Source: a virus (lineage: Duplodnaviria > Heunggongvirae > Uroviricota > Caudoviricetes). Taken from it: 64,000 nt of DNA. Shown one piece after another: positions 1-64,000 of the stretch; positions within the stretch are counted from its first letter, which is position 1; every line of letters begins with the position of its first letter. The position numbers were made by a program, and so were the translations under genes. The notes beneath the pieces are model-generated. The model saw only the letters and a program-made list of their open reading frames with translations, did no database searches and had not been told where the DNA came from. The DNA lies in IMG/VR virus record IMGVR_UViG_2579779105_000001, one strand, 5' to 3'.

Positions 1-2556
1 GTCTTTAATGCCGCCGAAATGGGGCGTCTTGACCTGGCGTCAGGCAAGCACCGTGATGCGCAGAAGAAGAACAAGATTAAGGACCAGGCCGCGAATACCG
101 GTACAGCGAAGAAGCAGAATATCCCGTACTTTGAGGATATGAACTTCGATAGCGTAATTGCCGACGAAGGGCACAACTACCGCAACTCCTTTGGTGCCGG
201 GCGTGAAGCGGGGCAACTGGCATATTTACCTAATCCGGCGGTATCCAAAATGGCCCGTGACATGGCTGTAAAAGCTGCGTACATGATGAAACGTCACAAT
301 GGGCGCGGCGTCGTAATGCTGACAGCAACTCCGCTGGTTAATAGCCCTATTGACGCCTTCAACATGCTGTCAACGGTGATCCCTCAGCACGAGTGGATGC
401 ACATGGGGATTATTACCCCTGACGACTTTGTCCGAGTGTTCGGTAAAACAGCCACTGTTCAGGTCCAGAAAATTTCTGGCGAAGTGGAAGAGAAACAGGG
501 GCTGGTGGGCTTCCAGAACCTTGATGGTCTGCGTGGCATTTTCCACCGCTGGACAACGCTTAAAACGGCTTCCGATGTTGGTGCAACGGTAAAAATCCCG
601 GATATCGTCGAAAACACCTTGCAGATCCCAATGACTCCAGAGCAGCAAGCAGCTTATGAAGAGCTTCGTAAACGCGCGCAGGAGTTAAGTCGTGGTGATG
701 ACGTCACTGTCGATGATGAAGGCAATATCACTCGCGGGAAACCGGATGATTTCATTTTCTCTATCATTCGCGACATGGATAAGGTCGCTATCGACCCGGA
801 TCTTTACGCCAGCGCTATCACATTCCAGTTCCCTGTAGAACTTACTGAACAGGTGAAGTCTATAGCTAATAACCTACCAAAAGTGGCTGGTGGGAAAGCG
901 GCAGACGATGCAGAAGAAGCAGAGGAGGATGCGACCGGAGGCCTGGTCAGTACCCGTACCAGCAAGGTTGTAGCTACAACATTTAGTGAGCATCCAAATC
1001 ACGTCGAATTGCGTGCCAGCATTGACCTGGAGGCTGAAATACTCAAGGCAATTGCTGATGCAGGCATCGACATGAAACAGGTGTCACACCCGATCCCGCC
1101 TAAGTATGCCGCACTTATCGAGAACCTTCGTGAAGGGCTTAAGAACGGTAAGCAAATTATCTTTATCGACGAGAAAGCCCAGCACCAGAAACTACGTCGC
1201 ATCATTGCCAGTGCGTTGCAAATGCCAGAGCAGGAGATAGGCATTATCAATGCTACGACTGTTAGCCAGGCTGGTGGTGTTAAGCTGAAAAAGGTCAAAA
1301 AACCGACCGAACCGACGCCAAACAAAGACGGTGAATACAAAGAAGGCGCATGGGAAACCTACTACAGTAAACTGGCCCAATATGAGGATTATCTCTCTGC
1401 TAAAAATGATGCTGGCCTTGAGGGGATGGAAGGTATTGCTGCCGACTATAACGAAGGGCGCACGCAAATCATTATCTGTAACAAGAAAGCCGAAGTAGGT
1501 ATCAACCTGCATATTGGAACGACCGATATTCACCACCTGACACTACCCTGGACTCCTGCCAGTATCGACCAACGAAATGGGCGCGGTGCGCGCGTAGGTT
1601 CTCCGCAAGAGAAGGTTAATGTTCACTATTATTGTGGCAAAGGCACATTCGATGACTTCCGTCTGGATACGCTTAAACGTAAGAAAGACTGGATCAAGAT
1701 GGTGATGACCTCCGATATGTCAGAGATCGCCAATGGTGATGCGGATGACGCTGATGAACGCGCCATTATGCTGGCGGCAAATCCGGAAGAACGACGCGCA
1801 ATTATGGCTCGTCAGTCGAAAGAACGTGAGGAACGCCTGCGACTTAAAGCGCAACGCGAAGCCAATAATGCTCTCGATAACTACCTGAAAGCGGCGAATG
1901 CTGCCGGGAAGGATATCGGCATGATGGAGGCAGAACTGAAAAGCGCGATGGAGCAGGCGCAACGATACCAGAGTGATCTGGATGGACTGATTAAGAGCGG
2001 CATCAACAAAAACGGACAGAAATATACGCTTTCAGCACTAAGCAAAGCTAAAAAAAGAGTGCGTGAATTGCGATTTGCAATCACCAGGGCGAAGGACGCG
2101 GATACTGTTATGAAACGCTCTCGTGGTGATGTGGAGCGTGCTATTAAGTCTGGTGTGCTGGATATCAGTATCGATGTTATTCAGAACCCGCAGGAGTATA
2201 TGCGCACTGGCAAGAACATCCTGTTGCATAAAGGTAGTTACTACCGTGCAGTCATTGATGCTGAATACGAGACAACGGCGATTGTACGCGTGACACAAAT
2301 TGAGGGCGAAAAAGCGCAATACACCTGCCGCGTCGCCTGGCTGGATAGAGCAAGTCGCAACTCTCGTTCTCCTGGCTCAACCATGACATTACCGTTTGAC
2401 TCAGTGGTTGAAGCGGTAACATTTGAAGAGGGGGTGGCTGAATCACGAGAAATAGCGGCACGTGGTGTTCAAAGCCACCAGCTTTCAACCTCTCTTTCTC
2501 GCGATCAATTCTATGACGCTATTCGTAGCGGTGTTATGCGGGTAACCGCACGCTGA
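1..2556 (+). CDS. SNF2/DExH-family helicase-domain protein, DarB-like; 5' end lies outside the window
   Basis: Frame 1 is open from the window edge to the stop at 2554-2556. Translation contains DEGHNYRN (DExH box) and LTATPLVNSP (SNF2 motif III-like), followed by a long coiled-coil C-terminal region. Confidence 0.55.
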   Translation, partial: VFNAAEMGRLDLASGKHRDAQKKNKIKDQAANTGTAKKQNIPYFEDMNFDSVIADEGHNYRNSFGAGREAGQLAYLPNPAVSKMARDMAVKAAYMMKRHNGRGVVMLTATPLVNSPIDAFNMLSTVIPQHEWMHMGIITPDDFVRVFGKTATVQVQKISGEVEEKQGLVGFQNLDGLRGIFHRWTTLKTASDVGATVKIPDIVENTLQIPMTPEQQAAYEELRKRAQELSRGDDVTVDDEGNITRGKPDDFIFSIIRDMDKVAIDPDLYASAITFQFPVELTEQVKSIANNLPKVAGGKAADDAEEAEEDATGGLVSTRTSKVVATTFSEHPNHVELRASIDLEAEILKAIADAGIDMKQVSHPIPPKYAALIENLREGLKNGKQIIFIDEKAQHQKLRRIIASALQMPEQEIGIINATTVSQAGGVKLKKVKKPTEPTPNKDGEYKEGAWETYYSKLAQYEDYLSAKNDAGLEGMEGIAADYNEGRTQIIICNKKAEVGINLHIGTTDIHHLTLPWTPASIDQRNGRGARVGSPQEKVNVHYYCGKGTFDDFRLDTLKRKKDWIKMVMTSDMSEIANGDADDADERAIMLAANPEERRAIMARQSKEREERLRLKAQREANNALDNYLKAANAAGKDIGMMEAELKSAMEQAQRYQSDLDGLIKSGINKNGQKYTLSALSKAKKRVRELRFAITRAKDADTVMKRSRGDVERAIKSGVLDISIDVIQNPQEYMRTGKNILLHKGSYYRAVIDAEYETTAIVRVTQIEGEKAQYTCRVAWLDRASRNSRSPGSTMTLPFDSVVEAVTFEEGVAESREIAARGVQSHQLSTSLSRDQFYDAIRSGVMRVTAR

Positions 2557-2648
2557 AAAGAGAGCGCCGGGAACTAAAAGAGCGTTTAACCAGGCTCAAT
2601 CAGCAATGCATTGATTATCAAGGCGAAGGCGTCACACTGCGTAAAAAG

Positions 2649-3281
2649 TTGGCTACAGCGCAGAGCATTATCGAAACATTAAAGCGAGAGTGCTCACAGC
2701 TTGGTCACGATCTGAACCGTGCTTGTGGCATGGGACAAAGACCAGAGACATTTCCACTTATGTATGATGGGCGGGATGCCATTGCCTACATCCATGAGTA
2801 TCCGCACGGCCTGGTTGCGGAAACTGGGCAGCGTGGCGAAGCACTGCTGACGGCTAATTACCATCAACAAATCAGAACCAATCGCCTGTTAACGATGGAT
2901 GTGATCCCATCGGTGTGGGGAACGCCGCTTTACTATCGCCTGCCGGGCTTCGAAAAGGACTGGAATACCGACATAGACGAATGTCTCGCAGATAAAATTA
3001 TGGCGTACCTGGAGACGGATTTTCCGCGCTTATATCGCCGGATTATGGACTCTAAGGATGCGCCAATCGATGAATTAAAAATGCGTCCGGAGACGCTGGA
3101 GGCAATCAAGCAGACGGAGTTTGATACTGTATTCAGTGTGGCCTGCATTCCAAGCTGTTTCCATGAAAGCATTCCGTTCATGCAAGGAGATCGTCGTCAG
3201 GAAATCATTGACGCTTGCCGGGTATGGGCGAACGAATGGGATAAGAAGAATGGGGGTGTAGAAGATCTTTACGGGAAATAA
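2649..3281 (+). CDS. hypothetical protein
   Basis: 210-aa ORF with a TTG start in the track; the true start is uncertain (possible ATG near 2727). No recognisable motif. Confidence 0.35.
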   Translation: MATAQSIIETLKRECSQLGHDLNRACGMGQRPETFPLMYDGRDAIAYIHEYPHGLVAETGQRGEALLTANYHQQIRTNRLLTMDVIPSVWGTPLYYRLPGFEKDWNTDIDECLADKIMAYLETDFPRLYRRIMDSKDAPIDELKMRPETLEAIKQTEFDTVFSVACIPSCFHESIPFMQGDRRQEIIDACRVWANEWDKKNGGVEDLYGK

Positions 3282-3295
3282 TGTGTTAGAAATCT
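3281..3295 (-). promoter_or_regulatory. putative C1-type operator-like site (TTTCTAACA core)
   Basis: The reverse complement reads ATTTCTAACACAT, matching the motif that recurs at about ten intergenic positions in this window. Confidence 0.4.
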
Positions 3296-3350
3296 AAAAT
3301 TACGATTCGAATGTATTGATTGTGAAGGTAACTTAACATAGAATTTTCCT

Positions 3351-3424
3351 TGCTGGTGGGCGGCACCCACGTTTCGCTTGCTGGGCTTGATAGTCACTTA
3401 TTGGTTATTGTTCGCCCACCAGCA
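3351..3424. repeat. 12-bp perfect inverted repeat (TGCTGGTGGGCG / CGCCCACCAGCA) with a 50-nt loop
   Basis: Read directly from the sequence. Confidence 0.6.
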
Positions 3425-3652
3425 TTTAACAAATTAAAGCGTTAGAAAAGTATAGTAACGCAAGAGCACGCTTTGGCACCGTGCAGGCCAAAGTTCAGCA
3501 GGTTTAGTGCGGAAAGTGGTTTCAGAGAGAGCACTTTGCGGAGTAAACGACAGTACATGTTGAGCCACGGAAGGTCTTTTTAAGGTGTTCATTGATGATG
3601 GTCCGGCAGAGAGTAACGGTACATGCTGCATCTAATCATCAATGCACATCTT

Positions 3653-3717
3653 CAACATTAAGGAGGCATAGGGATTTTTGTGGCGGTTACCTTTTGCCCT
3701 GAGTCTCCTTAATGTTG
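3653..3717. repeat. 13-bp perfect inverted repeat (CAACATTAAGGAG / CTCCTTAATGTTG) enclosing an AAGGAGG Shine-Dalgarno-like element
   Basis: Read directly from the sequence. Confidence 0.6.
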
Positions 3718-3934
3718 CGGTAATGCACCTATGCGGATGTGGCCTTGCATTGTGTCTTGAAAGAATGGGGTAAGGCCGGGGACATCCCCAGGGGGAGGCA
3801 CCCCCGCTGCAACGAACAGCCACAGACGGCAGTCGAGTGATGGGAACGTGCAAAGACTTTAAACCTCGTTATGGCTGGCGTGGCAAACGCGACAACCGAG
3901 ACAGAGCGGTGACGGGCGGAGAGAGTGCCGCATC

Positions 3935-4011
3935 AAGAAAGAAGCCGACTTGTGATCCCTTTCAGCGGGCATTTGAAAGTGAATCCAGTTCAGGCAGTCG
4001 GCTTCTTTCTT
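3935..4011. repeat. 16-bp perfect inverted repeat (AAGAAAGAAGCCGACT / AGTCGGCTTCTTTCTT) with a 45-nt loop
   Basis: Read directly from the sequence. Confidence 0.6.
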
Positions 4012-4031
4012 GTGTGAGATGTAGCGTATTT

Positions 4032-4055
4032 GCCCATCTTCGGGTGGGCTTTTTT
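4032..4055 (+). terminator. rho-independent terminator-like hairpin
   Basis: GCCCATC-TTCG-GGTGGGC stem-loop followed by TTTTTT. Confidence 0.45.
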
Positions 4056-4222
4056 AGGGTTTTCGTCATGGTTAGCGACTTTGCGGCGGTTTAGAACCCG
4101 ACCATTAAAGTAAATGCAAACGATGATCTGATGATGGTAGCGGCCTAAGAAGCCTGACGCCACGGGGTATGAGTCGTCCCCCGTCAAAAAATCGACCGCA
4201 GAGTGTCCCCGTCTGTGTATTA

Positions 4223-4335
4223 GGGAACGGGGAGGCATAACAGGCAAGGGCGCTGGTGTGATTAACCAGATGAATGAGAAGGGTCAGGTCTTTCTGGTCA
4301 GCGCCCTTACCTGTTACGTCCCTCCCGCGTAACAG
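4223..4335. repeat. extended imperfect inverted repeat (17-bp core AACAGGCAAGGGCGCTG / CAGCGCCCTTACCTGTT, one mismatch)
   Basis: Read directly from the sequence; flanking GGGAACGGGGAGG / CCTCCCGCG segments extend the pairing. Confidence 0.5.
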
Positions 4336-4514
4336 CCATTGCTTGATGGTATATGGGAAAGTTTGTTGGTTACGGGTATATCCCGTCATGCTGAAGGCGC
4401 TAATCACGCTGGAAGCCAGGGTTATGCATCCCCTGTTACTGAATTGCAGCCAGGGCGCGGTGCGCCGAAAAGCATACGGAGGTGGAAGCCCTCGCCGGAG
4501 ACGTACCCGGCAAG

Positions 4515-4590
4515 TGATGGTGTAGCTCAGCGGTTAGAGCGGTTGACTGTTAATCAACGGGTCGATGGTTCAAATCCATCCACCATCGCC
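4515..4590 (+). tRNA. tRNA-Asn (anticodon GTT)
   Basis: Manual cloverleaf: acceptor GATGGTG/CACCATC, D-arm TAGCTCAGCGGTTAGAGC, anticodon loop CTGTTAA, T-loop GGTTCAAATCC, 3' CCA encoded. Confidence 0.85.
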
Positions 4591-4592
4591 AA

Positions 4593-4668
4593 TGCCGGTT
4601 TAGCTCAGTTGGTAGAGCGCCTGCCTTGTAAGCAGGATGTCAGCGGTTCGAGTCCGTTAACCGGCACC
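4593..4668 (+). tRNA. tRNA-Thr (anticodon TGT)
   Basis: Acceptor GCCGGTT/AACCGGC, anticodon stem-loop CCTGC-CTTGTAA-GCAGG, T-loop GGTTCGAGTCC, CCA encoded. Confidence 0.85.
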
Positions 4669-4677
4669 AACACAACA

Positions 4678-4750
4678 GGTAAGGGTATTTTGCGACGTCG
4701 GAGATCGCCGTGCTTGGCAGAGGGTTCGAATCCCTACGAAGTACCCTTAC
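4678..4750 (+). pseudogene. degenerate tRNA-like element
   Basis: 10-bp perfect outer stem (GGTAAGGGTA / TACCCTTACC) encloses a T-arm-like AGGGTTCGAATCCCT hairpin, but the T-arm is not adjacent to the acceptor stem and no D or anticodon arm fits. Confidence 0.3.
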
Positions 4751-4882
4751 CGTTGTGATGAAGTGCAGCTCTTTGAAGCAACCAGAAGATAAGCATCTGG
4801 CTTCACAACATAAACCGCAGGAACGACCAATAAACGGTAGTCCGTATGGAGAACACCCCGTTGAGGAAGAGGCCTGGCCGGA

Positions 4883-4993
4883 ACCGTAACCGGCACCACA
4901 ACGTTGAGAACATTGGCGTAACGGGATCATATCCCAATCTATGAATAAATGTCGCGAGGCAGCGTGACAACCAGTGTTCTCAACGTTGTGGTG
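4883..4993. repeat. 19-bp perfect inverted repeat (CACCACAACGTTGAGAACA and its reverse complement) around a 73-nt loop
   Basis: Read directly from the sequence; the loop contains a GGGATCATATCCC palindrome with a GATC site. Confidence 0.6.
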
Positions 4994-5133
4994 GATTCGC
5001 AGACTGATGCGATAGCTTTCTTGGATGTTAGGGAAATGCGGCCGCAAATCTTCCCTTTCGCGAGCGGTGATCGTCCGTAGTCCTAATTGGCTGCACCGTA
5101 TGCCGGAGATTCAGTACCGGCCACCACAACGGC

Positions 5134-5220
5134 CGGAGAGTAGGGAGCATGGTGCTCAAGCGGTCTTGAAAACCGTCCCATTGCGCAAGCGATGATGGTT
5201 CGATTCCATTACTCTCCGCC
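5134..5220 (+). tRNA. tRNA-Ser-like (anticodon TGA), class II with long variable arm; slightly non-canonical D-arm
   Basis: Acceptor GGAGAGT/ACTCTCC, anticodon arm GCGGT-CTTGAAA-ACCGT (near-identical to the E. coli tRNA-Ser(UGA) arm), T-arm GATGG-TTCGATT-CCATT, discriminator G, CCA encoded. Confidence 0.5.
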
Positions 5221-5484
5221 AGCGCAACGTTAAGAGTATTTGGCTAATTAAGCGAATGCCGGAAGCAGAACCGGATCACCAAATGCGTACAGGCGTCATC
5301 GCCGCCCAGCCAGCCAAGTGCTCTTACCATTGCGGTGAATGCGGCTAAGCGCACGCGGAACAGTTAAAACAATCCTTATTAGTGGTTAAATCAAACATCC
5401 CGGCGTTAATTGTTAACTGGTTAACGTCACCTGGAGGCACCAGGCACCGCAGCTTTTTTATTCGTTAAATAATGGAGTGAGAGG

Positions 5485-5703
5485 ATGCAGAACAATCCGA
5501 ACAAATGTCGAACGCTATGGGTGCGGCTATATATTTATGTCGTCCTCTGTTTGATTGTGTCACTGGTTCTGTATGTTTGGCTTTTGCCAAATATGATCTC
5601 ATCTGACAGCACAATACTTGTATTGTTGGGAGTCCTTCTCGCGCTCATTTACCCGGCTTTTGCAGTAGTCTTTTTTCGCAAAAAAATCCAGGAAATTGAT
5701 TAA
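5485..5703 (+). CDS. small hydrophobic membrane protein (two predicted TM helices)
   Basis: 72-aa ORF with hydrophobic segments; its stop overlaps the start of the next gene (ATTAATG). Confidence 0.45.
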   Translation: MQNNPNKCRTLWVRLYIYVVLCLIVSLVLYVWLLPNMISSDSTILVLLGVLLALIYPAFAVVFFRKKIQEID

Positions 5704-6530
5704 TGAAAAAAACGTTGATTAGTGCAGCGATTATTTTTGGTTCTTTATGTCTGACCGGATGCGACCGGGTAGAACCAGGCAATGTAGGGATCAAAGTAAA
5801 TAAGCTGGGGGATGATAAAGGTGTCGGCGAAGTAGTTGGCGTTGGTCGCTACTGGACAGGCTGGAACACAGAAGTTTATATCTTCCCGACCTTTAAGCAA
5901 ATGAAGACCTATGATGATCCGTTCAGCTTCCAAATGAGCGACGGGACAACAATTGGTTACCACATTGGTGTAGCTTACAAGGTTGATCCGGCAAAAGTCA
6001 CAACTGTATTTCAGACCTACCGCAAAGGCGTGGATGACATTACCGACACCGACCTGCGCCAGAAGATTGCCGACGCACTTAACCGACTGGCCAGCAAAAT
6101 GACCACCGACAAATTTATCGACGGTGGCAAGTCTGAACTGCTGGATGCAGCTCTTAAAGACATCCAGGAAGAAATGACGCCCATCGGTATTCAGGTAATG
6201 AGCCTCTCATATGTGGGCAAGCCGGAGTACCCGCCAACCGTTATCGACAGCATTAATGCCAAAGTCACGGCGAACCAGAAAACTCTGCAACGCGAGCAGG
6301 AAGTCAAGCAACGCGAAGCAGAAGCCAACATGCTGCGCGCAGAAGCTGCCGGACAGGCCGATGCCATTCGCACAAAAGCCCAGGCTGAAGCTGATGCCAT
6401 TCGTTTACGCGGTGAGGCTCTGCGCCAGAACCCCGGCGTTATGGAGTTGGAAGCGATCAACAAATGGAACGGAACGCTACCGCAGTATATGACCAGTAAT
6501 ACCGCTGTTCCGTTTGTTCCGGTGAAATAA
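5703..6530 (+). CDS. SPFH/band-7 (HflK/C-stomatin-like) domain lipoprotein
   Basis: Lipoprotein signal with LTGC lipobox; SPFH-like core and a C-terminal Ala/Glu/Arg-rich coiled coil (AEANMLRAEAAGQADAIRTKAQAEADAIRLRGEA). Confidence 0.6.
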   Translation: MKKTLISAAIIFGSLCLTGCDRVEPGNVGIKVNKLGDDKGVGEVVGVGRYWTGWNTEVYIFPTFKQMKTYDDPFSFQMSDGTTIGYHIGVAYKVDPAKVTTVFQTYRKGVDDITDTDLRQKIADALNRLASKMTTDKFIDGGKSELLDAALKDIQEEMTPIGIQVMSLSYVGKPEYPPTVIDSINAKVTANQKTLQREQEVKQREAEANMLRAEAAGQADAIRTKAQAEADAIRLRGEALRQNPGVMELEAINKWNGTLPQYMTSNTAVPFVPVK

Positions 6531-6543
6531 CCAAATAGAGAAC

Positions 6544-6675
6544 ATGATGGAATTTTGGACGTTTGCCGACAAGAACCCTTGGTGGACATTTTTATTTCTG
6601 CTGGTGGTTGCATATGGGGTCGAGCAAGCAGCAAAAGCCTTACGCGGTCCTGGCAAAAAGCGTAAGCGGAATTAA
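6544..6675 (+). CDS. small membrane protein (43 aa), below the ORF-track length cutoff
   Basis: Translation MMEFWTFADKNPWWTFLFLLVVAYGVEQAAKALRGPGKKRKRN: one TM segment and a basic tail, immediately downstream of the SPFH gene. Confidence 0.3.
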   Translation: MMEFWTFADKNPWWTFLFLLVVAYGVEQAAKALRGPGKKRKRN

Positions 6676-6684
6676 CAGTAATCT

Positions 6685-6760
6685 GGCCCTTTAGCTCAGT
6701 GGTTAGAGCTGGCGACTCATAATCGCACGGTCACCGGTTCAAGTCCGGTAGGGGCCACCA
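6685..6760 (+). tRNA. tRNA with CAT anticodon (Met, or Ile2 if lysidine-modified)
   Basis: Acceptor GGCCCTT/AGGGGCC with one G-U pair, D-arm TAGCTCAGTGGTTAGAGC, anticodon loop CTCATAA, T-loop GGTTCAAGTCC, CCA encoded. Confidence 0.8.
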
Positions 6761-7214
6761 TATTTGGTTGTAACACGGCGTATGGCACATGCGTCGTTAG
6801 CGGTCTGGTGACGTTAAAGGGGTTATCTTTTCCCCTAGCTCAGGCAACAAACCAGGTAGCCGGAATGTGCAAGCCCCGTTCATATCGTCGGACCGAGGAC
6901 TCACCATCCTGGCGATTCGGTGTGACAGCCGGAAGAGTACGGCGCACAACAGGAAAAGGCGTTTAATTAACGCGAGCGCCGTTTCCGTTGTGGTAATTGC
7001 GGCTATGCGCTCGTGGCGAAGCCATTTTCATTCATTGAGGTTCTGATAAGTGTCGTCGCCGGGCGTGGCTGACCTGGCAGGTGGAGGCACCACCGCCACA
7101 ACTCCTTTCAATTCATCATATAGCCGCTCAGGCTGTAACCCTTAATTAATACGAAGTTTCGACATCTCTATCGGTTTAACCGAGAGATGGTCGCGCGTGT
7201 AAAAAGGAGACGTT

Positions 7215-7790
7215 ATGTTAATGGCGAACGATAACGCATATGCAGAAGAAGATCTCATTTTGAGTGACTTCATAGGGAAGCAGGAACGCTGGACCCAAAA
7301 GCGAGAGGAACTTTACGCCTCATTAGTTCGCAAAGGCGTCAATATCGAAACCGCACAGAGCGGCGATATGACAGTGGTAAGCGTTGGATTGCACGGTGTA
7401 AGCGTGTCAGCAATCAATCATGAGCCATACGTTGCGTTATCCGAGTCAATGGTAAGGTTAGTTAAGTTCCTGAAGTACACAGAAGCGAATAATGTAATCA
7501 TTGGCAAAAAGAATATCCCTTTTTCCTCGGCTTTTTACTGGATGATGAAAGGGCTTGATGCCAGGCGGACATCATGGCCTAAAGGGAGCTATATATCGAT
7601 GTTCCGTGGCAGCATTGGCAGCAAAGAAAAGCTCTTCGAATTCTTGCCGGAAGAGGCATTCGATATTGTGGAAGGGTGCGATGTGATGGTGATGCCTCGC
7701 CTGGTAATGATGAATGGTGATTTACAGGCGCAGACAGACTGGTTTGCAACTGGTGTGGATATTATCGCGACTGACTGGGAGGCTTTCTGA
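7215..7790 (+). CDS. hypothetical phage protein with DUF2829-like C-terminal motif
   Basis: 191-aa ORF with an upstream AAAGGAGA RBS; the C-terminus (AFYWMMKGLDARRTSW ... ATDWEAF) resembles the motif in the 15441-16142 protein. Confidence 0.5.
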   Translation: MLMANDNAYAEEDLILSDFIGKQERWTQKREELYASLVRKGVNIETAQSGDMTVVSVGLHGVSVSAINHEPYVALSESMVRLVKFLKYTEANNVIIGKKNIPFSSAFYWMMKGLDARRTSWPKGSYISMFRGSIGSKEKLFEFLPEEAFDIVEGCDVMVMPRLVMMNGDLQAQTDWFATGVDIIATDWEAF

Positions 7791-8182
7791 TGTACGGGAC
7801 TACCAAATTAAGCACTCAACAGGCCACCAATATGGAGTGGTCTATCGCTAACTGTAAGATCGTGTCATGCAATGCCACGCGTACTGATGTGGGCCATAAA
7901 AGCACTATAACAGGCTATCTGGTAATGACCACCAGGGGGATGAGGGTTAGATTTCGCTGGAAAGCAGAGCAAGTAACGCCATTCAGAGAGCCATCAATGC
8001 CGCTGCAGGTTGAGCAGGATTATCTATGTTTACCAGAAATAGATGGCGGAATGCTGGTGGAGTCTGATGGTAGTAAGGCTGATTTTGAAGCCAATTTGAA
8101 GCTGGCACAGGCCGTAATCAATAGTTATCGCGGACAGTGGATCGCAAAAGTGAAACATGTTGTTCGTTTGTCTCGCTGGTAG
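7790..8182 (+). CDS. hypothetical protein
   Basis: 130-aa ORF; its start overlaps the stop of the upstream gene (translational coupling). Confidence 0.45.
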   Translation: MYGTTKLSTQQATNMEWSIANCKIVSCNATRTDVGHKSTITGYLVMTTRGMRVRFRWKAEQVTPFREPSMPLQVEQDYLCLPEIDGGMLVESDGSKADFEANLKLAQAVINSYRGQWIAKVKHVVRLSRW

Positions 8183-8200
8183 CATTAGATATTTAGTATT

Positions 8201-8215
8201 AATTTTCTAATACAA
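8201..8215 (+). promoter_or_regulatory. variant operator-like site (TTTTCTAATACA)
   Basis: Shares the TTTTCTAA core; lies upstream of the lpa-like gene. Confidence 0.3.
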
Positions 8216-8290
8216 TCATCTTTTTGCCAGTCTATACAGTTTTAACATTCTCATTATCATCCCCTCGGTCATTTCCTGCCCGGGGGATTA

Positions 8291-8683
8291 ATGGAACAAA
8301 TCAGCAGCGCAGAAATTGCGGATATCATGATTAGGGCTGACTGCTATCTGACAGTCACTGAAATTACCATTCTCGCCAAAGAAAAATACCCTCATCTCCA
8401 TGTTTCACGGGTAAGTGTAACTAACATCATTCGTCATTTTGTTCGTTCAAGCAGGGCAATCTGTGAGCTTGATGATCGCGTTTACCCACGAAAATACTGG
8501 TTGCATGGCCTGAACGGATATCAGTTCAAGGTGCGTGGGCGAACCCCTGAATACGGCAGTTTACTGGTTAAAAACTGTAGCAGGAAATCAGTCGAACAGG
8601 CGCGAAAAGAGCAACGAGAGCTGGTGGACATGGCGAATAAGCTGTGGAATGCCGCCGTTAAAAAGCGTGGTGTTGCTTTATGA
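8291..8683 (+). CDS. putative late promoter activator (Lpa-like), by position upstream of pacA
   Basis: 130-aa ORF overlapping the pacA start by 4 nt. P1 has lpa directly upstream of pacA; no sequence comparison was possible. Confidence 0.35.
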   Translation: MEQISSAEIADIMIRADCYLTVTEITILAKEKYPHLHVSRVSVTNIIRHFVRSSRAICELDDRVYPRKYWLHGLNGYQFKVRGRTPEYGSLLVKNCSRKSVEQARKEQRELVDMANKLWNAAVKKRGVAL

Positions 8684-10044
8684 GTCTGGTTAATTGGGAG
8701 GAGCACCGCGCCCGCTTTATAGCGTTGCGTGAAGAAAAAGGGATCACTGTAAAGGAATACTGTGAGGAGCATGGCCTTAGCTTCAATACAGCCAGAAAGC
8801 ATCTCAATATGAAAAAAAATGAGGTGCGGTCGCAGGTAAAGACAACAAAAAAAAGCACCAAATCACCTGAAAAAAAACGGGCAGGAAGAGCAACAAAAAA
8901 GCAGGAAGAGGGTGCAGGAAAAACAAAATTTACAGAAATTGACAATTCGCAGGGCGCAGGTTCTTTCCGAAGTATGCCGAGAAAGAAAACTTCGGATCAT
9001 GAAAATAATTCAAATAATAACAATGAGATAAAAGAATCCGTCAGGAGATCATTACGCGAAAAAATGGCGAAAATGATCCCCGAAGAAGATAAAAGCGCCC
9101 CAAAAATTGAGGGATCTTCTGCAATGATCCCTGACGGTGCTGTGCAGCGTGCCACATTGCCAACTACGAATGTAGCTCGCGATATGATGAAGAACGGCGC
9201 AGAAGAACACCTGCGGTTAGCAATTCAAATGGCGCAAGAGCGCGCACTTCAGTATCAAAGCATTGTTGATCAGGAGGCCGAACGTCTACAGGCGGAAATA
9301 GACACCCTGGGCGATAAAGAGCCAGAAGGAATGCACCCTGGGCAGCGCCTTCTCGGTCTAATCAGTGACGCGGCCTACTACATGAATGATTTTATCAGTA
9401 GGTTGGCAGCTATTTATCAGTCCGAACAAAAGCTGCGACAGGGGGATGAAAAGCTTCGTCAGAGCGCTCGCCAGCAAGCATTCAAAGAGGCTGAGGCCAG
9501 AGAAAAACTCGAATTAGCACGCCTACAGGCCGAACAGCGTGGCAAAGAGATTGAATATCGCATTGGCGCTGACGCACGCGCAGCCAGAGTTATCGCCGCC
9601 GCTATACGTATGCGTGAGCGCGAGGAACTGGATGATATCGGTGTTGCTGAATACATCGAGCGCCAGGGTGTCAGCGTCCCGGCTATCCTCGCGGCGCGCG
9701 CGGCGAAAGCTATCACTCTTCTCGAACCACCTGTTTCTGACGTCAATGATGTTGATGATGAACAGCTGGACAAAGAGGCAAGGGAGTTTGCAACGCTTCA
9801 GGCTAACCATCCGCAATGGCTGGCAGAGCGCCGGGCGGATGTGGCAACCATTGTTGAAGAATTGGGGTGCGGAGATTACGACCGCAATGGCGAGCGTAAA
9901 GCTGGAGAATTCGAGGCCAACGACGAAGAGCTGGATATTGACCCTTCGGCAACGGCTGAAATTTACGGTGATTATGATGCATCTGATGCAGGGTATGACG
10001 CCGGAGATGATGATATCGCGATAGAACCGCCGGAGGATGATTAA
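8680..10044 (+). CDS. pacA: terminase small subunit / pac-site recognition protein (PacA-like)
   Basis: 454-aa ORF with N-terminal HTH-like region, basic/acidic low-complexity linker and acidic C-terminus; lies directly upstream of the large terminase. Confidence 0.55.
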   Translation: MSLVNWEEHRARFIALREEKGITVKEYCEEHGLSFNTARKHLNMKKNEVRSQVKTTKKSTKSPEKKRAGRATKKQEEGAGKTKFTEIDNSQGAGSFRSMPRKKTSDHENNSNNNNEIKESVRRSLREKMAKMIPEEDKSAPKIEGSSAMIPDGAVQRATLPTTNVARDMMKNGAEEHLRLAIQMAQERALQYQSIVDQEAERLQAEIDTLGDKEPEGMHPGQRLLGLISDAAYYMNDFISRLAAIYQSEQKLRQGDEKLRQSARQQAFKEAEAREKLELARLQAEQRGKEIEYRIGADARAARVIAAAIRMREREELDDIGVAEYIERQGVSVPAILAARAAKAITLLEPPVSDVNDVDDEQLDKEAREFATLQANHPQWLAERRADVATIVEELGCGDYDRNGERKAGEFEANDEELDIDPSATAEIYGDYDASDAGYDAGDDDIAIEPPEDD

Positions 10045-11552
10045 TGGCTGGCAGGCGCAAGGTTAAATGCGTCACCAGAGATCCACGCTGGCGCGATATG
10101 GTAATCAAATACCGCTACAACTTTACCCAGGCTGTTGTCGATATTTTTGGGATGTTCCCCTCCCACCAGCAGCAGCAGATCATTCAGTCCGTACAGGAAA
10201 CGGGGAGTAGGACTACCGTCACGTCCGGACACGGAACGGGGAAGTCGTCCCTTACCGCGATGTTGCTGTTGATTTTTATGATCCTGTTCCCCGATGCCCG
10301 TGTCATCATTGTTGCTAACAAGATAGGCCAGGTAAAAACAGGCGTATTCAAATACGTTAAACAGTATTGGGCGAATGCAGTTAAGCGTCATGGGTGGTTG
10401 CAGACCTATTTTGTCCTCTCTGACACCATGTTTTATGAGCGCTCCCGTAAGGGGATTTGGGAAGTTCTCTGCAAAGGTTATCGACTCGGCAACGAAGAAG
10501 CGCTGGCGGGGGAACACGCGGCACATTTGCTTCTAATTCTGGATGAAGCATCTGGTATATCTGATAAGGCGATCGGCGTAATGACCGGTGCTCTTACTGA
10601 AGAAGATAACCGGATGTTGATGCTATCCCAGCCAACAAGGCCAAGTGGTTATTTCTACGATTCGCACCATTCTCGAGCAAAAACCCCAGACAACCCGAAA
10701 GGGATCTGGACAGCAATTGTTCTTAACTCGGAAGAATCACCGTTCGTCACACCACAATTCATCAAGGAGAAGCTTCTGGAATATGGCGGGCGCGATTCTA
10801 TTGAGTACATGGTCAAGGTGCTTGGTCAGTTCCCACGAGAAATTAACGGCTATTTGCTTGGTCGTGATGAATGCGATCGCGCTGCTCGCCGCAAGGTGTT
10901 GTTGGAGAAAAACTGGGGATGGGTGGCAACGGCTGACGTTGGTAATGGGCGAGATAAGTCGGTCCTCAACATCTGCAAGGTATCAGGTCACAGGGATAAG
11001 CGGCGCGTTGTTAACTTTAAGGTAATGGAGATGCCTGGCACTATGGACCCATTGGCCTTTGCTGACTTCATATATAACGAATGTACGCCGGAAAAATACC
11101 CGAATATAACAATCGCGGTTGATGCTGATGGTTTTGGTTCTGATACGTGTGCGCAGTTGGTGCGTCGTGGTGCGAACCCGGTACGTATTCGGTGGGGAAA
11201 ACCCATGTTTGCGAACAAAGACAGGGAGCGATTTGTTAATCAGCGAGCCTACGCAAATATTATGGCGCGTGATGCCATAAAGTCAGGGCGTATGCGGATA
11301 GACAGTGACTCTAAAACGGCAGAGCAAGCGTCAAAAATCCCCTTTTTACTGAATGAAGAAGGGAAAATGGCGATGATGCGCAAAGAGCACATGCGGCAAA
11401 AGCTAAACATCAAATCGCCTGACCGATGGGATACCTACTGCTTCACTATGCTGGTGGACTATGTGCCTGCTAATGAAGATATTGGTGCCGAAATGGCAAC
11501 TTTCCGAGATCAGGTTCTGGCGGATATCGAAATGCCGGATCTGGATATATAA
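10044..11552 (+). CDS. pacB: terminase large subunit (PacB-like)
   Basis: 502-aa ORF with Walker A-like GHGTGKSS and LILDEAS Walker B-like motifs; start overlaps the pacA stop. Confidence 0.6.
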   Translation: MAGRRKVKCVTRDPRWRDMVIKYRYNFTQAVVDIFGMFPSHQQQQIIQSVQETGSRTTVTSGHGTGKSSLTAMLLLIFMILFPDARVIIVANKIGQVKTGVFKYVKQYWANAVKRHGWLQTYFVLSDTMFYERSRKGIWEVLCKGYRLGNEEALAGEHAAHLLLILDEASGISDKAIGVMTGALTEEDNRMLMLSQPTRPSGYFYDSHHSRAKTPDNPKGIWTAIVLNSEESPFVTPQFIKEKLLEYGGRDSIEYMVKVLGQFPREINGYLLGRDECDRAARRKVLLEKNWGWVATADVGNGRDKSVLNICKVSGHRDKRRVVNFKVMEMPGTMDPLAFADFIYNECTPEKYPNITIAVDADGFGSDTCAQLVRRGANPVRIRWGKPMFANKDRERFVNQRAYANIMARDAIKSGRMRIDSDSKTAEQASKIPFLLNEEGKMAMMRKEHMRQKLNIKSPDRWDTYCFTMLVDYVPANEDIGAEMATFRDQVLADIEMPDLDI

Positions 11553-11555
11553 AAG

Positions 11556-11572
11556 CCCCGCAGTGCGGGGCC
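11556..11572 (-). terminator. hairpin GCCCCGCAGTGCGGGGC between convergent pacB and the 11581-12618 gene
   Basis: On the minus strand the hairpin is followed by TTTTAT. Confidence 0.4.
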
Positions 11573-11580
11573 GGTGGTGA

Positions 11581-12618
11581 TTACCAGAGCTTTGCGGCGC
11601 GCTGCGTTTGGGGGAATGTGTATCCGTAACGTTCTTCGATTGCTTTGCCGTATTTTTTACGCGCTTCATTCAGTTTGATGCCGGTCAGGTCGTCTCCAGA
11701 GGCCATCATTACGTCTAACAATTCCAGATCCATTTTATCCAGCCTTGCCATTGCTTCACGCGATGTACGAATCTTACGTTCAATGATATGGCGAATAGCC
11801 GGATCGGCATCCTCCAGCATCTTAGCTGATTTCTGCTTAAGGTTTTCGTTGCGGATATCGATGTTCCTTAAGATATACGACTTCGCAACGTAGCTTGGCT
11901 GATGTTTTTCCAGGTCACGAACACGATATAAGCTAAAGTCGCCGAGAAGGCTGCAAGGCACCGATTCGACGCCAGAATAAATTGTAATGCTACGGCGTTC
12001 ACCAACATTATTGACAACGGGGATCGTTGTCTTCGGTAGTTTTGCGAAAACGAATGCGCCATGTGCGCCAACTCTAAAGCGAGAAAGGGCATTGCTGCCT
12101 TCGATGTTTGTTGTCAGCACAACATCTGTATATGCCTCTTTACGCGCCCGGTAGACCTCGCCTTCAGGCTCAGCTTCAAAGAAGCGCTGTTCTTCTTCAA
12201 GAGCACCTACGATTTGAGAAAAAACCCTATTTTTCAGGCTTTTCTTTATGATTTTGTCGTATTTTTTGAGCAATTGTTCACGTGTAAATGTACGTGTTGT
12301 TGTAGCGCTTTGCACAACAACATGCGTGCTTTGATTGGTGTCCTCAATGATGAATGGGATCGGAGAATATACAGACTCAACAATGTTAGACGCTTTGCCG
12401 TCAGCATTACGGCACAAGTCAACAAAGGCTTTCCATTCTGCGAGGCACTTTTCAGCTTCTTCTAGTACATTTTGGTCGTGTGTTAGTGCAACGTGGCGGA
12501 ATTCCTCGCCAGCATAACTGGTATCATGGAAAACAGAGTTTGCGACCACCAGCTCTTTCCACCGTTCAGCGGTTTGCAGGAACCGTTTGTACTCTTTCTC
12601 GATCGACTTCTTACTCAT
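11581..12618 (-). CDS. hypothetical protein; candidate C1-like repressor by position and operator context
   Basis: 345-aa ORF convergent with pacB; an operator-like motif sits just upstream at 12637-12652. No sequence-level confirmation. Confidence 0.3.
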   Translation of the reverse strand: MSKKSIEKEYKRFLQTAERWKELVVANSVFHDTSYAGEEFRHVALTHDQNVLEEAEKCLAEWKAFVDLCRNADGKASNIVESVYSPIPFIIEDTNQSTHVVVQSATTTRTFTREQLLKKYDKIIKKSLKNRVFSQIVGALEEEQRFFEAEPEGEVYRARKEAYTDVVLTTNIEGSNALSRFRVGAHGAFVFAKLPKTTIPVVNNVGERRSITIYSGVESVPCSLLGDFSLYRVRDLEKHQPSYVAKSYILRNIDIRNENLKQKSAKMLEDADPAIRHIIERKIRTSREAMARLDKMDLELLDVMMASGDDLTGIKLNEARKKYGKAIEERYGYTFPQTQRAAKLW

Positions 12619-12636
12619 TATTCCTACTCGATTTAG

Positions 12637-12652
12637 TTTTCTAACATAAAAT
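12637..12652 (+). promoter_or_regulatory. operator-like site TTTTCTAACATAAAAT
   Basis: Motif instance 19 bp upstream of the start of the 11581-12618 gene. Confidence 0.45.
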
Positions 12653-12830
12653 CCCTATGACAAATCTATGTCGAATAACAGAGTGAGTAAAGGATCGAAC
12701 TATGATTTTTTTGTCATCAACTTTAGAAAACCAACCGTTGAAACCACACTTCGCAAATTAAAGACCATGAAGGCAACGTGTTACTGTCCATCATCAATCT
12801 ATGATGGATTACAAAAAAAATCGGCATTTT

Positions 12831-12864
12831 ATAACTTTAAATAATGGGGATTATTTAAAGTTAG
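12831..12864. other. lox-like recombination site (13-bp inverted arms, 8-bp spacer)
   Basis: ATAACTTTAAATA-ATGGGGAT-TATTTAAAGTTAG; arms match 12/13. Same architecture as loxP (ATAACTTCGTATA-ATGTATGC-TATACGAAGTTAT), sharing the outer ATAACTT and the spacer ATG start; 150 bp upstream of the Cre-like gene. Confidence 0.65.
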
Positions 12865-13015
12865 GCTATAATCATGTGTAGATGAACAGTATTGACATCA
12901 CTGAAAATACGTGCCTCGAATCAAAGGCTTGTATTTTGAAAATTAACTTATAGCTACCCTGTCATTTTTATATTTTTCGCGTAGCGTCATATGTATATAG
13001 AGGCGAAATAGTTTC

Positions 13016-14044
13016 ATGGGAGAATTAATTATCTCTGGCAGTTCCGGTGGTTTTCTGCGCAACATTGGCAAAGAGTACCAGGAAGCCGCAGAAAACTTTA
13101 TGCGGTTCATGAATGACCAGGGGGCTTATGCGCCGAATACTCTGCGCGACCTCCGGTTGGTGTTTCATTCCTGGGCGCGCTGGTGTCACGCTCGCCAGCT
13201 CGCCTGGTTCCCGATCTCACCAGAAATGGCCCGCGAGTATTTTCTTCAGCTGCATGATGCCGATCTGGCTTCGACCACCATTGATAAGCACTACGCCATG
13301 CTGAACATGCTGCTTTCGCATTGTGGCCTTCCGCCACTTTCGGATGATAAAAGTGTTTCTCTGGCTATGCGGCGCATCCGGCGCGAAGCGGCAACTGAAA
13401 AAGGCGAACGAACAGGCCAGGCTATACCGCTGCGGTGGGACGATCTGAAACTGCTCGACGTCCTGTTGTCCAGGTCAGAACGGCTGGTGGACCTGCGCAA
13501 CCGGGCTTTTCTCTTTGTTGCATACAATACGCTGATGCGTATGTCGGAAATCTCGCGTATTCGTGTAGGAGATCTGGACCAAACAGGTGACACTGTCACG
13601 CTACATATTTCACACACGAAGACAATAACGACCGCCGCCGGGCTTGATAAGGTGCTTTCCCGTCGCACTACCGCTGTGCTGAATGACTGGCTGGATGTTT
13701 CCGGGCTTCGCGAACATCGTGACGCAGTGCTGTTCCCGCCGATACACCGTAGCAATAAGGCCAGGATCACGACAACGCCCCTTACTGCACCTGCAATGGA
13801 GAAAATATTCAGCGACGCCTGGGTGTTGCTGAATAAAAGAGATGCTACGCCAAACAAAGGGAGATACCGGACGTGGACCGGGCATAGTGCACGCGTCGGG
13901 GCCGCTATTGATATGGCTGAAAAGCAGGTGTCTATGGTGGAGATCATGCAGGAAGGAACCTGGAAGAAACCGGAAACACTTATGCGGTATCTGCGCCGTG
14001 GCGGTGTGTCTGTGGGGGCTAATAGCCGCCTGATGGATTCGTAA
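13016..14044 (+). CDS. Cre-like tyrosine site-specific recombinase (divergent from P1 Cre)
   Basis: 342 aa. Conserved blocks shared with Cre: WFPxxPEDVRDYLL-like, SVSLAMRRIRREA, LAFxxIAYNTLLRIAEIARIRVxDI, WSGHSARVGAAxDMA, and the C-terminal Tyr region (MRYLRR). Confidence 0.85.
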   Translation: MGELIISGSSGGFLRNIGKEYQEAAENFMRFMNDQGAYAPNTLRDLRLVFHSWARWCHARQLAWFPISPEMAREYFLQLHDADLASTTIDKHYAMLNMLLSHCGLPPLSDDKSVSLAMRRIRREAATEKGERTGQAIPLRWDDLKLLDVLLSRSERLVDLRNRAFLFVAYNTLMRMSEISRIRVGDLDQTGDTVTLHISHTKTITTAAGLDKVLSRRTTAVLNDWLDVSGLREHRDAVLFPPIHRSNKARITTTPLTAPAMEKIFSDAWVLLNKRDATPNKGRYRTWTGHSARVGAAIDMAEKQVSMVEIMQEGTWKKPETLMRYLRRGGVSVGANSRLMDS

Positions 14045-14047
14045 ATT

Positions 14048-14062
14048 AAATTTCTAACACAT
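14048..14062 (+). promoter_or_regulatory. operator-like site AAATTTCTAACACAT
   Basis: Motif instance just after the cre-like stop and upstream of the 14118 ORF. Confidence 0.4.
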
Positions 14063-14117
14063 CTTTTTAGATTAACGCCTTTGATGTAAAGTACCCTCGC
14101 CTATTTAGGAGGGTGCT

Positions 14118-14462
14118 TTGCAGAGTCAAATCACGGAATCAAGACGCTTCAAGGTGGATGGTTACACCGTAACCTTCGCTGCTGGTGTTAAGAACAGTCA
14201 TGCTGTCGTTGTGTTCGGCATCATGACCGGGCTTGAGGCCGTCCCTGTGTTTACCCTCGAAAAAAACTGGCGAAATCTGGAGGAAGCAGAAAGCTACGTC
14301 CGGAAAGTAACCATCATTGCCGCCGAAAAACTCCTGGCCCACTATCAGGAAAATTATCGCACTATGGTCGAGAAGATTAATCTCGCTTTCACTCGCCCCA
14401 CTACCGGCTTTATTGCACCGGATACTAATGCAGGTCGCTATCCTGCAAGGGGGCGTCGGTGA
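14118..14462 (+). CDS. hypothetical protein (cra-like position)
   Basis: 114-aa ORF downstream of the cre-like gene; stop overlaps the next start. Confidence 0.4.
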   Translation: MQSQITESRRFKVDGYTVTFAAGVKNSHAVVVFGIMTGLEAVPVFTLEKNWRNLEEAESYVRKVTIIAAEKLLAHYQENYRTMVEKINLAFTRPTTGFIAPDTNAGRYPARGRR

Positions 14463-14935
14463 AAACTTATTACACATCTCTGAATTGTTACCCGTCTTCC
14501 TATCCAGAATTATCCGGGAAGCTGTTAGCTCTATTAGCTAAAGCACCTACGGAATGGTTTAAGCCAGTCGTTATCAATCCACACTTCCTGGATTACGGAT
14601 CTGTTCGCACTCGTAACGAACTCAAAAACCTACTGGCGCATGGATTCATTCGACACCGTGCCGCGAAAGGCTATCAGTTAGCGATTGCGCCAGAAGAGGC
14701 TGTGCGGCTATTCGCATATCGTGACAGCCAGACAAAAGCTCGGGTAATAGCTCAAATACTTCATAACGGCAGCACCTATGCCCGCCAGTTTGGCGGCGAC
14801 ACGTCGCAGTTCTTGCGGGCGGTGCGATCGCTGGAGGAGCAAGGAGTTATTGAAAGTTCCTGTCTTCCTGTTCCTACCGTTCCACATATCAAACGTCGGG
14901 TTTACACCTTCACGCAGAGAGCTAAAAAACAATGA
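14459..14935 (+). CDS. hypothetical protein
   Basis: 158-aa ORF, translationally coupled to its neighbours. Confidence 0.4.
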   Translation: MKTYYTSLNCYPSSYPELSGKLLALLAKAPTEWFKPVVINPHFLDYGSVRTRNELKNLLAHGFIRHRAAKGYQLAIAPEEAVRLFAYRDSQTKARVIAQILHNGSTYARQFGGDTSQFLRAVRSLEEQGVIESSCLPVPTVPHIKRRVYTFTQRAKKQ

Positions 14936-15426
14936 TTTACGTAAAAGTGAAACGCCTACATCCGGCAGCAAAACTTCCAGCTTATGCCACCTCCGGATCG
15001 GCGGCGATGGATTTTGAGGCTGTTGAAATAAAACCATGCGTCGATAGCAATGGTGCAATTTCCTCAAGCTGGTGGGTGTATACCGGACTGGCTATGGAGA
15101 TCCCGCCCGGCTGGTGTCTGAAACTCTATCCGCGATCCGGATTGGGCTGCAAAAAACATACTCGCCTGGCTAACTGCGTAGGAATTATCGACTCCGATTA
15201 TCGCGGCGAAATCATGGCAAAACTGATTACTGATCCCGGCGGGGAAGGCGTTTGTCTCAAGCCTGGAATGGCTGTCATGCAAGGAATTTTTGAACGTGTT
15301 GAACAAGTCTCACTAGTCGAGGTTGAGGAACTCAACGAAACGGAACGTGGTGCTGGTGGCTTTGGTAGCACATCGGAAGGCCACTTTGAAATTAAGCGTT
15401 CACCGCTTCAGTACGAAAAGTTATAA
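14932..15426 (+). CDS. dut: dUTP diphosphatase (dUTPase)
   Basis: Motifs PRSGLG (II), GIIDSDYRGE (III) and ERGAGGFGST (V); motif IV is divergent (GMAVMQGIF rather than GERIAQ). Confidence 0.75.
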   Translation: MIYVKVKRLHPAAKLPAYATSGSAAMDFEAVEIKPCVDSNGAISSSWWVYTGLAMEIPPGWCLKLYPRSGLGCKKHTRLANCVGIIDSDYRGEIMAKLITDPGGEGVCLKPGMAVMQGIFERVEQVSLVEVEELNETERGAGGFGSTSEGHFEIKRSPLQYEKL

Positions 15427-15440
15427 GCAGAGAAAAGACT

Positions 15441-16142
15441 ATGAATAACATGGCAACGAAAGAGCTTTTTAAGTTCCTTCCCAAATACAAAGCTCACAAA
15501 AACGTTAGTGCATCGAAAATCAAAAATGTTGTTATTTTCGGAGTAACTGATGCCCCACTTTGGGGCAGCATCGAACTCGTTGAACCAAAAGGGGCAACAG
15601 TTTGTGTTGACGCAATGTTTTTACAAAAACACCGACCAAAAACTGGCGGGTATCTGATCGTTTATGAAAACGGTTATCTGTTCTATGCCCCGGAGAAACC
15701 ATTTGAGGAACGCTATGGCCTGGTTAACGACGTCTCCAAAAATGGAACCACGGTCATCATTACGGATGACAACGGCGAGATGATTAATCTTACCGGGAGC
15801 GTAACTATTTCTGCTGGTGGCATCACCACCCAGCAAGAAGAAATCGACCTTGAAGCAGCCGACTTTTCTGACGCGCTGATGTGGCTGAAGGATGGCAAGA
15901 AAGTTGCCCGGCGCGGGTGGAACGGCGAAAACCAATTCTGCTGGCTGGTTCCAGACAAACACGGCGCTTCAAGACTAACCCCTATAAAACATGCCATCAA
16001 TGGAGAGCTTGAAATCAATTTCGACTCTCCTCTTGCTCCTTATGGTACGCATTTCGCTTTGAAAAATGCACAAGGTGTAGTTGTTCCGTGGGTGCCTTCT
16101 GTAGGCGACTTACTGGCATGTGACTGGTTTGTAGTGGAGTGA
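15441..16142 (+). CDS. phage protein with DUF2829-like C-terminal domain
   Basis: ALMWLKDGKKVARRGWNG ... VVPWVPSVGDLLACDWFVVE; family name recalled from memory, not verified. Confidence 0.45.
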   Translation: MNNMATKELFKFLPKYKAHKNVSASKIKNVVIFGVTDAPLWGSIELVEPKGATVCVDAMFLQKHRPKTGGYLIVYENGYLFYAPEKPFEERYGLVNDVSKNGTTVIITDDNGEMINLTGSVTISAGGITTQQEEIDLEAADFSDALMWLKDGKKVARRGWNGENQFCWLVPDKHGASRLTPIKHAINGELEINFDSPLAPYGTHFALKNAQGVVVPWVPSVGDLLACDWFVVE

Positions 16143-16148
16143 TTTAAC

Positions 16149-16949
16149 GTGGAAAATACTAAAGCAATTCAATACCGCTTGCGTAATGGCCTGCTGGTGG
16201 CTGTTAACGCCGACATGTCACTGCCGTTTGACACGATTGAACGTACTATCATGACGTATCTCGGCTTTAATGAAGAGCTGAATGAAGAGCATGGCGTAGC
16301 TATATGGAGTGATGCAGGAAGCGGCGTTCATCGTTACATCACCGCCAGGGGCAAAGACTACTCTCTGGAAGAACTGTTTACCCTTGCACAGTCTTTCGAA
16401 TGTGTAGCATTAGACATGTTTAATGATCCTGCTATAGCGCAACGACTTATACGCGAGCTTGGGCTATCCGTTACACCAATTATCTTTAAGAATGGCAGCC
16501 TGACTGGCACATGGCGCGTAGAACGCATCTCAAACTACCTTCCATATAACCGACAGTTAAATGGAGTAATCTCCGGCGTTAATCAGCCCGTAGCGTGTGA
16601 AAATGTAAACCTGGTTGCCGCTGTTTTGGCAACCGCATGTCGTGTTATCGGTTTGGCTAAACAGGCTTTTATTCATTTCCCAAATGGTGCAGAAGGTAGC
16701 GCAGAGATTATCGCGTGTGATTTCGAATTTACCTGGATGCTACGCGAATATCTGGACCAAACAGTGTTCCGCGCCGAAGAACTGGATATGTATATCACGT
16801 CAACGATTCCTGATGATGTACGTGCTGAAGCAATCGCCACAGCAAGGGCCAAATGCCGTGCGGCGATTGCAGAGCAGGCCAAAGAAGAACCGTCCGATGA
16901 AGCCGTGGCTGATGTTGAAGCAGAGGTAGCGGAGGATGCTGACGCCTAA
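16149..16949 (+). CDS. hypothetical protein with acidic C-terminus
   Basis: 266-aa ORF followed by a terminator hairpin. Confidence 0.45.
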   Translation: MENTKAIQYRLRNGLLVAVNADMSLPFDTIERTIMTYLGFNEELNEEHGVAIWSDAGSGVHRYITARGKDYSLEELFTLAQSFECVALDMFNDPAIAQRLIRELGLSVTPIIFKNGSLTGTWRVERISNYLPYNRQLNGVISGVNQPVACENVNLVAAVLATACRVIGLAKQAFIHFPNGAEGSAEIIACDFEFTWMLREYLDQTVFRAEELDMYITSTIPDDVRAEAIATARAKCRAAIAEQAKEEPSDEAVADVEAEVAEDADA

Positions 16950-17004
16950 AAACATCACCGAATTAGCTGGCTGACAGCAGAAAAAATCATTGAGTGATAG
17001 TAGG

Positions 17005-17034
17005 AAGCCCGCCTGGTTGAGCGGGCTTCTTTTC
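17005..17034. terminator. bidirectional terminator-like hairpin (GAAGCCCGC ... GCGGGCTTC)
   Basis: Sits between the convergent 16149-16949 gene and doc; flanked by A-rich and T-rich runs. Confidence 0.5.
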
Positions 17035-17413
17035 AAATATTGGGACCAAATAATTCACGTAGTTTTTCCGCTACTGAAGATACGGGGATTTCACCAGTTG
17101 CGGCCCCCACCGCTAGTTCCACCAGCACGGGAGAATCATATACCTGTATGCCGTTACGGCGTAGAAATAGCAGCGCACTGTTTAGCGCGGTACGCTTATT
17201 GGCATCATTGAATATATGCCCTCTCGCCGTAGCTACCAGGTAGGTGGCGGAGACTTCGAAAAGGTCGGTGATCTCTTCGTAGGCAACTCTGGCCTGAACT
17301 CTACCGATAATGGCCTCTGCCCTACCCGGATCTGACATTCCCGGCAGGCCGCCGTAGCGGCTTATATTCGCATCATGAAGCGCAATAAGTTCTTCCGGTG
17401 ATATATGCCTCAT
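17033..17413 (-). CDS. doc: Doc toxin (death on curing; Fic-fold kinase)
   Basis: 126 aa, [39 protein letters not shown]...; close to P1 Doc as recalled. Confidence 0.9.
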
Positions 17414-17634
17414 TATCGGTTAACCAGTTCCTTGTTGGTGGAGTCCAGGGTGTCAAACAGGGATGCAAATTCAGCATCCAGCGCCGCTTTTTTGTAGGCT
17501 TCAAAAGTAGCCTTGCTGACAATTACTGCTGGCTCTCGGCCTCTGCGGGTGATTTCAACCTCTTCCCCGGCTTCAACATTGTTGAGCACTTCAGAAAGGT
17601 TGCCGCGCGCGGTACGGAAGTTAATGGATTGCAT
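17413..17634 (-). CDS. phd: Phd antitoxin (prevent host death)
   Basis: 73 aa from [73 protein letters not shown]; matches P1 Phd as recalled. Overlaps the doc start. Confidence 0.9.
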
Positions 17635-17706
17635 AAACACCTCATGTACTCGTTATGTGTACACAACTATAAACTTCACAGGTATAAAGCACCAGCACTT
17701 TGCAGC

Positions 17707-18096
17707 TTAAATCACCGGACAATCGTCAAATTCCCCACTTCGGACATCATTGATGACATGAGTGATCACACCAAAAACAGCATTACTCCCCGTGCATCCA
17801 TCGTCATCCACTGGTAACGCCTCTTTCCTCCCGGTGCTTAAATCCTCCAGGTGCTGGCGCGGATACTTCCTGTATCTCTTTATGCGATATTCACCCTCCA
17901 TAGCGCACACAAGCAGAGAACCATCAACCGGAGTAAGCGAGGAATCAACCACCAGCAAAGCACCCTGCAATATTCCCTCACGGTGATGGCTATCAGCTGC
18001 CCGCATGAAGTAGGTTGCTGATGGATGCCTGATTAGTTGCTGATCAAGAGAAATTCGGCTTTCAACATAATCCGCCGCAGGAGAAGGGAAGCCCAT
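17707..18096 (-). CDS. humD: UmuD-like protein (HumD homolog)
   Basis: LIRHPSATYFMRA ... VVDSSLTPVDGSLLVCAMEGEYRIKRY ... VFGVITHVIN matches the UmuD' peptidase S24 fold. Confidence 0.8.
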   Translation of the reverse strand: MGFPSPAADYVESRISLDQQLIRHPSATYFMRAADSHHREGILQGALLVVDSSLTPVDGSLLVCAMEGEYRIKRYRKYPRQHLEDLSTGRKEALPVDDDGCTGSNAVFGVITHVINDVRSGEFDDCPVI

Positions 18097-18194
18097 AGCG
18101 TTTTACCTCAATGATACTGTTTATTCATACAGTATACATTAAAGATGCTTGAAGTGTGCAATAGCGCGATGCTTTGCGCTCGCCTGGTGGTGCG

Positions 18195-18446
18195 TTATTT
18201 TTTGGCTATATCTTCTTTCTGATACACCGGATCGCTCCCTTTTGGCAACTGGAGGCTTAACTGCCGGTAGTGCCGTAGCCGTTCCATGAAATAGGCGCGC
18301 AGGTTTTCCGGTTGCTCACGGGCCACCTGCTCTGCAATCACAGGTATATTCAGCCGTTCTTTGTAAGCAACGCCGCTGGCGGCAAGGTCTACGTTCACCT
18401 TGTCTCGCTCTTCCTGGCTTTTAGCTGCTATATTTCGATCTGACAC
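18195..18446 (-). CDS. hot: DNA polymerase III theta-subunit homolog (Hot)
   Basis: [43 protein letters not shown] aligns with E. coli HolE ([43 protein letters not shown]). Confidence 0.8.
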
Positions 18447-18478
18447 AAGAAACCTCCAGGAGTTAGTGGATCAGGCAC

Positions 18479-18829
18479 ATGCACAACAACGTTCTCAATG
18501 TTAGCCGTTCAATTCAGACAATCAGAGACTGCACCAGTGTGGTGGCATCAATCCCATTGCGAAACAGCATAGACGAACTGCAAATTCGTGTATTGAATCT
18601 GAATCAGGCTAATAAGCAATTGCGCTTTATTTTGACGCTGAAAAGTGAAACAGAGGGGATAAAGCACAGCGTAAAAGTATTTTCTGAGGCCATTCTGCTT
18701 AATGAGAAGCTCCGGCATCTGGTAAGGCCAGAACGTCAATATCCTGACGTCCTGGCGCGTGAAAAAGACCTTCTTTCTGAAGTTCAGGATAGGGTGATCG
18801 ATTTCGTCAAATGCTATCCCCTGCATTGA
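18479..18829 (+). CDS. hypothetical protein
   Basis: 116-aa ORF divergent from hot; preferred over the overlapping antisense ORF 18548-18826 on composition. Confidence 0.3.
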   Translation: MHNNVLNVSRSIQTIRDCTSVVASIPLRNSIDELQIRVLNLNQANKQLRFILTLKSETEGIKHSVKVFSEAILLNEKLRHLVRPERQYPDVLAREKDLLSEVQDRVIDFVKCYPLH

Positions 18830-19098
18830 GGGCAGGTGTTCCCTTCCGCAAAGTAGGGAAAACTGCTATCAAGTTCATCACACCATCTGCGATGGTCGTA
18901 GCACCAAAACGCCTCCCACGGTGCACGGAAATACTTCATCCACCAGGACACTCGATCAGGTATATCTGCTGGTGGCAGTTCTTCTGGCAATAATTTGCCT
19001 GATAATTCCCTTTCCGCCCGCGACAGCATTTTTTTGAGGCTCGCGTTCTCTTTTTCAAGCTCATCTACGCGCACCTGTAATTCAGCTTTCGTTGGCAT
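18814..19098 (-). CDS. hypothetical protein with C-terminal CPQC zinc-ribbon-like motif
   Basis: Start placed at internal Met (MPTKAEL); coiled-coil region. Confidence 0.35.
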   Translation of the reverse strand: MPTKAELQVRVDELEKENASLKKMLSRAERELSGKLLPEELPPADIPDRVSWWMKYFRAPWEAFWCYDHRRWCDELDSSFPYFAEGNTCPQCRG

Positions 19099-20020
19099 GG
19101 CCCGCCTCATGCTTTTCAGCCACCAGCGGCAATAAAGCCCTGGCCATCTTATGAACCAATAGTGCATCAATAATGCCAAGCGTATGCCCCGGCTTAATGT
19201 TTAATGCCGCCTCAAGGTGACACCTTTCCAGGCCACTTTTCTCGGCTTGTTTATGATGATCTGGTGTAATAACGTCGCCCAAAACACGGCTAATTCTTTC
19301 TCGTAATTGCTGGGTGCCAGCACACTTGATCGCTGTATCGTGGAGACGGTTAACCAGTTCGCGATAAACATGCGGCTTAATTCGGATACGTTCACCGGTG
19401 ACGCCCTTTCCTGGCGCTGGCACCGAACTATCCGGAATATCCGGATAGTTGCCAGCCTCGTAAGCTACCCGCAGCCAGTGCATGAATGTTTCAGTGGACA
19501 CACAACCACAGTCCACATCGATTTTCCCGCGTTGCTGTTCCAGCCATTGCCCAAAATCCAACCTGTAAGTCTTACTTTCAAGTTCATCACCATTGAACTC
19601 GACTTTCTGCGACGCTATGAGAGCTGATTCGTATTGTTCGCGAGTGACAACTGACTGGTATTCATCGCTATCAAGGTCACCAATTGGAAGCTCAATCTCA
19701 CAACAAAAATTGCGCCCAAAGAAAGTGTCTTTTTTGTGGTCTGAGCCAAAAGCAAAAGTCGCGCATGGTGCCATTAAATTGACACTGGGTAGGTAACAAT
19801 AACTCATTCCATCAGGCCACCCGCCGCACTTAGGCAGCTCCTTCACTAACAAGTCGATAAGCTTCATTTTTTTATCATCTTTGCAAGCCGCCAAAGCCAT
19901 TTGGGCAAGTGCCAATACTTCATCTGCCGTATATCCAGCACCGTGACCATACATTTCGATACGGGAAATAATCTCTGATATACGCTCTTCAGTGATTCTG
20001 GTCATTTCTTTTTGCGCCAT
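19082..20020 (-). CDS. hypothetical phage protein
   Basis: 312 aa; shares the segment HxYRELVNxLxD...GT(Q/E)QLRERL with the 29161-29772 protein. Confidence 0.5.
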   Translation of the reverse strand: MAQKEMTRITEERISEIISRIEMYGHGAGYTADEVLALAQMALAACKDDKKMKLIDLLVKELPKCGGWPDGMSYCYLPSVNLMAPCATFAFGSDHKKDTFFGRNFCCEIELPIGDLDSDEYQSVVTREQYESALIASQKVEFNGDELESKTYRLDFGQWLEQQRGKIDVDCGCVSTETFMHWLRVAYEAGNYPDIPDSSVPAPGKGVTGERIRIKPHVYRELVNRLHDTAIKCAGTQQLRERISRVLGDVITPDHHKQAEKSGLERCHLEAALNIKPGHTLGIIDALLVHKMARALLPLVAEKHEAGHANES

Positions 20021-20376
20021 TTCTTTTCACATTCCTTAGTCCATTTTTCAATGTTCATTTTGGCAATATCAGTCATTCCATCACCTAAGAAATACTTTCT
20101 CCGGTATGTCTTGCACTTAAACCACACTACAACAGCCACCAGCCAGAAAATAAAAGGCCATACAGCAATACCAACGACAGCCGCGATAAAGCCCAATATC
20201 CATAAATGAAGCTCTCCAACTTCTGTTTCCGGCAATATTCTTAAAGAATTAAACAGCAGGCTGAACGAATGGTCGTATGCATTGGCAGTATAAGACATGC
20301 AATCCATATAATTAAAGTCATAGCCTGCGGCTGCCGCCCCTAATGGGGGGGCAAGAAAAAGTTTTTGTGTCATCAT
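20002..20376 (-). CDS. small membrane protein
   Basis: 124 aa with two hydrophobic helices and a basic C-terminal tail. Confidence 0.4.
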   Translation of the reverse strand: MMTQKLFLAPPLGAAAAGYDFNYMDCMSYTANAYDHSFSLLFNSLRILPETEVGELHLWILGFIAAVVGIAVWPFIFWLVAVVVWFKCKTYRRKYFLGDGMTDIAKMNIEKWTKECEKKWRKKK

Positions 20377-20382
20377 ATTAAT

Positions 20383-20772
20383 TTAAGGTTCAGACCAGTT
20401 ATCTTCAATAGCAATGCTTAATCTTTGTAGCCATTCTGCTAATTTCAGCATTGCTTCTCTTTCGCTTAAACCACGAGGAAAATCATCAAGCGATATTGTT
20501 GGCTTGAAGCCCCCGTAATTATCCATTTCAACGGTCAGATTTTGCTCCAGTACGGTATTCCTTACGCGGCTATTGTGGCGAAGCAAATATACTGAACGTG
20601 ATTTATTGGTTTTGTGGTCGAGCTGATGTTCGGTAAGTATCATCTGGCTTTTGCCATGACTATTACCTCTCCACATACTTACCTCACTTAATAAAACAAC
20701 TCCATACGTAGTTGATGATTTTTTCCCACGTAATATAAATCTGCACTCCGGCAGTAAAACCAAAGCCAACAA
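20383..20772 (-). CDS. hypothetical protein
   Basis: 129-aa ORF; start uncertain. Confidence 0.35.
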   Translation of the reverse strand: MLALVLLPECRFILRGKKSSTTYGVVLLSEVSMWRGNSHGKSQMILTEHQLDHKTNKSRSVYLLRHNSRVRNTVLEQNLTVEMDNYGGFKPTISLDDFPRGLSEREAMLKLAEWLQRLSIAIEDNWSEP

Positions 20773-20854
20773 TTGCTGAAAAAATCAAAACATTTACTTT
20801 TGACATTATAAATTTTCTCTCGGTGTCGTAGGTGATAGCACCATAATTGATAAT

Positions 20855-21106
20855 TTAGTGAGTTAGCAGTTCCATTTTTTGGATGATTTCCGCATGAGCA
20901 TCATCGTTATCAACACTTAACTCGTTTAATGCCTCTCGCACCACATCAACTTCTTCTGGTTGGAAGAAATCATCTCGGTAGTCACCAAATAGAACCGAAA
21001 CAAGCCTGCCACCAGCAACATCAAGATTGGCGCTAACAGGTGGCTCTTTACCATCCTCAAATTCGACTACAAAAGTTATTTTTCCCATCGTTACCACCAG
21101 CGACAA
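20855..21106 (-). CDS. hypothetical protein
   Basis: 83-aa acidic ORF. Confidence 0.35.
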   Translation of the reverse strand: MSLVVTMGKITFVVEFEDGKEPPVSANLDVAGGRLVSVLFGDYRDDFFQPEEVDVVREALNELSVDNDDAHAEIIQKMELLTH

Positions 21107-21170
21107 ATTGAATACAAACCCAGTGCTGCCGCCATCACAATTCCTACCGTGGTGAATGCTTCAGGCCAGC

Positions 21171-22013
21171 TCATTGATTCACCTCCTGCGGCGGTTCTGG
21201 TAGCGGCATCCAGTGGGTTACCTCTTTGAGATGCAGGTCTTCGCCGTCGCCGTCATCCCACGTTGGATTGCCATCATCAAACCAGTCGCCATATACGCCA
21301 ACCTGAGTGTTTGGTATGTTGGGCCAATAGTTATTTTTGAAATCAGCAGCTAATACATAGCGCTGCTTTTCACCCATTTCCGGCATCCGCTCGCTTACCG
21401 GAATCCATTTACCCGGCACGGTAGCGGGTTCACTGCCGGGTAGTTGCGGCGCGGCTGCGAGCATGGCCTCGGTTTCCGCAATCAGGTTGTGAGGTAGTTG
21501 GCATCCTGCATTTTGCATGCCGTGGCCAAATGCCAGCCAGCGCCGAAGCATGTCCGCTGAACCATCCGGAATTACCGGAGAGTTGCCAGCCAGCGCGTTC
21601 AACTTGTAAGCCTGGCTTACAGGTTCGGCACTATGAAGCATGGCAGCTCGGCAGGCGTTCCAGCCAGATGTTCGCCCAAGCGCGTAAACTTCAGATGGCT
21701 CAAGATAATCAATGTCATGCCCGTCCTCATCGTCGTTCTCAGGTAATGCAGCAGGTACTACCGGTACTGGCGGGGCGGCATAAACAGGAATAACGTCCGA
21801 TTGCTCTTTATTGCTTTCATCCGTTAAAGCCCAGAATAATTTTCCAGCCGGATGTTTGAAAATATAAGCAACTGGTTCTGCTTCCAGCGATGCCAGAGCA
21901 ATTCGTGCCAGTTCTTCCGCTTCTTCTGCTGGCAGTACAACGTTGCTACCAGGTCCGTATGTTTCGCGCCACTGCTTGATTGTCAGCAGTCGCTCTTTGG
22001 TAATAGTGGTCAT
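21171..22013 (-). CDS. phage protein with DUF551-like C-terminus
   Basis: 280 aa ending ...VTHWMPLPEPPQ, typical of lambdoid prophage accessory proteins; family name from memory. Confidence 0.5.
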   Translation of the reverse strand: MTTITKERLLTIKQWRETYGPGSNVVLPAEEAEELARIALASLEAEPVAYIFKHPAGKLFWALTDESNKEQSDVIPVYAAPPVPVVPAALPENDDEDGHDIDYLEPSEVYALGRTSGWNACRAAMLHSAEPVSQAYKLNALAGNSPVIPDGSADMLRRWLAFGHGMQNAGCQLPHNLIAETEAMLAAAPQLPGSEPATVPGKWIPVSERMPEMGEKQRYVLAADFKNNYWPNIPNTQVGVYGDWFDDGNPTWDDGDGEDLHLKEVTHWMPLPEPPQEVNQ

Positions 22014-22351
22014 TTGTTAATCCTCAAAACTTTATGCCCGGGCGCAAAAGCACGCGTTTTGTCTTTGCTTATTCGCCAGCCATCCTTGCGCGCCTCTTTT
22101 GCACAGCCAGCCCATGACGTACCTATATACTCACCGAAGTCTGGCGACTTATATTTGCCATCTGTACACTGGAGGCAGTCACAATAGAGATGCATGGTGT
22201 AACTTGCGGCAATAGCCATATCACTCTCCTTTAGTGCGCAAATGGTTTTTTCCAGCGGTTTTGCGCCGCGCTGGGCTTTTTGCAAAAACCACAATCCATC
22301 ATCCCGTAATATTTCATCAACCCCATCCGTCGGTTGCTGAGTCTCACCCAC
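22010..22351 (-). CDS. hypothetical Cys-rich protein
   Basis: 113-aa ORF containing CDCLQC. Confidence 0.35.
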   Translation of the reverse strand: MGETQQPTDGVDEILRDDGLWFLQKAQRGAKPLEKTICALKESDMAIAASYTMHLYCDCLQCTDGKYKSPDFGEYIGTSWAGCAKEARKDGWRISKDKTRAFAPGHKVLRINK

Positions 22352-22582
22352 TGCCAGACGCCAGGAGCGTTTCTACGAACTAACAGAATCTTTGCTTTAC
22401 GGTTTTTCATCGCTTTGCTCTCCTGCGTCTCTTTGCTGCTCGTCGTGCCGCTGCAATACCGGTATGGCGGCGCTTTGGTGCCGGGATGATGTTGTCAGCC
22501 ATCAGGACATGTGGCTTTGCAATTAGCGCAGAAGCCCAAAAACGAGTCGGGTACGGTAACAAGCCGATACATGCCACACGCA

Positions 22583-22840
22583 TTACTCACCTCCTTTAAT
22601 GCGAATGCCAGCGGCGCGGATGGCGTCAGCGCAATAATCGATAGCGCAGTTGTGTCCTTTGCCGAAATCATCCTCAGCCATCACTTTGTCATCGAGTTTT
22701 ATCTCGATAGCTGCGCGAGATGCCTGCCATGCCCTCCATGCCATTTCCGTGGATGAATAAACATACCCGCAATCACCATATACAAGGCTTAAATTTTGCT
22801 TTTTCGCGAACTCCAAAAACTGCTTTCTTGATTCGTCCAT
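22583..22840 (-). CDS. hypothetical protein ending ...GIRIKGGE
   Basis: Start set at the ATG immediately after the upstream stop (AAAGGAGAGTGATATG junction). Confidence 0.4.
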   Translation of the reverse strand: MDESRKQFLEFAKKQNLSLVYGDCGYVYSSTEMAWRAWQASRAAIEIKLDDKVMAEDDFGKGHNCAIDYCADAIRAAGIRIKGGE

Positions 22841-22841
22841 A

Positions 22842-23744
22842 TCACTCTCCTTTGATGCGAATACCAGCAAGCCAGTTTCTTATGCCGATATATTCAGCAT
22901 TCCTGAAACCGCTTTTTACATATATAAATGGCAAGCGAAGATTGTGACCATTGGCTGCCAGGTAGTCTTTACAACCCTGTTCGGTGAAACAGCAGGTAAC
23001 GAATTCATCAATATCTTTCACAGCAACGCGCCGCCATTTTTCTGGTGGCTCTCGAAAGTTTTCGTGAAGTAGTTCGAGACGACGACTTTGGCGTTTATTG
23101 GCTTCATTGCCATCTTCATCAACCCAGACAATCCGGTCATAGTCATAATCAGCATCAACAACGATTTCGCGCTTTTGATACACACAAAACATAGGGTCTG
23201 ACGTTATTCGATTATCCTGTGTTCGAATATTTTCACCGATGATGCCAAACGAATCTGGTGCAGATTTTGTCTGCAACTCTTCGATACGTTCAGCCATCGC
23301 AGCACACTCTTCAAAGTTGCTTAATGCTTTTCGCTCCGATTCAGCGCATTGTTTTTCCAGTTCTGCTATGCGCTTACCTCCATCCGCGATTACTCCCTCG
23401 TAATGCTCGCGCTGCTCGTTGAGTTTTGATTTTGCCGACTCCAGTTGTTTTGTTAGTTCCACAATACGGCAAACATCGTTGATACGCGTTTCCTCTAATG
23501 CGTTGATCTCATCCAGTAGTGCCAGTGCAACTTTTGGTGGGATAGCCGCGATATAACGGGCATTGGCACTAGCGTTCCTCTGTCCATCAATGCCAGGCCA
23601 GTCAATAAAGTATCCGCAATGCCTACCCTCAGACGTGCGCGCAGGATAAATGCCGTTATGTCCCGGCAAAATATATGCTACCCATTCATCTTGCGTTGCC
23701 TGCTCCGCTGCCTCGCGCAACTCCTGATAGTTAGTTTCACTCAC
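22842..23744 (-). CDS. Ead/Ea22-like protein (lambdoid ea-region family)
   Basis: 300 aa; N-terminal MSETNYQELREAAEQATQDEW motif, central coiled coil, C-terminus ...GIRIKGE. Confidence 0.5.
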   Translation of the reverse strand: MSETNYQELREAAEQATQDEWVAYILPGHNGIYPARTSEGRHCGYFIDWPGIDGQRNASANARYIAAIPPKVALALLDEINALEETRINDVCRIVELTKQLESAKSKLNEQREHYEGVIADGGKRIAELEKQCAESERKALSNFEECAAMAERIEELQTKSAPDSFGIIGENIRTQDNRITSDPMFCVYQKREIVVDADYDYDRIVWVDEDGNEANKRQSRRLELLHENFREPPEKWRRVAVKDIDEFVTCCFTEQGCKDYLAANGHNLRLPFIYVKSGFRNAEYIGIRNWLAGIRIKGE

Positions 23745-23931
23745 TATCTGCTCCTTCCGCTTTCTCTGCTTTATCCGCCATGATTTCCAGCTTTTGTGCT
23801 GCTGATGCCGCTAACATTTGAAATTCTTCATCTGTTTCAACTGGAATTGGTACAAACCTGACTCCAATTTGAGCAAGGCTATGCGCCATCTCTAGACTTG
23901 CTCTTAACTCTGCTGGTGAGGCTTTATTCAT
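23737..23931 (-). CDS. hypothetical small protein
   Basis: 64-aa ORF overlapping the downstream start. Confidence 0.3.
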   Translation of the reverse strand: MNKASPAELRASLEMAHSLAQIGVRFVPIPVETDEEFQMLAASAAQKLEIMADKAEKAEGADSE

Positions 23932-24027
23932 TTGGCTTCCTCCTTCCGATACATCATGATTGCCAGACCTCCCTTTGTAGTAATGCGGATGGTGCTGCCT
24001 GGCTCCATGCTCATGCCTTTATCCCAA

Positions 24028-25023
24028 TCAGTTATTAAACGTGATTACTCCGCGCTCGATGGCGAAGTCAAAAAGCTGGTTAGCGGCTACGTAAAGGCGT
24101 ATGCCATGTGCTTTTTCCCATGCCCGGACATCGTTTTCTGCGCTTCTGGCGCAGTCATCGCAAAGAGGAACAGCCCAGCGGTCGTGTTCGTTTAACGAGC
24201 GGGCGCGGTACATGAACGGGTGGTTAACTTTGCCACCGCATCCGATGCACGGACGAGAAACCACAAACCGGAGATAAGCCGGGCTTTTACCGAGGACCGC
24301 TTTTGGTCGGCGCATATAAAGCAGGCCGGAATCCTCATCTACAGACAGGTTGACGATCTGCTCTGCGGTTATGTCCACCAGCTCGCGGGTACTGTGCTCC
24401 CAGGTGATATCTGATTCTTTCAGCGTACCGGTAGGGATTTCAGTTTTTGGCTGACAAAATGCAATGCGACCGGCTTCATCTGGCAGCTCATCTTTCAGAT
24501 TCCGGCGAATGGCCCAAAAAGTGAGTTCAACCATACTCAGATCGCGTTCTGGCGGTAGTTTTAACTCGCTCGCAGCCCAGTTCATAACCCAGTTGGCACG
24601 ATTCAGGGATAACTGGTCGTCCAGCTTGCTGTACCCCTTCATCATGTATTCCGCATCATGCTTCCAGCACAGGCGAACGGCAGAGCCGTTATAGAAATGA
24701 GTGGTTAGCTGGTGGCTGCAATCGCGCTTATCGTGCGCCTGGCAATCGTGGATATTGGAACTTACCCAATGAACAAGCGAATCTTCACCGCCCAACGCGT
24801 TAAATACGCGCTCGCTTTGAAAAAACGGTTTCAGAGACTGGTTGGCAACCAGCGAATAATTCAGATCCACTACGCCATCTGGAGTGTTTTCAGCCTGTTC
24901 ACGCGGAAGTGGGGAGATAATGAAACGGCGACCTGCGCCAATGTAGTTACTGGTGGGCTTGTCTACCGGAAAGACAGCCACACCAGCTCCGTTTACGAAA
25001 TGAGGTGTGATTATTGCACTCAT
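24028..25023 (-). CDS. hypothetical protein with C-terminal Cys-cluster (CIGCGG ... CDDC)
   Basis: 331-aa ORF; operator-like motifs sit in its upstream region. Confidence 0.45.
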   Translation of the reverse strand: MSAIITPHFVNGAGVAVFPVDKPTSNYIGAGRRFIISPLPREQAENTPDGVVDLNYSLVANQSLKPFFQSERVFNALGGEDSLVHWVSSNIHDCQAHDKRDCSHQLTTHFYNGSAVRLCWKHDAEYMMKGYSKLDDQLSLNRANWVMNWAASELKLPPERDLSMVELTFWAIRRNLKDELPDEAGRIAFCQPKTEIPTGTLKESDITWEHSTRELVDITAEQIVNLSVDEDSGLLYMRRPKAVLGKSPAYLRFVVSRPCIGCGGKVNHPFMYRARSLNEHDRWAVPLCDDCARSAENDVRAWEKAHGIRLYVAANQLFDFAIERGVITFNN

Positions 25024-25064
25024 AATGTATACCGACTCTGTTTTGTTCCGAGCGGTAAAATAAT

Positions 25065-25098
25065 ATGTTAGAAAACTAAAATCAACGTTCTAACGTAA
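25065..25098. promoter_or_regulatory. two operator-like sites (ATGTTAGAAAACT and GTTCTAACGTA)
   Basis: Motif instances between the phosphatase gene and the 24028-25023 gene. Confidence 0.4.
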
Positions 25099-25121
25099 TT
25101 TTGAGTGCGTAAATGATTTGA

Positions 25122-25814
25122 TCAGACTTTAAGCTGCCCTCCCTTCACCTGCATTAGCGTCAGATTTCCGCAAAAAACCGCGCCCGTGTCTATGTAGTGC
25201 TGATTCCAGTATGCTTTTGGTCTTCGTACCGGTGTGTGCCCAAAGATAAAGCGATCTGCGCCTGTGATTTCTCCACCAATGCCATCTATCGAATCACCGA
25301 CGCGACTGCGCGACCAGACAACATCAAAAAGCGACACATCCTTACCGAACTGGTACTCTCCACCTGGATAGTCGGCATGGGCTATAACGATAGTTTCATG
25401 CCCGGTGTTCAGCTCAATGATATAGGGCAGACGCTTTACCAGCTCCACCAGCGCCCAGGCTAATATTTCCTGATCAGTGTCCAGCATGAAGAACCATTGT
25501 CCGCCATTCATTAGCCAGTTATTCACGTTGCCATCAGGACTTAACGCATCAAGCATCAACCGCTCATGGTTCCCCATTACTGCCCTGAACCAGGGCATCT
25601 GCAATAGTTCCAGACATTCGACATTTTCAGTACCGCGATCGATAAGGTCGCCAACCGATATCAGTAAATCCTGCGCCGGGTCAAAATCCACACGATGGAG
25701 TTCGGACATCAGTCTGGTGTAGCAACCATGCAGATCACCAACAACCCATATGTTTCTATAGCCAGAACCATCAATACGGCTATATAAATTCACTTCATGC
25801 AGAGCCTGGGTCAT
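25122..25814 (-). CDS. ppp: Ser/Thr protein phosphatase (lambda PPase / P1 Ppp-like metallophosphatase)
   Basis: GDLHG, GDLIDRG and GNHE metallophosphoesterase motifs. Confidence 0.8.
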
Positions 25815-26122
25815 GCGGCAACCTTCTCACGCAGCCAGATACAAACCGGACCATCTTCAGTGTCATGAATAGAGCCAACAAACCAGCCTTCACCCTCTGG
25901 TCGCTCCGGTTCCCAGGCGGCAATATCGGGACCAGCTGCGTCCAGATCAAAATCATCTTCATCCATACTGCGAATAGTCCACTGAAGATTATTTTCCTTC
26001 ATCCAGGCGTCAAATTCCTCAGTGGAAATATATTCACGGCCTGCGCAAAACTTTTCATACTCCGGATGTGTCCAGCAGCCATATTCATCACGTTCTACCG
26101 GCATTTCTTTAATTGTGCTCAC
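25811..26122 (-). CDS. hypothetical protein
   Basis: 103-aa acidic ORF, translationally coupled. Confidence 0.4.
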
Positions 26123-26343
26123 TCTTCATCCTCCAAGTCGGCAACGGCCTCCATCACATCAGAACCGCGAATAAACTCAAAAGCACGGCAAGCCATTTCA
26201 AACACCTGTTGTTCTTGCGGATGCGGTGACTCCCAATACTTAAAACCAGGTCGATGCTCGTAACCCATCATGGAATAAAAATCGCCAGCAAGTTCAATCG
26301 CGGCATCAACAAGTTCGCGATTTGTCATCGTTTGTTCTGTCAT
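26119..26343 (-). CDS. hypothetical protein
   Basis: 74-aa ORF, coupled. Confidence 0.35.
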   Translation of the reverse strand: MTEQTMTNRELVDAAIELAGDFYSMMGYEHRPGFKYWESPHPQEQQVFEMACRAFEFIRGSDVMEAVADLEDEE

Positions 26344-26648
26344 TTTGTTTTCTCCTGTCTGAACATCACTATCATCAGGTCGCCTTTTGTCGCTATCCTC
26401 GCTGTTGTGCCTGGTTCAATGCTGCCAAGTTCAAATGCGTCATAGAACGCTTCTAATGCCTTCTGGCGTAGTTCCTGTTTGCGCCGTTTTTTCCACTGTT
26501 TCAGGAAAATGGAACCCAGCCATCGCCATGTACGGGACATGATGAAAAACCAACCGAGAAGTGCCAGACCGGTATTCAGGAGCGTATCGATCGTTATTGT
26601 CGTGTCGATATTCACTGGCTGCTTCCGTTGCGAATCTGTTCCGCCCAT
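26340..26648 (-). CDS. small membrane protein
   Basis: 102-aa ORF with a hydrophobic helix. Confidence 0.35.
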   Translation of the reverse strand: MGGTDSQRKQPVNIDTTITIDTLLNTGLALLGWFFIMSRTWRWLGSIFLKQWKKRRKQELRQKALEAFYDAFELGSIEPGTTARIATKGDLMIVMFRQEKTK

Positions 26649-27544
26649 TCTTCAAGGGATTTCTCCGCATATTCACCGGACAGGCCATCAAGCGGATGCG
26701 GTTCATTAGCCAACTCTTCTTTCGCTGACAAAATCATGCGTGTAACGTCGAAAACTTCACGCAAAGACTTATTGATAAATCCGTGATTGAACGCAGCAGC
26801 AAGACGGCTTGCGGTGTAGTTAATCCCCTCGTTGCGTGCCTCCGCACGTACTTCAGCCAGGAAAGCGTCGGTTGCTGGGGTGTCGATATTAGGCAGAAGC
26901 GCATAATCGCAAATCGTATCGATCGCAGGATCACAACAGTCATCCTCGTTGCGTGGTCGTTCGCCAACCTTCGTTGACGATTGCATGATGATTCCCCAGC
27001 AAATACTATCGACCTCTTCGCTCCATCCATCGCAAGCATCACCGCGATAGTCGTCGATTGCAGCCTCAGCCGATTCGATAGCTTCCTCAGCAGTTTTGTG
27101 CCATTCGAAATTATGCTCAGAGCCATATGAGAAATATGAATGTCCCGCCTTCAGCCCCGCATTCTCCGCCGCCAGCGCCGCGCAATTACCCTCCAGCTCT
27201 GCAATGCGCTGTTTTGCGGCATCAAGTTCAATCGATAATTTTTCCAACTGCTCTTTATGCTTCTTGTATTCCTGATATGCGTGCCAGGACTGACCTTTGC
27301 GCACACTATCAGTAATATCAGTAATCTGTTCTGGTGTTAGCGTGGTCAGTGGCTGTGCTGGGAAAATCAGCACTTTCCCGGAATCCCAATCAAAACCAGC
27401 GTGAATTGACTGAACCTCAACTGAAGGTGTTGAACCAATGCTGCCAGGCGAATGAACAACGATCGTTACATCCATATCGCGACGATGGCTGTGGTTGTTG
27501 GACAAAATACGATTCACCAACTCAGAAAATTTGGAAAATTTCAT
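26612..27544 (-). CDS. hypothetical coiled-coil protein, paralog of 28348-28857
   Basis: Start set at MKFSKF; shares [17 protein letters not shown] ... RMILSAKE and [11 protein letters not shown] segments with its paralog. Confidence 0.5.
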
Positions 27545-27864
27545 GCTGATTCCCTTTGATCTTCCTGGATAATGTTGTTGCAATCTTTCACGCACTCGTT
27601 GCAGATGAAAGCGTTGTCCCCAGCAATTAACTTTTTAACGGTGTGCTGGGATTTGTTGCAGAAGCTGCAATAAAGCGTTGGACTGGCTGATACGGATGGT
27701 GCGCCAGATGTCAGCCGCGCGATGTCGTTCTTGCGACGCAATATCACACGGCTGCACTCAACCAGCATCTCCGGGGATATACCCTCCTCCGTGGCGAGCG
27801 CCTCCAGACGTTCGAGCAAGCGAAATACTTTTTCCTGGGTGATTGCATAATGCGATGTGGTCAT
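27541..27864 (-). CDS. small protein with ClpX-type N-terminal zinc-binding domain (ZBD-like C4 zinc finger)
   Basis: C-terminus [38 protein letters not shown] aligns with E. coli ClpX residues about 13-50 ([38 protein letters not shown]). Confidence 0.6.
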
Positions 27865-27865
27865 C

Positions 27866-28351
27866 TCACTCTCCTTTGATGCGAATGCCTGTTGCAATGC
27901 TGTTTATGATGCTGTCAGTGCATGGGGTAGAAAGCTGGGCATCTCCAGCAATTTTCATGACATCAACATCTGCATATCGAATACCGAGGTGTATCAGACC
28001 GGCTATACCTGACTTAAGCCGAGCATTTTCCATAAACAGATCCTTTGCCCGCTGTTTTTCTGCCTCAAGCTCAACGCGCAACTTCCCTACCGTTAGCGCA
28101 ATATCCTCGTTCTCCTGGTCGCGGCGTTTGATGTACTGCTGGTTTCTTTCCCGTTCATCCAGTAGTGCCAGCACGGTTTCTGGTCCGGCCAGAAATTTGA
28201 AGGCGTTGAGCGCATCAATATCCACACCGTAATCTTTAAGTTCCTGTTCACTTAACAAATCATCATCAGCTGGCAACATTAACAGGCGTTCCATTGCTGG
28301 AATTGCACGTTCCGCCGCCTCACGCAGTGCCTGATAATCAATCTTGCTCAT
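27866..28351 (-). CDS. Ead/Ea22-like protein (paralog of 22842-23744)
   Basis: N-terminal [16 protein letters not shown] and C-terminus ...GIRIKGE. Confidence 0.5.
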
Positions 28352-28857
28352 TGGATGACTCCTTTACGAAGCTGTTCGGCGATATCTTCGAGAACGCCAT
28401 CAGAGAATGAGCGGTCAAAATCGCCTTCCGGCGCATTAGCCATAAACTCAGTAGAGGTAAGAATCATCCGGGCAATATCCGCGGCGTTCTTCGCAGTATC
28501 ATCAATAAAACCAGCTACCCAGGCAGCCAGCATTCTGTTCGCCACAAAGTAAGCGCCCTCCTTGCGTGCTTCAGTCTTCACTTCATCCAGGAAAGTGTCG
28601 GTCGCAGGAGTAGTTTTTTGTGGTGATAGGGCGATACGAATTGTTTCAAGAGCTGGATCTATTTCCACTGTTGGCACCTTGATAAAACCAAGCTGCACGC
28701 CATTCATAATGAACGTGCGGCGATCCTCACATATCGCCTTCAGTCTCGCATTCTCCGCAGCCAGCGCCGCGCGCTCTTTCTCAAGTCGGGAAATTTCCGT
28801 TACATACTCAGCGTTACGCTCTGCCAGTTGTGCGGGCGTTAAACCTTCAGACTTCAT
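28348..28857 (-). CDS. hypothetical coiled-coil protein, paralog of 26612-27544
   Basis: LAAENARLKAI and ATDTFLDEVKTEARKEG ... RMILTSTE segments. Confidence 0.5.
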   Translation of the reverse strand: MKSEGLTPAQLAERNAEYVTEISRLEKERAALAAENARLKAICEDRRTFIMNGVQLGFIKVPTVEIDPALETIRIALSPQKTTPATDTFLDEVKTEARKEGAYFVANRMLAAWVAGFIDDTAKNAADIARMILTSTEFMANAPEGDFDRSFSDGVLEDIAEQLRKGVIQ

Positions 28858-29164
28858 ACACTCTCCTTTCGAAATAAACGTACTGATTAATCATGCCCAG
28901 GGGCATTTCGAGTTTTTCTGCGATCTCACGGCGGGGAACACCACACCGATGAAGCTGCCGTGCCAGTTCTATATCGCCCTGCCGGTATTTGGCTGACGGG
29001 TGAAAGTCTCCTTTCAGAATCATGCAGATCCGCAGTTGCCGCGCTTTGGTTCTGACAGCACTACCGGTACGCCCGATCAGCCTCCCAATACTCTCGACTG
29101 TCATAGTCCCGGCGCACTGGCGGAGTATCATGATTTCTGCCCTTCCCCATCCCCGCCAGCTCAC
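28847..29164 (-). CDS. hypothetical protein (possible HTH)
   Basis: 105-aa ORF. Confidence 0.35.
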   Translation of the reverse strand: MSWRGWGRAEIMILRQCAGTMTVESIGRLIGRTGSAVRTKARQLRICMILKGDFHPSAKYRQGDIELARQLHRCGVPRREIAEKLEMPLGMINQYVYFERRVYEV

Positions 29165-29772
29165 ACAGAACTCCTTCTAACCAAAAGAACGCCATCTTCA
29201 GAAACAACGTTGCAGGACTTCAGGTAATTCATTGCCTCTTTCGGTAATGGATTCTTTGGATCGGCGTTTGCCAGGGATTTCGATAACCTCATGATAAATT
29301 TGATCATTACCTTCTGGCGGAGCTTGTGCTCATGAGATAAAGACAGGTAATAGGAAATGGTATGGGCTAAACGCTCACGAAGCTGTTCTGTGCCGTGATA
29401 TACAGCAGCGATATCACGCAGTGCATTGACCAGTTCCCGGTAAATATGCGGAGCAACCTGGCATTCAATGTTGGTTGGTGACTCATAAATTACATTCAGC
29501 CCCAGCTTTTTAGCCAGCTCGTGCTCTGCACGAGCGCCAACTGATTCCTCCCACCCCTTGAGCAAATAGACCGCATTAGCCGAACGCACCATTGCAAGGC
29601 AAATATCCATGTATTCGCTCTGGCAGAGGCCAGCAGGTAACAGCGCCGGATTCATAACAATATGCCCTACCTCCATCAGCTCTTTTGCTTTCGAAAAAAA
29701 CGCTGTGCGGTTGTAGTCGGGATAACCAGTCATCGGACCCGCGATGTAAATTTTCATAATGCGTTTTGACAT
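29161..29772 (-). CDS. DUF4406-like (nucleoside 2-deoxyribosyltransferase-like fold) phage protein
   Basis: KIYIAGPMTG motif; start set at MSKRIM with a GGGGA RBS. Confidence 0.5.
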   Translation of the reverse strand: MSKRIMKIYIAGPMTGYPDYNRTAFFSKAKELMEVGHIVMNPALLPAGLCQSEYMDICLAMVRSANAVYLLKGWEESVGARAEHELAKKLGLNVIYESPTNIECQVAPHIYRELVNALRDIAAVYHGTEQLRERLAHTISYYLSLSHEHKLRQKVMIKFIMRLSKSLANADPKNPLPKEAMNYLKSCNVVSEDGVLLVRRSSV

Positions 29773-29967
29773 CAAAGTTTCCCCAGGAACGTTACGCAAA
29801 AGTTGATGAGAGCAAAGAGTTCAATGCCCAGCTCAAACAACGCCAGGACAGTGAAAAACAGGACATATAGCAACCCAATTTCTGTATCGGATTGCTGGTG
29901 GATTGCACTAATTGCGACAAGCATCATGACCTCCTGATATAGCGTCTGAAAAAAGTATCTTCATTTT

Positions 29968-29997
29968 GTGTTAGAAAATCAATTTTGATTTTCTAAC
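29968..29997. promoter_or_regulatory. palindromic double operator (TGTTAGAAAATCAA / TTGATTTTCTAACA)
   Basis: Perfect 14-bp inverted repeat of the recurring motif, in the divergent promoter region between the 29161-29772 gene and the ref-like gene. Confidence 0.55.
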
Positions 29998-30043
29998 ATG
30001 TTTGATCAACCATAGCGGCTATGTAGACAAACCGGGTATTTCT

Positions 30044-30619
30044 ATGAAGCAAAGCTATTGGGAGAAACAGACACAAAAAGCCCTGCAAAAACTGGCTGAT
30101 CCGAAATGGCGGGAGGAACAAAGGGCAAAGCGTCTTCAGCAAGCTCAACGCCAGCAGCAGCGTGCGCGAGAAAAAGCCGCATCGCCTGAATATCGGCAAA
30201 AGAAAATTGAAAAAGCGAAGCAATATGAACAGCGAAGAAAAGAGAAGGCCGCTTCTGCTCCTGTCAAAAAAACTCGCGCGTCACGCGGCCTGAAAGGCAG
30301 AACACTCACAGCAGATGAGCGCCGGATACAAACTGCCATCGGTGCTCTCCCCTGCATTGCCTGCCATATGCACGGACAGCATAGCCCTGTGGTATCCCTG
30401 CACCACATCTTCGGAAGAACAGCAGAGAACGCGCATAAATACGTCCTCCCTTTGTGTAAATGGCACCATCAACACGCAGCGCCAGCAGAGATCCGCGAGC
30501 AATACCCCTGGTTGGTTCCTGTTCATGCTGATGGAAAAATAGGCGGTAAAGCAGATTTCAGGCGGCACAATGCTGATGAAATGACGTTGTATCAGATGGC
30601 GATTGAATTGACGAATTAG
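30044..30619 (+). CDS. ref: Ref-like HNH endonuclease (recombination enhancement function)
   Basis: Highly basic N-terminal region plus C-terminal HNH-like Cys/His cluster (CIACHMHG ... HHIFG ... CKWHHQH). In P1, ref is C1-controlled, consistent with the upstream operator palindrome. Confidence 0.55.
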   Translation: MKQSYWEKQTQKALQKLADPKWREEQRAKRLQQAQRQQQRAREKAASPEYRQKKIEKAKQYEQRRKEKAASAPVKKTRASRGLKGRTLTADERRIQTAIGALPCIACHMHGQHSPVVSLHHIFGRTAENAHKYVLPLCKWHHQHAAPAEIREQYPWLVPVHADGKIGGKADFRRHNADEMTLYQMAIELTN

Positions 30620-30634
30620 TTTTCTAACATTTTA
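30618..30634 (+). promoter_or_regulatory. operator-like site AGTTTTCTAACATTTTA
   Basis: Motif instance overlapping the ref stop codon. Confidence 0.4.
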
Positions 30635-30950
30635 AGTTGAATTATAAATTTCTCCGATGTACATTCACTACCGATTGGCACACCGGTCAACTTTTTGAGA
30701 CAAACTGTATAGTTTTTCGTATTATTGCCGCCGCCATACCTATGGCGGTGCAATATAGGTGGCTGAAAAGCCCCCGTTGACTCACGGTGTTCCAGCCTTT
30801 ATTGCGCCGCCACCAGACCGTGGAACAGTCGATGGCGGCTCCGAAAGCAAGGAGTCACTACACTATGAACAGCTACTGTCTTTTCCCGTCACTCGTTGTC
30901 CGCCACTCACGCGATAATCTGCATTCTTTACTCGCGCTGGGGGTGTCAAA

Positions 30951-31118
30951 ATGACCGTTCGCTACCTCAACTTTCAAATCCAGAACATCACTGGCGGTTG
31001 CTATGACTGGTTTGTCACTCTCGGAAAAGAAGTGATCACCGGGAAGCTGGATGAAGTGAAAGCTAAAGCAATGGCCTACGCCTGCAAGCAAGCCCGGAAG
31101 AAATCCGCCAAAGCATAA
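30951..31118 (+). CDS. small ORF (55 aa), below the ORF-track cutoff
   Basis: ATG preceded by a GGGGGTG RBS-like element; translation MTVRYLNFQIQNITGGCYDWFVTLGKEVITGKLDEVKAKAMAYACKQARKKSAKA. Confidence 0.25.
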   Translation: MTVRYLNFQIQNITGGCYDWFVTLGKEVITGKLDEVKAKAMAYACKQARKKSAKA

Positions 31119-31505
31119 AATACTGACTTTTGCGCCCTGGCATTATCGTGGGGTATATTTCTACGGCACCTTAGAAAAACGGGTGCCGGGATTGGAACCT
31201 CACGCGGTAGCTCCTTAACTTAGTCAAAGGAGGCTGCCAATATCGCTACTATCCCCACCCCAACTCATTCTGAATTTATCTGGCGTTTCTATTCCTGCCA
31301 AAAACACCTGTATATCTGCGTCATGGCTGCAACCGAAGCAGAAGCTCGTTCATACCTTCCCCTGGCGGAACGGGGCGTAATTGGTGATAAACAGATACTG
31401 GGAAACAGTGGAACTACATGAGGCGGGAGTAATTCGTGACCTGATGGAGAATTCCGTTCCCCGCCGCTATCGTGCAGGGAACGGCATCTCCGTGGTTAAA
31501 GGTGT

Positions 31506-31898
31506 TTAAAGCTCACCTGCGCGCTGTTTTTCAAGCACAGATTTAACATTTGGCGCTTTCCCTTTAAAAGAATGGAAAGTGCCACATTTTTCTGTTTTAA
31601 CCTCGCGCAGAGCTTCGCCGTCGGCGTTCTGCCATTGATGGGATAATGTCATATCACCGCGAGAAGGAACATCCAGCGAGTACAGCGTGTAAGTTCCCCC
31701 CATCTCCGCATACTCCTGGAACACATAGCTCATTACGTCAGATTCAGTTTTTCGGTGTGCGTTATCAACCTTATTCCCATTCAGAAATATGGCATCTGGA
31801 TAGATTTTTATATCAAACCGACCGCACTTAACTTGTAAATCTCCGGCGCTCGCGATCAAAGGGAAAGACGCCAGTAAAGCAATAGCCAATCTTTTCAA
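31506..31898 (-). CDS. secreted protein with signal peptide
   Basis: N-terminal MKRLAIALLASFPLIASA signal-peptide-like sequence; 130 aa. Confidence 0.5.
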   Translation of the reverse strand: MKRLAIALLASFPLIASAGDLQVKCGRFDIKIYPDAIFLNGNKVDNAHRKTESDVMSYVFQEYAEMGGTYTLYSLDVPSRGDMTLSHQWQNADGEALREVKTEKCGTFHSFKGKAPNVKSVLEKQRAGEL

Positions 31899-31918
31899 TT
31901 CTGCCTCCGCTGCGTAAC

Positions 31919-32542
31919 TTATTGCCCGTATTTTTTACACCATTGCTCTGCCATTTGTTTGGCTAAAGGCCCGGCTACTGCACTGTATTCTGCTGTTTTA
32001 CTTTGCACACATGAAGCAGATGGTTTTTTATTTCGCTGCTCGGTTAGTTTGCGCTCATAAGCCATCATGCTATCGAACCCGGCAATATCACTTTGGCGAA
32101 GCATTCCCTTTTTAACCAAAAATTGCTGCCCCTCTGGCACCAACGCAAGCATAAAAAGAGGTTGCAATAACTCACCTAATCCTTGCTGGCGATACACTTC
32201 GAATTGCTGCCATCCCTGACTTAATCTGGAAAGAGTATCTTTGGTTGAATAACCTGTTTTTGTTATAGCTTTGTCCGTCAGATATGCTGTATATGCAAAA
32301 ACGCAAAAGTCAGTTTTACCAATAAACTGAGTTCCAACAGGCCGTAATGGAATGCCCTCCCTCTTGCAAAAGTCCATAATGGCCGCTTGTGAATGAACTC
32401 CACCAGCGTTATTCATAACCTGCTGCCCTGCCCTGAATTGTGCAGGTAACGCAGTTGCATTGGCAGTATTAGCAGATACGCATCCCAACATAGCCGCGAG
32501 CGCGGCCCCTAAAGCCCTTAACTTCACTACACCATCCTTCAT
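31919..32542 (-). CDS. secreted or periplasmic protein with signal peptide
   Basis: Signal-like N-terminus ...ALGAALAAMLGCVSANTANA; 207 aa. Confidence 0.5.
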   Translation of the reverse strand: MKDGVVKLRALGAALAAMLGCVSANTANATALPAQFRAGQQVMNNAGGVHSQAAIMDFCKREGIPLRPVGTQFIGKTDFCVFAYTAYLTDKAITKTGYSTKDTLSRLSQGWQQFEVYRQQGLGELLQPLFMLALVPEGQQFLVKKGMLRQSDIAGFDSMMAYERKLTEQRNKKPSASCVQSKTAEYSAVAGPLAKQMAEQWCKKYGQ

Positions 32543-32758
32543 GCAAACAAAATGAAGTTTTATGTTATAAAAACAATTAACTACATAAACATGATTTAGG
32601 CCAAATTTCGGTTAAAAAATAAAATCCACCAAAAGTGGTTGACACTATTTTGGAAATCACAAACTGCACATAATCCATCGCGCTAACGGCTCCCGTTGAA
32701 GGTTCTTTTGACGATTAACTTTCAGCCGAAGCGCGGTAGGGAGTCATAACGCCAAAGC

Positions 32759-32783
32759 AGGCCGCCATGTGCGGCCTTTTTTT
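32759..32783 (+). terminator. terminator-like hairpin AGGCCGC-CATGT-GCGGCCT + T7
   Basis: Read directly from the sequence; lies 28 bp upstream of the 32811 start, so it could be a leader or attenuator. Confidence 0.4.
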
Positions 32784-32810
32784 GTATCCGTCATCCGTGG
32801 AGGAAGGACA

Positions 32811-33464
32811 ATGGAAAAGATCGCAATATTCAGCCTGACCACCAGCAAGCCTCAAATGCTCACTGCAATACTGAAAGACGGTGCTCTCATTATTAACGAA
32901 GTAAAACCCCTTCCCGCGTCAGCATTGGAGCAAAAGCAAAAAATTCCTCCAGCTATAGCAGCCCTGCGGAAAAGCAAATTTAAGGTACTGGTAGACGAAA
33001 TTACGCCAACGATCTCCGCTGGCACCGGAGCAAGCCAGGTGACTCTCAAGACCCGTCATGCCGATGGCAGAGCAGCAATCATCGTCGGGATGGAAAGATA
33101 CAGAGAGTTAAAACTCCAGAAGCTATTATCCCTGCCGCAAAATAACAAAGGTGCTTTCGAAATCCCTGACTCCATCGTTGACACCGAATACAACGGTAAC
33201 GGAGAAGAAGTCTACCGGGTGAACTGGCAGGATATCAGGCCGGAGCATATTTTGATGATCCTGTGTTGCTACGCGACCGTATACCACAATGTAGCCAGTG
33301 CGGATTACGTAGAGCAGATGACCGGTACAGTCGAGAAAGAGCAAAAAACAGGCATACTCGCTTCGTTCCTGTCCATTATTGGGCATGAAAAAGTTAAAGC
33401 AGGCACCTCCCAGCCAAAGGCACTGACTGGGAAAGAAGTTGATGAAGATACCGTGATACTTTGA
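32811..33464 (+). CDS. hypothetical protein
   Basis: Start set at MEKIAIF with a GGAGGAAGG RBS. Confidence 0.5.
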   Translation: MEKIAIFSLTTSKPQMLTAILKDGALIINEVKPLPASALEQKQKIPPAIAALRKSKFKVLVDEITPTISAGTGASQVTLKTRHADGRAAIIVGMERYRELKLQKLLSLPQNNKGAFEIPDSIVDTEYNGNGEEVYRVNWQDIRPEHILMILCCYATVYHNVASADYVEQMTGTVEKEQKTGILASFLSIIGHEKVKAGTSQPKALTGKEVDEDTVIL

Positions 33465-33792
33465 TCACATTAGTAGCTTTGTTAACTCCCTCAATACCAG
33501 GTAGAAGAGTAACAAAAATATTGACGCCAGTATTTGCGTGGTCAATGAAGCGTTCATAAACAGATCAATTAGCATTAATAATTCGAAGATAACATCCATG
33601 TCATTCACTCCGTTTAATTTTTAATCTAATGCCAGCAAATGAAGCTGGCCCCCGCATAAAGATTAATGAAAGTCACTTGTCACCAGTGAGGGGATTTATG
33701 AACCACATCCCCCTGAACTGGTGTCCTGTCTGTTTCTCGCATTTCACACCCTGCATACAGTTTCCCCCAGGTTATGACTGAGAGGCTTTGTT

Positions 33793-34122
33793 ATGGGCTA
33801 TAGCAGACTCGACGATAGGTACATTGAAGACGATATTTTTCGTGCGCTGTTTCACCAGGAAATGATTAAGCGGGTATCGGAGTATCACTCTGATAATTTC
33901 CAGTACACGATAAAGATTGATGAAGTATATCGTTCAGACCTTGCAGCCTACAGGGCGTATGGCAATGCAGATTTGCGCTGGGTATTCCGGGTGCTGGTGG
34001 GCCATGAGTCAGAAATGGAAGAAATGCCCGCCGGGACCACGTTAACTCTTCCTGATGTGGCATGGCTGAGGAACAAGATCCGTGATTACGCGAGCGCGGA
34101 ACCGGAGATAGAAAATGCCTGA
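33793..34122 (+). CDS. hypothetical protein
   Basis: 109-aa ORF overlapping the next start. Confidence 0.45.
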   Translation: MGYSRLDDRYIEDDIFRALFHQEMIKRVSEYHSDNFQYTIKIDEVYRSDLAAYRAYGNADLRWVFRVLVGHESEMEEMPAGTTLTLPDVAWLRNKIRDYASAEPEIENA

Positions 34123-35308
34123 TTTCCTGAAAAAACAGGACGGGCGCTATATCACTGACGGCCTGTCCTCTAAGGACTTCACGCGTTTATTCGAGATTAT
34201 CAGGAAAGAACAAACCCGTAAGCGCCGACAAGCTCACCGGACGCTGACGCCAGGTAGACTGAGGAACAAATCCGCCGAAGATATTCTCAAGTTAGGGAAG
34301 AAAAAAGGCGGCACGTTCTTCACGCGAGACGACCTGAAAGGTTTCGAAAAGCTACGGAGTAAAACGCGCGAAAAATATGACAGCAAGACGGCTGGCATCA
34401 CATACGCCCAGCTGGTGGCATCCAGCCAGGCAATCGATATTAAGCGTGCAAATAACGCCGTGGATGACGGATCTGGTATCAAAAGAGCTACCCCCGTATC
34501 TCTTCGCCACAATGTGATTAATATCCGCGTAGAAGCATCGGATATATCCGTCCACCAGCACCATATCGTCCGGATACGCTTTGAAGAATGGGATCAGATG
34601 GTTGATGACATCGCAGAAGACGATAAATCAGCTCTCAAAATCACTAAATCACTGTGCGCCGGGCGAGTGTCTTTCGATTGTGACTGTGGTCGTCATCAAT
34701 ACTGGTATCGTTACATCGCCACTGCGGGTAACTTTGCCCTGGCACCGCCAAAAGAATACGCCTATCCAAAAGTTCGCAACCCGAACCTGCAAGGCGTCGC
34801 CTGTAAACACGTGATCCACTCAATGACGCGGTTACAGTCCGCCAGTTGGCAAATGAGTATTGCTCGTGCGCTACAAAAGGCTGCAACGCAAATTGCATTT
34901 GGTGACGATCGCCGCCGTACAACCAAACACTTCTCAAAAGAAGACGAGAAGGAGTTTAATCGCAATCGTAGCAGTAAAACGAACGTTGAAGCCGCCAAAC
35001 GCGAATGGAGACTCTATCAGAAGCGCCAGGCAGCTTTAAGTTCAAAACTGGCAAAGGACAACGGCAAGATCGACAAGCTACGTGACCAATTGACCAGGGC
35101 CAGAAAGTTGTCAGACGCACAGAAAAAACGGGCGGCTGCAAAAGAAGCGGCCTTGCAACGAGAGAAGCAGAAAAACAAGGAGCTTCAGCAACGCCTTGCC
35201 GATCAGTTCGCACTGAAGAAGCAGGCGTTCATTGATGCGCTTGTCATGGCAGGAACGTCACCTGAGCAAGCTGAAAAAATGTTTATAGAGTACGTGAAAA
35301 AAGCATAA
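34115..35308 (+). CDS. hypothetical protein with Cys/His cluster (zinc-finger-like) and basic coiled-coil C-terminus
   Basis: FDCDCGRH ... CKHVIH cluster; Lys/Arg-rich C-terminal coiled coil. Confidence 0.5.
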   Translation: MPDFLKKQDGRYITDGLSSKDFTRLFEIIRKEQTRKRRQAHRTLTPGRLRNKSAEDILKLGKKKGGTFFTRDDLKGFEKLRSKTREKYDSKTAGITYAQLVASSQAIDIKRANNAVDDGSGIKRATPVSLRHNVINIRVEASDISVHQHHIVRIRFEEWDQMVDDIAEDDKSALKITKSLCAGRVSFDCDCGRHQYWYRYIATAGNFALAPPKEYAYPKVRNPNLQGVACKHVIHSMTRLQSASWQMSIARALQKAATQIAFGDDRRRTTKHFSKEDEKEFNRNRSSKTNVEAAKREWRLYQKRQAALSSKLAKDNGKIDKLRDQLTRARKLSDAQKKRAAAKEAALQREKQKNKELQQRLADQFALKKQAFIDALVMAGTSPEQAEKMFIEYVKKA

Positions 35309-35341
35309 ACCACACATAGCCTAGTAGTTTATGCTGGGCTT

Positions 35342-36070
35342 TCATTTTTTTGAAAGATCAATTCCAGTATTATCAAATAAACTGGAAATATCAGACACCA
35401 ATTTATTAAAATGCTTGTCATCATTATAGAATGATGTGCTTTTTATAGCGACTATAAAATCACATAAATCTTGCGGAGATTCAATGCTAACACCCTTATT
35501 TTTATATAGTTCAATAATACTGCCAACATCAGTATGCAATAGTTTTATCGCACCACAAATTTCTCGCTGTTTCGTAGCTAGGTCATTAAGTTTATTTTCA
35601 TTTTCATCTAATATTTGTTTTGAATATTTAGCGTCATTGGTTGCTTGATTTAACTTTGTTTTCTTTCTTTGCAATTCTATTCTTTTATCATAATCAGCAA
35701 CTTCATCTAAATATCTTATTTCAGTGTATAATTTACTTGTTAGCTTAGATATCGTCAGTGTGAGAATAGGAGCTAATACAGATGCAAATACTCCATAAAT
35801 AAATGGGATTACAACGTGACAAACCCACGGGGGTACAATCCAATTATCAAAGAACGGTACATTACCACCAACAAAAACAATAGATAATGTATATAGGATG
35901 TCGTCCTTTGACTTTAATATAATTAAAATATCCTTCCAGTTAAGGATTAGAAAAGAAATGACAACATATGCAAAAACCTTGTTAAATATTTTATCTTTTA
36001 TTATTTCAGAAAATGATTTTAGTTCTGTTTCATTTATAGACGGATTATCTTTAACTTTTTCTGACATCAT
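35342..36070 (-). CDS. AT-rich membrane protein (three predicted TM helices plus cytoplasmic coiled coil)
   Basis: 242-aa ORF with visibly lower GC than its neighbours; hydrophobic segments near the N-terminus; Asn/Lys-rich. Confidence 0.5.
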   Translation of the reverse strand: MMSEKVKDNPSINETELKSFSEIIKDKIFNKVFAYVVISFLILNWKDILIILKSKDDILYTLSIVFVGGNVPFFDNWIVPPWVCHVVIPFIYGVFASVLAPILTLTISKLTSKLYTEIRYLDEVADYDKRIELQRKKTKLNQATNDAKYSKQILDENENKLNDLATKQREICGAIKLLHTDVGSIIELYKNKGVSIESPQDLCDFIVAIKSTSFYNDDKHFNKLVSDISSLFDNTGIDLSKK

Positions 36071-36091
36071 AGCTTATCCTGATTACTTTTA

Positions 36092-36292
36092 TTATGGATA
36101 GTTAAAAGATTCAACAGGTGATGGTGGCTGAATTGGGTAATGTTTCTTCTCGTACTCCTCAATGAGAAGACTCATAACCTCAAAGAAATCACCTTCCGGA
36201 GTATTCATTTCCGGTTCGTTATCGAACATCGGTTCGACCGCACGCAGTGCGGCCTCATAATCTTGTTCTGTACGGATAGGTTTAATGTTCAT
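36092..36292 (-). CDS. small acidic protein resembling the N-terminal region of HigA-type antitoxins
   Basis: 66 aa; IRTEQDYEAALRAVEPMF resembles the HigA N-terminal segment, recalled from memory. Confidence 0.35.
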   Translation of the reverse strand: MNIKPIRTEQDYEAALRAVEPMFDNEPEMNTPEGDFFEVMSLLIEEYEKKHYPIQPPSPVESFNYP

Positions 36293-36348
36293 TAATTACA
36301 AAGGAAAGCCCACTTGCTAAGTGGGCTTTTTGTATGTGTTTTACTATA

Positions 36349-36687
36349 TCAGGCTGCTTTTTTATTCATGTTCCGCTGAGAAATAAATTTTTCAGCAGTA
36401 TTGATACGACTTAACTCTTCCTGAACGCGCATATCATTTTCGACTTCCCACAGATCTACTGCGGTCTGAAGATTAATCCAAAAATCTACAGAAGTATCGA
36501 ATGCTTTTGCCAGGCGATATGCCATATCCATCGTTAGCTTACGATTATTATTAACAAGAGCACTTACGGTGTTACGATGAACATGAAGTATTTCTGCTAA
36601 CTCGTTGATCTTCAGCTCTAACGGCTCCAGGTATTCGTACAGCAGGATATCACCTACGGTCGTCGGTTTTCTGGTTGCCTGTTTCAT
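36349..36687 (-). CDS. higA: HigA-family antitoxin (XRE-type HTH)
   Basis: HTH LKINELAEILHVHRNTVSALVNNNRKLTMDMAYRLAKAF; directly downstream of higB. Confidence 0.65.
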   Translation of the reverse strand: MKQATRKPTTVGDILLYEYLEPLELKINELAEILHVHRNTVSALVNNNRKLTMDMAYRLAKAFDTSVDFWINLQTAVDLWEVENDMRVQEELSRINTAEKFISQRNMNKKAA

Positions 36688-36758
36688 TTTTTTGCCCTTA
36701 CTAGCGTGCGTATTAAGTGGACTCTGGTCAGAACCCGGTCCGTAACCGGGTATCTGTT

Positions 36759-37061
36759 TTAGTATTTGTGAGGGTCGAGATACAAGTCCTCGGCCTTTCC
36801 GTTAACCCACTTAAAAATTAACCTATATTGCTTATTCACCCTTACTGATGAATAGCCATTTAGCTTCCCTGACAGTTCCTCATACCGATTACCTGGTGGT
36901 GATCTTAAATCCTTACAGGTAGTTGCGGCATTGATAATGTCCAACTTCCGTGACAATGTCATATGAATATCAGGAGGTATCTTTCTATGTGGTGTTGAAA
37001 ATTCAAAAAAATCATCAAGCCACGCATCCCTGAAATCCTTTATGTTAATTTTTTTGGTCAT
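36759..37061 (-). CDS. higB: HigB toxin (RelE/ParE superfamily, killer protein)
   Basis: 100 aa with ...LRSPPGNRYEELSGKLNGYSSVRVNKQYRLIFKW ... LDPHKY signature; toxin-upstream arrangement typical of higBA. Confidence 0.65.
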   Translation of the reverse strand: MTKKINIKDFRDAWLDDFFEFSTPHRKIPPDIHMTLSRKLDIINAATTCKDLRSPPGNRYEELSGKLNGYSSVRVNKQYRLIFKWVNGKAEDLYLDPHKY

Positions 37062-37211
37062 TAGTCATTTGATCCTCCGTGATGATTACCGAATGCCATA
37101 ACTATAGCGCACCGTTGCACTGTGCGCAAGTGCATTTTATGAATTCCCCCTCCTTCATCCAAAATCACAATCTCCCGAAAATCTTCCTTTCGATACCTGA
37201 CAGATCGACCT

Positions 37212-38015
37212 TTGAGGATGCTTATGGGCCGTTTTGACGAATGGTTTGCTGACGATGCAAACCTGGCAAGTAAGGAGTCAGAACATGACAGCACGCAGAG
37301 AGAAACGCCAGCGCCGATTGAAGCGAATGCAGGAGGCGCGCCGGAACATGGCAATACCGGTTCGGATTCATTCAGCATTCTGGAAGAGCAACCCGCCGCC
37401 AAAGCTGATAGCCATGATAATTTTGCTGATAGCAACGGTGGCCTTACTCCGGATGCTGGCGAATCAGATATAGCCATACTTCCACCTTCCCTGGCTGGCA
37501 GAGAACCAACTCCACAGCTAAAAGCACGCTATAACGGGCATAAAGCCTTTAACGACCAAATCCGCGCAGACTGGATGCTGATTATTGAATCCAGCCCAGA
37601 CGCGTTTCAGGCTCTCTTATATCGACCAGATGTTGGCACATATGGGGTAGTCAGCGACGAAACAGGAGAAGAGTCATTCACTGAACTGGATAACAACCAA
37701 CGCGAACTGACTTACCAGGAACCTGAAATCGTTTATGTGCTGGATAACCCTGACGGACGTGACTCTTTCCATGCGATTGACGCAGACGGTGAGCAGGATG
37801 GCTTAACCGATGATGTTCTGATTCTGCGTATTGCAGCAAATAACGTCCCCGTCGGCTCAATTCTTGAATGGAATGAAGAGATGGTAAACGGCGTAGCCCG
37901 CCGCTGGTGGTACGTGCACCGTATTTTTAGCTACGGCACACAGCATGTTGGTTCGCTTTACTACTGCATACCTGCCAGGAATTTTGATACGACTCAAAAC
38001 GGAGTGATCGAATGA
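37212..38015 (+). CDS. hypothetical acidic protein
   Basis: 267-aa ORF, first of four coupled plus-strand genes upstream of hrdC. Confidence 0.45.
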   Translation: MRMLMGRFDEWFADDANLASKESEHDSTQRETPAPIEANAGGAPEHGNTGSDSFSILEEQPAAKADSHDNFADSNGGLTPDAGESDIAILPPSLAGREPTPQLKARYNGHKAFNDQIRADWMLIIESSPDAFQALLYRPDVGTYGVVSDETGEESFTELDNNQRELTYQEPEIVYVLDNPDGRDSFHAIDADGEQDGLTDDVLILRIAANNVPVGSILEWNEEMVNGVARRWWYVHRIFSYGTQHVGSLYYCIPARNFDTTQNGVIE

Positions 38016-38779
38016 CTTCAAATAAAACCCTCCTGGCGCGAACAGGTGAATGGCAAACCTCACGCACAGGAAAATTCCAGACCACGGGCTTTGAAAACGT
38101 GGATAACGCGTTTGCGACGCTAATCAGCAACATTTTTTCTGATATCTTACTGGTGGCCCCCGCGCCGGAAGAAAAACGCTTTGCGTCATTCCTGAATCGT
38201 CCACCAGCAGAGCGTGTCTATGTGGCCCGTTTCGACAATGCGATCGAGTTTCTTAAAGCAGTTCGTCGCGCAAATGCCGGGCAAGGGAGAAAACCTGAAA
38301 ACCAGAACATTAACCGGGATGCTCTCCCCCTGGTCAATATCTCACGCACTATGGATATCAATTATATCAACGATGATCAGCAGATTGACCGCAAAAAAGT
38401 AGCCAGTTTTTGCGAACCAGATACCGGAATGCCTTTAGCAGAACTGGAATACACCCAGGCCATTCTGACGTATGACGTTACGTTAATGGCAACTGATAAA
38501 GCGACCATGAGTCTGATGTGTAATTCGCTGGGCGCACGGCTTCGCCTGATGACAGGTACACAATTTGAAGCAACCACTCACCTTGTTCGTGTCCCGGTCC
38601 CGCTGATTTGCTCGATACAGGATGCCAAAGAAGTCGGCTTTACGGATGTTTCAGCACCAATTGGAGAAGAGCGTATTTATGCCACACAAGCGCCGATAAG
38701 TGTGATTGCAGACGTGATCACAGCATGGGAGTTGGACGCAAAACGTATTATTACCGAAACCTCGATATCTATGGGGTGA
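38012..38779 (+). CDS. hypothetical protein
   Basis: 255-aa ORF, coupled. Confidence 0.45.
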   Translation: MTSNKTLLARTGEWQTSRTGKFQTTGFENVDNAFATLISNIFSDILLVAPAPEEKRFASFLNRPPAERVYVARFDNAIEFLKAVRRANAGQGRKPENQNINRDALPLVNISRTMDINYINDDQQIDRKKVASFCEPDTGMPLAELEYTQAILTYDVTLMATDKATMSLMCNSLGARLRLMTGTQFEATTHLVRVPVPLICSIQDAKEVGFTDVSAPIGEERIYATQAPISVIADVITAWELDAKRIITETSISMG

Positions 38780-38782
38780 TAA

Positions 38783-39763
38783 GTGGCCCAGGAGTTACAA
38801 CAATATTTTCTACAGTCAGTGCTCATTAACGATAACAAAGTGCCACGAGACTGGATTTTTACCGCAGTATATGTAGAAAAAACCAGCCTCAAAGCCCCTT
38901 TGCTAAAACTGGAAATTCATGACGCTACCGGCACCGTAATTGATGACTGGAAAGCCAAATACGGTGCATCGCTGGTGGCTGAAATGGGCGATCCAAACGG
39001 TAATGCAGGCACTTTTAAAACAGATTTCTTTGTTACGTCTGCAATGCTGGCTGGTGATGTTGTTACCGTTATTGCTGTCAGTGAAGACGTGCGCAGGTTT
39101 AAGATCCCCTCCCCGCGCACAAATTTACATACCAACAAAACACCAGACGCTATATTCAAGGCATATTCCGGCAAACTTAAAATTACCAGCAGCGTGCTAA
39201 AACGCGCAGTTACATATCATCTGAATGCTGGTGACAAACCGTCAAAAATGCTTTCGGAGATAGCGCGAGACAAAGGTGCATTGTGTTGGGTATGTCGGGG
39301 GGAATTTAACTTTTACACCCTGGCTGATCTGATGAAGCAAACGCCATCATTTACCTACGAGGGGAATAACCCTAAAGCAGAATACACTTTGTCCAAAATG
39401 CGCCTACTCCAACAGGAACATGCGACAACAGCAAAGAATCAATATCGTTTTGTTGGGTATTCCATGACCGATGGCTACGTCGAATATGGCGATAGCTCAC
39501 TCCCAGTGCGTTATATATCCGACTCTGATATGGAAACTCTTCGCAATATGCAGCTGTCTCTCGTCCCCAAAATGGATATAGAAGTCGCAGGCAATCCTGA
39601 TATAAAACCGGGGATGGTAATAGAGATTATCGTATACCGCTATGACCAGGAAAACCGCATTGATGAATCAATGCCCCGTAAGCTGATAGTAAAAAATGTT
39701 GCGCACTTTGAGGACCGCGTAGGCTACACAACACGAATGATATTGGGAGTGCCTAACAAATGA
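38783..39763 (+). CDS. hypothetical protein (possible baseplate or tail component)
   Basis: 326-aa ORF, coupled. Confidence 0.4.
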   Translation: MAQELQQYFLQSVLINDNKVPRDWIFTAVYVEKTSLKAPLLKLEIHDATGTVIDDWKAKYGASLVAEMGDPNGNAGTFKTDFFVTSAMLAGDVVTVIAVSEDVRRFKIPSPRTNLHTNKTPDAIFKAYSGKLKITSSVLKRAVTYHLNAGDKPSKMLSEIARDKGALCWVCRGEFNFYTLADLMKQTPSFTYEGNNPKAEYTLSKMRLLQQEHATTAKNQYRFVGYSMTDGYVEYGDSSLPVRYISDSDMETLRNMQLSLVPKMDIEVAGNPDIKPGMVIEIIVYRYDQENRIDESMPRKLIVKNVAHFEDRVGYTTRMILGVPNK

Positions 39764-40413
39764 AGCGTAGAGCGCAAATTGTTGGAACTGTGCACCCGGC
39801 AGGGCTTATGCGTGCTCAAGTCCGTGTTTTACCTGACTGGAATGGCGTTCCTGATGACGATCTACCCTGGGCGGAATACCAGTTACCCATCGGGAACGCT
39901 TTTGTACCTACAGTCAAAGGTGACCTGGTCTGGGTAGAGTTTCCTTATTTAGATGTTAACGGTCGAATAGACACCAGACGCCCAATGATAGTTGGTGCCG
40001 CTCAGGATGCGCCAGGCGGAGTTCCAAACGTCGCGCCGGAGGCGTCAGGCAATGGTAGCGGCTGGACGCCGCCTGAAGTAGACGGAGCGCCTCCCCGCCC
40101 GCAATTTTCGGCGACAAAAGATTTCGTTATTCACCGCAATAATGTGCTAGAAGTGCGAACGGCTGGCGGTGGATATGAAATAGCCAATACGGCAGCAGGT
40201 TCAAGGATTGGCATGAATGAGTCCGGGCAGATATATATCATTGGTCCGGCTGATGTAATCGTGAATGCAGGAGGGAGTGTTAACGTCAAATCAGCCAACA
40301 ACATCAATGTTAATGGGGAAAATATTGCTGTCACCGCTAACGGGGACATAGCTTTCAAGGCAGGGGGAACCTTTCAGGCCACTGCTGGCAACTTCGATTT
40401 CAAGAAAGGATAG
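39760..40413 (+). CDS. possible baseplate spike/hub-like protein
   Basis: 217 aa; N-terminal OB-fold-like region and Gly/Asn-rich beta-strand-like C-terminus. Inference only. Confidence 0.35.
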   Translation: MKRRAQIVGTVHPAGLMRAQVRVLPDWNGVPDDDLPWAEYQLPIGNAFVPTVKGDLVWVEFPYLDVNGRIDTRRPMIVGAAQDAPGGVPNVAPEASGNGSGWTPPEVDGAPPRPQFSATKDFVIHRNNVLEVRTAGGGYEIANTAAGSRIGMNESGQIYIIGPADVIVNAGGSVNVKSANNINVNGENIAVTANGDIAFKAGGTFQATAGNFDFKKG

Positions 40414-40447
40414 AAAATGCACCCATTTGTGTTAGATAATTAACGCG

Positions 40448-40464
40448 TATTTTCTAACATAAAT
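40448..40464 (+). promoter_or_regulatory. operator-like site TATTTTCTAACATAAAT
   Basis: Motif instance 9 bp upstream of hrdC. Confidence 0.45.
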
Positions 40465-40472
40465 GGTGAGAA

Positions 40473-41378
40473 ATGAGATCAGTCGCTTTCAAAAATATCT
40501 TCATCTATCGTCTTTCACGCGAAGTTAACTGGGATACCGCAGAAGTAAATGCAGCCCTTAGCAAGTTTGTGTTTACCCCATGCGGTTCTCAGGATATGGC
40601 TAAAGCTGGTTGGACCCCAATTCTTGGCGACAACCTCACCCATGAATACCAGGGTTTTCTTCTGATGCAGCATAAACGAGAGGAAAAAATCCTGCCTTCT
40701 CAAGTACTCAAAGAAGAGTTACAGAAAAAAATCCTGAAACTTGAAGAAGAGCAAGACAGAAAGCTGAAGAAGACCGAAAAAGATTCGCTGAAGGATGAAG
40801 TGCTTCACTCTCTTCTTCCTCGCGCTTTCACGAGAAAATCAGTCGCTAAAATCCTGATAGACCGAAGCAATCATCTGGTTTTTGTCGAGGCCAGCAGTGC
40901 TAAAAAAGCAGAGGATCAGCTGGCTTTGTTACGGAAATCGCTTGGCAGCTTGCCCGTTGTCCCCTTCTCTCCGAAAGACCCATTAGAACTGACCATCACT
41001 GGCTGGATTAAAGATGGCTTCCCGAACGGTTTCCGTGCTGGTGAGGAAGCGACTTTAAAAGCATTGCTTGATGATGGCGGCGCGGTCCGCTGCAAAAAAG
41101 TGGACCTGCTATCCGACGAGATCATGAGTCATATAGAAGCTGGTAAGGTTGCAACCACAGTTGCGGTTAACTGGCAAGACCGTGCATTTTTCAGACTGAA
41201 TGACGATATGAGTATCAAGGCTTTGTCGTTCAGCGACGAATTGTACGACCAAAACGACGATATTGATCGAGAGGATGTAGCGCAACGATTTGACGCTGAC
41301 TTTATCCTGTTTACTGCTGAATTATCAGCCATGTTCACTTCGCTAGTGGAGGCCGTTGGTGGTGAAGCAGAACGTTAA
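40473..41378 (+). CDS. hrdC: RdgC-like recombination-associated protein (HrdC)
   Basis: Extended similarity to E. coli RdgC ([76 protein letters not shown]). Confidence 0.85.
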
Positions 41379-43650
41379 CCTTAGATATGGTTCTGTTTGC
41401 AGTGGAATTGAAGCAGCGAGCATTGCCTGGGAACCGTTGGGTATGCGTCCGGCGTGGTTTGCTGAAATCGAGCCTTTTCCATCTGCCGTTCTTGCGCACC
41501 GCTGGCCCCATGTCGCCAACCTTGGCGATATGACAAAACTTGCCAAAAAAGTCCTGGCTGGGGAAATCGAATCCCCTGATGTGCTCGTCGGGGGAACACC
41601 TTGTCAGGCATTCAGTATCGCGGGATTACGTGGTGGGCTTGATGATGAGCGTGGCGCGCTAACTTTAAAGTATGTGGAGCTTGCAAATGCAATTGACGAC
41701 AAACGGGCTGAGTCATTTCTCAAACCAGCCGTTATCGTCTGGGAAAATGTCCCAGGAGTCTTGTCATCGGCAGATAACGCCTTCGGATGTTTCCTTGCCG
41801 GATTGGCTGGAGAAGATGCGCCATTCGAACCAGGTGCTCGACCTGAATCACGAAAAAGTAACGCGTTCTGGCGGTGGGATGTCAAAACCAGTTGCCATGC
41901 TCCAAAGTGGCCGCAGTGTGGTTGTATTTATGGACCGCAGCGAAAAGTGGCCTGGAGAATCCTTGATGCCCAATACTTCGGAGTGGCACAACGACGCCGA
42001 CGCGTGTTTGTTGTCGCAAGTGCTCGAACAGACCTCGATCCCGCAACGATACTTTTTGAGTTCGAAGGCGTGCGCCGGAATATTGCGCCGAGCCGAAAAA
42101 AGAAGGAAATCGCTTCCGCCATTATTGCAAATGGCGCTGCAATCAGTGGCGAAAGTCTAAATCCATGCCTACACGCTGACATGCCCCCCGGTATGAAATC
42201 GACGAAAGCCGTAAACGCTTTCAGGATGGCGGCATTTGGGGAATATATTGACGATGAAACCGCATCGACAGTAAAGGCAAGAGACTTTAAAGATGCCACT
42301 GACCTTGCCGTTTTTAGCAGCACAGGAGCAGGTTTTTGGTCAGAGGGGCATGGTACATTGCGGGCGCGTGAGCAAGAAAGCCATGAGCATCTTGTTACAT
42401 TAGCTTTTCCTGAGCATATGAGCGGTACACAACATGCTGCAACTAAGAATACTTCACCATCTCTAATGGCTCAAAATCCAACAGCCGTTTGCTATGAAGC
42501 AAGAAACGCAAAAGTAGCTGTTCGCCGTCTTACCCCTGTCGAATGTGAAAGGCTGCAAGGTTTTCCTGATGGGCATACGTTGATCCCTACGGAAAAGCGT
42601 AAAACAATTTCCTCAGATGAACTGGCATACCTTCGCAATCACTATCCAGATTTAAGCGAAGAAGAGGCCGCGATGCTCGCTGCTGACGGGCCGCGTTACA
42701 AAGCGATTGGCAACAGCATGGCAGTTCCTGTTATGCAATGGATTGGGTGTTGCATTCTTGCGACTGTGGAAGCTAAACAGCCAAAAACAATAAATACCAT
42801 TACCTACACAAGAATACTCCGGACTCCGGATGAATATGAGCGTCCGATCTTCAAATGGGTAGGAGGTAAATTCTCAGAGTTACCTACAGTGCTTGAGCAT
42901 CTACCACACGGCAAGCGGTTAATAGAACCATTCGTTGGTGGCGGTTCCGTATTTACGAATGCAGGATTTCGCCACAACCTGCTTAATGATATTAACGGTG
43001 ACCTGATTAACTTCTATCAGACATTGCAGCGAGAAGGACATTCGCTCGTCACGCTGTCATATAGTTTTTTCCAAAATTACAACAACGCTGACGCTTACCT
43101 CGAAGTGCGTGAGGCATTTAACAGAGGAAAGTATGACCAGCTACATCATGCTGCCGCCTTTTTGTACCTTAATCGGCACTGTTTTAATGGCGTAACGCGG
43201 TACAACCAAAATGGCGAGTTCAACGTGGGGTATGGCAAATACAAAGCGCCCTACTTCCCACATGCAGAGATGGAGGCATTTTTGGCTGATGACGTACTCA
43301 AAAACACGTCCTTTGTATCAGGTGACTTTGCTGGCGTCATCGAGGCGGCTGGTGAAGGCGATGTGATTTTTTGCGATCCGCCGTATGAACCGCTGCCGGA
43401 TACAGAAGGGTTTACCAGTTATTCAGGAAATAGCTTCCGTTTCGACGAACAGAAACGGCTGGTATCTCTATTGGTGGAAGCCCACCAGCGCGGCGCTAAG
43501 GTAGTGATTACAAATAGTGGTGCGCCAAACATCCGTGAACTATATGAAGGAAACGGGTTTAAAGTACATCATATGGCAGCCAGACGGTCGGTTTCCTGCA
43601 AGGCGTCAACACGTGTAGTTGCTAACGATATAATTGCAATAATGAAGTAA
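41356..43650 (+). CDS. dmt: bifunctional DNA methyltransferase (N-terminal C5-cytosine MTase fused to C-terminal Dam-like N6-adenine MTase; Dmt-like)
   Basis: [12 protein letters not shown] (C5-MTase PCQ motif) and ENVPGV in the N-terminal half; WVGGKF and FCDPPYEP (DPPY) in the C-terminal half. Overlaps the hrdC 3' end. Confidence 0.8.
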
Positions 43651-43652
43651 AA

Positions 43653-43681
43653 AACGCCGCAGTAGCGGCGTTTACTTTTTT
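43653..43681. terminator. bidirectional rho-independent terminator (AACGCCGC-AGTA-GCGGCGTT)
   Basis: Flanked by A-run and T-run, between convergent dmt and glnS. Confidence 0.6.
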
Positions 43682-43698
43682 ATGTGGCGAAATACCTA

Positions 43699-45360
43699 TT
43701 AACCTAACTTCGCCCAGGTATCACGCAGCCCAACGGTGCGGTTAAATACCGGTTTTTCCGCCGTAGAATGGCGGCTGTCGAGGCAGAAATAACCTTCACG
43801 CTCAAACTGGAATGCTTTACCAGCTACCGCTTCTTTCAGCGACGGTTCAGCAAAGCCCTGTTTGATCACCAGCGATTCCGGGTTAATCACCGACAGAAAA
43901 TCATCCGCAGCACCTGGGTTCGGTACACTGAACAGACGGTCGTACAGGCGAATTTCAACCGGCAGCGCATGGGCCGCGCTTACCCAGTGGATAACGCCTT
44001 TCACTTTACGACCATCTGCCGGATCTTTGCTTAAAGTATCGGCATCGTAGGTACAGAAGATGGTGGTGATATTGCCTTCGGCATCTTTCTCCACGCGTTC
44101 AGCCTTAATGACGTAAGCATTACGCAGACGCACTTCTTTACCCAGCACCAGACGTTTGTACTGCTTGTTAGCTTCTTCGCGGAAATCGGCGCGGTCGATC
44201 CAAATCTCACCGCTAAACGGCACCTGACGGCTACCCATTTCCGGTTTGTTCGGATGGTTCGGCATGGTGACCATTTCGCCTTCGCCCTGGTAGTTTTCGA
44301 TAACCAGTTTCACCGGATCGATAACCGCCATTGCGCGCGGCGCATTTTCGTTGAGATCTTCACGGATGCAGGATTCCAGCGACGCCATCTCAATGGTGTT
44401 GTCCTGCTTGGTCACGCCGATGCGTTTGCAGAACTCACGAATAGAAGCCGCAGTGTAACCACGACGACGCAGACCGGAAATGGTCGGCATACGCGGGTCA
44501 TCCCAGCCTTCAACGTGCTTGTCGGTCACCAGCAGGTTCAGCTTACGCTTGGACATCACAGTGTATTCCAGATTCAGGCGCGAGAATTCGTACTGGCGCG
44601 GGTGAACAGGAATGGTGATGTTGTCCAGCACCCAGTCGTACAGGCGACGGTTGTCCTGGAACTCAAGCGTACACAGAGAGTGCGTAATACCTTCCAGCGC
44701 ATCGCTGATGCAGTGGGTGAAGTCGTACATCGGGTAGATGCACCACTTGTTGCCAGTCTGGTGGTGTTCAGCAAACTTAATGCGGTACAGCACCGGATCG
44801 CGCATCACGATAAACGGCGACGCCATGTCGATTTTCGCACGCAGGCAGGCTTTACCTTCTTCAAAACCACCGGCACGCATTTTTTCGAACAGCGCCAGGT
44901 TCTCTTCAACGCTGCGATCGCGGTACGGGCTGTTTTTACCCGGCTGCGTCAGGGTGCCGCGGTATTCGCGGATCTGTTCCGGCGTCAGTTCGTCAACATA
45001 CGCCAGGCCTTTGTTGATCAGTTCAACAGCATAGGCGTGGAGCTGATCAAAATAATCGGAGGAGTAACGGACGTTACCAGACCAGTGAAAACCTAACCAT
45101 TCAACGTCGTTTTTAATCGACTCGACGTACTCGATATCTTCTTTTACCGGGTTAGTGTCGTCGAAACGCAGGTTGCACTGGCCTTTATAGTCCTGGGCGA
45201 TCCCGAAGTTCAGGCAGATAGATTTCGCATGACCAATATGCAGATAGCCATTCGGTTCCGGCGGGAAACGGGTATGTACTGTGGTGTGCTTACCACTTGC
45301 CAGATCTTCATCGATGATCTGACGAATAAAGTTAGTCGGGCGGGCTTCTGCCTCACTCAT
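43699..45360 (-). CDS. glnS: glutaminyl-tRNA synthetase (full length, host-like)
   Basis: 553 aa, essentially co-linear with E. coli GlnS from [20 protein letters not shown] through the C-terminal anticodon-binding domain; HIGH motif (HIGH) and VMSKR present. Confidence 0.95.
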
Positions 45361-45628
45361 TGTGGATTCCTCAAAGCGTAAAAAACGTATAACAGCGTAT
45401 GATCTTATAAGCCGAATAGGCTGACAACCACTAGTTGATTAGAAATTGCTTTCTATCGTTATTTCAATAATGAGCTTTTTCATGAAGCCCACTTTTGCGC
45501 ATAAGTAAATTAATGACAAATGGTACACAATTGGAACCAAAAAGGATGTAAAGGTGCACCAAATTAGTGGTGTATTGGTGCATCTTTGGTTCAAGATTTT
45601 TTAAGTTCTAAAACCACCCTGAAAGACT

Positions 45629-45916
45629 TTATTTTGCTTCCTCAGACTCCGCTAACATGAGGATAGCATGGCGGATCATATTCAATTTGCTGCGATTATG
45701 CTTTTTACTTAACGCATCAAGTACCTGGTACTCGTATTCATTGAAACCAACACGAATAGATTTAAAATCACGTGGAGCGTCCTTATCGAGCACTTTGTTG
45801 TCTTCTGGTTGCTCACCCGGCACCAAATCAGCCTTACTTGCAAAATCCTCAATTCGGCGTTCAAGATCGGGGTCTTTTACTTCGGGGGCTTTTACCGATT
45901 TACGAGGTTTAATCAC
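45629..45916 (-). CDS. small centromere-binding partition protein (ParG/ParB-like, type Ib)
   Basis: 95 aa immediately downstream of and overlapping the ParA-like ATPase gene. Confidence 0.5.
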   Translation of the reverse strand: MIKPRKSVKAPEVKDPDLERRIEDFASKADLVPGEQPEDNKVLDKDAPRDFKSIRVGFNEYEYQVLDALSKKHNRSKLNMIRHAILMLAESEEAK

Positions 45917-46550
45917 TTAATAACTCCTTAACCAACATCTGGATTTCACCTTTAGCTTTCCCGTTGTCCATCTCAACAACGCCCTTCCCTTCAGCCATGC
46001 AATCGCGGTAAACCTTACGATCACGAATGATGGTTTTCAGCAACTTCAGTTGCGGATATTCAGCCAGGTACTCTTTGGCCTCATTGGTTTCATTCACAAC
46101 CGGATTGGATGGGGCCATTGTTAAGACTGCGAACGCCTTAATGCTAGGATTAGGCATCAGGTCCAAAGCCTCTTCAAACACTTCAACAAAGTGTGCCAGC
46201 GTGTCTAAATCTGGTTGAGATGGTCTGAATGGGACCAACACAATATCTGCAGCGGTTATGCCTGTACGCATCTCTTTGCTATCGCGCCCGGCTGTATCAA
46301 CAACTACAAATTCATAACGCTTATCCAGATCGAGAAGTGTTTCTCGAATATTACCAAACTTCTGGACACAATGAATTACAGGAGAAACCTCTGCCGTGTT
46401 ACGGTCAGCGGCCCAGCGGGCAGCTGTTCCTTGCTTGTCTGCATCTAGTAACACTACATCCTTATTTTCGCGGGCAAGCTCCGCACAGATGTTTACGCTT
46501 GTGGTTGATTTTCCACAGCCACCTTTTTGGCTGACTACCAATATAATCAT
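45909..46550 (-). CDS. ParA/ParF-family partition ATPase (small, type Ib)
   Basis: Deviant Walker A KGGCGKST at the N-terminus; 213 aa. Confidence 0.75.
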   Translation of the reverse strand: MIILVVSQKGGCGKSTTSVNICAELARENKDVVLLDADKQGTAARWAADRNTAEVSPVIHCVQKFGNIRETLLDLDKRYEFVVVDTAGRDSKEMRTGITAADIVLVPFRPSQPDLDTLAHFVEVFEEALDLMPNPSIKAFAVLTMAPSNPVVNETNEAKEYLAEYPQLKLLKTIIRDRKVYRDCMAEGKGVVEMDNGKAKGEIQMLVKELLSD

Positions 46551-46569
46551 ATCCGTTCCTCGGTGTTAT

Positions 46570-46800
46570 TTTGGTATCAAACTGGTTCCAAACAGAAGCC
46601 TTATTGATGCAGTTTTGGCTCTATAGTGGAGTCATTATGCTTTGCAAAAGTATAACACTAATCATTCTAAATTTGCCCTCTGTTGCATCCTGTTTAACAC
46701 GAAATCAGCCCTAAATTGGAACCAGATACAAAACTGCACCATAACAGCACCTAACCGGTGCCAGATTAACACCAATTAGGCACCATTAAGGCATAAAAAA
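46570..46800. repeat. centromere/operator-like repeat region upstream of the ParA-like gene
   Basis: Repeated TGGAACCA and (T/G)GCACCA motifs; related repeats also occur downstream at about 45530-45600. Confidence 0.4.
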
Positions 46801-46837
46801 GGCTGCAATTTGCAGCCTTAAACCAGCACATCTTCTG

Positions 46838-47182
46838 TCAATCAGGTAGAGAGTCAGCCAGATTGCGCGCCGACGCGCTTTTGGCAACAACTTGCTCCTT
46901 CACTGGCTCAATGGAGGCAGGGCGCTCCTCAACCGCAGCTGGTAGTTCCAGGAAGGATGCCAGCATTTTTCGGATCAGCTCCGGATTATTATCTTCGGTC
47001 AGCAGGGAAGCCAGTAATCCTGGAAGCCTGCTATCGACTTCTCCCAGCGCAAGCCCTGCCAACAATGCGGTTCTTGCCATATCGCTATGTTTTTTTATCT
47101 TCTCGCTCGCCGCCTTTTCATTGGCATAAGCCTCTGGGCGAAGATAAATCATCACTTTCTTACGTTCCTGAGACATGGACAT
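46838..47182 (-). CDS. parR: ParR (StbB-like) centromere-binding protein
   Basis: 114 aa downstream of parM; ARTALLAGLALG region resembles R1 ParR. Confidence 0.6.
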   Translation of the reverse strand: MSMSQERKKVMIYLRPEAYANEKAASEKIKKHSDMARTALLAGLALGEVDSRLPGLLASLLTEDNNPELIRKMLASFLELPAAVEERPASIEPVKEQVVAKSASARNLADSLPD

Positions 47183-47189
47183 TACCTCG

Positions 47190-48146
47190 TTAACCGATTG
47201 CTTTCAGGCCATGAACAAGAGCAAGTTGCGGGTCATCCGCCACGAAGAAACGGTCATCACGAATATTAACTTGCTCGCGAATTGCATCTGCCACCAGCGG
47301 TGCGCCACCACCGATCACCATGACATGCGTATATCCTTTAAAGTCGCCAATCACATCAAGAACGCGGGTACGCAGACGGTCAATGCTTGCGGCAATGGCC
47401 TTTTTCACATCACCAATCGCTGATGGGTCATTGATATTGTCGTTCAGATAATCTTCATCGTGGCGGTTAATAATGAGCTGATCGACATTGTAATTTGACG
47501 TTTCGGTATTGGCCCTTGCAAGTGCTTGCCTTACTTCCCTGGTGACCAGTGATACACCAAGATTCGAATCGCCAAAAACACGGGAAACTGCCGTCATTTG
47601 CCCGGCGACCATTGAAACATCAAGGGTAGTTCCACCCAAATCGACGATAAGAACAGAATGGGCAGGGTTCAGATTGTCGCACAGGCCAATTCCTGCCGGA
47701 ATAGACTCCGGTCGTACCGTAACTTTCTTAATCGTGAACACATTGCCTTTATTCAGCGTGACGGGGCGCATAAGACTGGCTTTCTTGCGCTCGATGTTAT
47801 CGAGATTGTATTGCGCGTCGTCGTCGTAAAACTCCGCCAGAGGCAGCGTGACCACAATTTCTACTTCCTGCGGCTCAATGCCACTTGTCAGCAGGGCATG
47901 GTGAACAGCCAGGACGTTAAGCGGGCTGTATTGCCATTCCACGTTATTCGTCGGCAGAACATCTGGCGAGATCAAATCATACGAATACTTTTCGTCGTCA
48001 ATGACATAGTTAAACGGCTTGCCCGCACCAAATGTTGCTGACCATCCGCGCTTAAAGCTGTTAGGGCTGATGTGAGTGCGAGTTTCCCCGTCGTGCTCCC
48101 ACAGCATTTTGATATTGGTTGAACCATCATCGATAAAAATGCGCAT
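47190..48146 (-). CDS. parM: ParM (StbA) actin-like partition ATPase
   Basis: Start set at MRIFIDDGSTNIK; extensive similarity to R1 ParM (ISPNSFKR, NVLAVHHALLTSG, IERKKA, MPESIPAG, IVDLGGTTLDVS, GDSNLGVSLVT, GYTHVMVIGGGA, RDDRFF). Confidence 0.85.
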   Translation of the reverse strand: MRIFIDDGSTNIKMLWEHDGETRTHISPNSFKRGWSATFGAGKPFNYVIDDEKYSYDLISPDVLPTNNVEWQYSPLNVLAVHHALLTSGIEPQEVEIVVTLPLAEFYDDDAQYNLDNIERKKASLMRPVTLNKGNVFTIKKVTVRPESIPAGIGLCDNLNPAHSVLIVDLGGTTLDVSMVAGQMTAVSRVFGDSNLGVSLVTREVRQALARANTETSNYNVDQLIINRHDEDYLNDNINDPSAIGDVKKAIAASIDRLRTRVLDVIGDFKGYTHVMVIGGGAPLVADAIREQVNIRDDRFFVADDPQLALVHGLKAIG

Positions 48147-48170
48147 CTTCTTGCTCCACTTCTGAGACAC

Positions 48171-48345
48171 ATTTGAGAATCATAATGCAATTTTAAAAGA
48201 GAAGCCCCCAAAAATCCACACCAAAAGAGATAAAAAAAGAGTGATTATTGAGTTCATTTTGAGAATACCTTAATCACCCAATGAATTATGGTCTGACAGT
48301 GAGATTTATTTGAGAATGAAGTGAGAATACAGAAATATTCCGAAA
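48171..48345. repeat. parC-like iteron region (repeated TTTGAGAAT units) upstream of parM
   Basis: At least four TGAGAAT-containing repeats. Confidence 0.45.
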
Positions 48346-48413
48346 TTTAACTCTCAGTTTGAATGATGAAATAACAAAGTGATGACAATAGGAGGATAAC
48401 CCGGAGGTGAAGA

Positions 48414-48698
48414 ATGAGCGCAATAGCCACCAGCGACACCCTTTGTTCTGGTCACGGAGGATTTCCGCCGCGACTGGTAGCTGAAACTGTTCCCTGGTTC
48501 ACCGTTAACGGTAAGCCAATTGTTGTAGATGGTGCCATGTTTCCCAGTCACACTGACGGTAACAGTGCACATCCAGGGGCAGCTGTATCGACGCGAGTAT
48601 GGTTTTCGATAGGTGGAAAGGGAGTTGTCTGTGTAGGCGATCCGCTTTCTTGTGGTTCTGTTATCGCCAACGGCGAGGATATTTTTCAGGTTGCATAA
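48414..48698 (+). CDS. PAAR-like (spike-tip) domain protein
   Basis: 94 aa, Gly/Cys/His-rich (CSGHGG ... NGKPIVVDGAMFPSH ... CVGDPLSCGS), resembling PAAR-repeat proteins; from memory. Confidence 0.4.
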   Translation: MSAIATSDTLCSGHGGFPPRLVAETVPWFTVNGKPIVVDGAMFPSHTDGNSAHPGAAVSTRVWFSIGGKGVVCVGDPLSCGSVIANGEDIFQVA

Positions 48699-49501
48699 TG
48701 CTTGATTCAATAGGTGAAGTTAAAGCCTTCAAAATTCTGTCAGATGCCGGTATCTCTACACCAGAATCTATAACCATAAGCCGGGCAGCGTCTGTAAAAG
48801 CCTCATCACTCGCCAGCGCCATACAGGGAATAGTTCACGCCGATAAAACCTATCCTGATTCTGTTTCGGCCTGGACTACTCAATTGCTTGGCTTTTCTGA
48901 ACAGCTCAATGAGGCCAGCAAAGCGTCTTCATTACTGGCTGATTCTCTTTCCCCATACACCAAGCCATCAGAGCTGTTACAGATGAAGATTGGCTGGGAA
49001 TGCTACGTAAAAGGTAACGAGCTGACCCCCATACCTGCTTTCGCCCTTGTTGAGGGGATGGGGAATGTTTCCATTCCGCAATCTCTAACGGACGCATTGA
49101 CGGCGCTAAAACTTGATGCTCTGAAAACCGCCATGAACGCCATTAACGCAAAAATAGAAGCTGCTGGAAGTGCTGGTGGTGATAGCAATGGTGGACAGGG
49201 TGGTGCTGGGGGCGCTCAGGCTCCAGTCATTACTCAGGATGAAATTGATGCTCTACGGGAAGCAGTGACAGCCGCCGAAGTTTTACTCTCCGAAATTAAC
49301 TCAGCAAGTGAGAGTGTCGTAGCCCTTACAGGTCGCATTAAAACGTCAACCACTCAGGCAACCAAAGGTTTAGAGAACGCTGTCGCCATCACGTTAACTG
49401 GTTCTCTACTGGATGATGCAGTAATGAGTCCGGCAATCAGTTTAATCATGCCACAAGGCGTTATCGATGCGCTCCAAAAGAACACCAAAAAGGAACAATA
49501 G
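48698..49501 (+). CDS. hypothetical protein (Ala/Ser/Gly-rich)
   Basis: Start set at MLDSIGEV overlapping the upstream stop. Confidence 0.45.
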   Translation: MLDSIGEVKAFKILSDAGISTPESITISRAASVKASSLASAIQGIVHADKTYPDSVSAWTTQLLGFSEQLNEASKASSLLADSLSPYTKPSELLQMKIGWECYVKGNELTPIPAFALVEGMGNVSIPQSLTDALTALKLDALKTAMNAINAKIEAAGSAGGDSNGGQGGAGGAQAPVITQDEIDALREAVTAAEVLLSEINSASESVVALTGRIKTSTTQATKGLENAVAITLTGSLLDDAVMSPAISLIMPQGVIDALQKNTKKEQ

Positions 49502-49571
49502 CAACACCACTTAGGAACACAAAAGGATGTAAATTGGTACATGTTTAACACCAATAGTAAACCTGAAGAGG

Positions 49572-50030
49572 ATGGTTTTGAAAAAGATAATTTTGATTGT
49601 AATTGCTCTTTTAGCCATTTCTGGAATTTACCGAACAACGACGGCAGTTATCGAACACATCAGGTATGTCCGATCGCTTGAAGACTCAAAATCACAACTG
49701 GAAAGCACGAACAACACGCTTTCTACCGCATTACAGTTAAGTGAGAACGCTCGCTCAGCCATGCTGACCGAAAACGAAAGAATTAAAGCACTGGAAAAGG
49801 AGTACCAACGCAAAACAGCAGAACTGAATGCCAACCTAATCAAACAACGGGAGGAAAGCCAGAATGAAATCACTCGTCTTGAAAATGCGTTACGCCGTGC
49901 TGGGATTAACGATGTACGTGTGCCTGATGACGTTATCAGGATGCAGCGGGAACGGGCAAAAGCCATCAACCAGCGTGCCAGTGAAAATTACCGTAGAAGC
50001 CACCAGCAGGCCGCAGGCAAATCTGATTGA
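49572..50030 (+). CDS. putative i-spanin-like protein (N-terminal TM anchor plus coiled coil)
   Basis: MVLKKIILIVIALLAISGIY TM segment followed by coiled coil. Confidence 0.4.
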   Translation: MVLKKIILIVIALLAISGIYRTTTAVIEHIRYVRSLEDSKSQLESTNNTLSTALQLSENARSAMLTENERIKALEKEYQRKTAELNANLIKQREESQNEITRLENALRRAGINDVRVPDDVIRMQRERAKAINQRASENYRRSHQQAAGKSD

Positions 50031-50196
50031 CTACTCCCCTTGTTTAGTGCCAGAAGACACGCCAGTGCTGTTAAACAAGTATCCGACATACGCTGAACAG
50101 TTATTCAGCACGATCGACGAATGCAACCAACGAAACGCACTGAATAACCAAAAAAACAGGGAGATTTGGGAAGGGAAGGGGGATCAAGGCTCCTGA
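49864..50196 (+). CDS. putative o-spanin-like lipoprotein, partly embedded in the +1 frame of the preceding gene
   Basis: Lipoprotein signal with LSGC lipobox; overlaps the 3' end of 49572-50030 in another frame. Confidence 0.35.
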   Translation: MKSLVLKMRYAVLGLTMYVCLMTLSGCSGNGQKPSTSVPVKITVEATSRPQANLIDYSPCLVPEDTPVLLNKYPTYAEQLFSTIDECNQRNALNNQKNREIWEGKGDQGS

Positions 50197-50642
50197 AGCC
50201 AGATGTCCTGGCTGTCAGCTTCTTCGAAACCGTGACAGACGTTAAAGTCACTCAAACGATACTGACGCTGACGGCCCCTATTTCGCTCATGCCAATGCAT
50301 ATATCCACCAGCAAATGCCAGCGGACAATCGCTATAGTCTATGTAACCAATACCATTCCCCAAACGTGCTTCGCGCGCACCAGCTTTCCAGGACAGTAGA
50401 AAAGAGTCACGATCCGCCAGCATAACAACAAAATCGTCCGGTTCTCCGATACAGTGAAGAATACCTGCCTTACATAACTGCTTGAGCGCTTTTGACTGGC
50501 TCAGGATGTCTTCTCCGTAATACTGAAAACAATCATCAACAACAGCGGGATAGCCTGTCGGGGGATTCAGGCTGGTTGGTATAGCTGACGCGATCGCCAG
50601 CATTAAGCGATATTGTGTTTTTGAGGGGTTAACGTGACTCAT
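50184..50642 (-). CDS. hypothetical protein
   Basis: 152-aa ORF. Confidence 0.4.
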   Translation of the reverse strand: MSHVNPSKTQYRLMLAIASAIPTSLNPPTGYPAVVDDCFQYYGEDILSQSKALKQLCKAGILHCIGEPDDFVVMLADRDSFLLSWKAGAREARLGNGIGYIDYSDCPLAFAGGYMHWHERNRGRQRQYRLSDFNVCHGFEEADSQDIWLQEP

Positions 50643-50658
50643 TTTGTCCCTTGTTTAC

Positions 50659-51051
50659 TCATTGTCGCCATGCATTTTTTAACTCAGGAATATCTGCCAT
50701 TTCAATTAACTTGCGAAGTCCAGCACTGACTTTCCCATTGCCAACCATAGCAAGCCAATCTCTTACAGCTTTCGGCATGTAGAGCGTTGCAGTTACCGGC
50801 TCTTCAACCCTGGCAGGACATCCGCATACAGGCCATTTAATTGATTCCATAACTTCGGATGCCGGGGTGAGGGTGGGGACATTGAGTATATCTCTACCAG
50901 AAAACTGGATAACGATCCGTTCAGCGAGCGAGAGTATCTCACTTTCGGCAAGAATTGATGCCAACTGCGCCTCAACAAGAAAGCGACTTGTTGTGTTCAG
51001 AGAGTGGCTCTTAGCGCCATTTTTATATGAAACAAAGATTCGATACGCCAT
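50659..51051 (-). CDS. hypothetical protein
   Basis: Start set at MAYRIF; an operator-like motif sits immediately upstream. Confidence 0.4.
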   Translation of the reverse strand: MAYRIFVSYKNGAKSHSLNTTSRFLVEAQLASILAESEILSLAERIVIQFSGRDILNVPTLTPASEVMESIKWPVCGCPARVEEPVTATLYMPKAVRDWLAMVGNGKVSAGLRKLIEMADIPELKNAWRQ

Positions 51052-51064
51052 AACTCTAATGTTT

Positions 51065-51078
51065 TGTGTTAGAAAATT
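51065..51078 (-). promoter_or_regulatory. operator-like site (reverse complement AATTTTCTAACACA)
   Basis: Motif instance in the promoter region of the 50659-51051 gene. Confidence 0.4.
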
Positions 51079-51209
51079 AAAATTAAAACACATAACAACA
51101 TGACTGTTAATAGATTTTATTTTACTAAAACTATTGACTAAATCACAAAGTAGGTATTGTTAGCCCGTCAAAAGAACCTTCACGCCGCGCCCGAATTTAG
51201 GGCTTAACC

Positions 51210-52907
51210 GTGAATAAAAACATTCAGCCAGCTCGTGATCGCGAGCGCGAGATTATGAATCGGGCGGCAAGCGTCATGGCTATGACCGTCGATCCGACCA
51301 CCGATGCAGCAGGCAACATGATTGCTGACCAGGCAGTAATGATGGAAAACCTGGATAAAGCAATCCAGAAAGTGCCTATGTTTGAAGGCGTAAATCCAGA
51401 GGTCGCTCGTCAGATCACTGGTGGGTGGGCTATGTCTCTGCATGAGTATAAACGTCAACATGGTCATTACCCGGCAAGTGACATCCTGGCGAACGCACAC
51501 ATGGCTCTTGAACGCCTGATGACTGAATGTGCCAGTGATACCCATGAAGGCACGGGTAAGGCAATGTTTGAGTCTGTCGCGCAATCAATGCGTAGCTCTG
51601 ACGGCGTAATGAAAGTTGCTCAATATGCTGCTCTAATTCTGCCTGCTTCTCTGGGCGCTGCTACCAGTGATGCCTGTACTTTTGTTCCTTGTGATCGTGA
51701 CGAGTCAAATATTTATGAACTGGTCAACGTAGCAGGCACAAAATTCGGCACCTTCAACCAAGGTGACGAACTGAATATGCAGTCAGCTGGTGTTTATTCT
51801 CAAATGAAGCGCCTGTATACCCTTACCACTAAAGGGGATGGCAGCACCAAAACCTTCCAGTTCAACATCCAAAATTTTGAGGGGCAATCCTGCCCGCTTC
51901 GCGCTGGTTATAACAAACTGCTGATCAACCGCAAACCGTCCAAAGTTGACGACGGCGATGGCAACCTTTATTTCAATGCTAAAGACAGCAAAGGTAATGC
52001 TTTCTCAGCGACTGCCAAAGTTGCTTATGACACTGGTGTCATTGACATTACATTTACCCAGGCTCCGCCAGAAGGTACTGAAATTGCTGTTCAGGTCGAA
52101 ATTAACATCGAGCGCAATCCAAGCCTGATTCCGGTGATCAACCAGGCTATGCGTAAGTACGAAGTTCGTCCGTCCCAGTACGTACTTGCTTCCGAACACA
52201 CGGTAATGTCCGCATCCGATTTAAGCCGTGAGCACGGCCTTGAATTAGCGGCACTTCAGTTCTCCGCGATGCGTAACTGGATCTCCCATGAAACCGACAT
52301 CATGCGTCTGCGCACCCTGGTATTCCATACCGTTTATGGTCGTGAATTTGATGTGGCTCTGCCGGAAGCTCAAAACTATGAGTCCTGGGTCGGCCTCCTG
52401 CGTCACGTAGTAAACGCTCTGTCTCAAGAAATGGCAAATCGTACCCTGACAACGGGTATTCGTGGCGGCTTTGCTGGTAGTGACGCCGCGAACTTCCTGC
52501 GCTCTTTGCCTCCACAGCACTTCCAGATCGCACCAGGTTACGTTCAGTCGCCGTATGTACAGTACATCGGCACCCTGTTTGGCACGATTCGTATTTACGA
52601 AGTGCCGCAACCTGTCTGTGAGCAATTCAAGGCACAGGGATATGACTTCGGGCTGGATGACATCTTCTTCTATGGGCGTGGCGAAGGCATCGGTAAAGCC
52701 GGGCTGATTGCTGGTGATGCAGTCCCAGCAATCCCTTACGTTCACGAAACCAATCCGTCTCTCGTTAACCGTACCACTCTCTGGGGCAGTGCCATCAACG
52801 AAGTACATCCTCGCAACGGTGAAAACTACTTCCCCCGCCTGCGTCTGACTCGTGCCAAAGAAGGTGCTATCGACATGCTGACAGGCAAGGTTAACGAAAA
52901 AAAGTGA
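51210..52907 (+). CDS. virion structural protein, probably major head protein (P1 gp23-like by size and position)
   Basis: 565-aa ORF with GTG start, directly upstream of the Ig-like and sheath genes. Assignment is inference. Confidence 0.45.
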   Translation: MNKNIQPARDREREIMNRAASVMAMTVDPTTDAAGNMIADQAVMMENLDKAIQKVPMFEGVNPEVARQITGGWAMSLHEYKRQHGHYPASDILANAHMALERLMTECASDTHEGTGKAMFESVAQSMRSSDGVMKVAQYAALILPASLGAATSDACTFVPCDRDESNIYELVNVAGTKFGTFNQGDELNMQSAGVYSQMKRLYTLTTKGDGSTKTFQFNIQNFEGQSCPLRAGYNKLLINRKPSKVDDGDGNLYFNAKDSKGNAFSATAKVAYDTGVIDITFTQAPPEGTEIAVQVEINIERNPSLIPVINQAMRKYEVRPSQYVLASEHTVMSASDLSREHGLELAALQFSAMRNWISHETDIMRLRTLVFHTVYGREFDVALPEAQNYESWVGLLRHVVNALSQEMANRTLTTGIRGGFAGSDAANFLRSLPPQHFQIAPGYVQSPYVQYIGTLFGTIRIYEVPQPVCEQFKAQGYDFGLDDIFFYGRGEGIGKAGLIAGDAVPAIPYVHETNPSLVNRTTLWGSAINEVHPRNGENYFPRLRLTRAKEGAIDMLTGKVNEKK

Positions 52908-53054
52908 TGGTGGCGAACGTGTCGGTATCACCAACATCACTTGACGTAGATGAAGGTGAAACTATCGCCGCGAACACTTCAAAGGCACAGAAAAAAACAA
53001 AGCAGAAGTAAGGAAAAAACACGCCCCTGATTAAGGGGCGTTCAGGAGAAAAAA

Positions 53055-53333
53055 ATGGCAAACATTCAAGTAACTATCACGCCATCTGACGCAACAGACA
53101 AATCTTTCACTGTTGAGTCAGATCACCCTGATATTGTCCAGGTTGATGGCACTACATGTACCGCTCTTAAGGCCGGGCAGGCAGTGCTGACAATCAAAAC
53201 AAATGACGGCAATAAAACCGCACAGTGCACAGTCACTGTTAGGGAGGCACATAAAAGCGTAAGCGCCGTCAGTGTTGAACCAACTACGAAAGAAGTAACC
53301 GTAGGCGATAACTTCACGGTAAGCGAATCCTGA
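53055..53333 (+). CDS. Ig-like (Big_2-type) domain protein, possible decoration protein
   Basis: Beta-rich 92-aa ORF with a Big_2-like pattern (VTITPSDATDKSFTVES ... LKAGQAVLTIKTNDG). Confidence 0.4.
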   Translation: MANIQVTITPSDATDKSFTVESDHPDIVQVDGTTCTALKAGQAVLTIKTNDGNKTAQCTVTVREAHKSVSAVSVEPTTKEVTVGDNFTVSES

Positions 53334-53400
53334 TCAGAGGCTGCCCATTAACCGTGGGTAGCCTTGCCTCGTTCTCTCGCTTTAGAGGATAAGAACCAGC

Positions 53401-55059
53401 ATGAATAAGATTAGTTTTTCGGTAGGGCAGGCAGCTGGCGTTGCTGTAATGTCAGTAAATGCTGACGCTAACCTCACCAATACCAGCGGTGGCGCATCCG
53501 TCTTTGCTGGGCTTGTAATATCGCGTCGTGGCGCACCGGGTAAGGTACTGAAAGTTGACGATACGACTTATCAAAGCGTATTAGGTTCACCGATTCACCC
53601 TCGCCTGGGCGCGGCTTTTGAACCATATCGCCACGTGGAGCGTGCAGTAAAAGGCGGCTCTGGATATGTCGTTCGAGTTTGCGCTAAAGACATGAAGGTG
53701 CCGGGTATTTCTGTTTCCGTTGTGGGCAAAGTAAAAGCGGCAAAGGCGAGTAAAGAACTTTCCGTTGAACCAACTGAAACCACAGTAAATCCAGGTGTCA
53801 CATTAAGCGTTGGTGTTGCTTCAACTGCAACGACTCAATCAGTGACCTTCACACCCAAAGAGACGCCCCAGATTAAAGGTGAAGAGAAGGCATTATTCTT
53901 CATCAAAGATGGTGATGCATCTCAAAATCGCACGTTATCACTAACTCGCGATGATGAAGAAAGCGAACTCTTTACGCTGACGCTGAAAGAAAAACAAACC
54001 GATGGGTCCATTGAGGTGCTGGAAAGCCACCAGGTGTCTTTCAATCCAGAAGGCACTAACGACATGGGCCAACCAGCATGGATTCCGACACTGCTTGAAA
54101 GCCAGTCCACTCGCATTGGTGCCGTACTGGCAGATAATGCAGAAGCATCCGCTGCTCAACTCATTTTTGAGGATGTAGCTTTTGAAGGTGGTACTGATGG
54201 AAATCTGTCCGAAATTGGCGCTGCAGACTATCTGGAAGCATTAAAGGTTCTCGAAGCTTCAGAGGTTAATTACACCGCATTGCTGTCATTGGGTTGTTAT
54301 GACGCATCCGCCTTAGCCGCAATCAAAAAGCTGGCTGAAGATGTTCGCGTAGACATGTTCTATGACCTGAAGGGCAACCAGACACCTGAAAACGCTATTT
54401 CAGAAGCGAAAAGCCATAATTTTGGCGGCTCACATCAACCAAGCCGTTACTACTTCCCGCTCTCCTGCCGAGATACTTTCACTGGAATGAATGTCGTCTA
54501 TGGCATTAGCTGCGACGCATTCGTAGCGAAGGCAAAAGGAGTGGCGCTGGTACCGGATGTTGGTGGTTGGCATTACGCACCGGCAGGTATATCACGCGCG
54601 ATTATTGATCGACAGAACATTGCCCGAATTCCAAATATCGGTGCAGTTGATCGTGAAGCGTTCGTTCTTGCGCGCATTAATCCAGTTTCAGTTGCTGCTG
54701 ACGGGTCCGTTTACATTGACGACTCTTTAACAACTTACAGCAAAAACAACTATCTGCGATTCCAGCATGTGTCTTCCTTGATGAACGCCATCGCCAGAGA
54801 TTTCTATGAAGTAGCTCAGGCGATTAAGCACGAACCGGATGGCATTACCAAAGAAGCGCTAATGAAAGCAATGACTGAATTGCTTGACCGTTACGTTGCA
54901 GCCGGTGCGCTGGTTACTCCACGTGACAAGTCCCAGGGTGAAGATCCATATGTTGTTCAGGTTGCCCAAAAGGACATCGATCTGTGGGAAGTGGCCTGGT
55001 CTGTTTGTCCGACCGGTACAGCTCGCCGAATCGTCGGTAAGCCAATTCTGATGCGCTGA
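53401..55059 (+). CDS. tail sheath protein
   Basis: 552 aa; C-terminal region (GGWHYAPAGISRAIIDR ... IGAVDREAFVLARINPV) resembles the conserved sheath C-terminal domain. Confidence 0.55.
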   Translation: MNKISFSVGQAAGVAVMSVNADANLTNTSGGASVFAGLVISRRGAPGKVLKVDDTTYQSVLGSPIHPRLGAAFEPYRHVERAVKGGSGYVVRVCAKDMKVPGISVSVVGKVKAAKASKELSVEPTETTVNPGVTLSVGVASTATTQSVTFTPKETPQIKGEEKALFFIKDGDASQNRTLSLTRDDEESELFTLTLKEKQTDGSIEVLESHQVSFNPEGTNDMGQPAWIPTLLESQSTRIGAVLADNAEASAAQLIFEDVAFEGGTDGNLSEIGAADYLEALKVLEASEVNYTALLSLGCYDASALAAIKKLAEDVRVDMFYDLKGNQTPENAISEAKSHNFGGSHQPSRYYFPLSCRDTFTGMNVVYGISCDAFVAKAKGVALVPDVGGWHYAPAGISRAIIDRQNIARIPNIGAVDREAFVLARINPVSVAADGSVYIDDSLTTYSKNNYLRFQHVSSLMNAIARDFYEVAQAIKHEPDGITKEALMKAMTELLDRYVAAGALVTPRDKSQGEDPYVVQVAQKDIDLWEVAWSVCPTGTARRIVGKPILMR

Positions 55060-55096
55060 TTTATAACCCCCGCTAAATGATGCGGGGGAGAGAGGT

Positions 55097-55837
55097 TTGA
55101 ATATGAAAAATTATACTGCTGATCCTTTTATGCGTGCGATTTTCGGTTCTGGCTGCTTTGAAAGCGGTGATAAATCCACTCAGGACAATAATGATAACGC
55201 CATGCTGGAAAGCGCAGGACAGAAAGGAAAGGACACTCAACCAAAGCCCAAAGACGACATTGAAACCGCGATGATGGAAGCGGTTGAATCCCGTGCACAA
55301 GGTGATATGCGCAGCCTGGCAGCGTCCATGCTTGCTGGTTGGGTTGAAGATGGTGATCCGGAGGCTGACTCATTTGATGCATTAGCAATCACTATGGCTG
55401 GCCTGGCTGATATCGATGAAGGCACCGATTTCACCGATGAACAAATCGATGCTTATAACGATGCTCTCGCAGCTCTTGCTGATGCAGCTGTTGCGCTTGG
55501 CGCTGATCAGGACGATGTAACCGAAATGATCGACGATGAAGATGACTCAGCTGCCGAACGTGTTTTTGACGCTCTTTCCGAAAGCGACACCGACATGATG
55601 GAAACAGCTATTGCCATTTACACCGTTGCTGGTGGTGATAGCGCAATGCTGGAAGCGGTACGTAAAAAAGTGGTTCGTGATGGCAAGGTTACCATCATCC
55701 GTAAACGCCCGCGTCCTCGCCGCATGACGTCATTGCAAAAACAGGCGCTGAAAAAAGCACGCCGCAAAGCGCATACATCCGTAGCGAATATCAACCGCAA
55801 AAAATCAATGCGCATTCGCAAAAAACGCGGTTTGTAA
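55097..55837 (+). CDS. acidic virion-associated protein with basic C-terminal tail
   Basis: 246 aa; Asp/Glu-rich with C-terminal RKRPRPRRM ... RIRKKRGL. Confidence 0.45.
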   Translation: MNMKNYTADPFMRAIFGSGCFESGDKSTQDNNDNAMLESAGQKGKDTQPKPKDDIETAMMEAVESRAQGDMRSLAASMLAGWVEDGDPEADSFDALAITMAGLADIDEGTDFTDEQIDAYNDALAALADAAVALGADQDDVTEMIDDEDDSAAERVFDALSESDTDMMETAIAIYTVAGGDSAMLEAVRKKVVRDGKVTIIRKRPRPRRMTSLQKQALKKARRKAHTSVANINRKKSMRIRKKRGL

Positions 55838-55928
55838 GTGACATAGGCCGCCTGCAAAGGTGGCCTCTACCTGGGAGAAATAGCGTTTGATTTGCGGCGC
55901 GATAATGCCTGACGGAATAAGTCCGTTA

Positions 55929-56477
55929 ATGAAGGTTTATATCCTCTCTTCAGAGGATATGGTCGTCGGTTATATCGGTGAAGGATCTACCGCAGAGCTA
56001 TCATCAATGTGGCAATCACCATTTGAAAACCAGTCAGTAGGAGGTTTGCTTGGTGGTATTAGCGCTGCGGCTGGCTCTCTTGCAGATACGCTTCAGACCG
56101 CAACCGGCGTAACAACAAAAACCCTCTTCAACTCAATGCTTGTTTGGGAAGGTCAGCAACCGCCTGAATTTAATCTGGTAATTGATTTCATGGCGACAAC
56201 GAACGCGCAACTTGAAGTGAACGCAGCCATTACAGCATTGCTGAAGATGGAATCGCCGGAACTGAACAATGTAGCGCCATTCGGTCGTCGCCCGGAGACA
56301 GTAACGTTAAACATAGGTAGGAACATAGCCCTTACCGACGTTGTTATCAAAAGCGTGAGTTACCAACTGGACGCCCCGCGCACACCAGAAGGCTATTTCA
56401 CTCATAACACGGTAACCCTGCAATGCAGCGGTAATACATCGATCAACCGTAGCAATATCTCATCTGTTTTTGTGTAG
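55929..56477 (+). CDS. putative tail tube protein
   Basis: Start set at MKVYIL; about 180 aa, beta-rich, downstream of sheath. Inference. Confidence 0.4.
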   Translation: MKVYILSSEDMVVGYIGEGSTAELSSMWQSPFENQSVGGLLGGISAAAGSLADTLQTATGVTTKTLFNSMLVWEGQQPPEFNLVIDFMATTNAQLEVNAAITALLKMESPELNNVAPFGRRPETVTLNIGRNIALTDVVIKSVSYQLDAPRTPEGYFTHNTVTLQCSGNTSINRSNISSVFV

Positions 56478-56485
56478 GAGTATTT

Positions 56486-56977
56486 ATGTCCGGTTTTGCA
56501 AATACAAAAGCCGATATGGCCTTTCTAAAATCCCGGTTTAATAAAAACCTGGCTGCAGGCGAAAAACTTATTGGTTCTGAATATTGGATGACCATTAAGG
56601 GTTACGAACATCTGTCTGTACTTGTTCGTTCCACTCAGTTACCAGAAATGACACGCGAAGATGTGGAGGATTACGCCCCTGGCGGCATGAAATTCAACCA
56701 GCACGGACCATTACGCAACTCTGGTGAATTTCAGGTCACATGCGCGGAAACTATCGAAGGCGCAGTTCTCGCCGCTGTAAAACAGATGGTATACGGAAAA
56801 GAATATCTGGAAATTACCTTACAGGCGGCGGCGGAATCGAATAGCGGTAACCATAAAGGTCTGATCCGCACATATTCTCATTGCAAAGTGTATTCCGACG
56901 CCGTGGACTTCTCATCCGAAGACGTAACAGCGGTCGTTAAGCCTTCCCTGCGTATTGTTTACAACTGGGTAGAGTGA
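56486..56977 (+). CDS. tail-associated protein (tube or assembly)
   Basis: 163-aa ORF in the tail module. Confidence 0.4.
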   Translation: MSGFANTKADMAFLKSRFNKNLAAGEKLIGSEYWMTIKGYEHLSVLVRSTQLPEMTREDVEDYAPGGMKFNQHGPLRNSGEFQVTCAETIEGAVLAAVKQMVYGKEYLEITLQAAAESNSGNHKGLIRTYSHCKVYSDAVDFSSEDVTAVVKPSLRIVYNWVE

Positions 56978-57029
56978 TCTTTTTCCCGCCCTTGTGGCGG
57001 GAATTCCTTGTATTTGAGTTGTAGGTACG

Positions 57030-57581
57030 ATGACACCAACCGAATTATTAGAAAGCGTTAAAGCACGATTTAATCCACTGCTTGTGCGTGAAGAAGAAAC
57101 GCTGAAAGCCTTCCTGATCAAAGCTCTGACCACGTATCAGGACAGGGCAGGGGTAGTGAAAACGTTAAAACTTGAAAAAGCTGGTGGTACTGCAATCCCG
57201 TTGCCAGAAGATTATCTCTCTCTGGTTCATGTTACCGACAACAATGGCTTGTTGGTCTATTCGGATGAATTATCCGGATTTATTGAATTAGAGCTAACAG
57301 GTTCAGAACGCTGGCCTTTTCGAATGCTGTATCTGGTTAATCTACGCGACAGAAAGCTGGATGAATGGCAAGTGCCTCCTGCAATCATTGGAATGCTGGA
57401 GGAATATCTGGAGGCGCTTATCAATGTAAGAAATGTCGCCCGGCAGCGTAGAGCGTCCATCGACGGGAAATTTGACTACTCCGATCTGCCCGATGAAGCC
57501 ACGCTATATGCCCGCGTGCAGGAGATTGAGGAAAAAATGTCCTCAAACCGGGCCATTATTCCGGGGGCTACCATTTTTTAA
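57030..57581 (+). CDS. hypothetical structural protein
   Basis: 183-aa ORF. Confidence 0.4.
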   Translation: MTPTELLESVKARFNPLLVREEETLKAFLIKALTTYQDRAGVVKTLKLEKAGGTAIPLPEDYLSLVHVTDNNGLLVYSDELSGFIELELTGSERWPFRMLYLVNLRDRKLDEWQVPPAIIGMLEEYLEALINVRNVARQRRASIDGKFDYSDLPDEATLYARVQEIEEKMSSNRAIIPGATIF

Positions 57582-57596
57582 CGCTGGAGGCGCAGA

Positions 57597-58304
57597 GTGA
57601 GTATTTTCAGCAGCGTTGGTAGAACGTTGACCACCGCATTGTCATTTAACACGAAATCATTCACCAGCAACCTCATTAGCGACATTCTTGATAAAGCCAT
57701 ATCAGGCGGCGGGGTAAGCGGGAATTACAGTAGCGATATTGCCTACGGGAAAAATATTGTTGCTGCCGCTATGCGTATCCGTTACGCCCAGGGGTGGCAG
57801 TGGACCGTTGAAGTGGATGGTCTGAACGGCTTCGATATGTTCGTGAAGGATATCACCTACAGCAGTGGGAACATCGAGACAGAAAGCAAGGTGATCGGCA
57901 GCGTAGAATTCAGCAAGCCAACCTATGTTAGCGCCGGACCGGTCACTATGACCGTGAGGGATACCGAAGATGGCAAGATCATGGACTGGTTCAAAGAGCG
58001 TCGTTCTCGTGTAACAAATCCTGATGGAACAATAAACCTTCCTCCGGAATATCTGATGAAAATCCGTGTCTACCGGGTAACTCAGGACGGCGGAAAAGAA
58101 CTGGAAGAAGAAATGCGCGTATTTCCTACTCAACTTGGGGAAATCACTCGCTCACGTGATCAGGTGTCAGAGTTCTTGTCATACCCAATCACTTTCCAGA
58201 AATACACATCCGCAGGCTCAGGTGTTTCTGCTTTGGTCAACGGTGCCGCTGGCATGGCTACAAGTGCGTTAAAGGGGGCTGTGAGTGGAGTGATCAAATT
58301 CTGA
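57597..58304 (+). CDS. hypothetical structural protein
   Basis: 235-aa ORF. Confidence 0.4.
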   Translation: MSIFSSVGRTLTTALSFNTKSFTSNLISDILDKAISGGGVSGNYSSDIAYGKNIVAAAMRIRYAQGWQWTVEVDGLNGFDMFVKDITYSSGNIETESKVIGSVEFSKPTYVSAGPVTMTVRDTEDGKIMDWFKERRSRVTNPDGTINLPPEYLMKIRVYRVTQDGGKELEEEMRVFPTQLGEITRSRDQVSEFLSYPITFQKYTSAGSGVSALVNGAAGMATSALKGAVSGVIKF

Positions 58305-58394
58305 ATAGCTTTAATTATGTGTGCTGGAGGGTTGCTCATTTCCCGTCAGCACCCACGACCTCAACGATAGCGGGTAGGGAAGGTAGCGCAATGT

Positions 58395-58688
58395 TGAGGG
58401 CATTTTTTACATCATCAATCCATCAGCAATGAAGGCATTCTTTACATATTTCAATAATATCAATCAGTTAACACAGTGAATGATAATAAAAAAGCGCAAT
58501 AAGAATGCACGATACGCACGATATTGGTTGAGGGCGATTTTTACATAATCCTTACATATCAATATGTTATATAAAAACACAACTTGCTAATAACGAGATA
58601 CATGCAATTAAGATGTAAAAATTGCCCTCAATTGCCGATCGTTAAGGGCAAATTCTACACCTTGAGAGGGGTGTAAAAATTGCCCTTA
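58395..58688. repeat. incA-like iteron cluster downstream of repA (at least 5 iterons, both orientations)
   Basis: TGAGGGC(A/G)(T/A)TTTTTACA-type units at about 58395, 58529, 58612 (inverted), 58643 and 58669 (inverted). Confidence 0.6.
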
Positions 58689-59441
58689 AGACTGCTGATA
58701 GGTAAATTTTATCCTGGTAACTTTGCCGCCTTCCGTCACCTCTGAGAAGACTATTTTCATTTTTGTATTTTTTTCAATCTCTGCTACAGCCTTCGTTAAA
58801 AAACTTCTCTTAAATTCGGCATACCGCTGATAACTTTTTGGTAACCCATAACGCTCCCGCATCCATTCGACGCCAAGTATGGCAAAGCCGCTTCCATCAT
58901 CCTTCCTGTACTGGCATAAGGACTCATAAAGCCGCATAGAATAAGGATTTGTAAGGCGAGATACTTCGGTAAAATTCAGCCTTGTGAATCTCTTATCAAG
59001 CAGAGTAAAAAACGGCATGAGATATGGATTAAGATGAATAATGTAAGTCCCGCGCCGTGGTGAATAGGCATCCTTAATCATCCAGGGATAAGACTCATAA
59101 CTGTCTTCTGATTCGGTCGATTCATCAGGGTTATATATCGTAACTTTCTTCTCGCTAAGACCTGAAATGGCCTTACGAATATCCTTGCTGGCTTCAGCAG
59201 AGGGCAAATTATACATCTCTGCATATTCGTTGACCGTCAACTCACAGGCACCTGAACCAAGAACGCCATCCTTAGAAGCATAGCGAAGTCTTCCCACCAC
59301 AATAAACAACAGTCGCTTTTGGTCGCGAGTCAGGTGATAAGCAGCCTCCGTGATCTCATTGGCTTGTGCCAGACTACGACTAATAGGTGTCGCTGACTCA
59401 ATCAGGCTGACGGCTTTTGCTGTTAATTCCGCTCTGTTCAT
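58686..59441 (-). CDS. repA: iteron-binding replication initiator RepA
   Basis: Start set at MNRAEL; flanked by origin iterons upstream and control iterons downstream, as in P1/RepFIB-type replicons. Confidence 0.7.
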   Translation of the reverse strand: MNRAELTAKAVSLIESATPISRSLAQANEITEAAYHLTRDQKRLLFIVVGRLRYASKDGVLGSGACELTVNEYAEMYNLPSAEASKDIRKAISGLSEKKVTIYNPDESTESEDSYESYPWMIKDAYSPRRGTYIIHLNPYLMPFFTLLDKRFTRLNFTEVSRLTNPYSMRLYESLCQYRKDDGSGFAILGVEWMRERYGLPKSYQRYAEFKRSFLTKAVAEIEKNTKMKIVFSEVTEGGKVTRIKFTYQQS

Positions 59442-59465
59442 AACCCTGTGTGATCCTTCAAATGG

Positions 59466-59583
59466 TGAGGGCAATTTTTACACCACTTTGAGGGCAATTA
59501 CTACACCTTTTGAGGGCAAATCTTACACCTTCTGAGGGCAAATCTTACACCGATCGTATTTAATTGAGGGCAAATCTTACACC
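59466..59583 (+). repeat. origin iterons: five direct 19-bp repeats TGAGGGCAA(A/T)T(C/T)TTACACC
   Basis: Units at 59466, 59489, 59511, 59533 and 59565; an inverted copy at 59706-59724. Confidence 0.8.
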
Positions 59584-59679
59584 AGCCTCCTCTACAGCCC
59601 GCGCCACTACTGGCCCCAGCGACGCCTAAAAAGGATCTAAAAAGGATTAAAAATGGAAAAAGGTTTATAAAAATACTCT

Positions 59680-59688
59680 GTGGATATG
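59680..59688 (-). promoter_or_regulatory. DnaA-box-like site (ATATCCACA)
   Basis: 8/9 match to TTATCCACA, adjacent to an AT-rich stretch with AAAAAGGAT repeats and the iterons. Confidence 0.4.
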
Positions 59689-59829
59689 TGAGTAGCGTCA
59701 CTTAAGGTGTAAAAATCACCCTCAATAATCGCTTCTCGACCGGCAAAGATCTTCATTCAATCCCCATCGCAAATCACACACTCCCTATCCTCTGGAAAAT
59801 GAACAGATACCTGCTTTTCGGAGGAATAA

Positions 59830-60651
59830 TTGAACATTCCAAAATTCCCATTGCCTTCCCGTCCTGAGACAGAAATTCAGTTCCACGCCCCTACCGTGAA
59901 GGATGCGCTGAAATATTCTGACCTGAACCCGGCAGAAGATGAGGCAACGACTACAGAGTACCTTAACTCTATGCAGGATGGTGAAATTAACGACAGTGCT
60001 AACTGGACAGTTCAGGATCGCAGAACTGCTCTTTGGTGGATATTTGTTAATTCGCGCCCCGATGCTGTAATGACCTACTCCTATGAGTGCAGTCACTGCG
60101 GTAATACGCATCATGCCGATATTAACCTGAGCGACCTGGCCCAAACAGTAGAAATACTCACTGTACCTCCTTACGTGAAAACCAACGTACCAGTAAATGG
60201 AGTACCAACTGACTGGATACTTAAACCATTAACCGGGAAAGGCGCGGAACTCCTTGAACGAATGCGAGCGTCACTTCCTGATATGAAAAGTCCCGAATAC
60301 AGTGCTGGCGTAGCACGGATGCGAATTGCTGAACTCGCTTTATGCACGGCGCTTAAAGACGATCCGGAGGACTTCACGCAGGCCGCTAACCGACGCTTTG
60401 ACATCATTGAAAGCATGGCGCTTGAAACCGAATTTACCCCGCTTGTGGCTCGCATACAGCTTATGCAAAAAGACCTACGCCACGGCCTGAAAATGTCTAT
60501 TGAGAGAGGCTCAAGCCGACTGATCCTGCCTCCGCAACATTGCAAAAACGCTAAGGAGGGTGCAGATGTGACAACCACACTGTACGTCCCCTTTCTCAAT
60601 AGAGAGTTTATCCCATCAATTAGATCTGAATGGATGGCTAACCATTATTAA
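59830..60651 (+). CDS. hypothetical protein
   Basis: 273-aa ORF downstream of the origin. Confidence 0.45.
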   Translation: MNIPKFPLPSRPETEIQFHAPTVKDALKYSDLNPAEDEATTTEYLNSMQDGEINDSANWTVQDRRTALWWIFVNSRPDAVMTYSYECSHCGNTHHADINLSDLAQTVEILTVPPYVKTNVPVNGVPTDWILKPLTGKGAELLERMRASLPDMKSPEYSAGVARMRIAELALCTALKDDPEDFTQAANRRFDIIESMALETEFTPLVARIQLMQKDLRHGLKMSIERGSSRLILPPQHCKNAKEGADVTTTLYVPFLNREFIPSIRSEWMANHY

Positions 60652-60705
60652 CAACCTGACTCTGTATGGATATCAGCCCGTTAGTGACGTTGAACAATTG
60701 CCACA

Positions 60706-63700
60706 ATGGCGAGCACTCCATATGTCAAAAGCCCTGGAAGAAAAATACAAAGCTCAAGCCGGGAAACGTTGATCGCCGCTGGCAAAAGAGAGGTTATTTT
60801 GAAAGAGAATAAAGACCGTATCGCAATAATTGACGCTATTCAGGGGGCGAGCACAAACGAACTTAACGCTCTTGCTGAGATCAAAGACGCCATTCTCTCT
60901 GGTAGAGGGTCTATAACTCAACTTGGTGAAAATCAAGGTAAAGTAAGTCAAAGACTATCCCGTAGACTCATAGCAAGCGAACCCTATGTCTCTGATGATG
61001 CCAAGAATACCCAAGCTAACCCATATATAAAACGCCTTCCGATGAAAAAAGGGAGGACGCAGATCAACAACGGAGAAGAACGTCTCATTGTTGCAACCAA
61101 CACATCAGAGCGCGTTCATTTTTCGTCATCACGCCAATCCGCCCAAAAGTTGAAAGGTTCTGTGCCAGTAGCCGCTAATTCTGCTCCTCTTGAACCACAA
61201 TCCCCCCAAAGCCAAAAAGGACCGCTTCGGGATAGTAACGGACGCTTTGTATCCCAGAAAAACAACGAAGATATAGCCAGAAAAAAAGAATGGCAGAAAG
61301 CACGTAAGGCTGACGCCAAACTACAAGAAGGCTTCCTCCGAAAATTAGGCTCCATTATAGGGGTAGATGGCAATCAGTCTTCCAGTGAAGAGTCTTTAAC
61401 AGATGCCGCAGGTGTTGGCGCTGGTGGTCCGTTGTGGATGGCTGCTCGCGGCATGTACGACATTACTAAAGAGATCACAGGTAAAGCAGTATCTCTTAAA
61501 GAATGGGTAGAAAAGGGGAAAGGTGAGGCTTCACCTTCGAAAGCGACATCTCCAGCTATCGCTTATCCGGCGGTGGTGAACACTCAAAAAGCAACCTCTG
61601 CAACAGCATTTAATAATGCTGTTGAGACAAAATCAGCACAAGCAGTAGAAGAGCAAACAAAAATTCTTCAGACCAATGACAACAAAATCATTGATGGTCT
61701 GGAAAATGTCTCCGACGAAGTAGTTAAGCTACGCAAATCAGTATCTTCTGGGAATAAGTTCGGCTTAAGTGATCTCTGGAAAAATCGAGCAAGCAGAAGA
61801 AATAAAATCAATATTGGCGATCAGGCTGGTAAAAATAAACGGAACAAACCGAAAAGGAAAGGTCGCAATCTGGGGAAAAAAGCCCTTTCTGTTGGTGAAA
61901 AAGCCGCTGCCGGAACCGCTGCTGCTGGAGCTGGTGCCGTAGCTGCAAAGACTGTTAAAACAAAGGTTAGTAAAGCCAAAGACATCAGCACCACAAGCGA
62001 CGCATCTAAGGGTATTGCTAAAGAAACAAAAAACACAACAAAGGCAGTTAAGTCAGCAGGTGTTGTTGCCGAAGAGGCCACAATTAAAACAGGTGAAACT
62101 GTTGCAAAGAAAAAAACCGAATCCTTAGCACTCAAAAGTGCTGCAAAAATAGGTGTTAAATCAGCTGCTTCTACAGCTGCAAGAGCTATCCCGATCATCG
62201 GCTCAGTGGCTATGGCGGGATATGACGCTATAGATGGTTACACTGATACAGATGCGCAAAAGGCAGCCTTTGGATTAAGTGACGATGATGCTGTATCCGA
62301 ACAGCAAAAAACGGCTTACGCAACAGCTAATGTGCTCGATATGGGGGGCTTGGTGTCGGGCGCAACTAACTTGATAGGGAAAGGAATTTCTGCGCTAGGA
62401 TTTGAAAGAGCAGGTGAAAAACTTCAGGATTTTGATACCGGAGATATTGCTCGTGGTGTTAACGGCGCGGTAGATATCACCAAATCTGTTTTTGGTAGCC
62501 TTAAGGATACATTTTTATCCACTGACGAAAACACGAAACAAGTAAAAAAAGCTGTTGAAGACGGCACCAAAAAAACTGTCGATGCGATTCATTCTCTAGG
62601 TGAACAATTACAAGGTGGGCGTAATGGCGAGGATGGAGTTGGTGAGCACGGGTATACTTCTCCAACTGAATTTAGTGCACCTGCCAACAACACCATTGCA
62701 GCGGATCTGAATATTGGCGGCAGCAACGCTAAAAACCGCAATTACCGAAATAATAATCTCGGCAATCTTGTTTTTGCCAACCAGGAAGGGGCGACACTGG
62801 AATCGCCAAATGCAAAAGGTGAACAACGTTTTGCGCGATTTAACACACCTGAAGAAGGGATCAGGGCACTGGCAAACCAGGTTTCCAGCTATTACAACGG
62901 CACCAGTGCCGCAGCGGGATATCAGAAGTTGCAGACGGTATCCAGCATCATTTCAAAATGGGCACCGCCAAATGAAAACAATACTAACCAATATATTGAT
63001 AACGTCAGTAAATATCTTGGTGTATCGCCTAATGAAAAAATAGATGTCAGCAAACCAGAGGTTATGACGCAATTAGTTCGTGCAATTGCGACGAAAGAAG
63101 GCGGAAATCCGGCAGTTAATAATGAGTTCATTAAGAACGCACTTGGAGCATTTAACACAAACACTGGTCGATGGGAGGGACAATTCTCTGACGAAACATT
63201 GGCGCGGATTAATAAAATTCAGAAAGAAAATGGTGGTCAGCTAATTGCCCGCGATTCGCAATATAGTGTTGGTCGCAAGGTAAAATATGCTAATGGAAAA
63301 TCTCCAGCTCAACCAGTTTTGAATGCCGTTCCGACAGCAACACAACAGCCAATTGAGGTTGCACAACATGCCCAGGCAGTCAAAAAGCCACAAAAAACAG
63401 GTAACCAACCACAACCGATTAATCCAGAGAACGCTGATGTTAATACCGGCTCTCCATCGAGTTTGCTTGAGCGGTTAATCGCAATAAATGAAAGCGGAAT
63501 CAGTGGTGCAAGTAATTTATTTGGCGGCGCGGCTACCAGCCTTGCTGGAACAAGTCTGGATCTGGTAAAGGATTTTGCGTTGGCTACTTCGTTTGGTTCT
63601 ATATCTTCGCTTTCCGAAAAAGCGAAAGGAATGGATCAGGCTCTTACTGAAAAGATATCCGGCTTAACCGGTAAATCTTTTGGATTTAAAAAAGCTTCTC

Positions 63701-64000
63701 AAGTGGCTGATATCGCAACAGCCATACAACAAAAACGCACTGTTAATCACGATACAGAAATCATTGATCTACTTCCGGGAGATCAAGTATCCCCTTTTAC
63801 TCCGAAAACCCCACAGCAGGAGCAGGCTCTAGCAATCAACCAGGCTATGGCGGGCTTTTCGTCTGCAGCGCCAGCACCGAAAACCCCACAGCAGGAGCAG
63901 GCTATAGCAATCAGCCAGGCTATGGAGGGCTTTTCGTCTGTAGCGCCAGCACCGAAAACCCCACAGCAGGAGCTGGCTCTAGCAATCAACCAGGCTATGG
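60706..64000 (+). CDS. large virion protein, tape-measure/Sit-like; 3' end lies outside the window
   Basis: Frame 1 is open from ATG 60706 to the window end (at least 1098 codons) and is absent from the ORF track because it has no stop. Gly/Ala-rich hydrophobic segments and C-terminal tandem repeats. Confidence 0.6.
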   Translation, partial: MASTPYVKSPGRKIQSSSRETLIAAGKREVILKENKDRIAIIDAIQGASTNELNALAEIKDAILSGRGSITQLGENQGKVSQRLSRRLIASEPYVSDDAKNTQANPYIKRLPMKKGRTQINNGEERLIVATNTSERVHFSSSRQSAQKLKGSVPVAANSAPLEPQSPQSQKGPLRDSNGRFVSQKNNEDIARKKEWQKARKADAKLQEGFLRKLGSIIGVDGNQSSSEESLTDAAGVGAGGPLWMAARGMYDITKEITGKAVSLKEWVEKGKGEASPSKATSPAIAYPAVVNTQKATSATAFNNAVETKSAQAVEEQTKILQTNDNKIIDGLENVSDEVVKLRKSVSSGNKFGLSDLWKNRASRRNKINIGDQAGKNKRNKPKRKGRNLGKKALSVGEKAAAGTAAAGAGAVAAKTVKTKVSKAKDISTTSDASKGIAKETKNTTKAVKSAGVVAEEATIKTGETVAKKKTESLALKSAAKIGVKSAASTAARAIPIIGSVAMAGYDAIDGYTDTDAQKAAFGLSDDDAVSEQQKTAYATANVLDMGGLVSGATNLIGKGISALGFERAGEKLQDFDTGDIARGVNGAVDITKSVFGSLKDTFLSTDENTKQVKKAVEDGTKKTVDAIHSLGEQLQGGRNGEDGVGEHGYTSPTEFSAPANNTIAADLNIGGSNAKNRNYRNNNLGNLVFANQEGATLESPNAKGEQRFARFNTPEEGIRALANQVSSYYNGTSAAAGYQKLQTVSSIISKWAPPNENNTNQYIDNVSKYLGVSPNEKIDVSKPEVMTQLVRAIATKEGGNPAVNNEFIKNALGAFNTNTGRWEGQFSDETLARINKIQKENGGQLIARDSQYSVGRKVKYANGKSPAQPVLNAVPTATQQPIEVAQHAQAVKKPQKTGNQPQPINPENADVNTGSPSSLLERLIAINESGISGASNLFGGAATSLAGTSLDLVKDFALATSFGSISSLSEKAKGMDQALTEKISGLTGKSFGFKKASQVADIATAIQQKRTVNHDTEIIDLLPGDQVSPFTPKTPQQEQALAINQAMAGFSSAAPAPKTPQQEQAIAISQAMEGFSSVAPAPKTPQQELALAINQAM
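63802..64000 (+). repeat. 75-bp tandem repeat (at least 2.6 copies) encoding a 25-aa unit PKTPQQEQALAINQAMAGFSSAAPA
   Basis: Copies begin at 63802, 63877 and 63952, with a few substitutions between copies. Confidence 0.85.

Follow-up and report, generated by a model that had tools for sequence, protein, structure and literature searches.

The stretch of viral DNA analysed here (64,000 nucleotides, referred to below as the window) carries two partition loci of different types next to each other, a type II ParM/ParR locus and a type Ib ParF/ParG-like locus. Very probably, each is a functional partition cassette independent of the other, and the two stand in tandem on the minus strand of a D6-like plasmid prophage. 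A first-pass annotation made from the sequence had proposed that the two types adjoin and that each has its own repeats; Pfam families, structure matches and array statistics bear this out, and the four genes are indeed the minus-strand open reading frames that it had placed there.

Element and layout of the par region

At the sequence level, the window is a D6-like phage-plasmid of the P1 family. Its par region is 100% identical to that of pKFS-D08_2 and 96.9% identical to that of phage D6. The par locus is matched by 123 PLSDB plasmids, and D6-like phage-plasmids are frequent in E. coli, Salmonella and Shigella. The four genes, all on the minus strand, follow each other head to tail as parM, parR, the small parA and the gene of a 95-aa adaptor, ORF95 (Table 1). 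The gap between parM and parR is 7 nt, while the start of the adaptor gene and the stop of parA overlap by 8 nt. Conservation and selection were assessed in five loci, namely the window, D6 and the loci L005, L006 and L007, and the terminator between the cassettes is kept in all of them.

The D6-type par locus is found between upfC on one side and dmt/glnS on the other, about 10.5 kb from RepB. Besides the two cassettes, no further partition genes were found on the reference plasmid. The statement of the first-pass annotation that a P1-type ParA/ParB/parS is absent also holds: tblastn of the window and of the closest 92-kb plasmid with P1 ParA, ParB and RepA gave a best E-value of 0.38, so that the hallmarks of type Ia (large ParA with HTH, HTH-ParB and parS) were not found. 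A PADLOC scan for defence systems gave no meaningful match, and a literature search, covering sources other than the text of the D6 genome paper, found no paper testing D6-like par loci.

Table 1. Features of the par region and its surroundings (positions in the window, listed in the direction of transcription)
Feature	Position	Strand	Remarks
parC(II), distal iteron cluster	48300..48328	-	Putative; three iterons; + strand TGAGA at 48300, 48311, 48322
parC(II), middle iteron cluster	48249..48266	-	Putative; ATTCTCAAAA and variant ACTCA, 11 bp apart
Putative parMR promoter	48190..48218	-	-35 TGGATT 48218-48213, 17-nt spacer, -10 TAAAAT 48195-48190; read by eye
parC(II), promoter-proximal iteron pair	48163..48180	-	Putative; ATTCTCAAATGTGTCTCA; in 5' leader, just upstream of SD GGAG (48157-48154)
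parM	47190..48146	-	Actin-like segregation ATPase, 318 aa; ATG at 48146, in-frame GTG upstream at 48170
parR/stbB	46838..47182	-	Type II centromere-binding adaptor, 112-114 aa; PF10784
Intrinsic terminator	46799..46819	-	Ends parMR operon and divides the two cassettes; 9-bp stem, 5 GC pairs, T-run
Distal upstream box array	46717..46785	.	5-6 boxes TGGTGCYA/TGGNNCCA, mostly 11-bp spacing; starts ~13 bp after terminator
Putative par-Ib promoter	46649..46660	-	Extended -10 TGTTATACT 46657-46649; box-like TAGTGTTA 46660-46653 overlaps; read by eye
Promoter-proximal box array	46561..46612	.	4 boxes (46561, 46572, 46583, 46605), between -10 and RBS
Small parA	45909..46550	-	Type Ib partition ATPase, 213 aa; deviant Walker A KGGCGKST, residues 9-16; no N-terminal HTH extension
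95-aa adaptor (ORF95)	45629..45916	-	Predicted ribbon-helix-helix, ParG/ParB-Ib analogue; from AF2 fold and homologue family
Downstream box array	45521..45616	.	7 boxes, partly palindromic, TTGAACC...GGTGCACC...GGTTCCAA; inverted repeat
Chromosome-derived glnS segment	43703..45448	-	Gene and ~88 bp upstream; between downstream array and backbone terminator 43652-43673

The type II cassette and its candidate centromere region

ParM matches the Pfam families StbA_N (E = 1.8e-69, 233 bits) and ParM C-terminal domain (3.5e-55, 187 bits), both far over the cutoff, and the R1 ParM structures 1mwk and 4a62 match it over the full length at about 1e-111. It is 43% identical to pB171-type ParM and about 54% identical to IncF-type ParM. 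ParR matches PF10784 at 3.5e-11 (43.2 bits, cutoff 25), and the structure of pB171 ParR (2jd3) matches its residues 4-76 at 1.1e-6; the identity is 32% to the pB171-type and 31% to the R1-type protein. The cassette thus combines an actin-fold ParM ATPase with a ParR adaptor of the N-terminal RHH type, whose gene immediately follows parM. The dN/dS ratio is 0.02-0.04 for parM and about 0.08 for parR.

Upstream of parM lies a putative parC, in which seven TCTCA-core iterons form three clusters between 48163 and 48328, with a spacing of 11 bp within clusters. Read on the plus strand, TGAGA cores stand at 48163, 48174, 48260, 48300, 48311 and 48322, and TGAGT at 48249. Six TGAGA cores are seen vs. 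about 0.24 expected in 190 bp, an approximately 25-fold enrichment. The exact sequence TTGAGAAT occurs five times in 64 kb, and three of these copies belong here (48173, 48259 and 48310), alongside GTGAGAAT at 48321. The first-pass annotation was right that ParR iterons are present upstream, but the array turned out to start 8 bp before the range given there and to contain more than the four TTTGAGAAT-type copies.

The iteron cores are invariant in all five loci, while the spacers vary. The promoter-proximal block down to the parM ATG is likewise invariant, including in the divergent L006, whose ParR is 59% identical (BLASTP) and which carries 11-bp iterons of its own, TGTCTCT/TGTCTCA, in a 3x3 layout. 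TAAAAT and TGG..TT of the putative parMR promoter are conserved in the same five loci; a consensus promoter scan flagged neither this promoter nor the putative promoter of the type Ib operon. As a sequence pattern, the region has tandem iterons about one helical turn apart that precede parM and surround the putative promoter.

The type Ib cassette and its box arrays

The small ParA belongs to the ParA/MinD-type P-loop families according to Pfam (AAA_31, CbiA, MipZ and VirC1). Its best full-length match is NCBIfam ParA_partition, with 7e-48 and 162.8 bits, which is below the 180-bit equivalog cutoff. Among solved structures, TP228 ParF (4dzz) matches at 1.5e-18, and the identity to the pB171-type par2 ParA is 43%. 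The size of about 200 aa, the deviant Walker A motif (KGGxxK[ST]) and the lack of an N-terminal HTH are those of a type Ib protein. The dN/dS ratio of parA is 0.03-0.04.

ORF95 is predicted to be a ribbon-helix-helix adaptor. On its own the protein has no Pfam match and no PDB sequence match, and its family has no name in Pfam or NCBIfam. A word-indexed protein search found only relatives at least 76% identical, and a full HMMER library was used for the wider family, yielding about 100 representative clusters of homologues. RHH_1 or a NikA-like family is matched by 16-19 of 64 family members, and the family profile matches CopG weakly (E 0.25-0.8). The AF2 model has a pLDDT of 89, which rises to 96-99 in the helix-helix part, and it places helices at 60-73 and 77-94. 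Its top folds are CopG, Arc and TacA, with a probability of up to 0.97, a TM-score to the target of 0.84 and 1.0 Å rmsd, the Foldseek E-values for so short an RHH domain being not significant by themselves. In the N-terminal part, Arg5 and Phe25 hardly vary across the family alignment, and a helix is predicted at 16-29. The monomer model is thus consistent with a small RHH protein encoded downstream of parA, as in type Ib systems. No significant similarity was seen between ORF95 and either the pB171-type ParB or the adaptor of an IncK2/Z plasmid. The closest non-phage pair, found on another plasmid, is an ORF95 homologue (51% identical) that follows a ParA homologue (67% identical) beside RepB.

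Boxes of 8 bp, TGGTGCYA/TGGNNCCA, lie on either side of the parA operon, grouped into two upstream clusters and one downstream cluster. The motif is degenerate and its definition was partly set after viewing the sequence, and the following counts should be read accordingly. The distance between neighbouring boxes is a multiple of 11 bp in 10 of 15 cases (binomial p = 7.5e-8), as compared to 15% in the rest of the window. With TGGNNCCA required at 5 or more of 6 positions, seven occurrences fall in the 250 bp from 46551 to 46800, vs. a window mean of 1.1 and a maximum elsewhere of 4. Over the whole window, the half-site [GA][CA]ACCA reaches its highest density at 45531 (6 in 90 bp) and its second highest at 46731. 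A weight matrix (seeded hard-EM) trained only on L005 and L007 gives its two highest ranks to the 250-bp bins at 46571 and 45521. The 11-bp arrays that TRF reports are only weak; among them is an 11-bp period at 46770-46793. An unconstrained EM motif run gave a 4-bit quasi-palindrome, which reflects only the rough symmetry of the box, and a general repeat search returned mostly chance pairs. As a sequence pattern, candidate centromere/operator boxes thus adjoin the operon, and its two flanks, where the first-pass annotation had noted repeats, are the top-ranked box intervals of the whole 64-kb window.

Among the relatives, L005 and L006 have equivalent downstream arrays; the ORF95 of L005 is 77% identical. 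L007 combines an adaptor of 98% amino-acid identity with an upstream array of only about 50% DNA identity, which still has TGGTGC boxes at 11-bp spacing. The element TG(T/C)TATACT of the putative par-Ib promoter is invariant in the five loci, whereas its flanks are only about 45-75% identical. A 51-aa ORF at 45439-45594 runs into the downstream array and matches no family, and it was treated as spurious.

Beyond the downstream array lies a glnS segment that is 96% identical to the chromosomal glnS of more than 5,400 E. coli genomes, and no terminator was found between the par-Ib operon and this insertion. The downstream repeats had been described as bordering the insertion, which is approximately correct; the last box (45521) is about 73 bp from the edge, i.e. 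near it and not at it. L005 and L006 have no glnS, and the same array directly precedes a terminator there.

Probable dual maintenance, other readings and known systems

None of the four ORFs is disrupted in the window, D6, L005, L006 or L007; where dS can be measured, dN/dS is 0.02-0.09, and every relative compared has kept both cis arrays. At 80% identity or more, ParM is found on 119 PLSDB plasmids and ParA on 118, and 100 of the 123 megablast matches span both cassettes; the cassettes thus appear to co-occur across the family. Independent recombination of the two cassettes and of their cis arrays gives a mosaic identity profile across relatives.

We infer the protein-DNA binding, the promoters, the autoregulation and the stabilising function from sequence. 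In the type II cassette, ParR dimers would bind the 11-bp TCTCA-core iterons cooperatively, with the three clusters surrounding the parMR promoter; the ParR-iteron complex would repress the parMR operon and cap ParM filaments, and the filaments would push sister plasmids apart. In the type Ib cassette, the RHH adaptor ORF95 would bind the arrays of 8-bp TGGTGCYA-like boxes, i.e. the distal and promoter/leader clusters upstream and the single array downstream of the operon, and the boxes would lie on one face of the DNA because they are phased at one helical turn. ORF95 may autoregulate its operon via the box over the -10 and the leader boxes, and its N-terminal tail (Arg5, helix 16-29) may stimulate the ATPase of the nucleoid-bound small ParA, which would position plasmids by a ParA-gradient mechanism. 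Together, the two cassettes would stand in for the type Ia ParABS of P1, and both would be kept for the additive stability that they give to a very-low-copy prophage.

The first-pass annotation had suggested module replacement in progress or redundancy. Under replacement, a recently acquired cassette would coexist with a degenerating older one, and only one of them would work. The cassettes do differ in evolutionary history and recombine independently, and dual systems are formally redundant. However, the intact genes, the low dN/dS and the co-occurrence, with nearly equal numbers of plasmids carrying a close ParM and a close ParA and with both cis arrays kept, argue against replacement and for stable dual maintenance, and we consider replacement very unlikely. 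What remains as the alternative to it would be stable redundancy or synergy, by analogy with pB171. It is also very unlikely, though slightly less so, that the ParA and RHH pair has a role other than partition, such as the positioning of another cargo, the control of glnS or phage-gene transcription, or an incompatibility/exclusion weapon against rival plasmids. The ParA score slightly under the curated partition-ATPase cutoff, the nameless adaptor family, the missing terminator before glnS and the distance of the locus from the replicon are in line with such a role, but ParA_partition is still the best full-length match, the closest non-phage pair adjoins a RepB replicon, the upstream and downstream arrays mirror pB171 par2, the operon and its arrays are the same in relatives without glnS, and the defence-system scan was negative.

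A cross-regulated locus of the pB171 kind, in which the type Ib adaptor also controls the type II promoter via shared sites, likewise has little probability. One TGGTG-type box, CCACACCA (48217-48224), lies at the putative parMR -35, and the distal box array adjoins the terminator of parR. But one box is no more than expected by chance (about 0.33 per 100 bp in the background), 1.4 kb and a terminator separate the tandem cassettes, they share no central parC1, and they are exchanged independently among relatives. As an extension of the two-cassette reading, we tentatively propose that the cassettes, and the adaptor plus site array within each, are independently exchangeable specificity modules among D6-like phage-plasmids, with recombination inside parA as well as at and near the conserved terminator between the cassettes. 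If so, exchange would create new partition-incompatibility combinations, by which related phage-plasmids could co-reside or displace one another, and a prophage that keeps two systems of different mechanism would be buffered during the swap of one specificity.

The E. coli virulence plasmid pB171, with an IncFIB replicon, has par1, a type II parMR, and par2, a type Ib parAB with parC1 and parC2; its cassettes share the central parC1, which gives regulatory cross-talk. The comparison was made on the pB171-type locus of pCE10A. Both loci have the same combination of types in adjacent cassettes, at the identities given above for ParM, ParR and small ParA, as well as short degenerate boxes upstream and downstream of the type Ib operon and a small adaptor (about 90 aa) whose translation is coupled to that of parA. 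In pCE10A, however, the cassettes are divergent, whereas here they are in tandem with a terminator between them and private sites for each. The boxes are TCACA/TCATA there and TGGTGCYA here, the ParR iterons are ATACTCAAT.TGAG x2 vs. TTCTCAAAT-type x7, and the host replicon is that of a P1-family phage-plasmid instead of IncFIB. With cassettes that point the same way, a terminator between them and separate arrays for each, the D6-type locus is not a member of the pB171 architecture (divergent, with a shared central parC1); it probably works like that of pB171 yet falls outside this specific arrangement. The combination of type II and type Ib, known already from pB171 and common on enterobacterial plasmids, is real but ordinary. 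Type II combined with an RHH type I system occurs on 971 PLSDB plasmids (PMC13245405).

No new mechanism is revealed by these data. Their interest is that D6-like phage-plasmids, which persist at very low copy number, would rely on a pB171-like pair instead of ParABS, and that candidate centromere/operator sites, now mapped to the base, are concrete targets for work on curing, vector design and incompatibility typing. With the mosaic pattern as a natural data set, the diversification of partition specificity can be studied.

Other known systems resemble single parts of the locus. R1/NR1 parMRC (stbAB) likewise has parC upstream with 11-bp iterons on both sides of the promoter, but an R1-type locus (L013) has AAAACCC-type iterons that differ from those here, and the R1 type has two runs of about five iterons instead of three clusters of 2-3. 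TP228 parFGH provides the best solved-structure match of ParA (ParF), and its ParG, present in the fold list as 1p94, has the same plan as ORF95, a flexible N-terminal part and a C-terminal RHH; however, the sequence similarity to ParF is far lower than that to pB171 ParA, and the box sequence also differs. The parH site of TP228 lies only upstream. P1 ParABS has the same biological role in a related phage-plasmid, and P1 and the D6-type element share the virion, dmt, hrdC and upfB/upfC genes. The par locus of P1 lies beside repA/incA between gene 23 and upfA, as opposed to the upfC-dmt/glnS interval of the D6 type.

Genes of the two partition cassettes

The first-pass annotation proposed two adjacent partition systems of different types, each with its own repeats; gene matches and mapped arrays confirm and sharpen this view (Table). 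The typing as type II ParM/ParR next to type Ib ParF/ParG-like turned out to be right, as judged by the matches to ParM, ParR, ParA_partition and ParF. In the type II cassette, ParM matches both ParM Pfam domains and the R1 ParM structures (~1e-111), and ParR matches PF10784 in a Pfam search and the pB171 ParR structure 2jd3. The best family of the small type Ib ParA is NCBIfam ParA_partition (7e-48, full length; 162.8 bits, under the 180-bit equivalog cutoff), and its best solved relative is TP228 ParF.

Table. Features of the partition region and glnS
Feature	Position	Strand	Remarks
parM	48146-47190	minus	318 aa; in-frame GTG at 48170; SD GGAG at 48157-48154
parR	47182-46838	minus	
Intrinsic terminator	46819-46799	minus	3' of parR
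Distal upstream box cluster	46717-46785		array span; begins ~13 bp past parR terminator
Putative extended -10 TGTTATACT	46657-46649		conserved; overlapped by box-like TAGTGTTA
Promoter-proximal box cluster	starts 46561, 46572, 46583, 46605		between conserved extended -10 and RBS
Small parA	46550-45909	minus	213 aa; Walker A KGGCGKST
ORF95	45916-45629	minus	8-nt overlap with parA stop
Downstream box cluster	starts 45521, 45532, 45554, 45568, 45576, 45587, 45609		3' of ORF95 stop
glnS	45360-43699	minus	
Bidirectional terminator	43652-43673		

ORF95 alone found no family match in Pfam/NCBIfam-type and structure-sequence searches. An exhaustive HMMER search yielded homologues of 80-100 aa in ~100 representative clusters; 16-19 of 64 aligned family members match RHH_1 or NikA-like, and the family profile matches CopG weakly. 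In the AlphaFold model (pLDDT 89), an N-terminal helix (16-29) is followed by an extended segment and by helices 60-73 and 77-94. Structure comparison places the model closest to ribbon-helix-helix proteins of the CopG, Arc and TacA type (1.0 Å rmsd, probability 0.97), and ParG is also among the matches. Homologue profiles, model and fold matches point indirectly to ORF95 being a ribbon-helix-helix protein. A ParA/ORF95 homologue pair (ParA 67%, adaptor 51% identical) adjoins the RepB initiator on a non-phage enterobacterial plasmid, which is a canonical partition context. In L011, a plasmid of Enterobacteriaceae bacterium Kacie_13, the 2680-2830 region has TATCACGTT repeats, probably Rep iterons, that separate RepB from the homologous ParA/adaptor pair; 3' of the adaptor the array shrinks to 2-3 TACCA-type boxes with 11-bp spacing, much smaller than the D6-like one.

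Repeat arrays and comparison with known systems

Each type Ib box is an 8-bp quasi-palindrome of the TGGTGCYA/TGGNNCCA type. Matches to TGGNNCCA at no fewer than five of six positions number 7 per 250 bp over the upstream box clusters (46551-46800; mean 1.1; maximum elsewhere 4). Window-wide, half-site hexamer density ranks first at 45531 and second at 46731, and a weight matrix derived solely from L005 and L007, the par loci of two relatives, likewise places both array regions at ranks 1 and 2. Of 15 distances between neighbouring boxes, ten are whole multiples of 11 bp (p=7.5e-8), versus 15% elsewhere. Arrays of the same kind lie on both sides in relatives, even at only 40-60% DNA identity. 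The L007 adaptor shows 98% aa identity to that of the window, compared with ~50% DNA identity for the upstream array, which is still made of TGGTGC boxes with 11-bp spacing; this contrast is the strongest computational evidence that selection acts on the boxes themselves.

For the type II cassette, the 64 kb contain five exact copies of TTGAGAAT, three of which, together with GTGAGAAT, fall inside 48173-48328. The TGAGA cores form three clusters with 11-bp spacing within each (48163/48174; 48260, with TGAGT at 48249; 48300/48311/48322), against 0.24 expected by chance. Aligning five relatives shows invariant cores and diverged spacers; the proximal iteron pair through to the parM ATG is invariant, the relative L006 included. 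The ParR of L006 is 59% identical to that of the window by BLASTP (62.5% over aligned codons), and its iterons, arranged 3x3 at 11 bp, are of a slightly different type, TGTCTCT/TGTCTCA. Between iteron clusters, a conserved TAAAAT (48195-48190) and the TGGATT lying 17 nt upstream of it could plausibly form a promoter; a promoter scan of the window did not flag it. A lone TGGTG-type box, CCACACCA, lies at 48217-48224 on the putative -35 of parMR; since its frequency is at chance level, it is not evidence for pB171-like cross-regulation.

Among known systems the pB171 double par locus comes closest; it was seen here via pCE10A, where parMR and parA plus a 91-aa parB are divergent and TCACA/TCATA boxes lie between and downstream of the cassettes. 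Identity to this locus is 43% for ParM, 32% for ParR and 43% for ParA, and sequence comparison detects no similarity between ORF95 and its ParB adaptor. The window's cassettes are in tandem rather than divergent, their sites are private to each cassette rather than shared and differ in sequence, and the host replicon, unlike that of the pB171-type locus, is a phage-plasmid. An R1-type locus has the same parC architecture as the window but unrelated AAAACCC-type iterons. A 2026 survey counted type-I RHH together with type II systems on 971 PLSDB plasmids and remarked that earlier reports of this combination exist (PMC13245405).

Maintenance and mosaicism

Replacement in progress, one of the readings offered initially, is not supported, and neither system is decaying. 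The window, D6, L005, L006 and L007 all keep the four par ORFs intact, and dN/dS is 0.02-0.09 wherever dS is informative. PLSDB plasmids with ParM of at least 80% identity number 119, those with ParA at the same level 118, and, of 123 megablast hits, 100 extend across both cassettes; in L005, a partial hit, the ParA cassette is diverged, not absent. The locus is a new, uncharacterised example of a known partition pair, whose function is inferred from sequence.

The identity profile of window 45500-48900 against L005, L006, L007 and L001 is sharply mosaic. L006 shares 96-100% over parA-orf95, versus 52-66% in parR and 35-48% in parC(II); L005 shares 92-100% over parR-parM, versus 41-75% in orf95 and the downstream array; for L007 the similarity breakpoint lies inside parA. 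The most diverged parts are always cis arrays and adaptors. By this pattern the cassettes are independent, recombining units, and their apparent independent shuffling, together with that of the specificity determinants, among D6-like phage-plasmids is the most interesting residue of the locus.

Replicon and neighbouring genes

Over the 3-kb par region, identity reaches 100% with E. coli plasmid pKFS-D08_2 (CP125036.1) and 96.9% with phage D6 (MF356679). The region matches 123 PLSDB plasmids from Escherichia, Salmonella, Shigella and two Klebsiella (121 non-mobilizable; most ~90 kb). Its neighbours are virion and accessory genes of the P1 family (hrdC/rdgC, dmt, upfC, upfB, genes 23 and 22), so the window belongs to a D6-like plasmid prophage. 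In the annotation of D6 itself the four genes are named StbA-type, StbB-type, 'possible ParA partitioning function' and hypothetical, and a 2019 paper on D6-like Salmonella plasmids grouped 'cop, parA, stbB and parM' as a single partition system (PMC6799933). Our literature search found no experimental work on D6-like par loci. The initial statement that P1-type ParA/ParB/parS is absent agrees with tblastn, by which P1 ParA, ParB and RepA have no homologues in the window or in its closest complete plasmid match, whose annotation lists no further partition gene. In that plasmid RepB is ~10.5 kb from the par locus; the P1 par operon lies beside repA, between gene 23 and upfA.

Window 43703-45448, covering glnS and ~88 bp upstream, is homologous to the E. 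coli chromosome (96% identity). Relatives that lack glnS have a terminator and the convergent methylase gene directly after the downstream array. In the window, no terminator was found in the ORF95-glnS interval, and the bidirectional terminator is now 3' of glnS. The insertion displaced the terminator that trails the array in those relatives, and, given the lack of one before glnS, par-Ib transcripts may read through into this gene. The segment 45449-45520 is neither chromosomal nor common to relatives without glnS.

At 41356-43650 (plus strand), one 764-aa ORF with a TTG start joins a cytosine-methylase-like N-terminal region and a Dam-like C-terminal one, an arrangement shared with P1 Dmt; the D6 annotation has two separate ORFs (64 and 63) here, and in the record of the closest plasmid the ORF is partly unannotated. 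A tRNA cluster at 4516-6760 (plus strand) comprises Asn-GTT, Thr-TGT, Ser-TGA and Met-CAT; the D6-like pYU39_89 is reported to have this same set of four.

What the first reader, a model, noticed from the sequence alone, without database searches (positions are those of the whole stretch)
60706..64000. Unlisted large ORF (at least 1098 codons) with 75-bp tandem repeats at its 3' end
Frame 1 is open from 60706 to the window edge but is missing from the ORF track because no stop is reached. The product has Gly/Ala-rich hydrophobic stretches typical of tape-measure or injection proteins and ends in near-identical 25-aa repeats (PKTPQQEQALAINQAMAGFSSAAPA, at least 2.6 copies). Such repeats are prone to copy-number change and could tune protein length or interactions.
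Basis: seen in the sequence. Interest (0 to 1): 0.4.

Follow-up and report, generated by a model that had tools for sequence, protein, structure and literature searches.

The report
Variable-length repeat in phage tail ruler
The open frame is the front four-fifths of the tail "tape-measure"/injection protein (Sit) of a D6-like plasmid prophage of E. coli. Its 75-base repeat is a real, fast-changing, in-frame repeat array that makes this protein differ by up to about 400 amino acids between almost identical plasmids.

Summary
Frame 1 is open for 1098 codons from 60706 to the window edge, and a 75-bp repeat (2.65 units, 94% match) fills 63802-64000.

The ORF is the homologue of phage D6 gene 40 and P1 sit. 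This is the tail tape-measure protein with an embedded cell-wall-degrading domain. It sits in a conserved tail/baseplate gene order on a D6-like phage-plasmid.

The repeats are not at the 3' end of the gene. In full-length relatives a 54-nt partial unit and a conserved 227-codon C-terminal domain follow the array.

The array is a true variable-number repeat:
- 56 of 60 listed complete plasmids carry 0.72 to 16.72 units, in steps of exactly one unit.
- D6 and four of the 60 plasmids have none.
- Isolates from one serial-subculture series of a single strain carry 10.72, 8.72 and 4.72 units, with identical flanks.

The cell-wall-degrading domain is of the Enc34-endolysin (PHA02564) type, with the three residues that paper names (catalytic Glu, Trp, Tyr) conserved. 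It is not a Pfam SLT domain, so the "transglycosylase" label is doubtful.

Most likely, recombination or slippage between units changes the length of the ruler protein, and each 25-aa unit would add about one tail-tube ring. That step is inferred, not shown. It is a new member of a known kind and of moderate interest.

The parts
59830..60651 (+). pmgB homologue directly upstream of sit. In P1 it is proposed as a tape-measure chaperone.
   Evidence: 273-aa ORF. PHROG 1854 'PmgB-like', E=6e-135. Same position as D6_41 and P1 pmgB. The chaperone proposal is from PMC9024508.
60706..64000 (+). sit homologue: tail tape-measure / injection protein. The first 1098 codons are present and the gene is cut by the window edge.
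   Evidence: Open frame. PHROG 7182, E=0. D6 gene 40 at 88% nt identity. 99.8% identical to the NZ_CP142945 'transglycosylase' CDS of 1401 aa.
60802..62556 (+). N-terminal and central ruler region shared with P1 Sit (aa 33-617). Contains Gly/Ala-rich hydrophobic stretches.
   Evidence: blastp against P1 Sit: aa 33-617 align to P1 aa 3-523, 24% identity, E=4e-27. tblastn: aa 474-617, 42% identity to P1 sit. Hydrophobic windows.
62728..63150 (+). Cell-wall-degrading domain of the Enc34-endolysin / PHA02564 type (aa ~675-815). Predicted catalytic Glu798 is at 63097-63099, Trp752 at 62959-62961, Tyr763 at 62992-62994.
   Evidence: phmmer against PDB: 7q47_A 'Endolysin' E=1.5e-16; 9vvp_L Gp29 N-terminus E=7e-14. 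The Glu131/Trp79/Tyr95 of PMC8943055 align to E798/W752/Y763. No Pfam or NCBIfam hit.
63151..63801 (+). Linker between the enzyme domain and the repeat array (aa 816-1032). Includes a hydrophobic stretch around aa 951-969.
   Evidence: Translation. Hydropathy. Covered by the PHROG 7182 profile up to aa 1045.
63802..64000 (+). In-frame 75-bp (25-aa) variable-number tandem repeat. 2.65 units are visible (unit types F, B and the start of C). The array continues beyond the window.
   Evidence: TRF. Unit typing. Copy-number census of 0.72-16.72 units. 13.72 units in NZ_CP195333. IMG/VR contigs with 0.72-7.72 units.

Best explanation
The ORF encodes Sit, the tail tape-measure (ruler) and injection protein of a D6-like, P1-family phage-plasmid.

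Domain order: a ruler region shared with P1 Sit, then an Enc34-type cell-wall glycosidase domain, a linker, the 25-aa repeat array, and a conserved ~227-aa C-terminal domain that lies outside the window.

Shown:
- The 75-bp units are nearly identical in DNA.
- Units are gained and lost in whole numbers.
- Sit length therefore varies from 1260 aa (no array, D6) through about 1300 aa to 1676 aa among otherwise near-identical plasmids, and even within one strain during laboratory subculture.
- Because 75 is a multiple of 3, the frame is never broken. This is a length switch, not an on/off switch.

Inferred:
- The changes arise by homologous recombination or replication slippage between identical units.
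- Because the tail tube is built around the ruler protein, each added unit should lengthen the tail by about one tube/sheath ring. That is 25 aa x 0.15-0.19 nm, or about 4-5 nm.
- Tails would then range over roughly 60 nm between the shortest and longest alleles.
For: Identity:
- PHROG 7182, E=0.
- 88% nt identity to D6 gene 40, with conserved order tub - repB - pmgB - sit - pmgA - bplA.
- blastp to P1 Sit, E=4e-27.
- P1 Sit is a virion protein assigned as the tape measure (PMC9024508; PMC12810830).
- The window is colinear with D6 from 12850 to its end.

Variable repeat:
- Array length in 60 complete plasmids is n.72 units with n=0-16, except for 4 plasmids without an array. 56 of the 60 length differences are multiples of 3.
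- Identical arrays occur in pairs or trios of related records from the same studies: CP116989/CP116996, CP058654/CP058659, CP029365/CP043277 and CP057742/55/63.
- The Ec-050 serial-subculture isolates have unit strings IJBGFBDFBK (T0), IJBBGFBK (T5-MAC) and IJBK (T5-ESBL, T20-MAC). There are 0 mismatches in 2981 nt of flanks, and the plasmid sizes differ by exactly 300 and 450 bp. That series showed only 0-9 SNVs after 20 propagation steps (PMC11039899).
- The losses are explained by recombination between identical B units.

Ruler logic:
- In mycobacteriophage TM4, deleting 114 aa of the tape measure, including its peptidoglycan-hydrolase motif, shortened tails by about 20 nm (PMC1796659).
- P1 has 52 tube rings for a 1140-aa Sit, about 22 aa per ring.
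Against: - No tail-length measurement exists for any repeat allele, so the step from protein length to tail length is pure inference.
- The array lies C-terminal to the enzyme domain, near the end that is presumably held in the baseplate.
- The unit contains prolines (APAPKTP). It is predicted as a ~13-residue helix plus coil, not a continuous helix, and that model is unusable for anything else (mean pLDDT 29).
- No repeats are seen in 27 distant relatives or in D6 and P1, so the array is dispensable.
- Variation between units is 10 non-synonymous to 6 synonymous variants, which indicates only weak constraint.
- Both Ec-050 subculture lines ended with the same IJBK array. This could reflect pre-existing heterogeneity in the T0 culture rather than independent events.
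Confidence: 0.6

Rival explanations
1. Tolerated, functionally neutral spacer. The repeat array sits in a permissive linker of Sit. It expands and contracts by recombination simply because it is repetitive DNA, and it has no effect on tail length or infectivity.
For: - D6, four of the 60 listed plasmids and 65 of the 107 close homologues that could be scored lack the array entirely.
- Distant relatives have no repeats, and the length of their post-enzyme segment varies widely, 387-654 aa.
- Unit variants are mostly non-synonymous.
- Copy number drifts during plain subculture of a lysogen, where virion function is not under selection.
- The in-frame property comes automatically with a 75-bp unit.
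Against: - Experimental work on tape measures (lambda, T4 and TP901-1 from established knowledge; TM4) shows that inserted or deleted residues generally change tail length, even in non-helical parts.
- The unit peptide core (PKTPQQE..LA..QAM..SS.APA) is conserved across lineages whose flanks differ by up to 9%.
Confidence: 0.3
2. Post-ejection spacer. After ejection into the periplasm, the Pro/Ala-rich helix-linker units act as an extended tether. The tether would set the distance between the glycosidase domain and the C-terminal domain, and might change interaction with host or exclusion proteins. Copy number would then tune reach across the cell envelope rather than tail length.
For: - The array lies exactly between the enzyme domain and the conserved C-terminal domain.
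- The unit composition (AAPAPKTP) resembles Ala/Pro-rich inter-domain linkers. This is my own knowledge and was not tested.
- Tape measures are ejected and act in the envelope (general knowledge; P1 discussion).
Against: - No direct evidence.
- A range of 0-17 units is far wider than any plausible variation in envelope distance.
- The one test I could run gave no support. The sit allele type is not linked to the variable secreted-protein / sim region (window 31.5-32.5 kb): D6-type sit plasmids CP147095 and CP123702 carry that region, while the repeat-type Ec-050 plasmids and CP142945 are not listed among records matching it.
Confidence: 0.08
3. Assembly artefact. The differences in copy number reflect collapsed or expanded repeats in assemblies, not biology.
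For: - Three of six IMG/VR contigs break inside the array.
- Draft-genome proteins show only low unit numbers.
- Four of the 60 plasmids have out-of-frame lengths. One inspected case, CP058777, has a single extra G in a G run.
Against: - Complete, mostly long-read plasmids differ by exact multiples of 75 bp.
- Related records from the same studies give identical arrays.
- The end units are conserved while internal units differ in the Ec-050 series, and whole-plasmid sizes change by exactly 4 and 6 units.
Confidence: 0.02

Closest known systems
Escherichia phage D6 gene 40 product (putative tail injection transglycosylase, 'similar to P1 sit'), MF356679
   Same: The closest relative among the phage records, and the ortholog. 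88% nt identity over the first 2990 nt and the same neighbours: repB, pmgB upstream; pmgA, bplA downstream. Same Enc34-type enzyme domain and C-terminal domain.
   Different: D6 has no 25-aa repeat. Its linker between the anchors SLSEKAKGM and YDNGYK is 83 aa and of diverged sequence. D6 also starts 40 nt further upstream because of a 1-nt indel.
Bacteriophage P1 Sit (1140 aa), the tape-measure protein with an SLT domain
   Same: Same position in the tail operon after pmgB. Homologous N-terminal and central ~600 aa (E=4e-27), with weak similarity in the last ~80 aa (E=0.02). Same presumed role as ruler plus tail-borne cell-wall enzyme.
   Different: P1 carries a classical SLT lytic-transglycosylase domain (ATES... 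motif; HHpred 5OHU, cited). The window protein carries an Enc34/PHA02564 domain instead. P1 has no tandem repeat.
Tape-measure proteins with embedded muralytic motifs and experimentally length-setting sequence (mycobacteriophage TM4 Tmp, T5 Pb2, lambda gpH, TP901-1 TMP)
   Same: A long ruler protein with an internal peptidoglycan-hydrolase module. In-frame insertions or deletions change tail length (TM4: -114 aa gives about -20 nm). Tandem repeats are recognised contributors to tape-measure length variation (PMC13585406).
   Different: Those length changes were engineered or are fixed differences between phage species. Here 0-17 units segregate among >99% identical plasmids and change during subculture. 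This phage has a contractile tail. No tail-length data exist for it.
Hafnia phage Enc34 endolysin catalytic domain (PDB 7Q47; family PHA02564)
   Same: Sequence homology at E=1.5e-16 over ~130 aa. The catalytic Glu, Trp and Tyr are conserved.
   Different: Enc34 ORF39 is a free lysis-cassette endolysin with a C-terminal transmembrane domain. Here the domain is embedded in a virion tape measure, as in the N-terminus of some podophage internal virion proteins.
Bacterial protein-coding variable-number repeats (for example the Staphylococcus aureus spa X region and the group B Streptococcus alpha C protein)
   Same: Long, near-identical in-frame units whose number changes by recombination or slippage and alters protein length without inactivating the protein. 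This comparison is from my own knowledge.
   Different: Those are bacterial surface proteins under immune or adhesive selection. This is a virion-internal phage protein carried on a plasmid prophage.

Membership tests
P1 Sit-type tail tape-measure protein | Sequence homology to P1 Sit / D6 gp40 | tested here: met
   PHROG 7182, E=0. D6 gene 40 at 88% nt identity. blastp to P1 Sit: E=4e-27, aa 33-617.
P1 Sit-type tail tape-measure protein | Position in the tail/baseplate operon: after pmgB, before pmgA and bplA | tested here: met
   Upstream genes are in the window. Downstream genes are seen in plasmids 99.4-99.8% identical to the window and in D6 and P1. The downstream part lies outside the window.
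P1 Sit-type tail tape-measure protein | Largely alpha-helical, extended ruler region | tested here: inconclusive
   The AlphaFold2 model of the 1112-aa homologue P0076 shows many long helices, but mean pLDDT is 29 and pTM 0.19.
P1 Sit-type tail tape-measure protein | Protein length sets tail length; protein present in virions | not testable with these tools
   Only literature on P1 (virion proteomics; unresolved density in the baseplate) and on TM4.
Enc34 endolysin / PHA02564 lysozyme-like glycosidase domain | Sequence similarity to the solved catalytic domain | tested here: met
   7q47_A at E=1.5e-16, query aa 77-206 of the fragment (protein aa ~675-804).
Enc34 endolysin / PHA02564 lysozyme-like glycosidase domain | Catalytic Glu131 plus Trp79 and Tyr95 | tested here: met
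   They align to E798, W752 and Y763. These residues are invariant in 23 aligned homologues.
Enc34 endolysin / PHA02564 lysozyme-like glycosidase domain | Muralytic activity | not testable with these tools
   Activity was shown only for Enc34 ORF39 itself.
SLT / GH23 lytic transglycosylase (Pfam PF01464), implied by the 'transglycosylase' annotation | Match to the SLT profile | tested here: not met
   No Pfam family at E<=1. No NCBIfam family. The P1 SLT region does not align.
Protein-coding variable-number tandem repeat | Near-identical head-to-tail units with a length that is a multiple of 3 | tested here: met
   75 bp, 94% matches, no indels. 28 distinct unit variants that differ at 14 codons.
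Protein-coding variable-number tandem repeat | Copy number differs among close relatives and changes on short time scales | tested here: met
   0.72-16.72 units in plasmids with 91-100% identical flanks. 10.72, 8.72 and 4.72 units within the Ec-050 subculture series with identical flanks.
Phase-variable contingency locus (on/off switching by frameshift) | Unit length not divisible by 3, or located in a promoter, so that a change in copy number switches expression | tested here: not met
   The unit is 75 bp, so the frame is preserved. The rare out-of-frame records differ by 1-2 nt, and the one inspected (CP058777) has a single extra G in a G run, which looks like a sequencing error.

The most novel reading that the evidence does not exclude
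A widespread E. coli, Shigella and Salmonella phage-plasmid carries a hypermutable 'tail-length dial'. Each 25-aa unit of the Sit array corresponds to about one tail-tube/sheath ring. A single lysogenic lineage would then continually produce virions whose contractile tails differ by tens of nanometres. This would be a bet-hedging mechanism for reaching the membrane through surface layers of different thickness, or for escaping entry-blocking exclusion proteins.
Probability: 0.25. Interest if true: 0.65.

Novelty: new member of a known kind. Interest (0 to 1): 0.4.

Why it matters
Tape-measure proteins are the textbook example of a molecular ruler, but almost all the evidence comes from engineered deletions and duplications. 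Here nature supplies an allelic series of 0 to about 17 units of 25 aa in otherwise near-identical phage-plasmids. It includes isogenic laboratory derivatives (Ec-050 T0, T5 and T20).

Whether sequence beyond the enzyme domain counts in the ruler of a contractile tail, and whether tail length matters for infection, could therefore be tested simply by inducing existing strains and measuring their tails.

Practical consequences:
- The array breaks short-read assemblies of these plasmids.
- It changes plasmid size in 75-bp steps.
- It could serve as a fast typing marker for D6-like phage-plasmids, which are present in about 2% of complete E. coli genomes.
- The routine 'transglycosylase' annotation is probably wrong in enzymological detail, because the domain is the Enc34/PHA02564 glycosidase type.

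Tried and rejected
- **Pfam and NCBIfam scans.** No family was found. Only PHROGs and a sequence search of the PDB were informative.
- **Structure prediction.** The AlphaFold2 model of the 1112-aa homologue P0076, built on a 23-sequence alignment, had mean pLDDT 29. It is unusable, so no fold search was run. Only the periodic one-helix-per-unit pattern was noted, at low confidence.
- **DNA hairpins as a cause of slippage.** Imperfect 10-nt inverted repeats span each unit junction. However, the single-strand DNA folding energy of the array is no better than shuffles (z=-0.84), so this idea was rejected.
- **Co-variation of sit allele with the sim region.** A Salmonella paper lists the sim region and sit as the two divergent spots. 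The window's version of that region occurs with both sit types and is not listed for several repeat-type plasmids, so the link was rejected.
- **Independent repeat arrays in distant Sit relatives.** None were found in the 27 best cluster representatives (50% identity clusters).
- **Finding the exact source record, to read the window's own copy number.** The best match is 99.8% identical (NZ_CP142945) and has a different first unit (A instead of F). The window's true copy number therefore remains unknown, at 2.65 or more.
- **The D6 genome paper (Gilcrease & Casjens 2018).** It is not held in the library.
- **Literature on repeats in phage-plasmid tape measures.** No paper in the library holds all three of 'phage-plasmid', 'tandem repeat' and 'tape measure'.
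- **A DNA-level role such as iterons or a centromere.** The units do not resemble the 22-bp repB iteron consensus by eye. The idea was not pursued further.
Full report
**Observation**

Translating window 60706-64000 on the + strand gives 1098 sense codons from an ATG, with no stop. The mechanical ORF list omits it only because ORFs that run off the source are not listed. Tandem Repeats Finder finds a 75-bp period at 63802-64000: 2.7 copies, 94% matches, no indels, score 363. Across the whole window, the only other array scoring 80 or more is the 22-bp x 3.9 iteron set at 59466-59551, next to the replication gene.

**What the gene is**

- The protein matches PHROG 7182, 'tail injection transglycosylase', with E=0 over aa 32-1045.
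- Its DNA is 88% identical over 2990 nt to gene 40 of Escherichia phage D6, annotated 'similar to P1 gene sit'.
- The window is colinear with D6 from about 12850 to its end.
- The local order matches D6: capsid, sheath, gp21, pmgG, bplB, pmgC, tub, repB on the opposite strand with its iterons, pmgB, then sit. In full-length relatives pmgA and bplA follow.
- blastp against P1 Sit (1140 aa) aligns aa 33-617 with P1 aa 3-523 at 24% identity, E=4e-27. The last ~80 residues align weakly (E=0.02).

P1 Sit is a virion protein and is now assigned as the tape-measure protein. Its size fits that role, it is largely helical, and it carries a cell-wall-degrading domain (PMC9024508). The 2026 cryo-EM study of P1 calls it the TMP, counts 52 tube and 53 sheath rings, and sees only unresolved density for it inside the baseplate (PMC12810830).

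The element itself is a D6-like phage-plasmid:
- 111 PLSDB plasmids of about 90 kb from E. coli, Shigella and Salmonella match, and 109 of them are typed non-mobilizable.
- 97 of 5426 complete E. coli genomes carry this sit type, always on a plasmid.

**The enzyme domain**

Pfam and NCBIfam give nothing. A sequence search of the PDB matches aa ~675-815 to 7Q47, 'Endolysin', at E=1.5e-16, and to the N-terminus of a 1295-aa Gp29 (9VVP) at E=7e-14. 7Q47 matches the catalytic domain of the Hafnia phage Enc34 endolysin described in PMC8943055 (family PHA02564). That paper names Glu131 as the catalytic residue, with Trp79 and Tyr95 also important, and argues for a GH73-like N-acetylglucosaminidase mechanism. 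In the alignment these correspond to E798, W752 and Y763 of the window protein. All three are invariant in 23 homologues.

P1 Sit instead carries a classical SLT domain that does not align with this protein. So the enzyme module has been swapped between P1-type and D6-type Sit, and the RefSeq product name 'transglycosylase' is not supported for this protein.

**The repeat array is internal and hypervariable**

In the closest complete plasmid (NZ_CP142945, 99.8% identical) the gene encodes 1401 aa. It has 5 full units, then a 54-nt partial unit, then 681 nt encoding a conserved C-terminal domain. NZ_CP116989 has 16.72 units (1676 aa), NZ_OY754373 has 1.72, and D6 has none (1260 aa).

To take a census, I searched PLSDB with a query made only of the 1700 nt before and the 681 nt after the array. 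The record span minus the query length gives the array length. Results for the 60 listed plasmids:

| Units | none | 0.72 | 1.72 | 2.72 | 3.72 | 4.72 | 5.72 | 6.72 | 7.72 | 8.72 | 9.72 | 10.72 | 11.72 | 16.72 |
|---|---|---|---|---|---|---|---|---|---|---|---|---|---|---|
| Plasmids | 4 | 2 | 3 | 7 | 6 | 9 | 8 | 2 | 6 | 4 | 4 | 2 | 1 | 2 |

- 56 of the 60 length differences are multiples of 3.
- The four exceptions differ by 1-2 nt. Three of them lack an intact annotated CDS, and the one I inspected (CP058777) has one extra G in a G run, which points to a sequencing error.
- A further complete plasmid has 13.72 units.
- IMG/VR viral contigs show 0.72-7.72 units, and three of six contigs break inside the array.
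- Among the 120 closest protein clusters, the linker comes in two allele classes: the D6 type without repeats and the repeat type.
- None of the 27 best representatives at 50% identity or less (869-1455 aa, apart from two fragments) has any internal repeat. Their segment after the enzyme motif is 387-654 aa, against 719-994 aa in alleles with 5.72-16.72 units.

The array is therefore a recent, lineage-specific addition.

**It is not an assembly artefact, and it changes fast**

Related records from the same studies give identical arrays: CP116989/CP116996, CP058654/CP058659, CP029365/CP043277 and CP057742/55/63.

The most telling case is strain Ec-050. It was sequenced at steps T0, T5 and T20 of a serial-subculture experiment on two media. 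The record names are given. The study is cited in PMC11039899 as showing 0-9 SNVs after 20 propagation steps. I infer the link between the record names and the passages from those names.

| Isolate | Unit string | Plasmid size (bp) |
|---|---|---|
| T0 | IJBGFBDFBK | 90446 |
| T5-MAC | IJBBGFBK | 90296 |
| T5-ESBL | IJBK | 89996 |
| T20-MAC | IJBK | 89996 |
| T20-ESBL | 4.72 units (string not typed) | 89996 |

The 2981 nt flanking the array are identical in the four Ec-050 records I fetched (all but T20-ESBL). The end units are kept and the internal units are lost or duplicated. The losses can be written as crossovers between identical B units.

That both lines end at IJBK may mean the T0 culture was already mixed. 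Either way, the array is unstable on a laboratory time scale. D6 encodes homologues of P1 Ref (a RecA-dependent endonuclease that enhances recombination) and an RdgC-family protein. The window aligns with that part of D6 at about 91% identity. Whether these proteins contribute is untested. Hairpin-promoted slippage is not supported.

**How it most likely works**

Shown: the gene is the Sit/tape-measure homologue, and the array changes Sit length in 25-aa steps without ever breaking the frame.

Inferred: tail tubes polymerise around the tape measure, and tail length follows its length. In TM4, removing 114 aa, including the peptidoglycan-hydrolase motif, shortened tails by about 20 nm, so non-helical parts also count. 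P1 has about 22 aa of Sit per tube ring (1140 aa for 52 rings). At 0.15-0.19 nm per residue, a 25-aa unit is 3.8-4.7 nm. A ring rise of about 4 nm is my own knowledge from other contractile tails. On these figures one unit is about one ring. The range of 0 to 16.72 units would span about 16 rings, or 60 nm or more, on a tail of about 200-230 nm.

Against this:
- The array lies near the baseplate-proximal end.
- It contains prolines.
- It is predicted, at very low confidence, as a 13-residue helix plus coil in each unit.
- It is absent from functional phage D6.
- It shows weak sequence constraint: 10 non-synonymous to 6 synonymous unit variants.

A neutral, merely tolerated spacer is therefore a serious rival, to which I give about 0.3. 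A role as a periplasmic tether after ejection is possible but unsupported. My one test of a link to the variable secreted-protein / sim region was negative.

**Comparison and novelty**

Tape measures with embedded muralytic motifs (TM4, T5, P1) and tandem repeats as a source of tape-measure length variation are both established. The gene is already annotated in RefSeq, and the Salmonella D6-like study noted in passing that sit is a divergent spot. What I could not find described in the library is the following:
- the divergence is a 75-bp variable-number repeat;
- its range is 0-17 units among near-identical plasmids;
- it changes during subculture;
- the enzyme domain is of the Enc34 type.

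I class this as a new member of a known kind. Interest is moderate, mainly because existing strains form a ready-made allelic series for testing the ruler model in a contractile-tailed phage.

**Limits**

The window ends inside the array, and its exact source record is not in the collections searched. The best match is 99.8% identical and has a different first unit. This isolate's own unit number (2.65 or more) and its stop codon were therefore not observed directly.

Noticed in passing
window 60666-60782: A 1-nt indel changes the start of sit. The window has GATCGCCGCTGG at 60771, and D6 and NZ_OY754373 have GATCGCGCTGG. The window type starts at ATG 60706 (MASTPYVKSPG...). The D6 type starts at an ATG 40 nt upstream, in another frame (MDISPLATL...). 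The two merge at about residue 25, so the first ~25-38 residues differ completely between alleles. The PHROG profile match begins only at residue 32.
   Followed up: partly
window 58686-59551: The plasmid replication gene (RepB family, minus strand, 58686-59474) and its 22-bp iterons (59466-59551, 3.9 copies) sit in the middle of the tail operon, between tub and pmgB, as in D6. P1 has pmgB directly after tub.
   Followed up: partly
window 62728-63150: RefSeq names this protein 'transglycosylase', but the enzyme domain is the Enc34/PHA02564 lysozyme-like type, proposed to be an N-acetylglucosaminidase. P1 Sit has an unrelated SLT module in the equivalent place, so the enzyme module has been swapped within an otherwise homologous tape measure.
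   Followed up: yes
window 31506-32542 (minus strand): Two ORFs with signal-peptide-like N-termini (130 aa and 207 aa; PHROGs 13864 and 12786, function unknown) occupy the place where D6 has simB, pmgF, an anti-repressor and icd. The region is mosaic among D6-like plasmids: 74 PLSDB records match, 46 of them over most of its length. It is not linked to the sit repeat allele.
   Followed up: partly
L018, L021, L022 (IMG/VR contigs) and CP058777, MN101855, OR257475, CP043746: Short-read viral contigs end inside the sit array. Four 'complete' plasmids have array lengths that are out of frame by 1-2 nt. CP058777, the one inspected, has one extra G in a G run, and three of the four lack an intact sit CDS in their annotation. 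The array is a practical trap for assembly and annotation.
   Followed up: partly
window ~28739-31194 (aligned to D6 L016 18839-21298): This stretch aligns at about 91% identity with the part of D6 that encodes a homologue of P1 ref (a RecA-dependent endonuclease that enhances recombination). An RdgC-family gene lies elsewhere in the colinear region. These genes could raise recombination at the sit array. I did not check that the genes are intact in the window.
   Followed up: no
window 1-12850: This part of the window did not align to the two D6 segments I fetched (D6 29597-91159). It presumably corresponds to D6 1-29596, but this was not examined.
   Followed up: no
P0029, P0078 against P0002 (protein homologues): Some Sit homologues combine an N-terminal ~1000 aa that is 89-96% identical to the repeat-type representative P0002 (itself 98% identical to the window protein) with a C-terminal domain only ~73% identical to it. 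This indicates recombination within sit, with a breakpoint near the array position.
   Followed up: no
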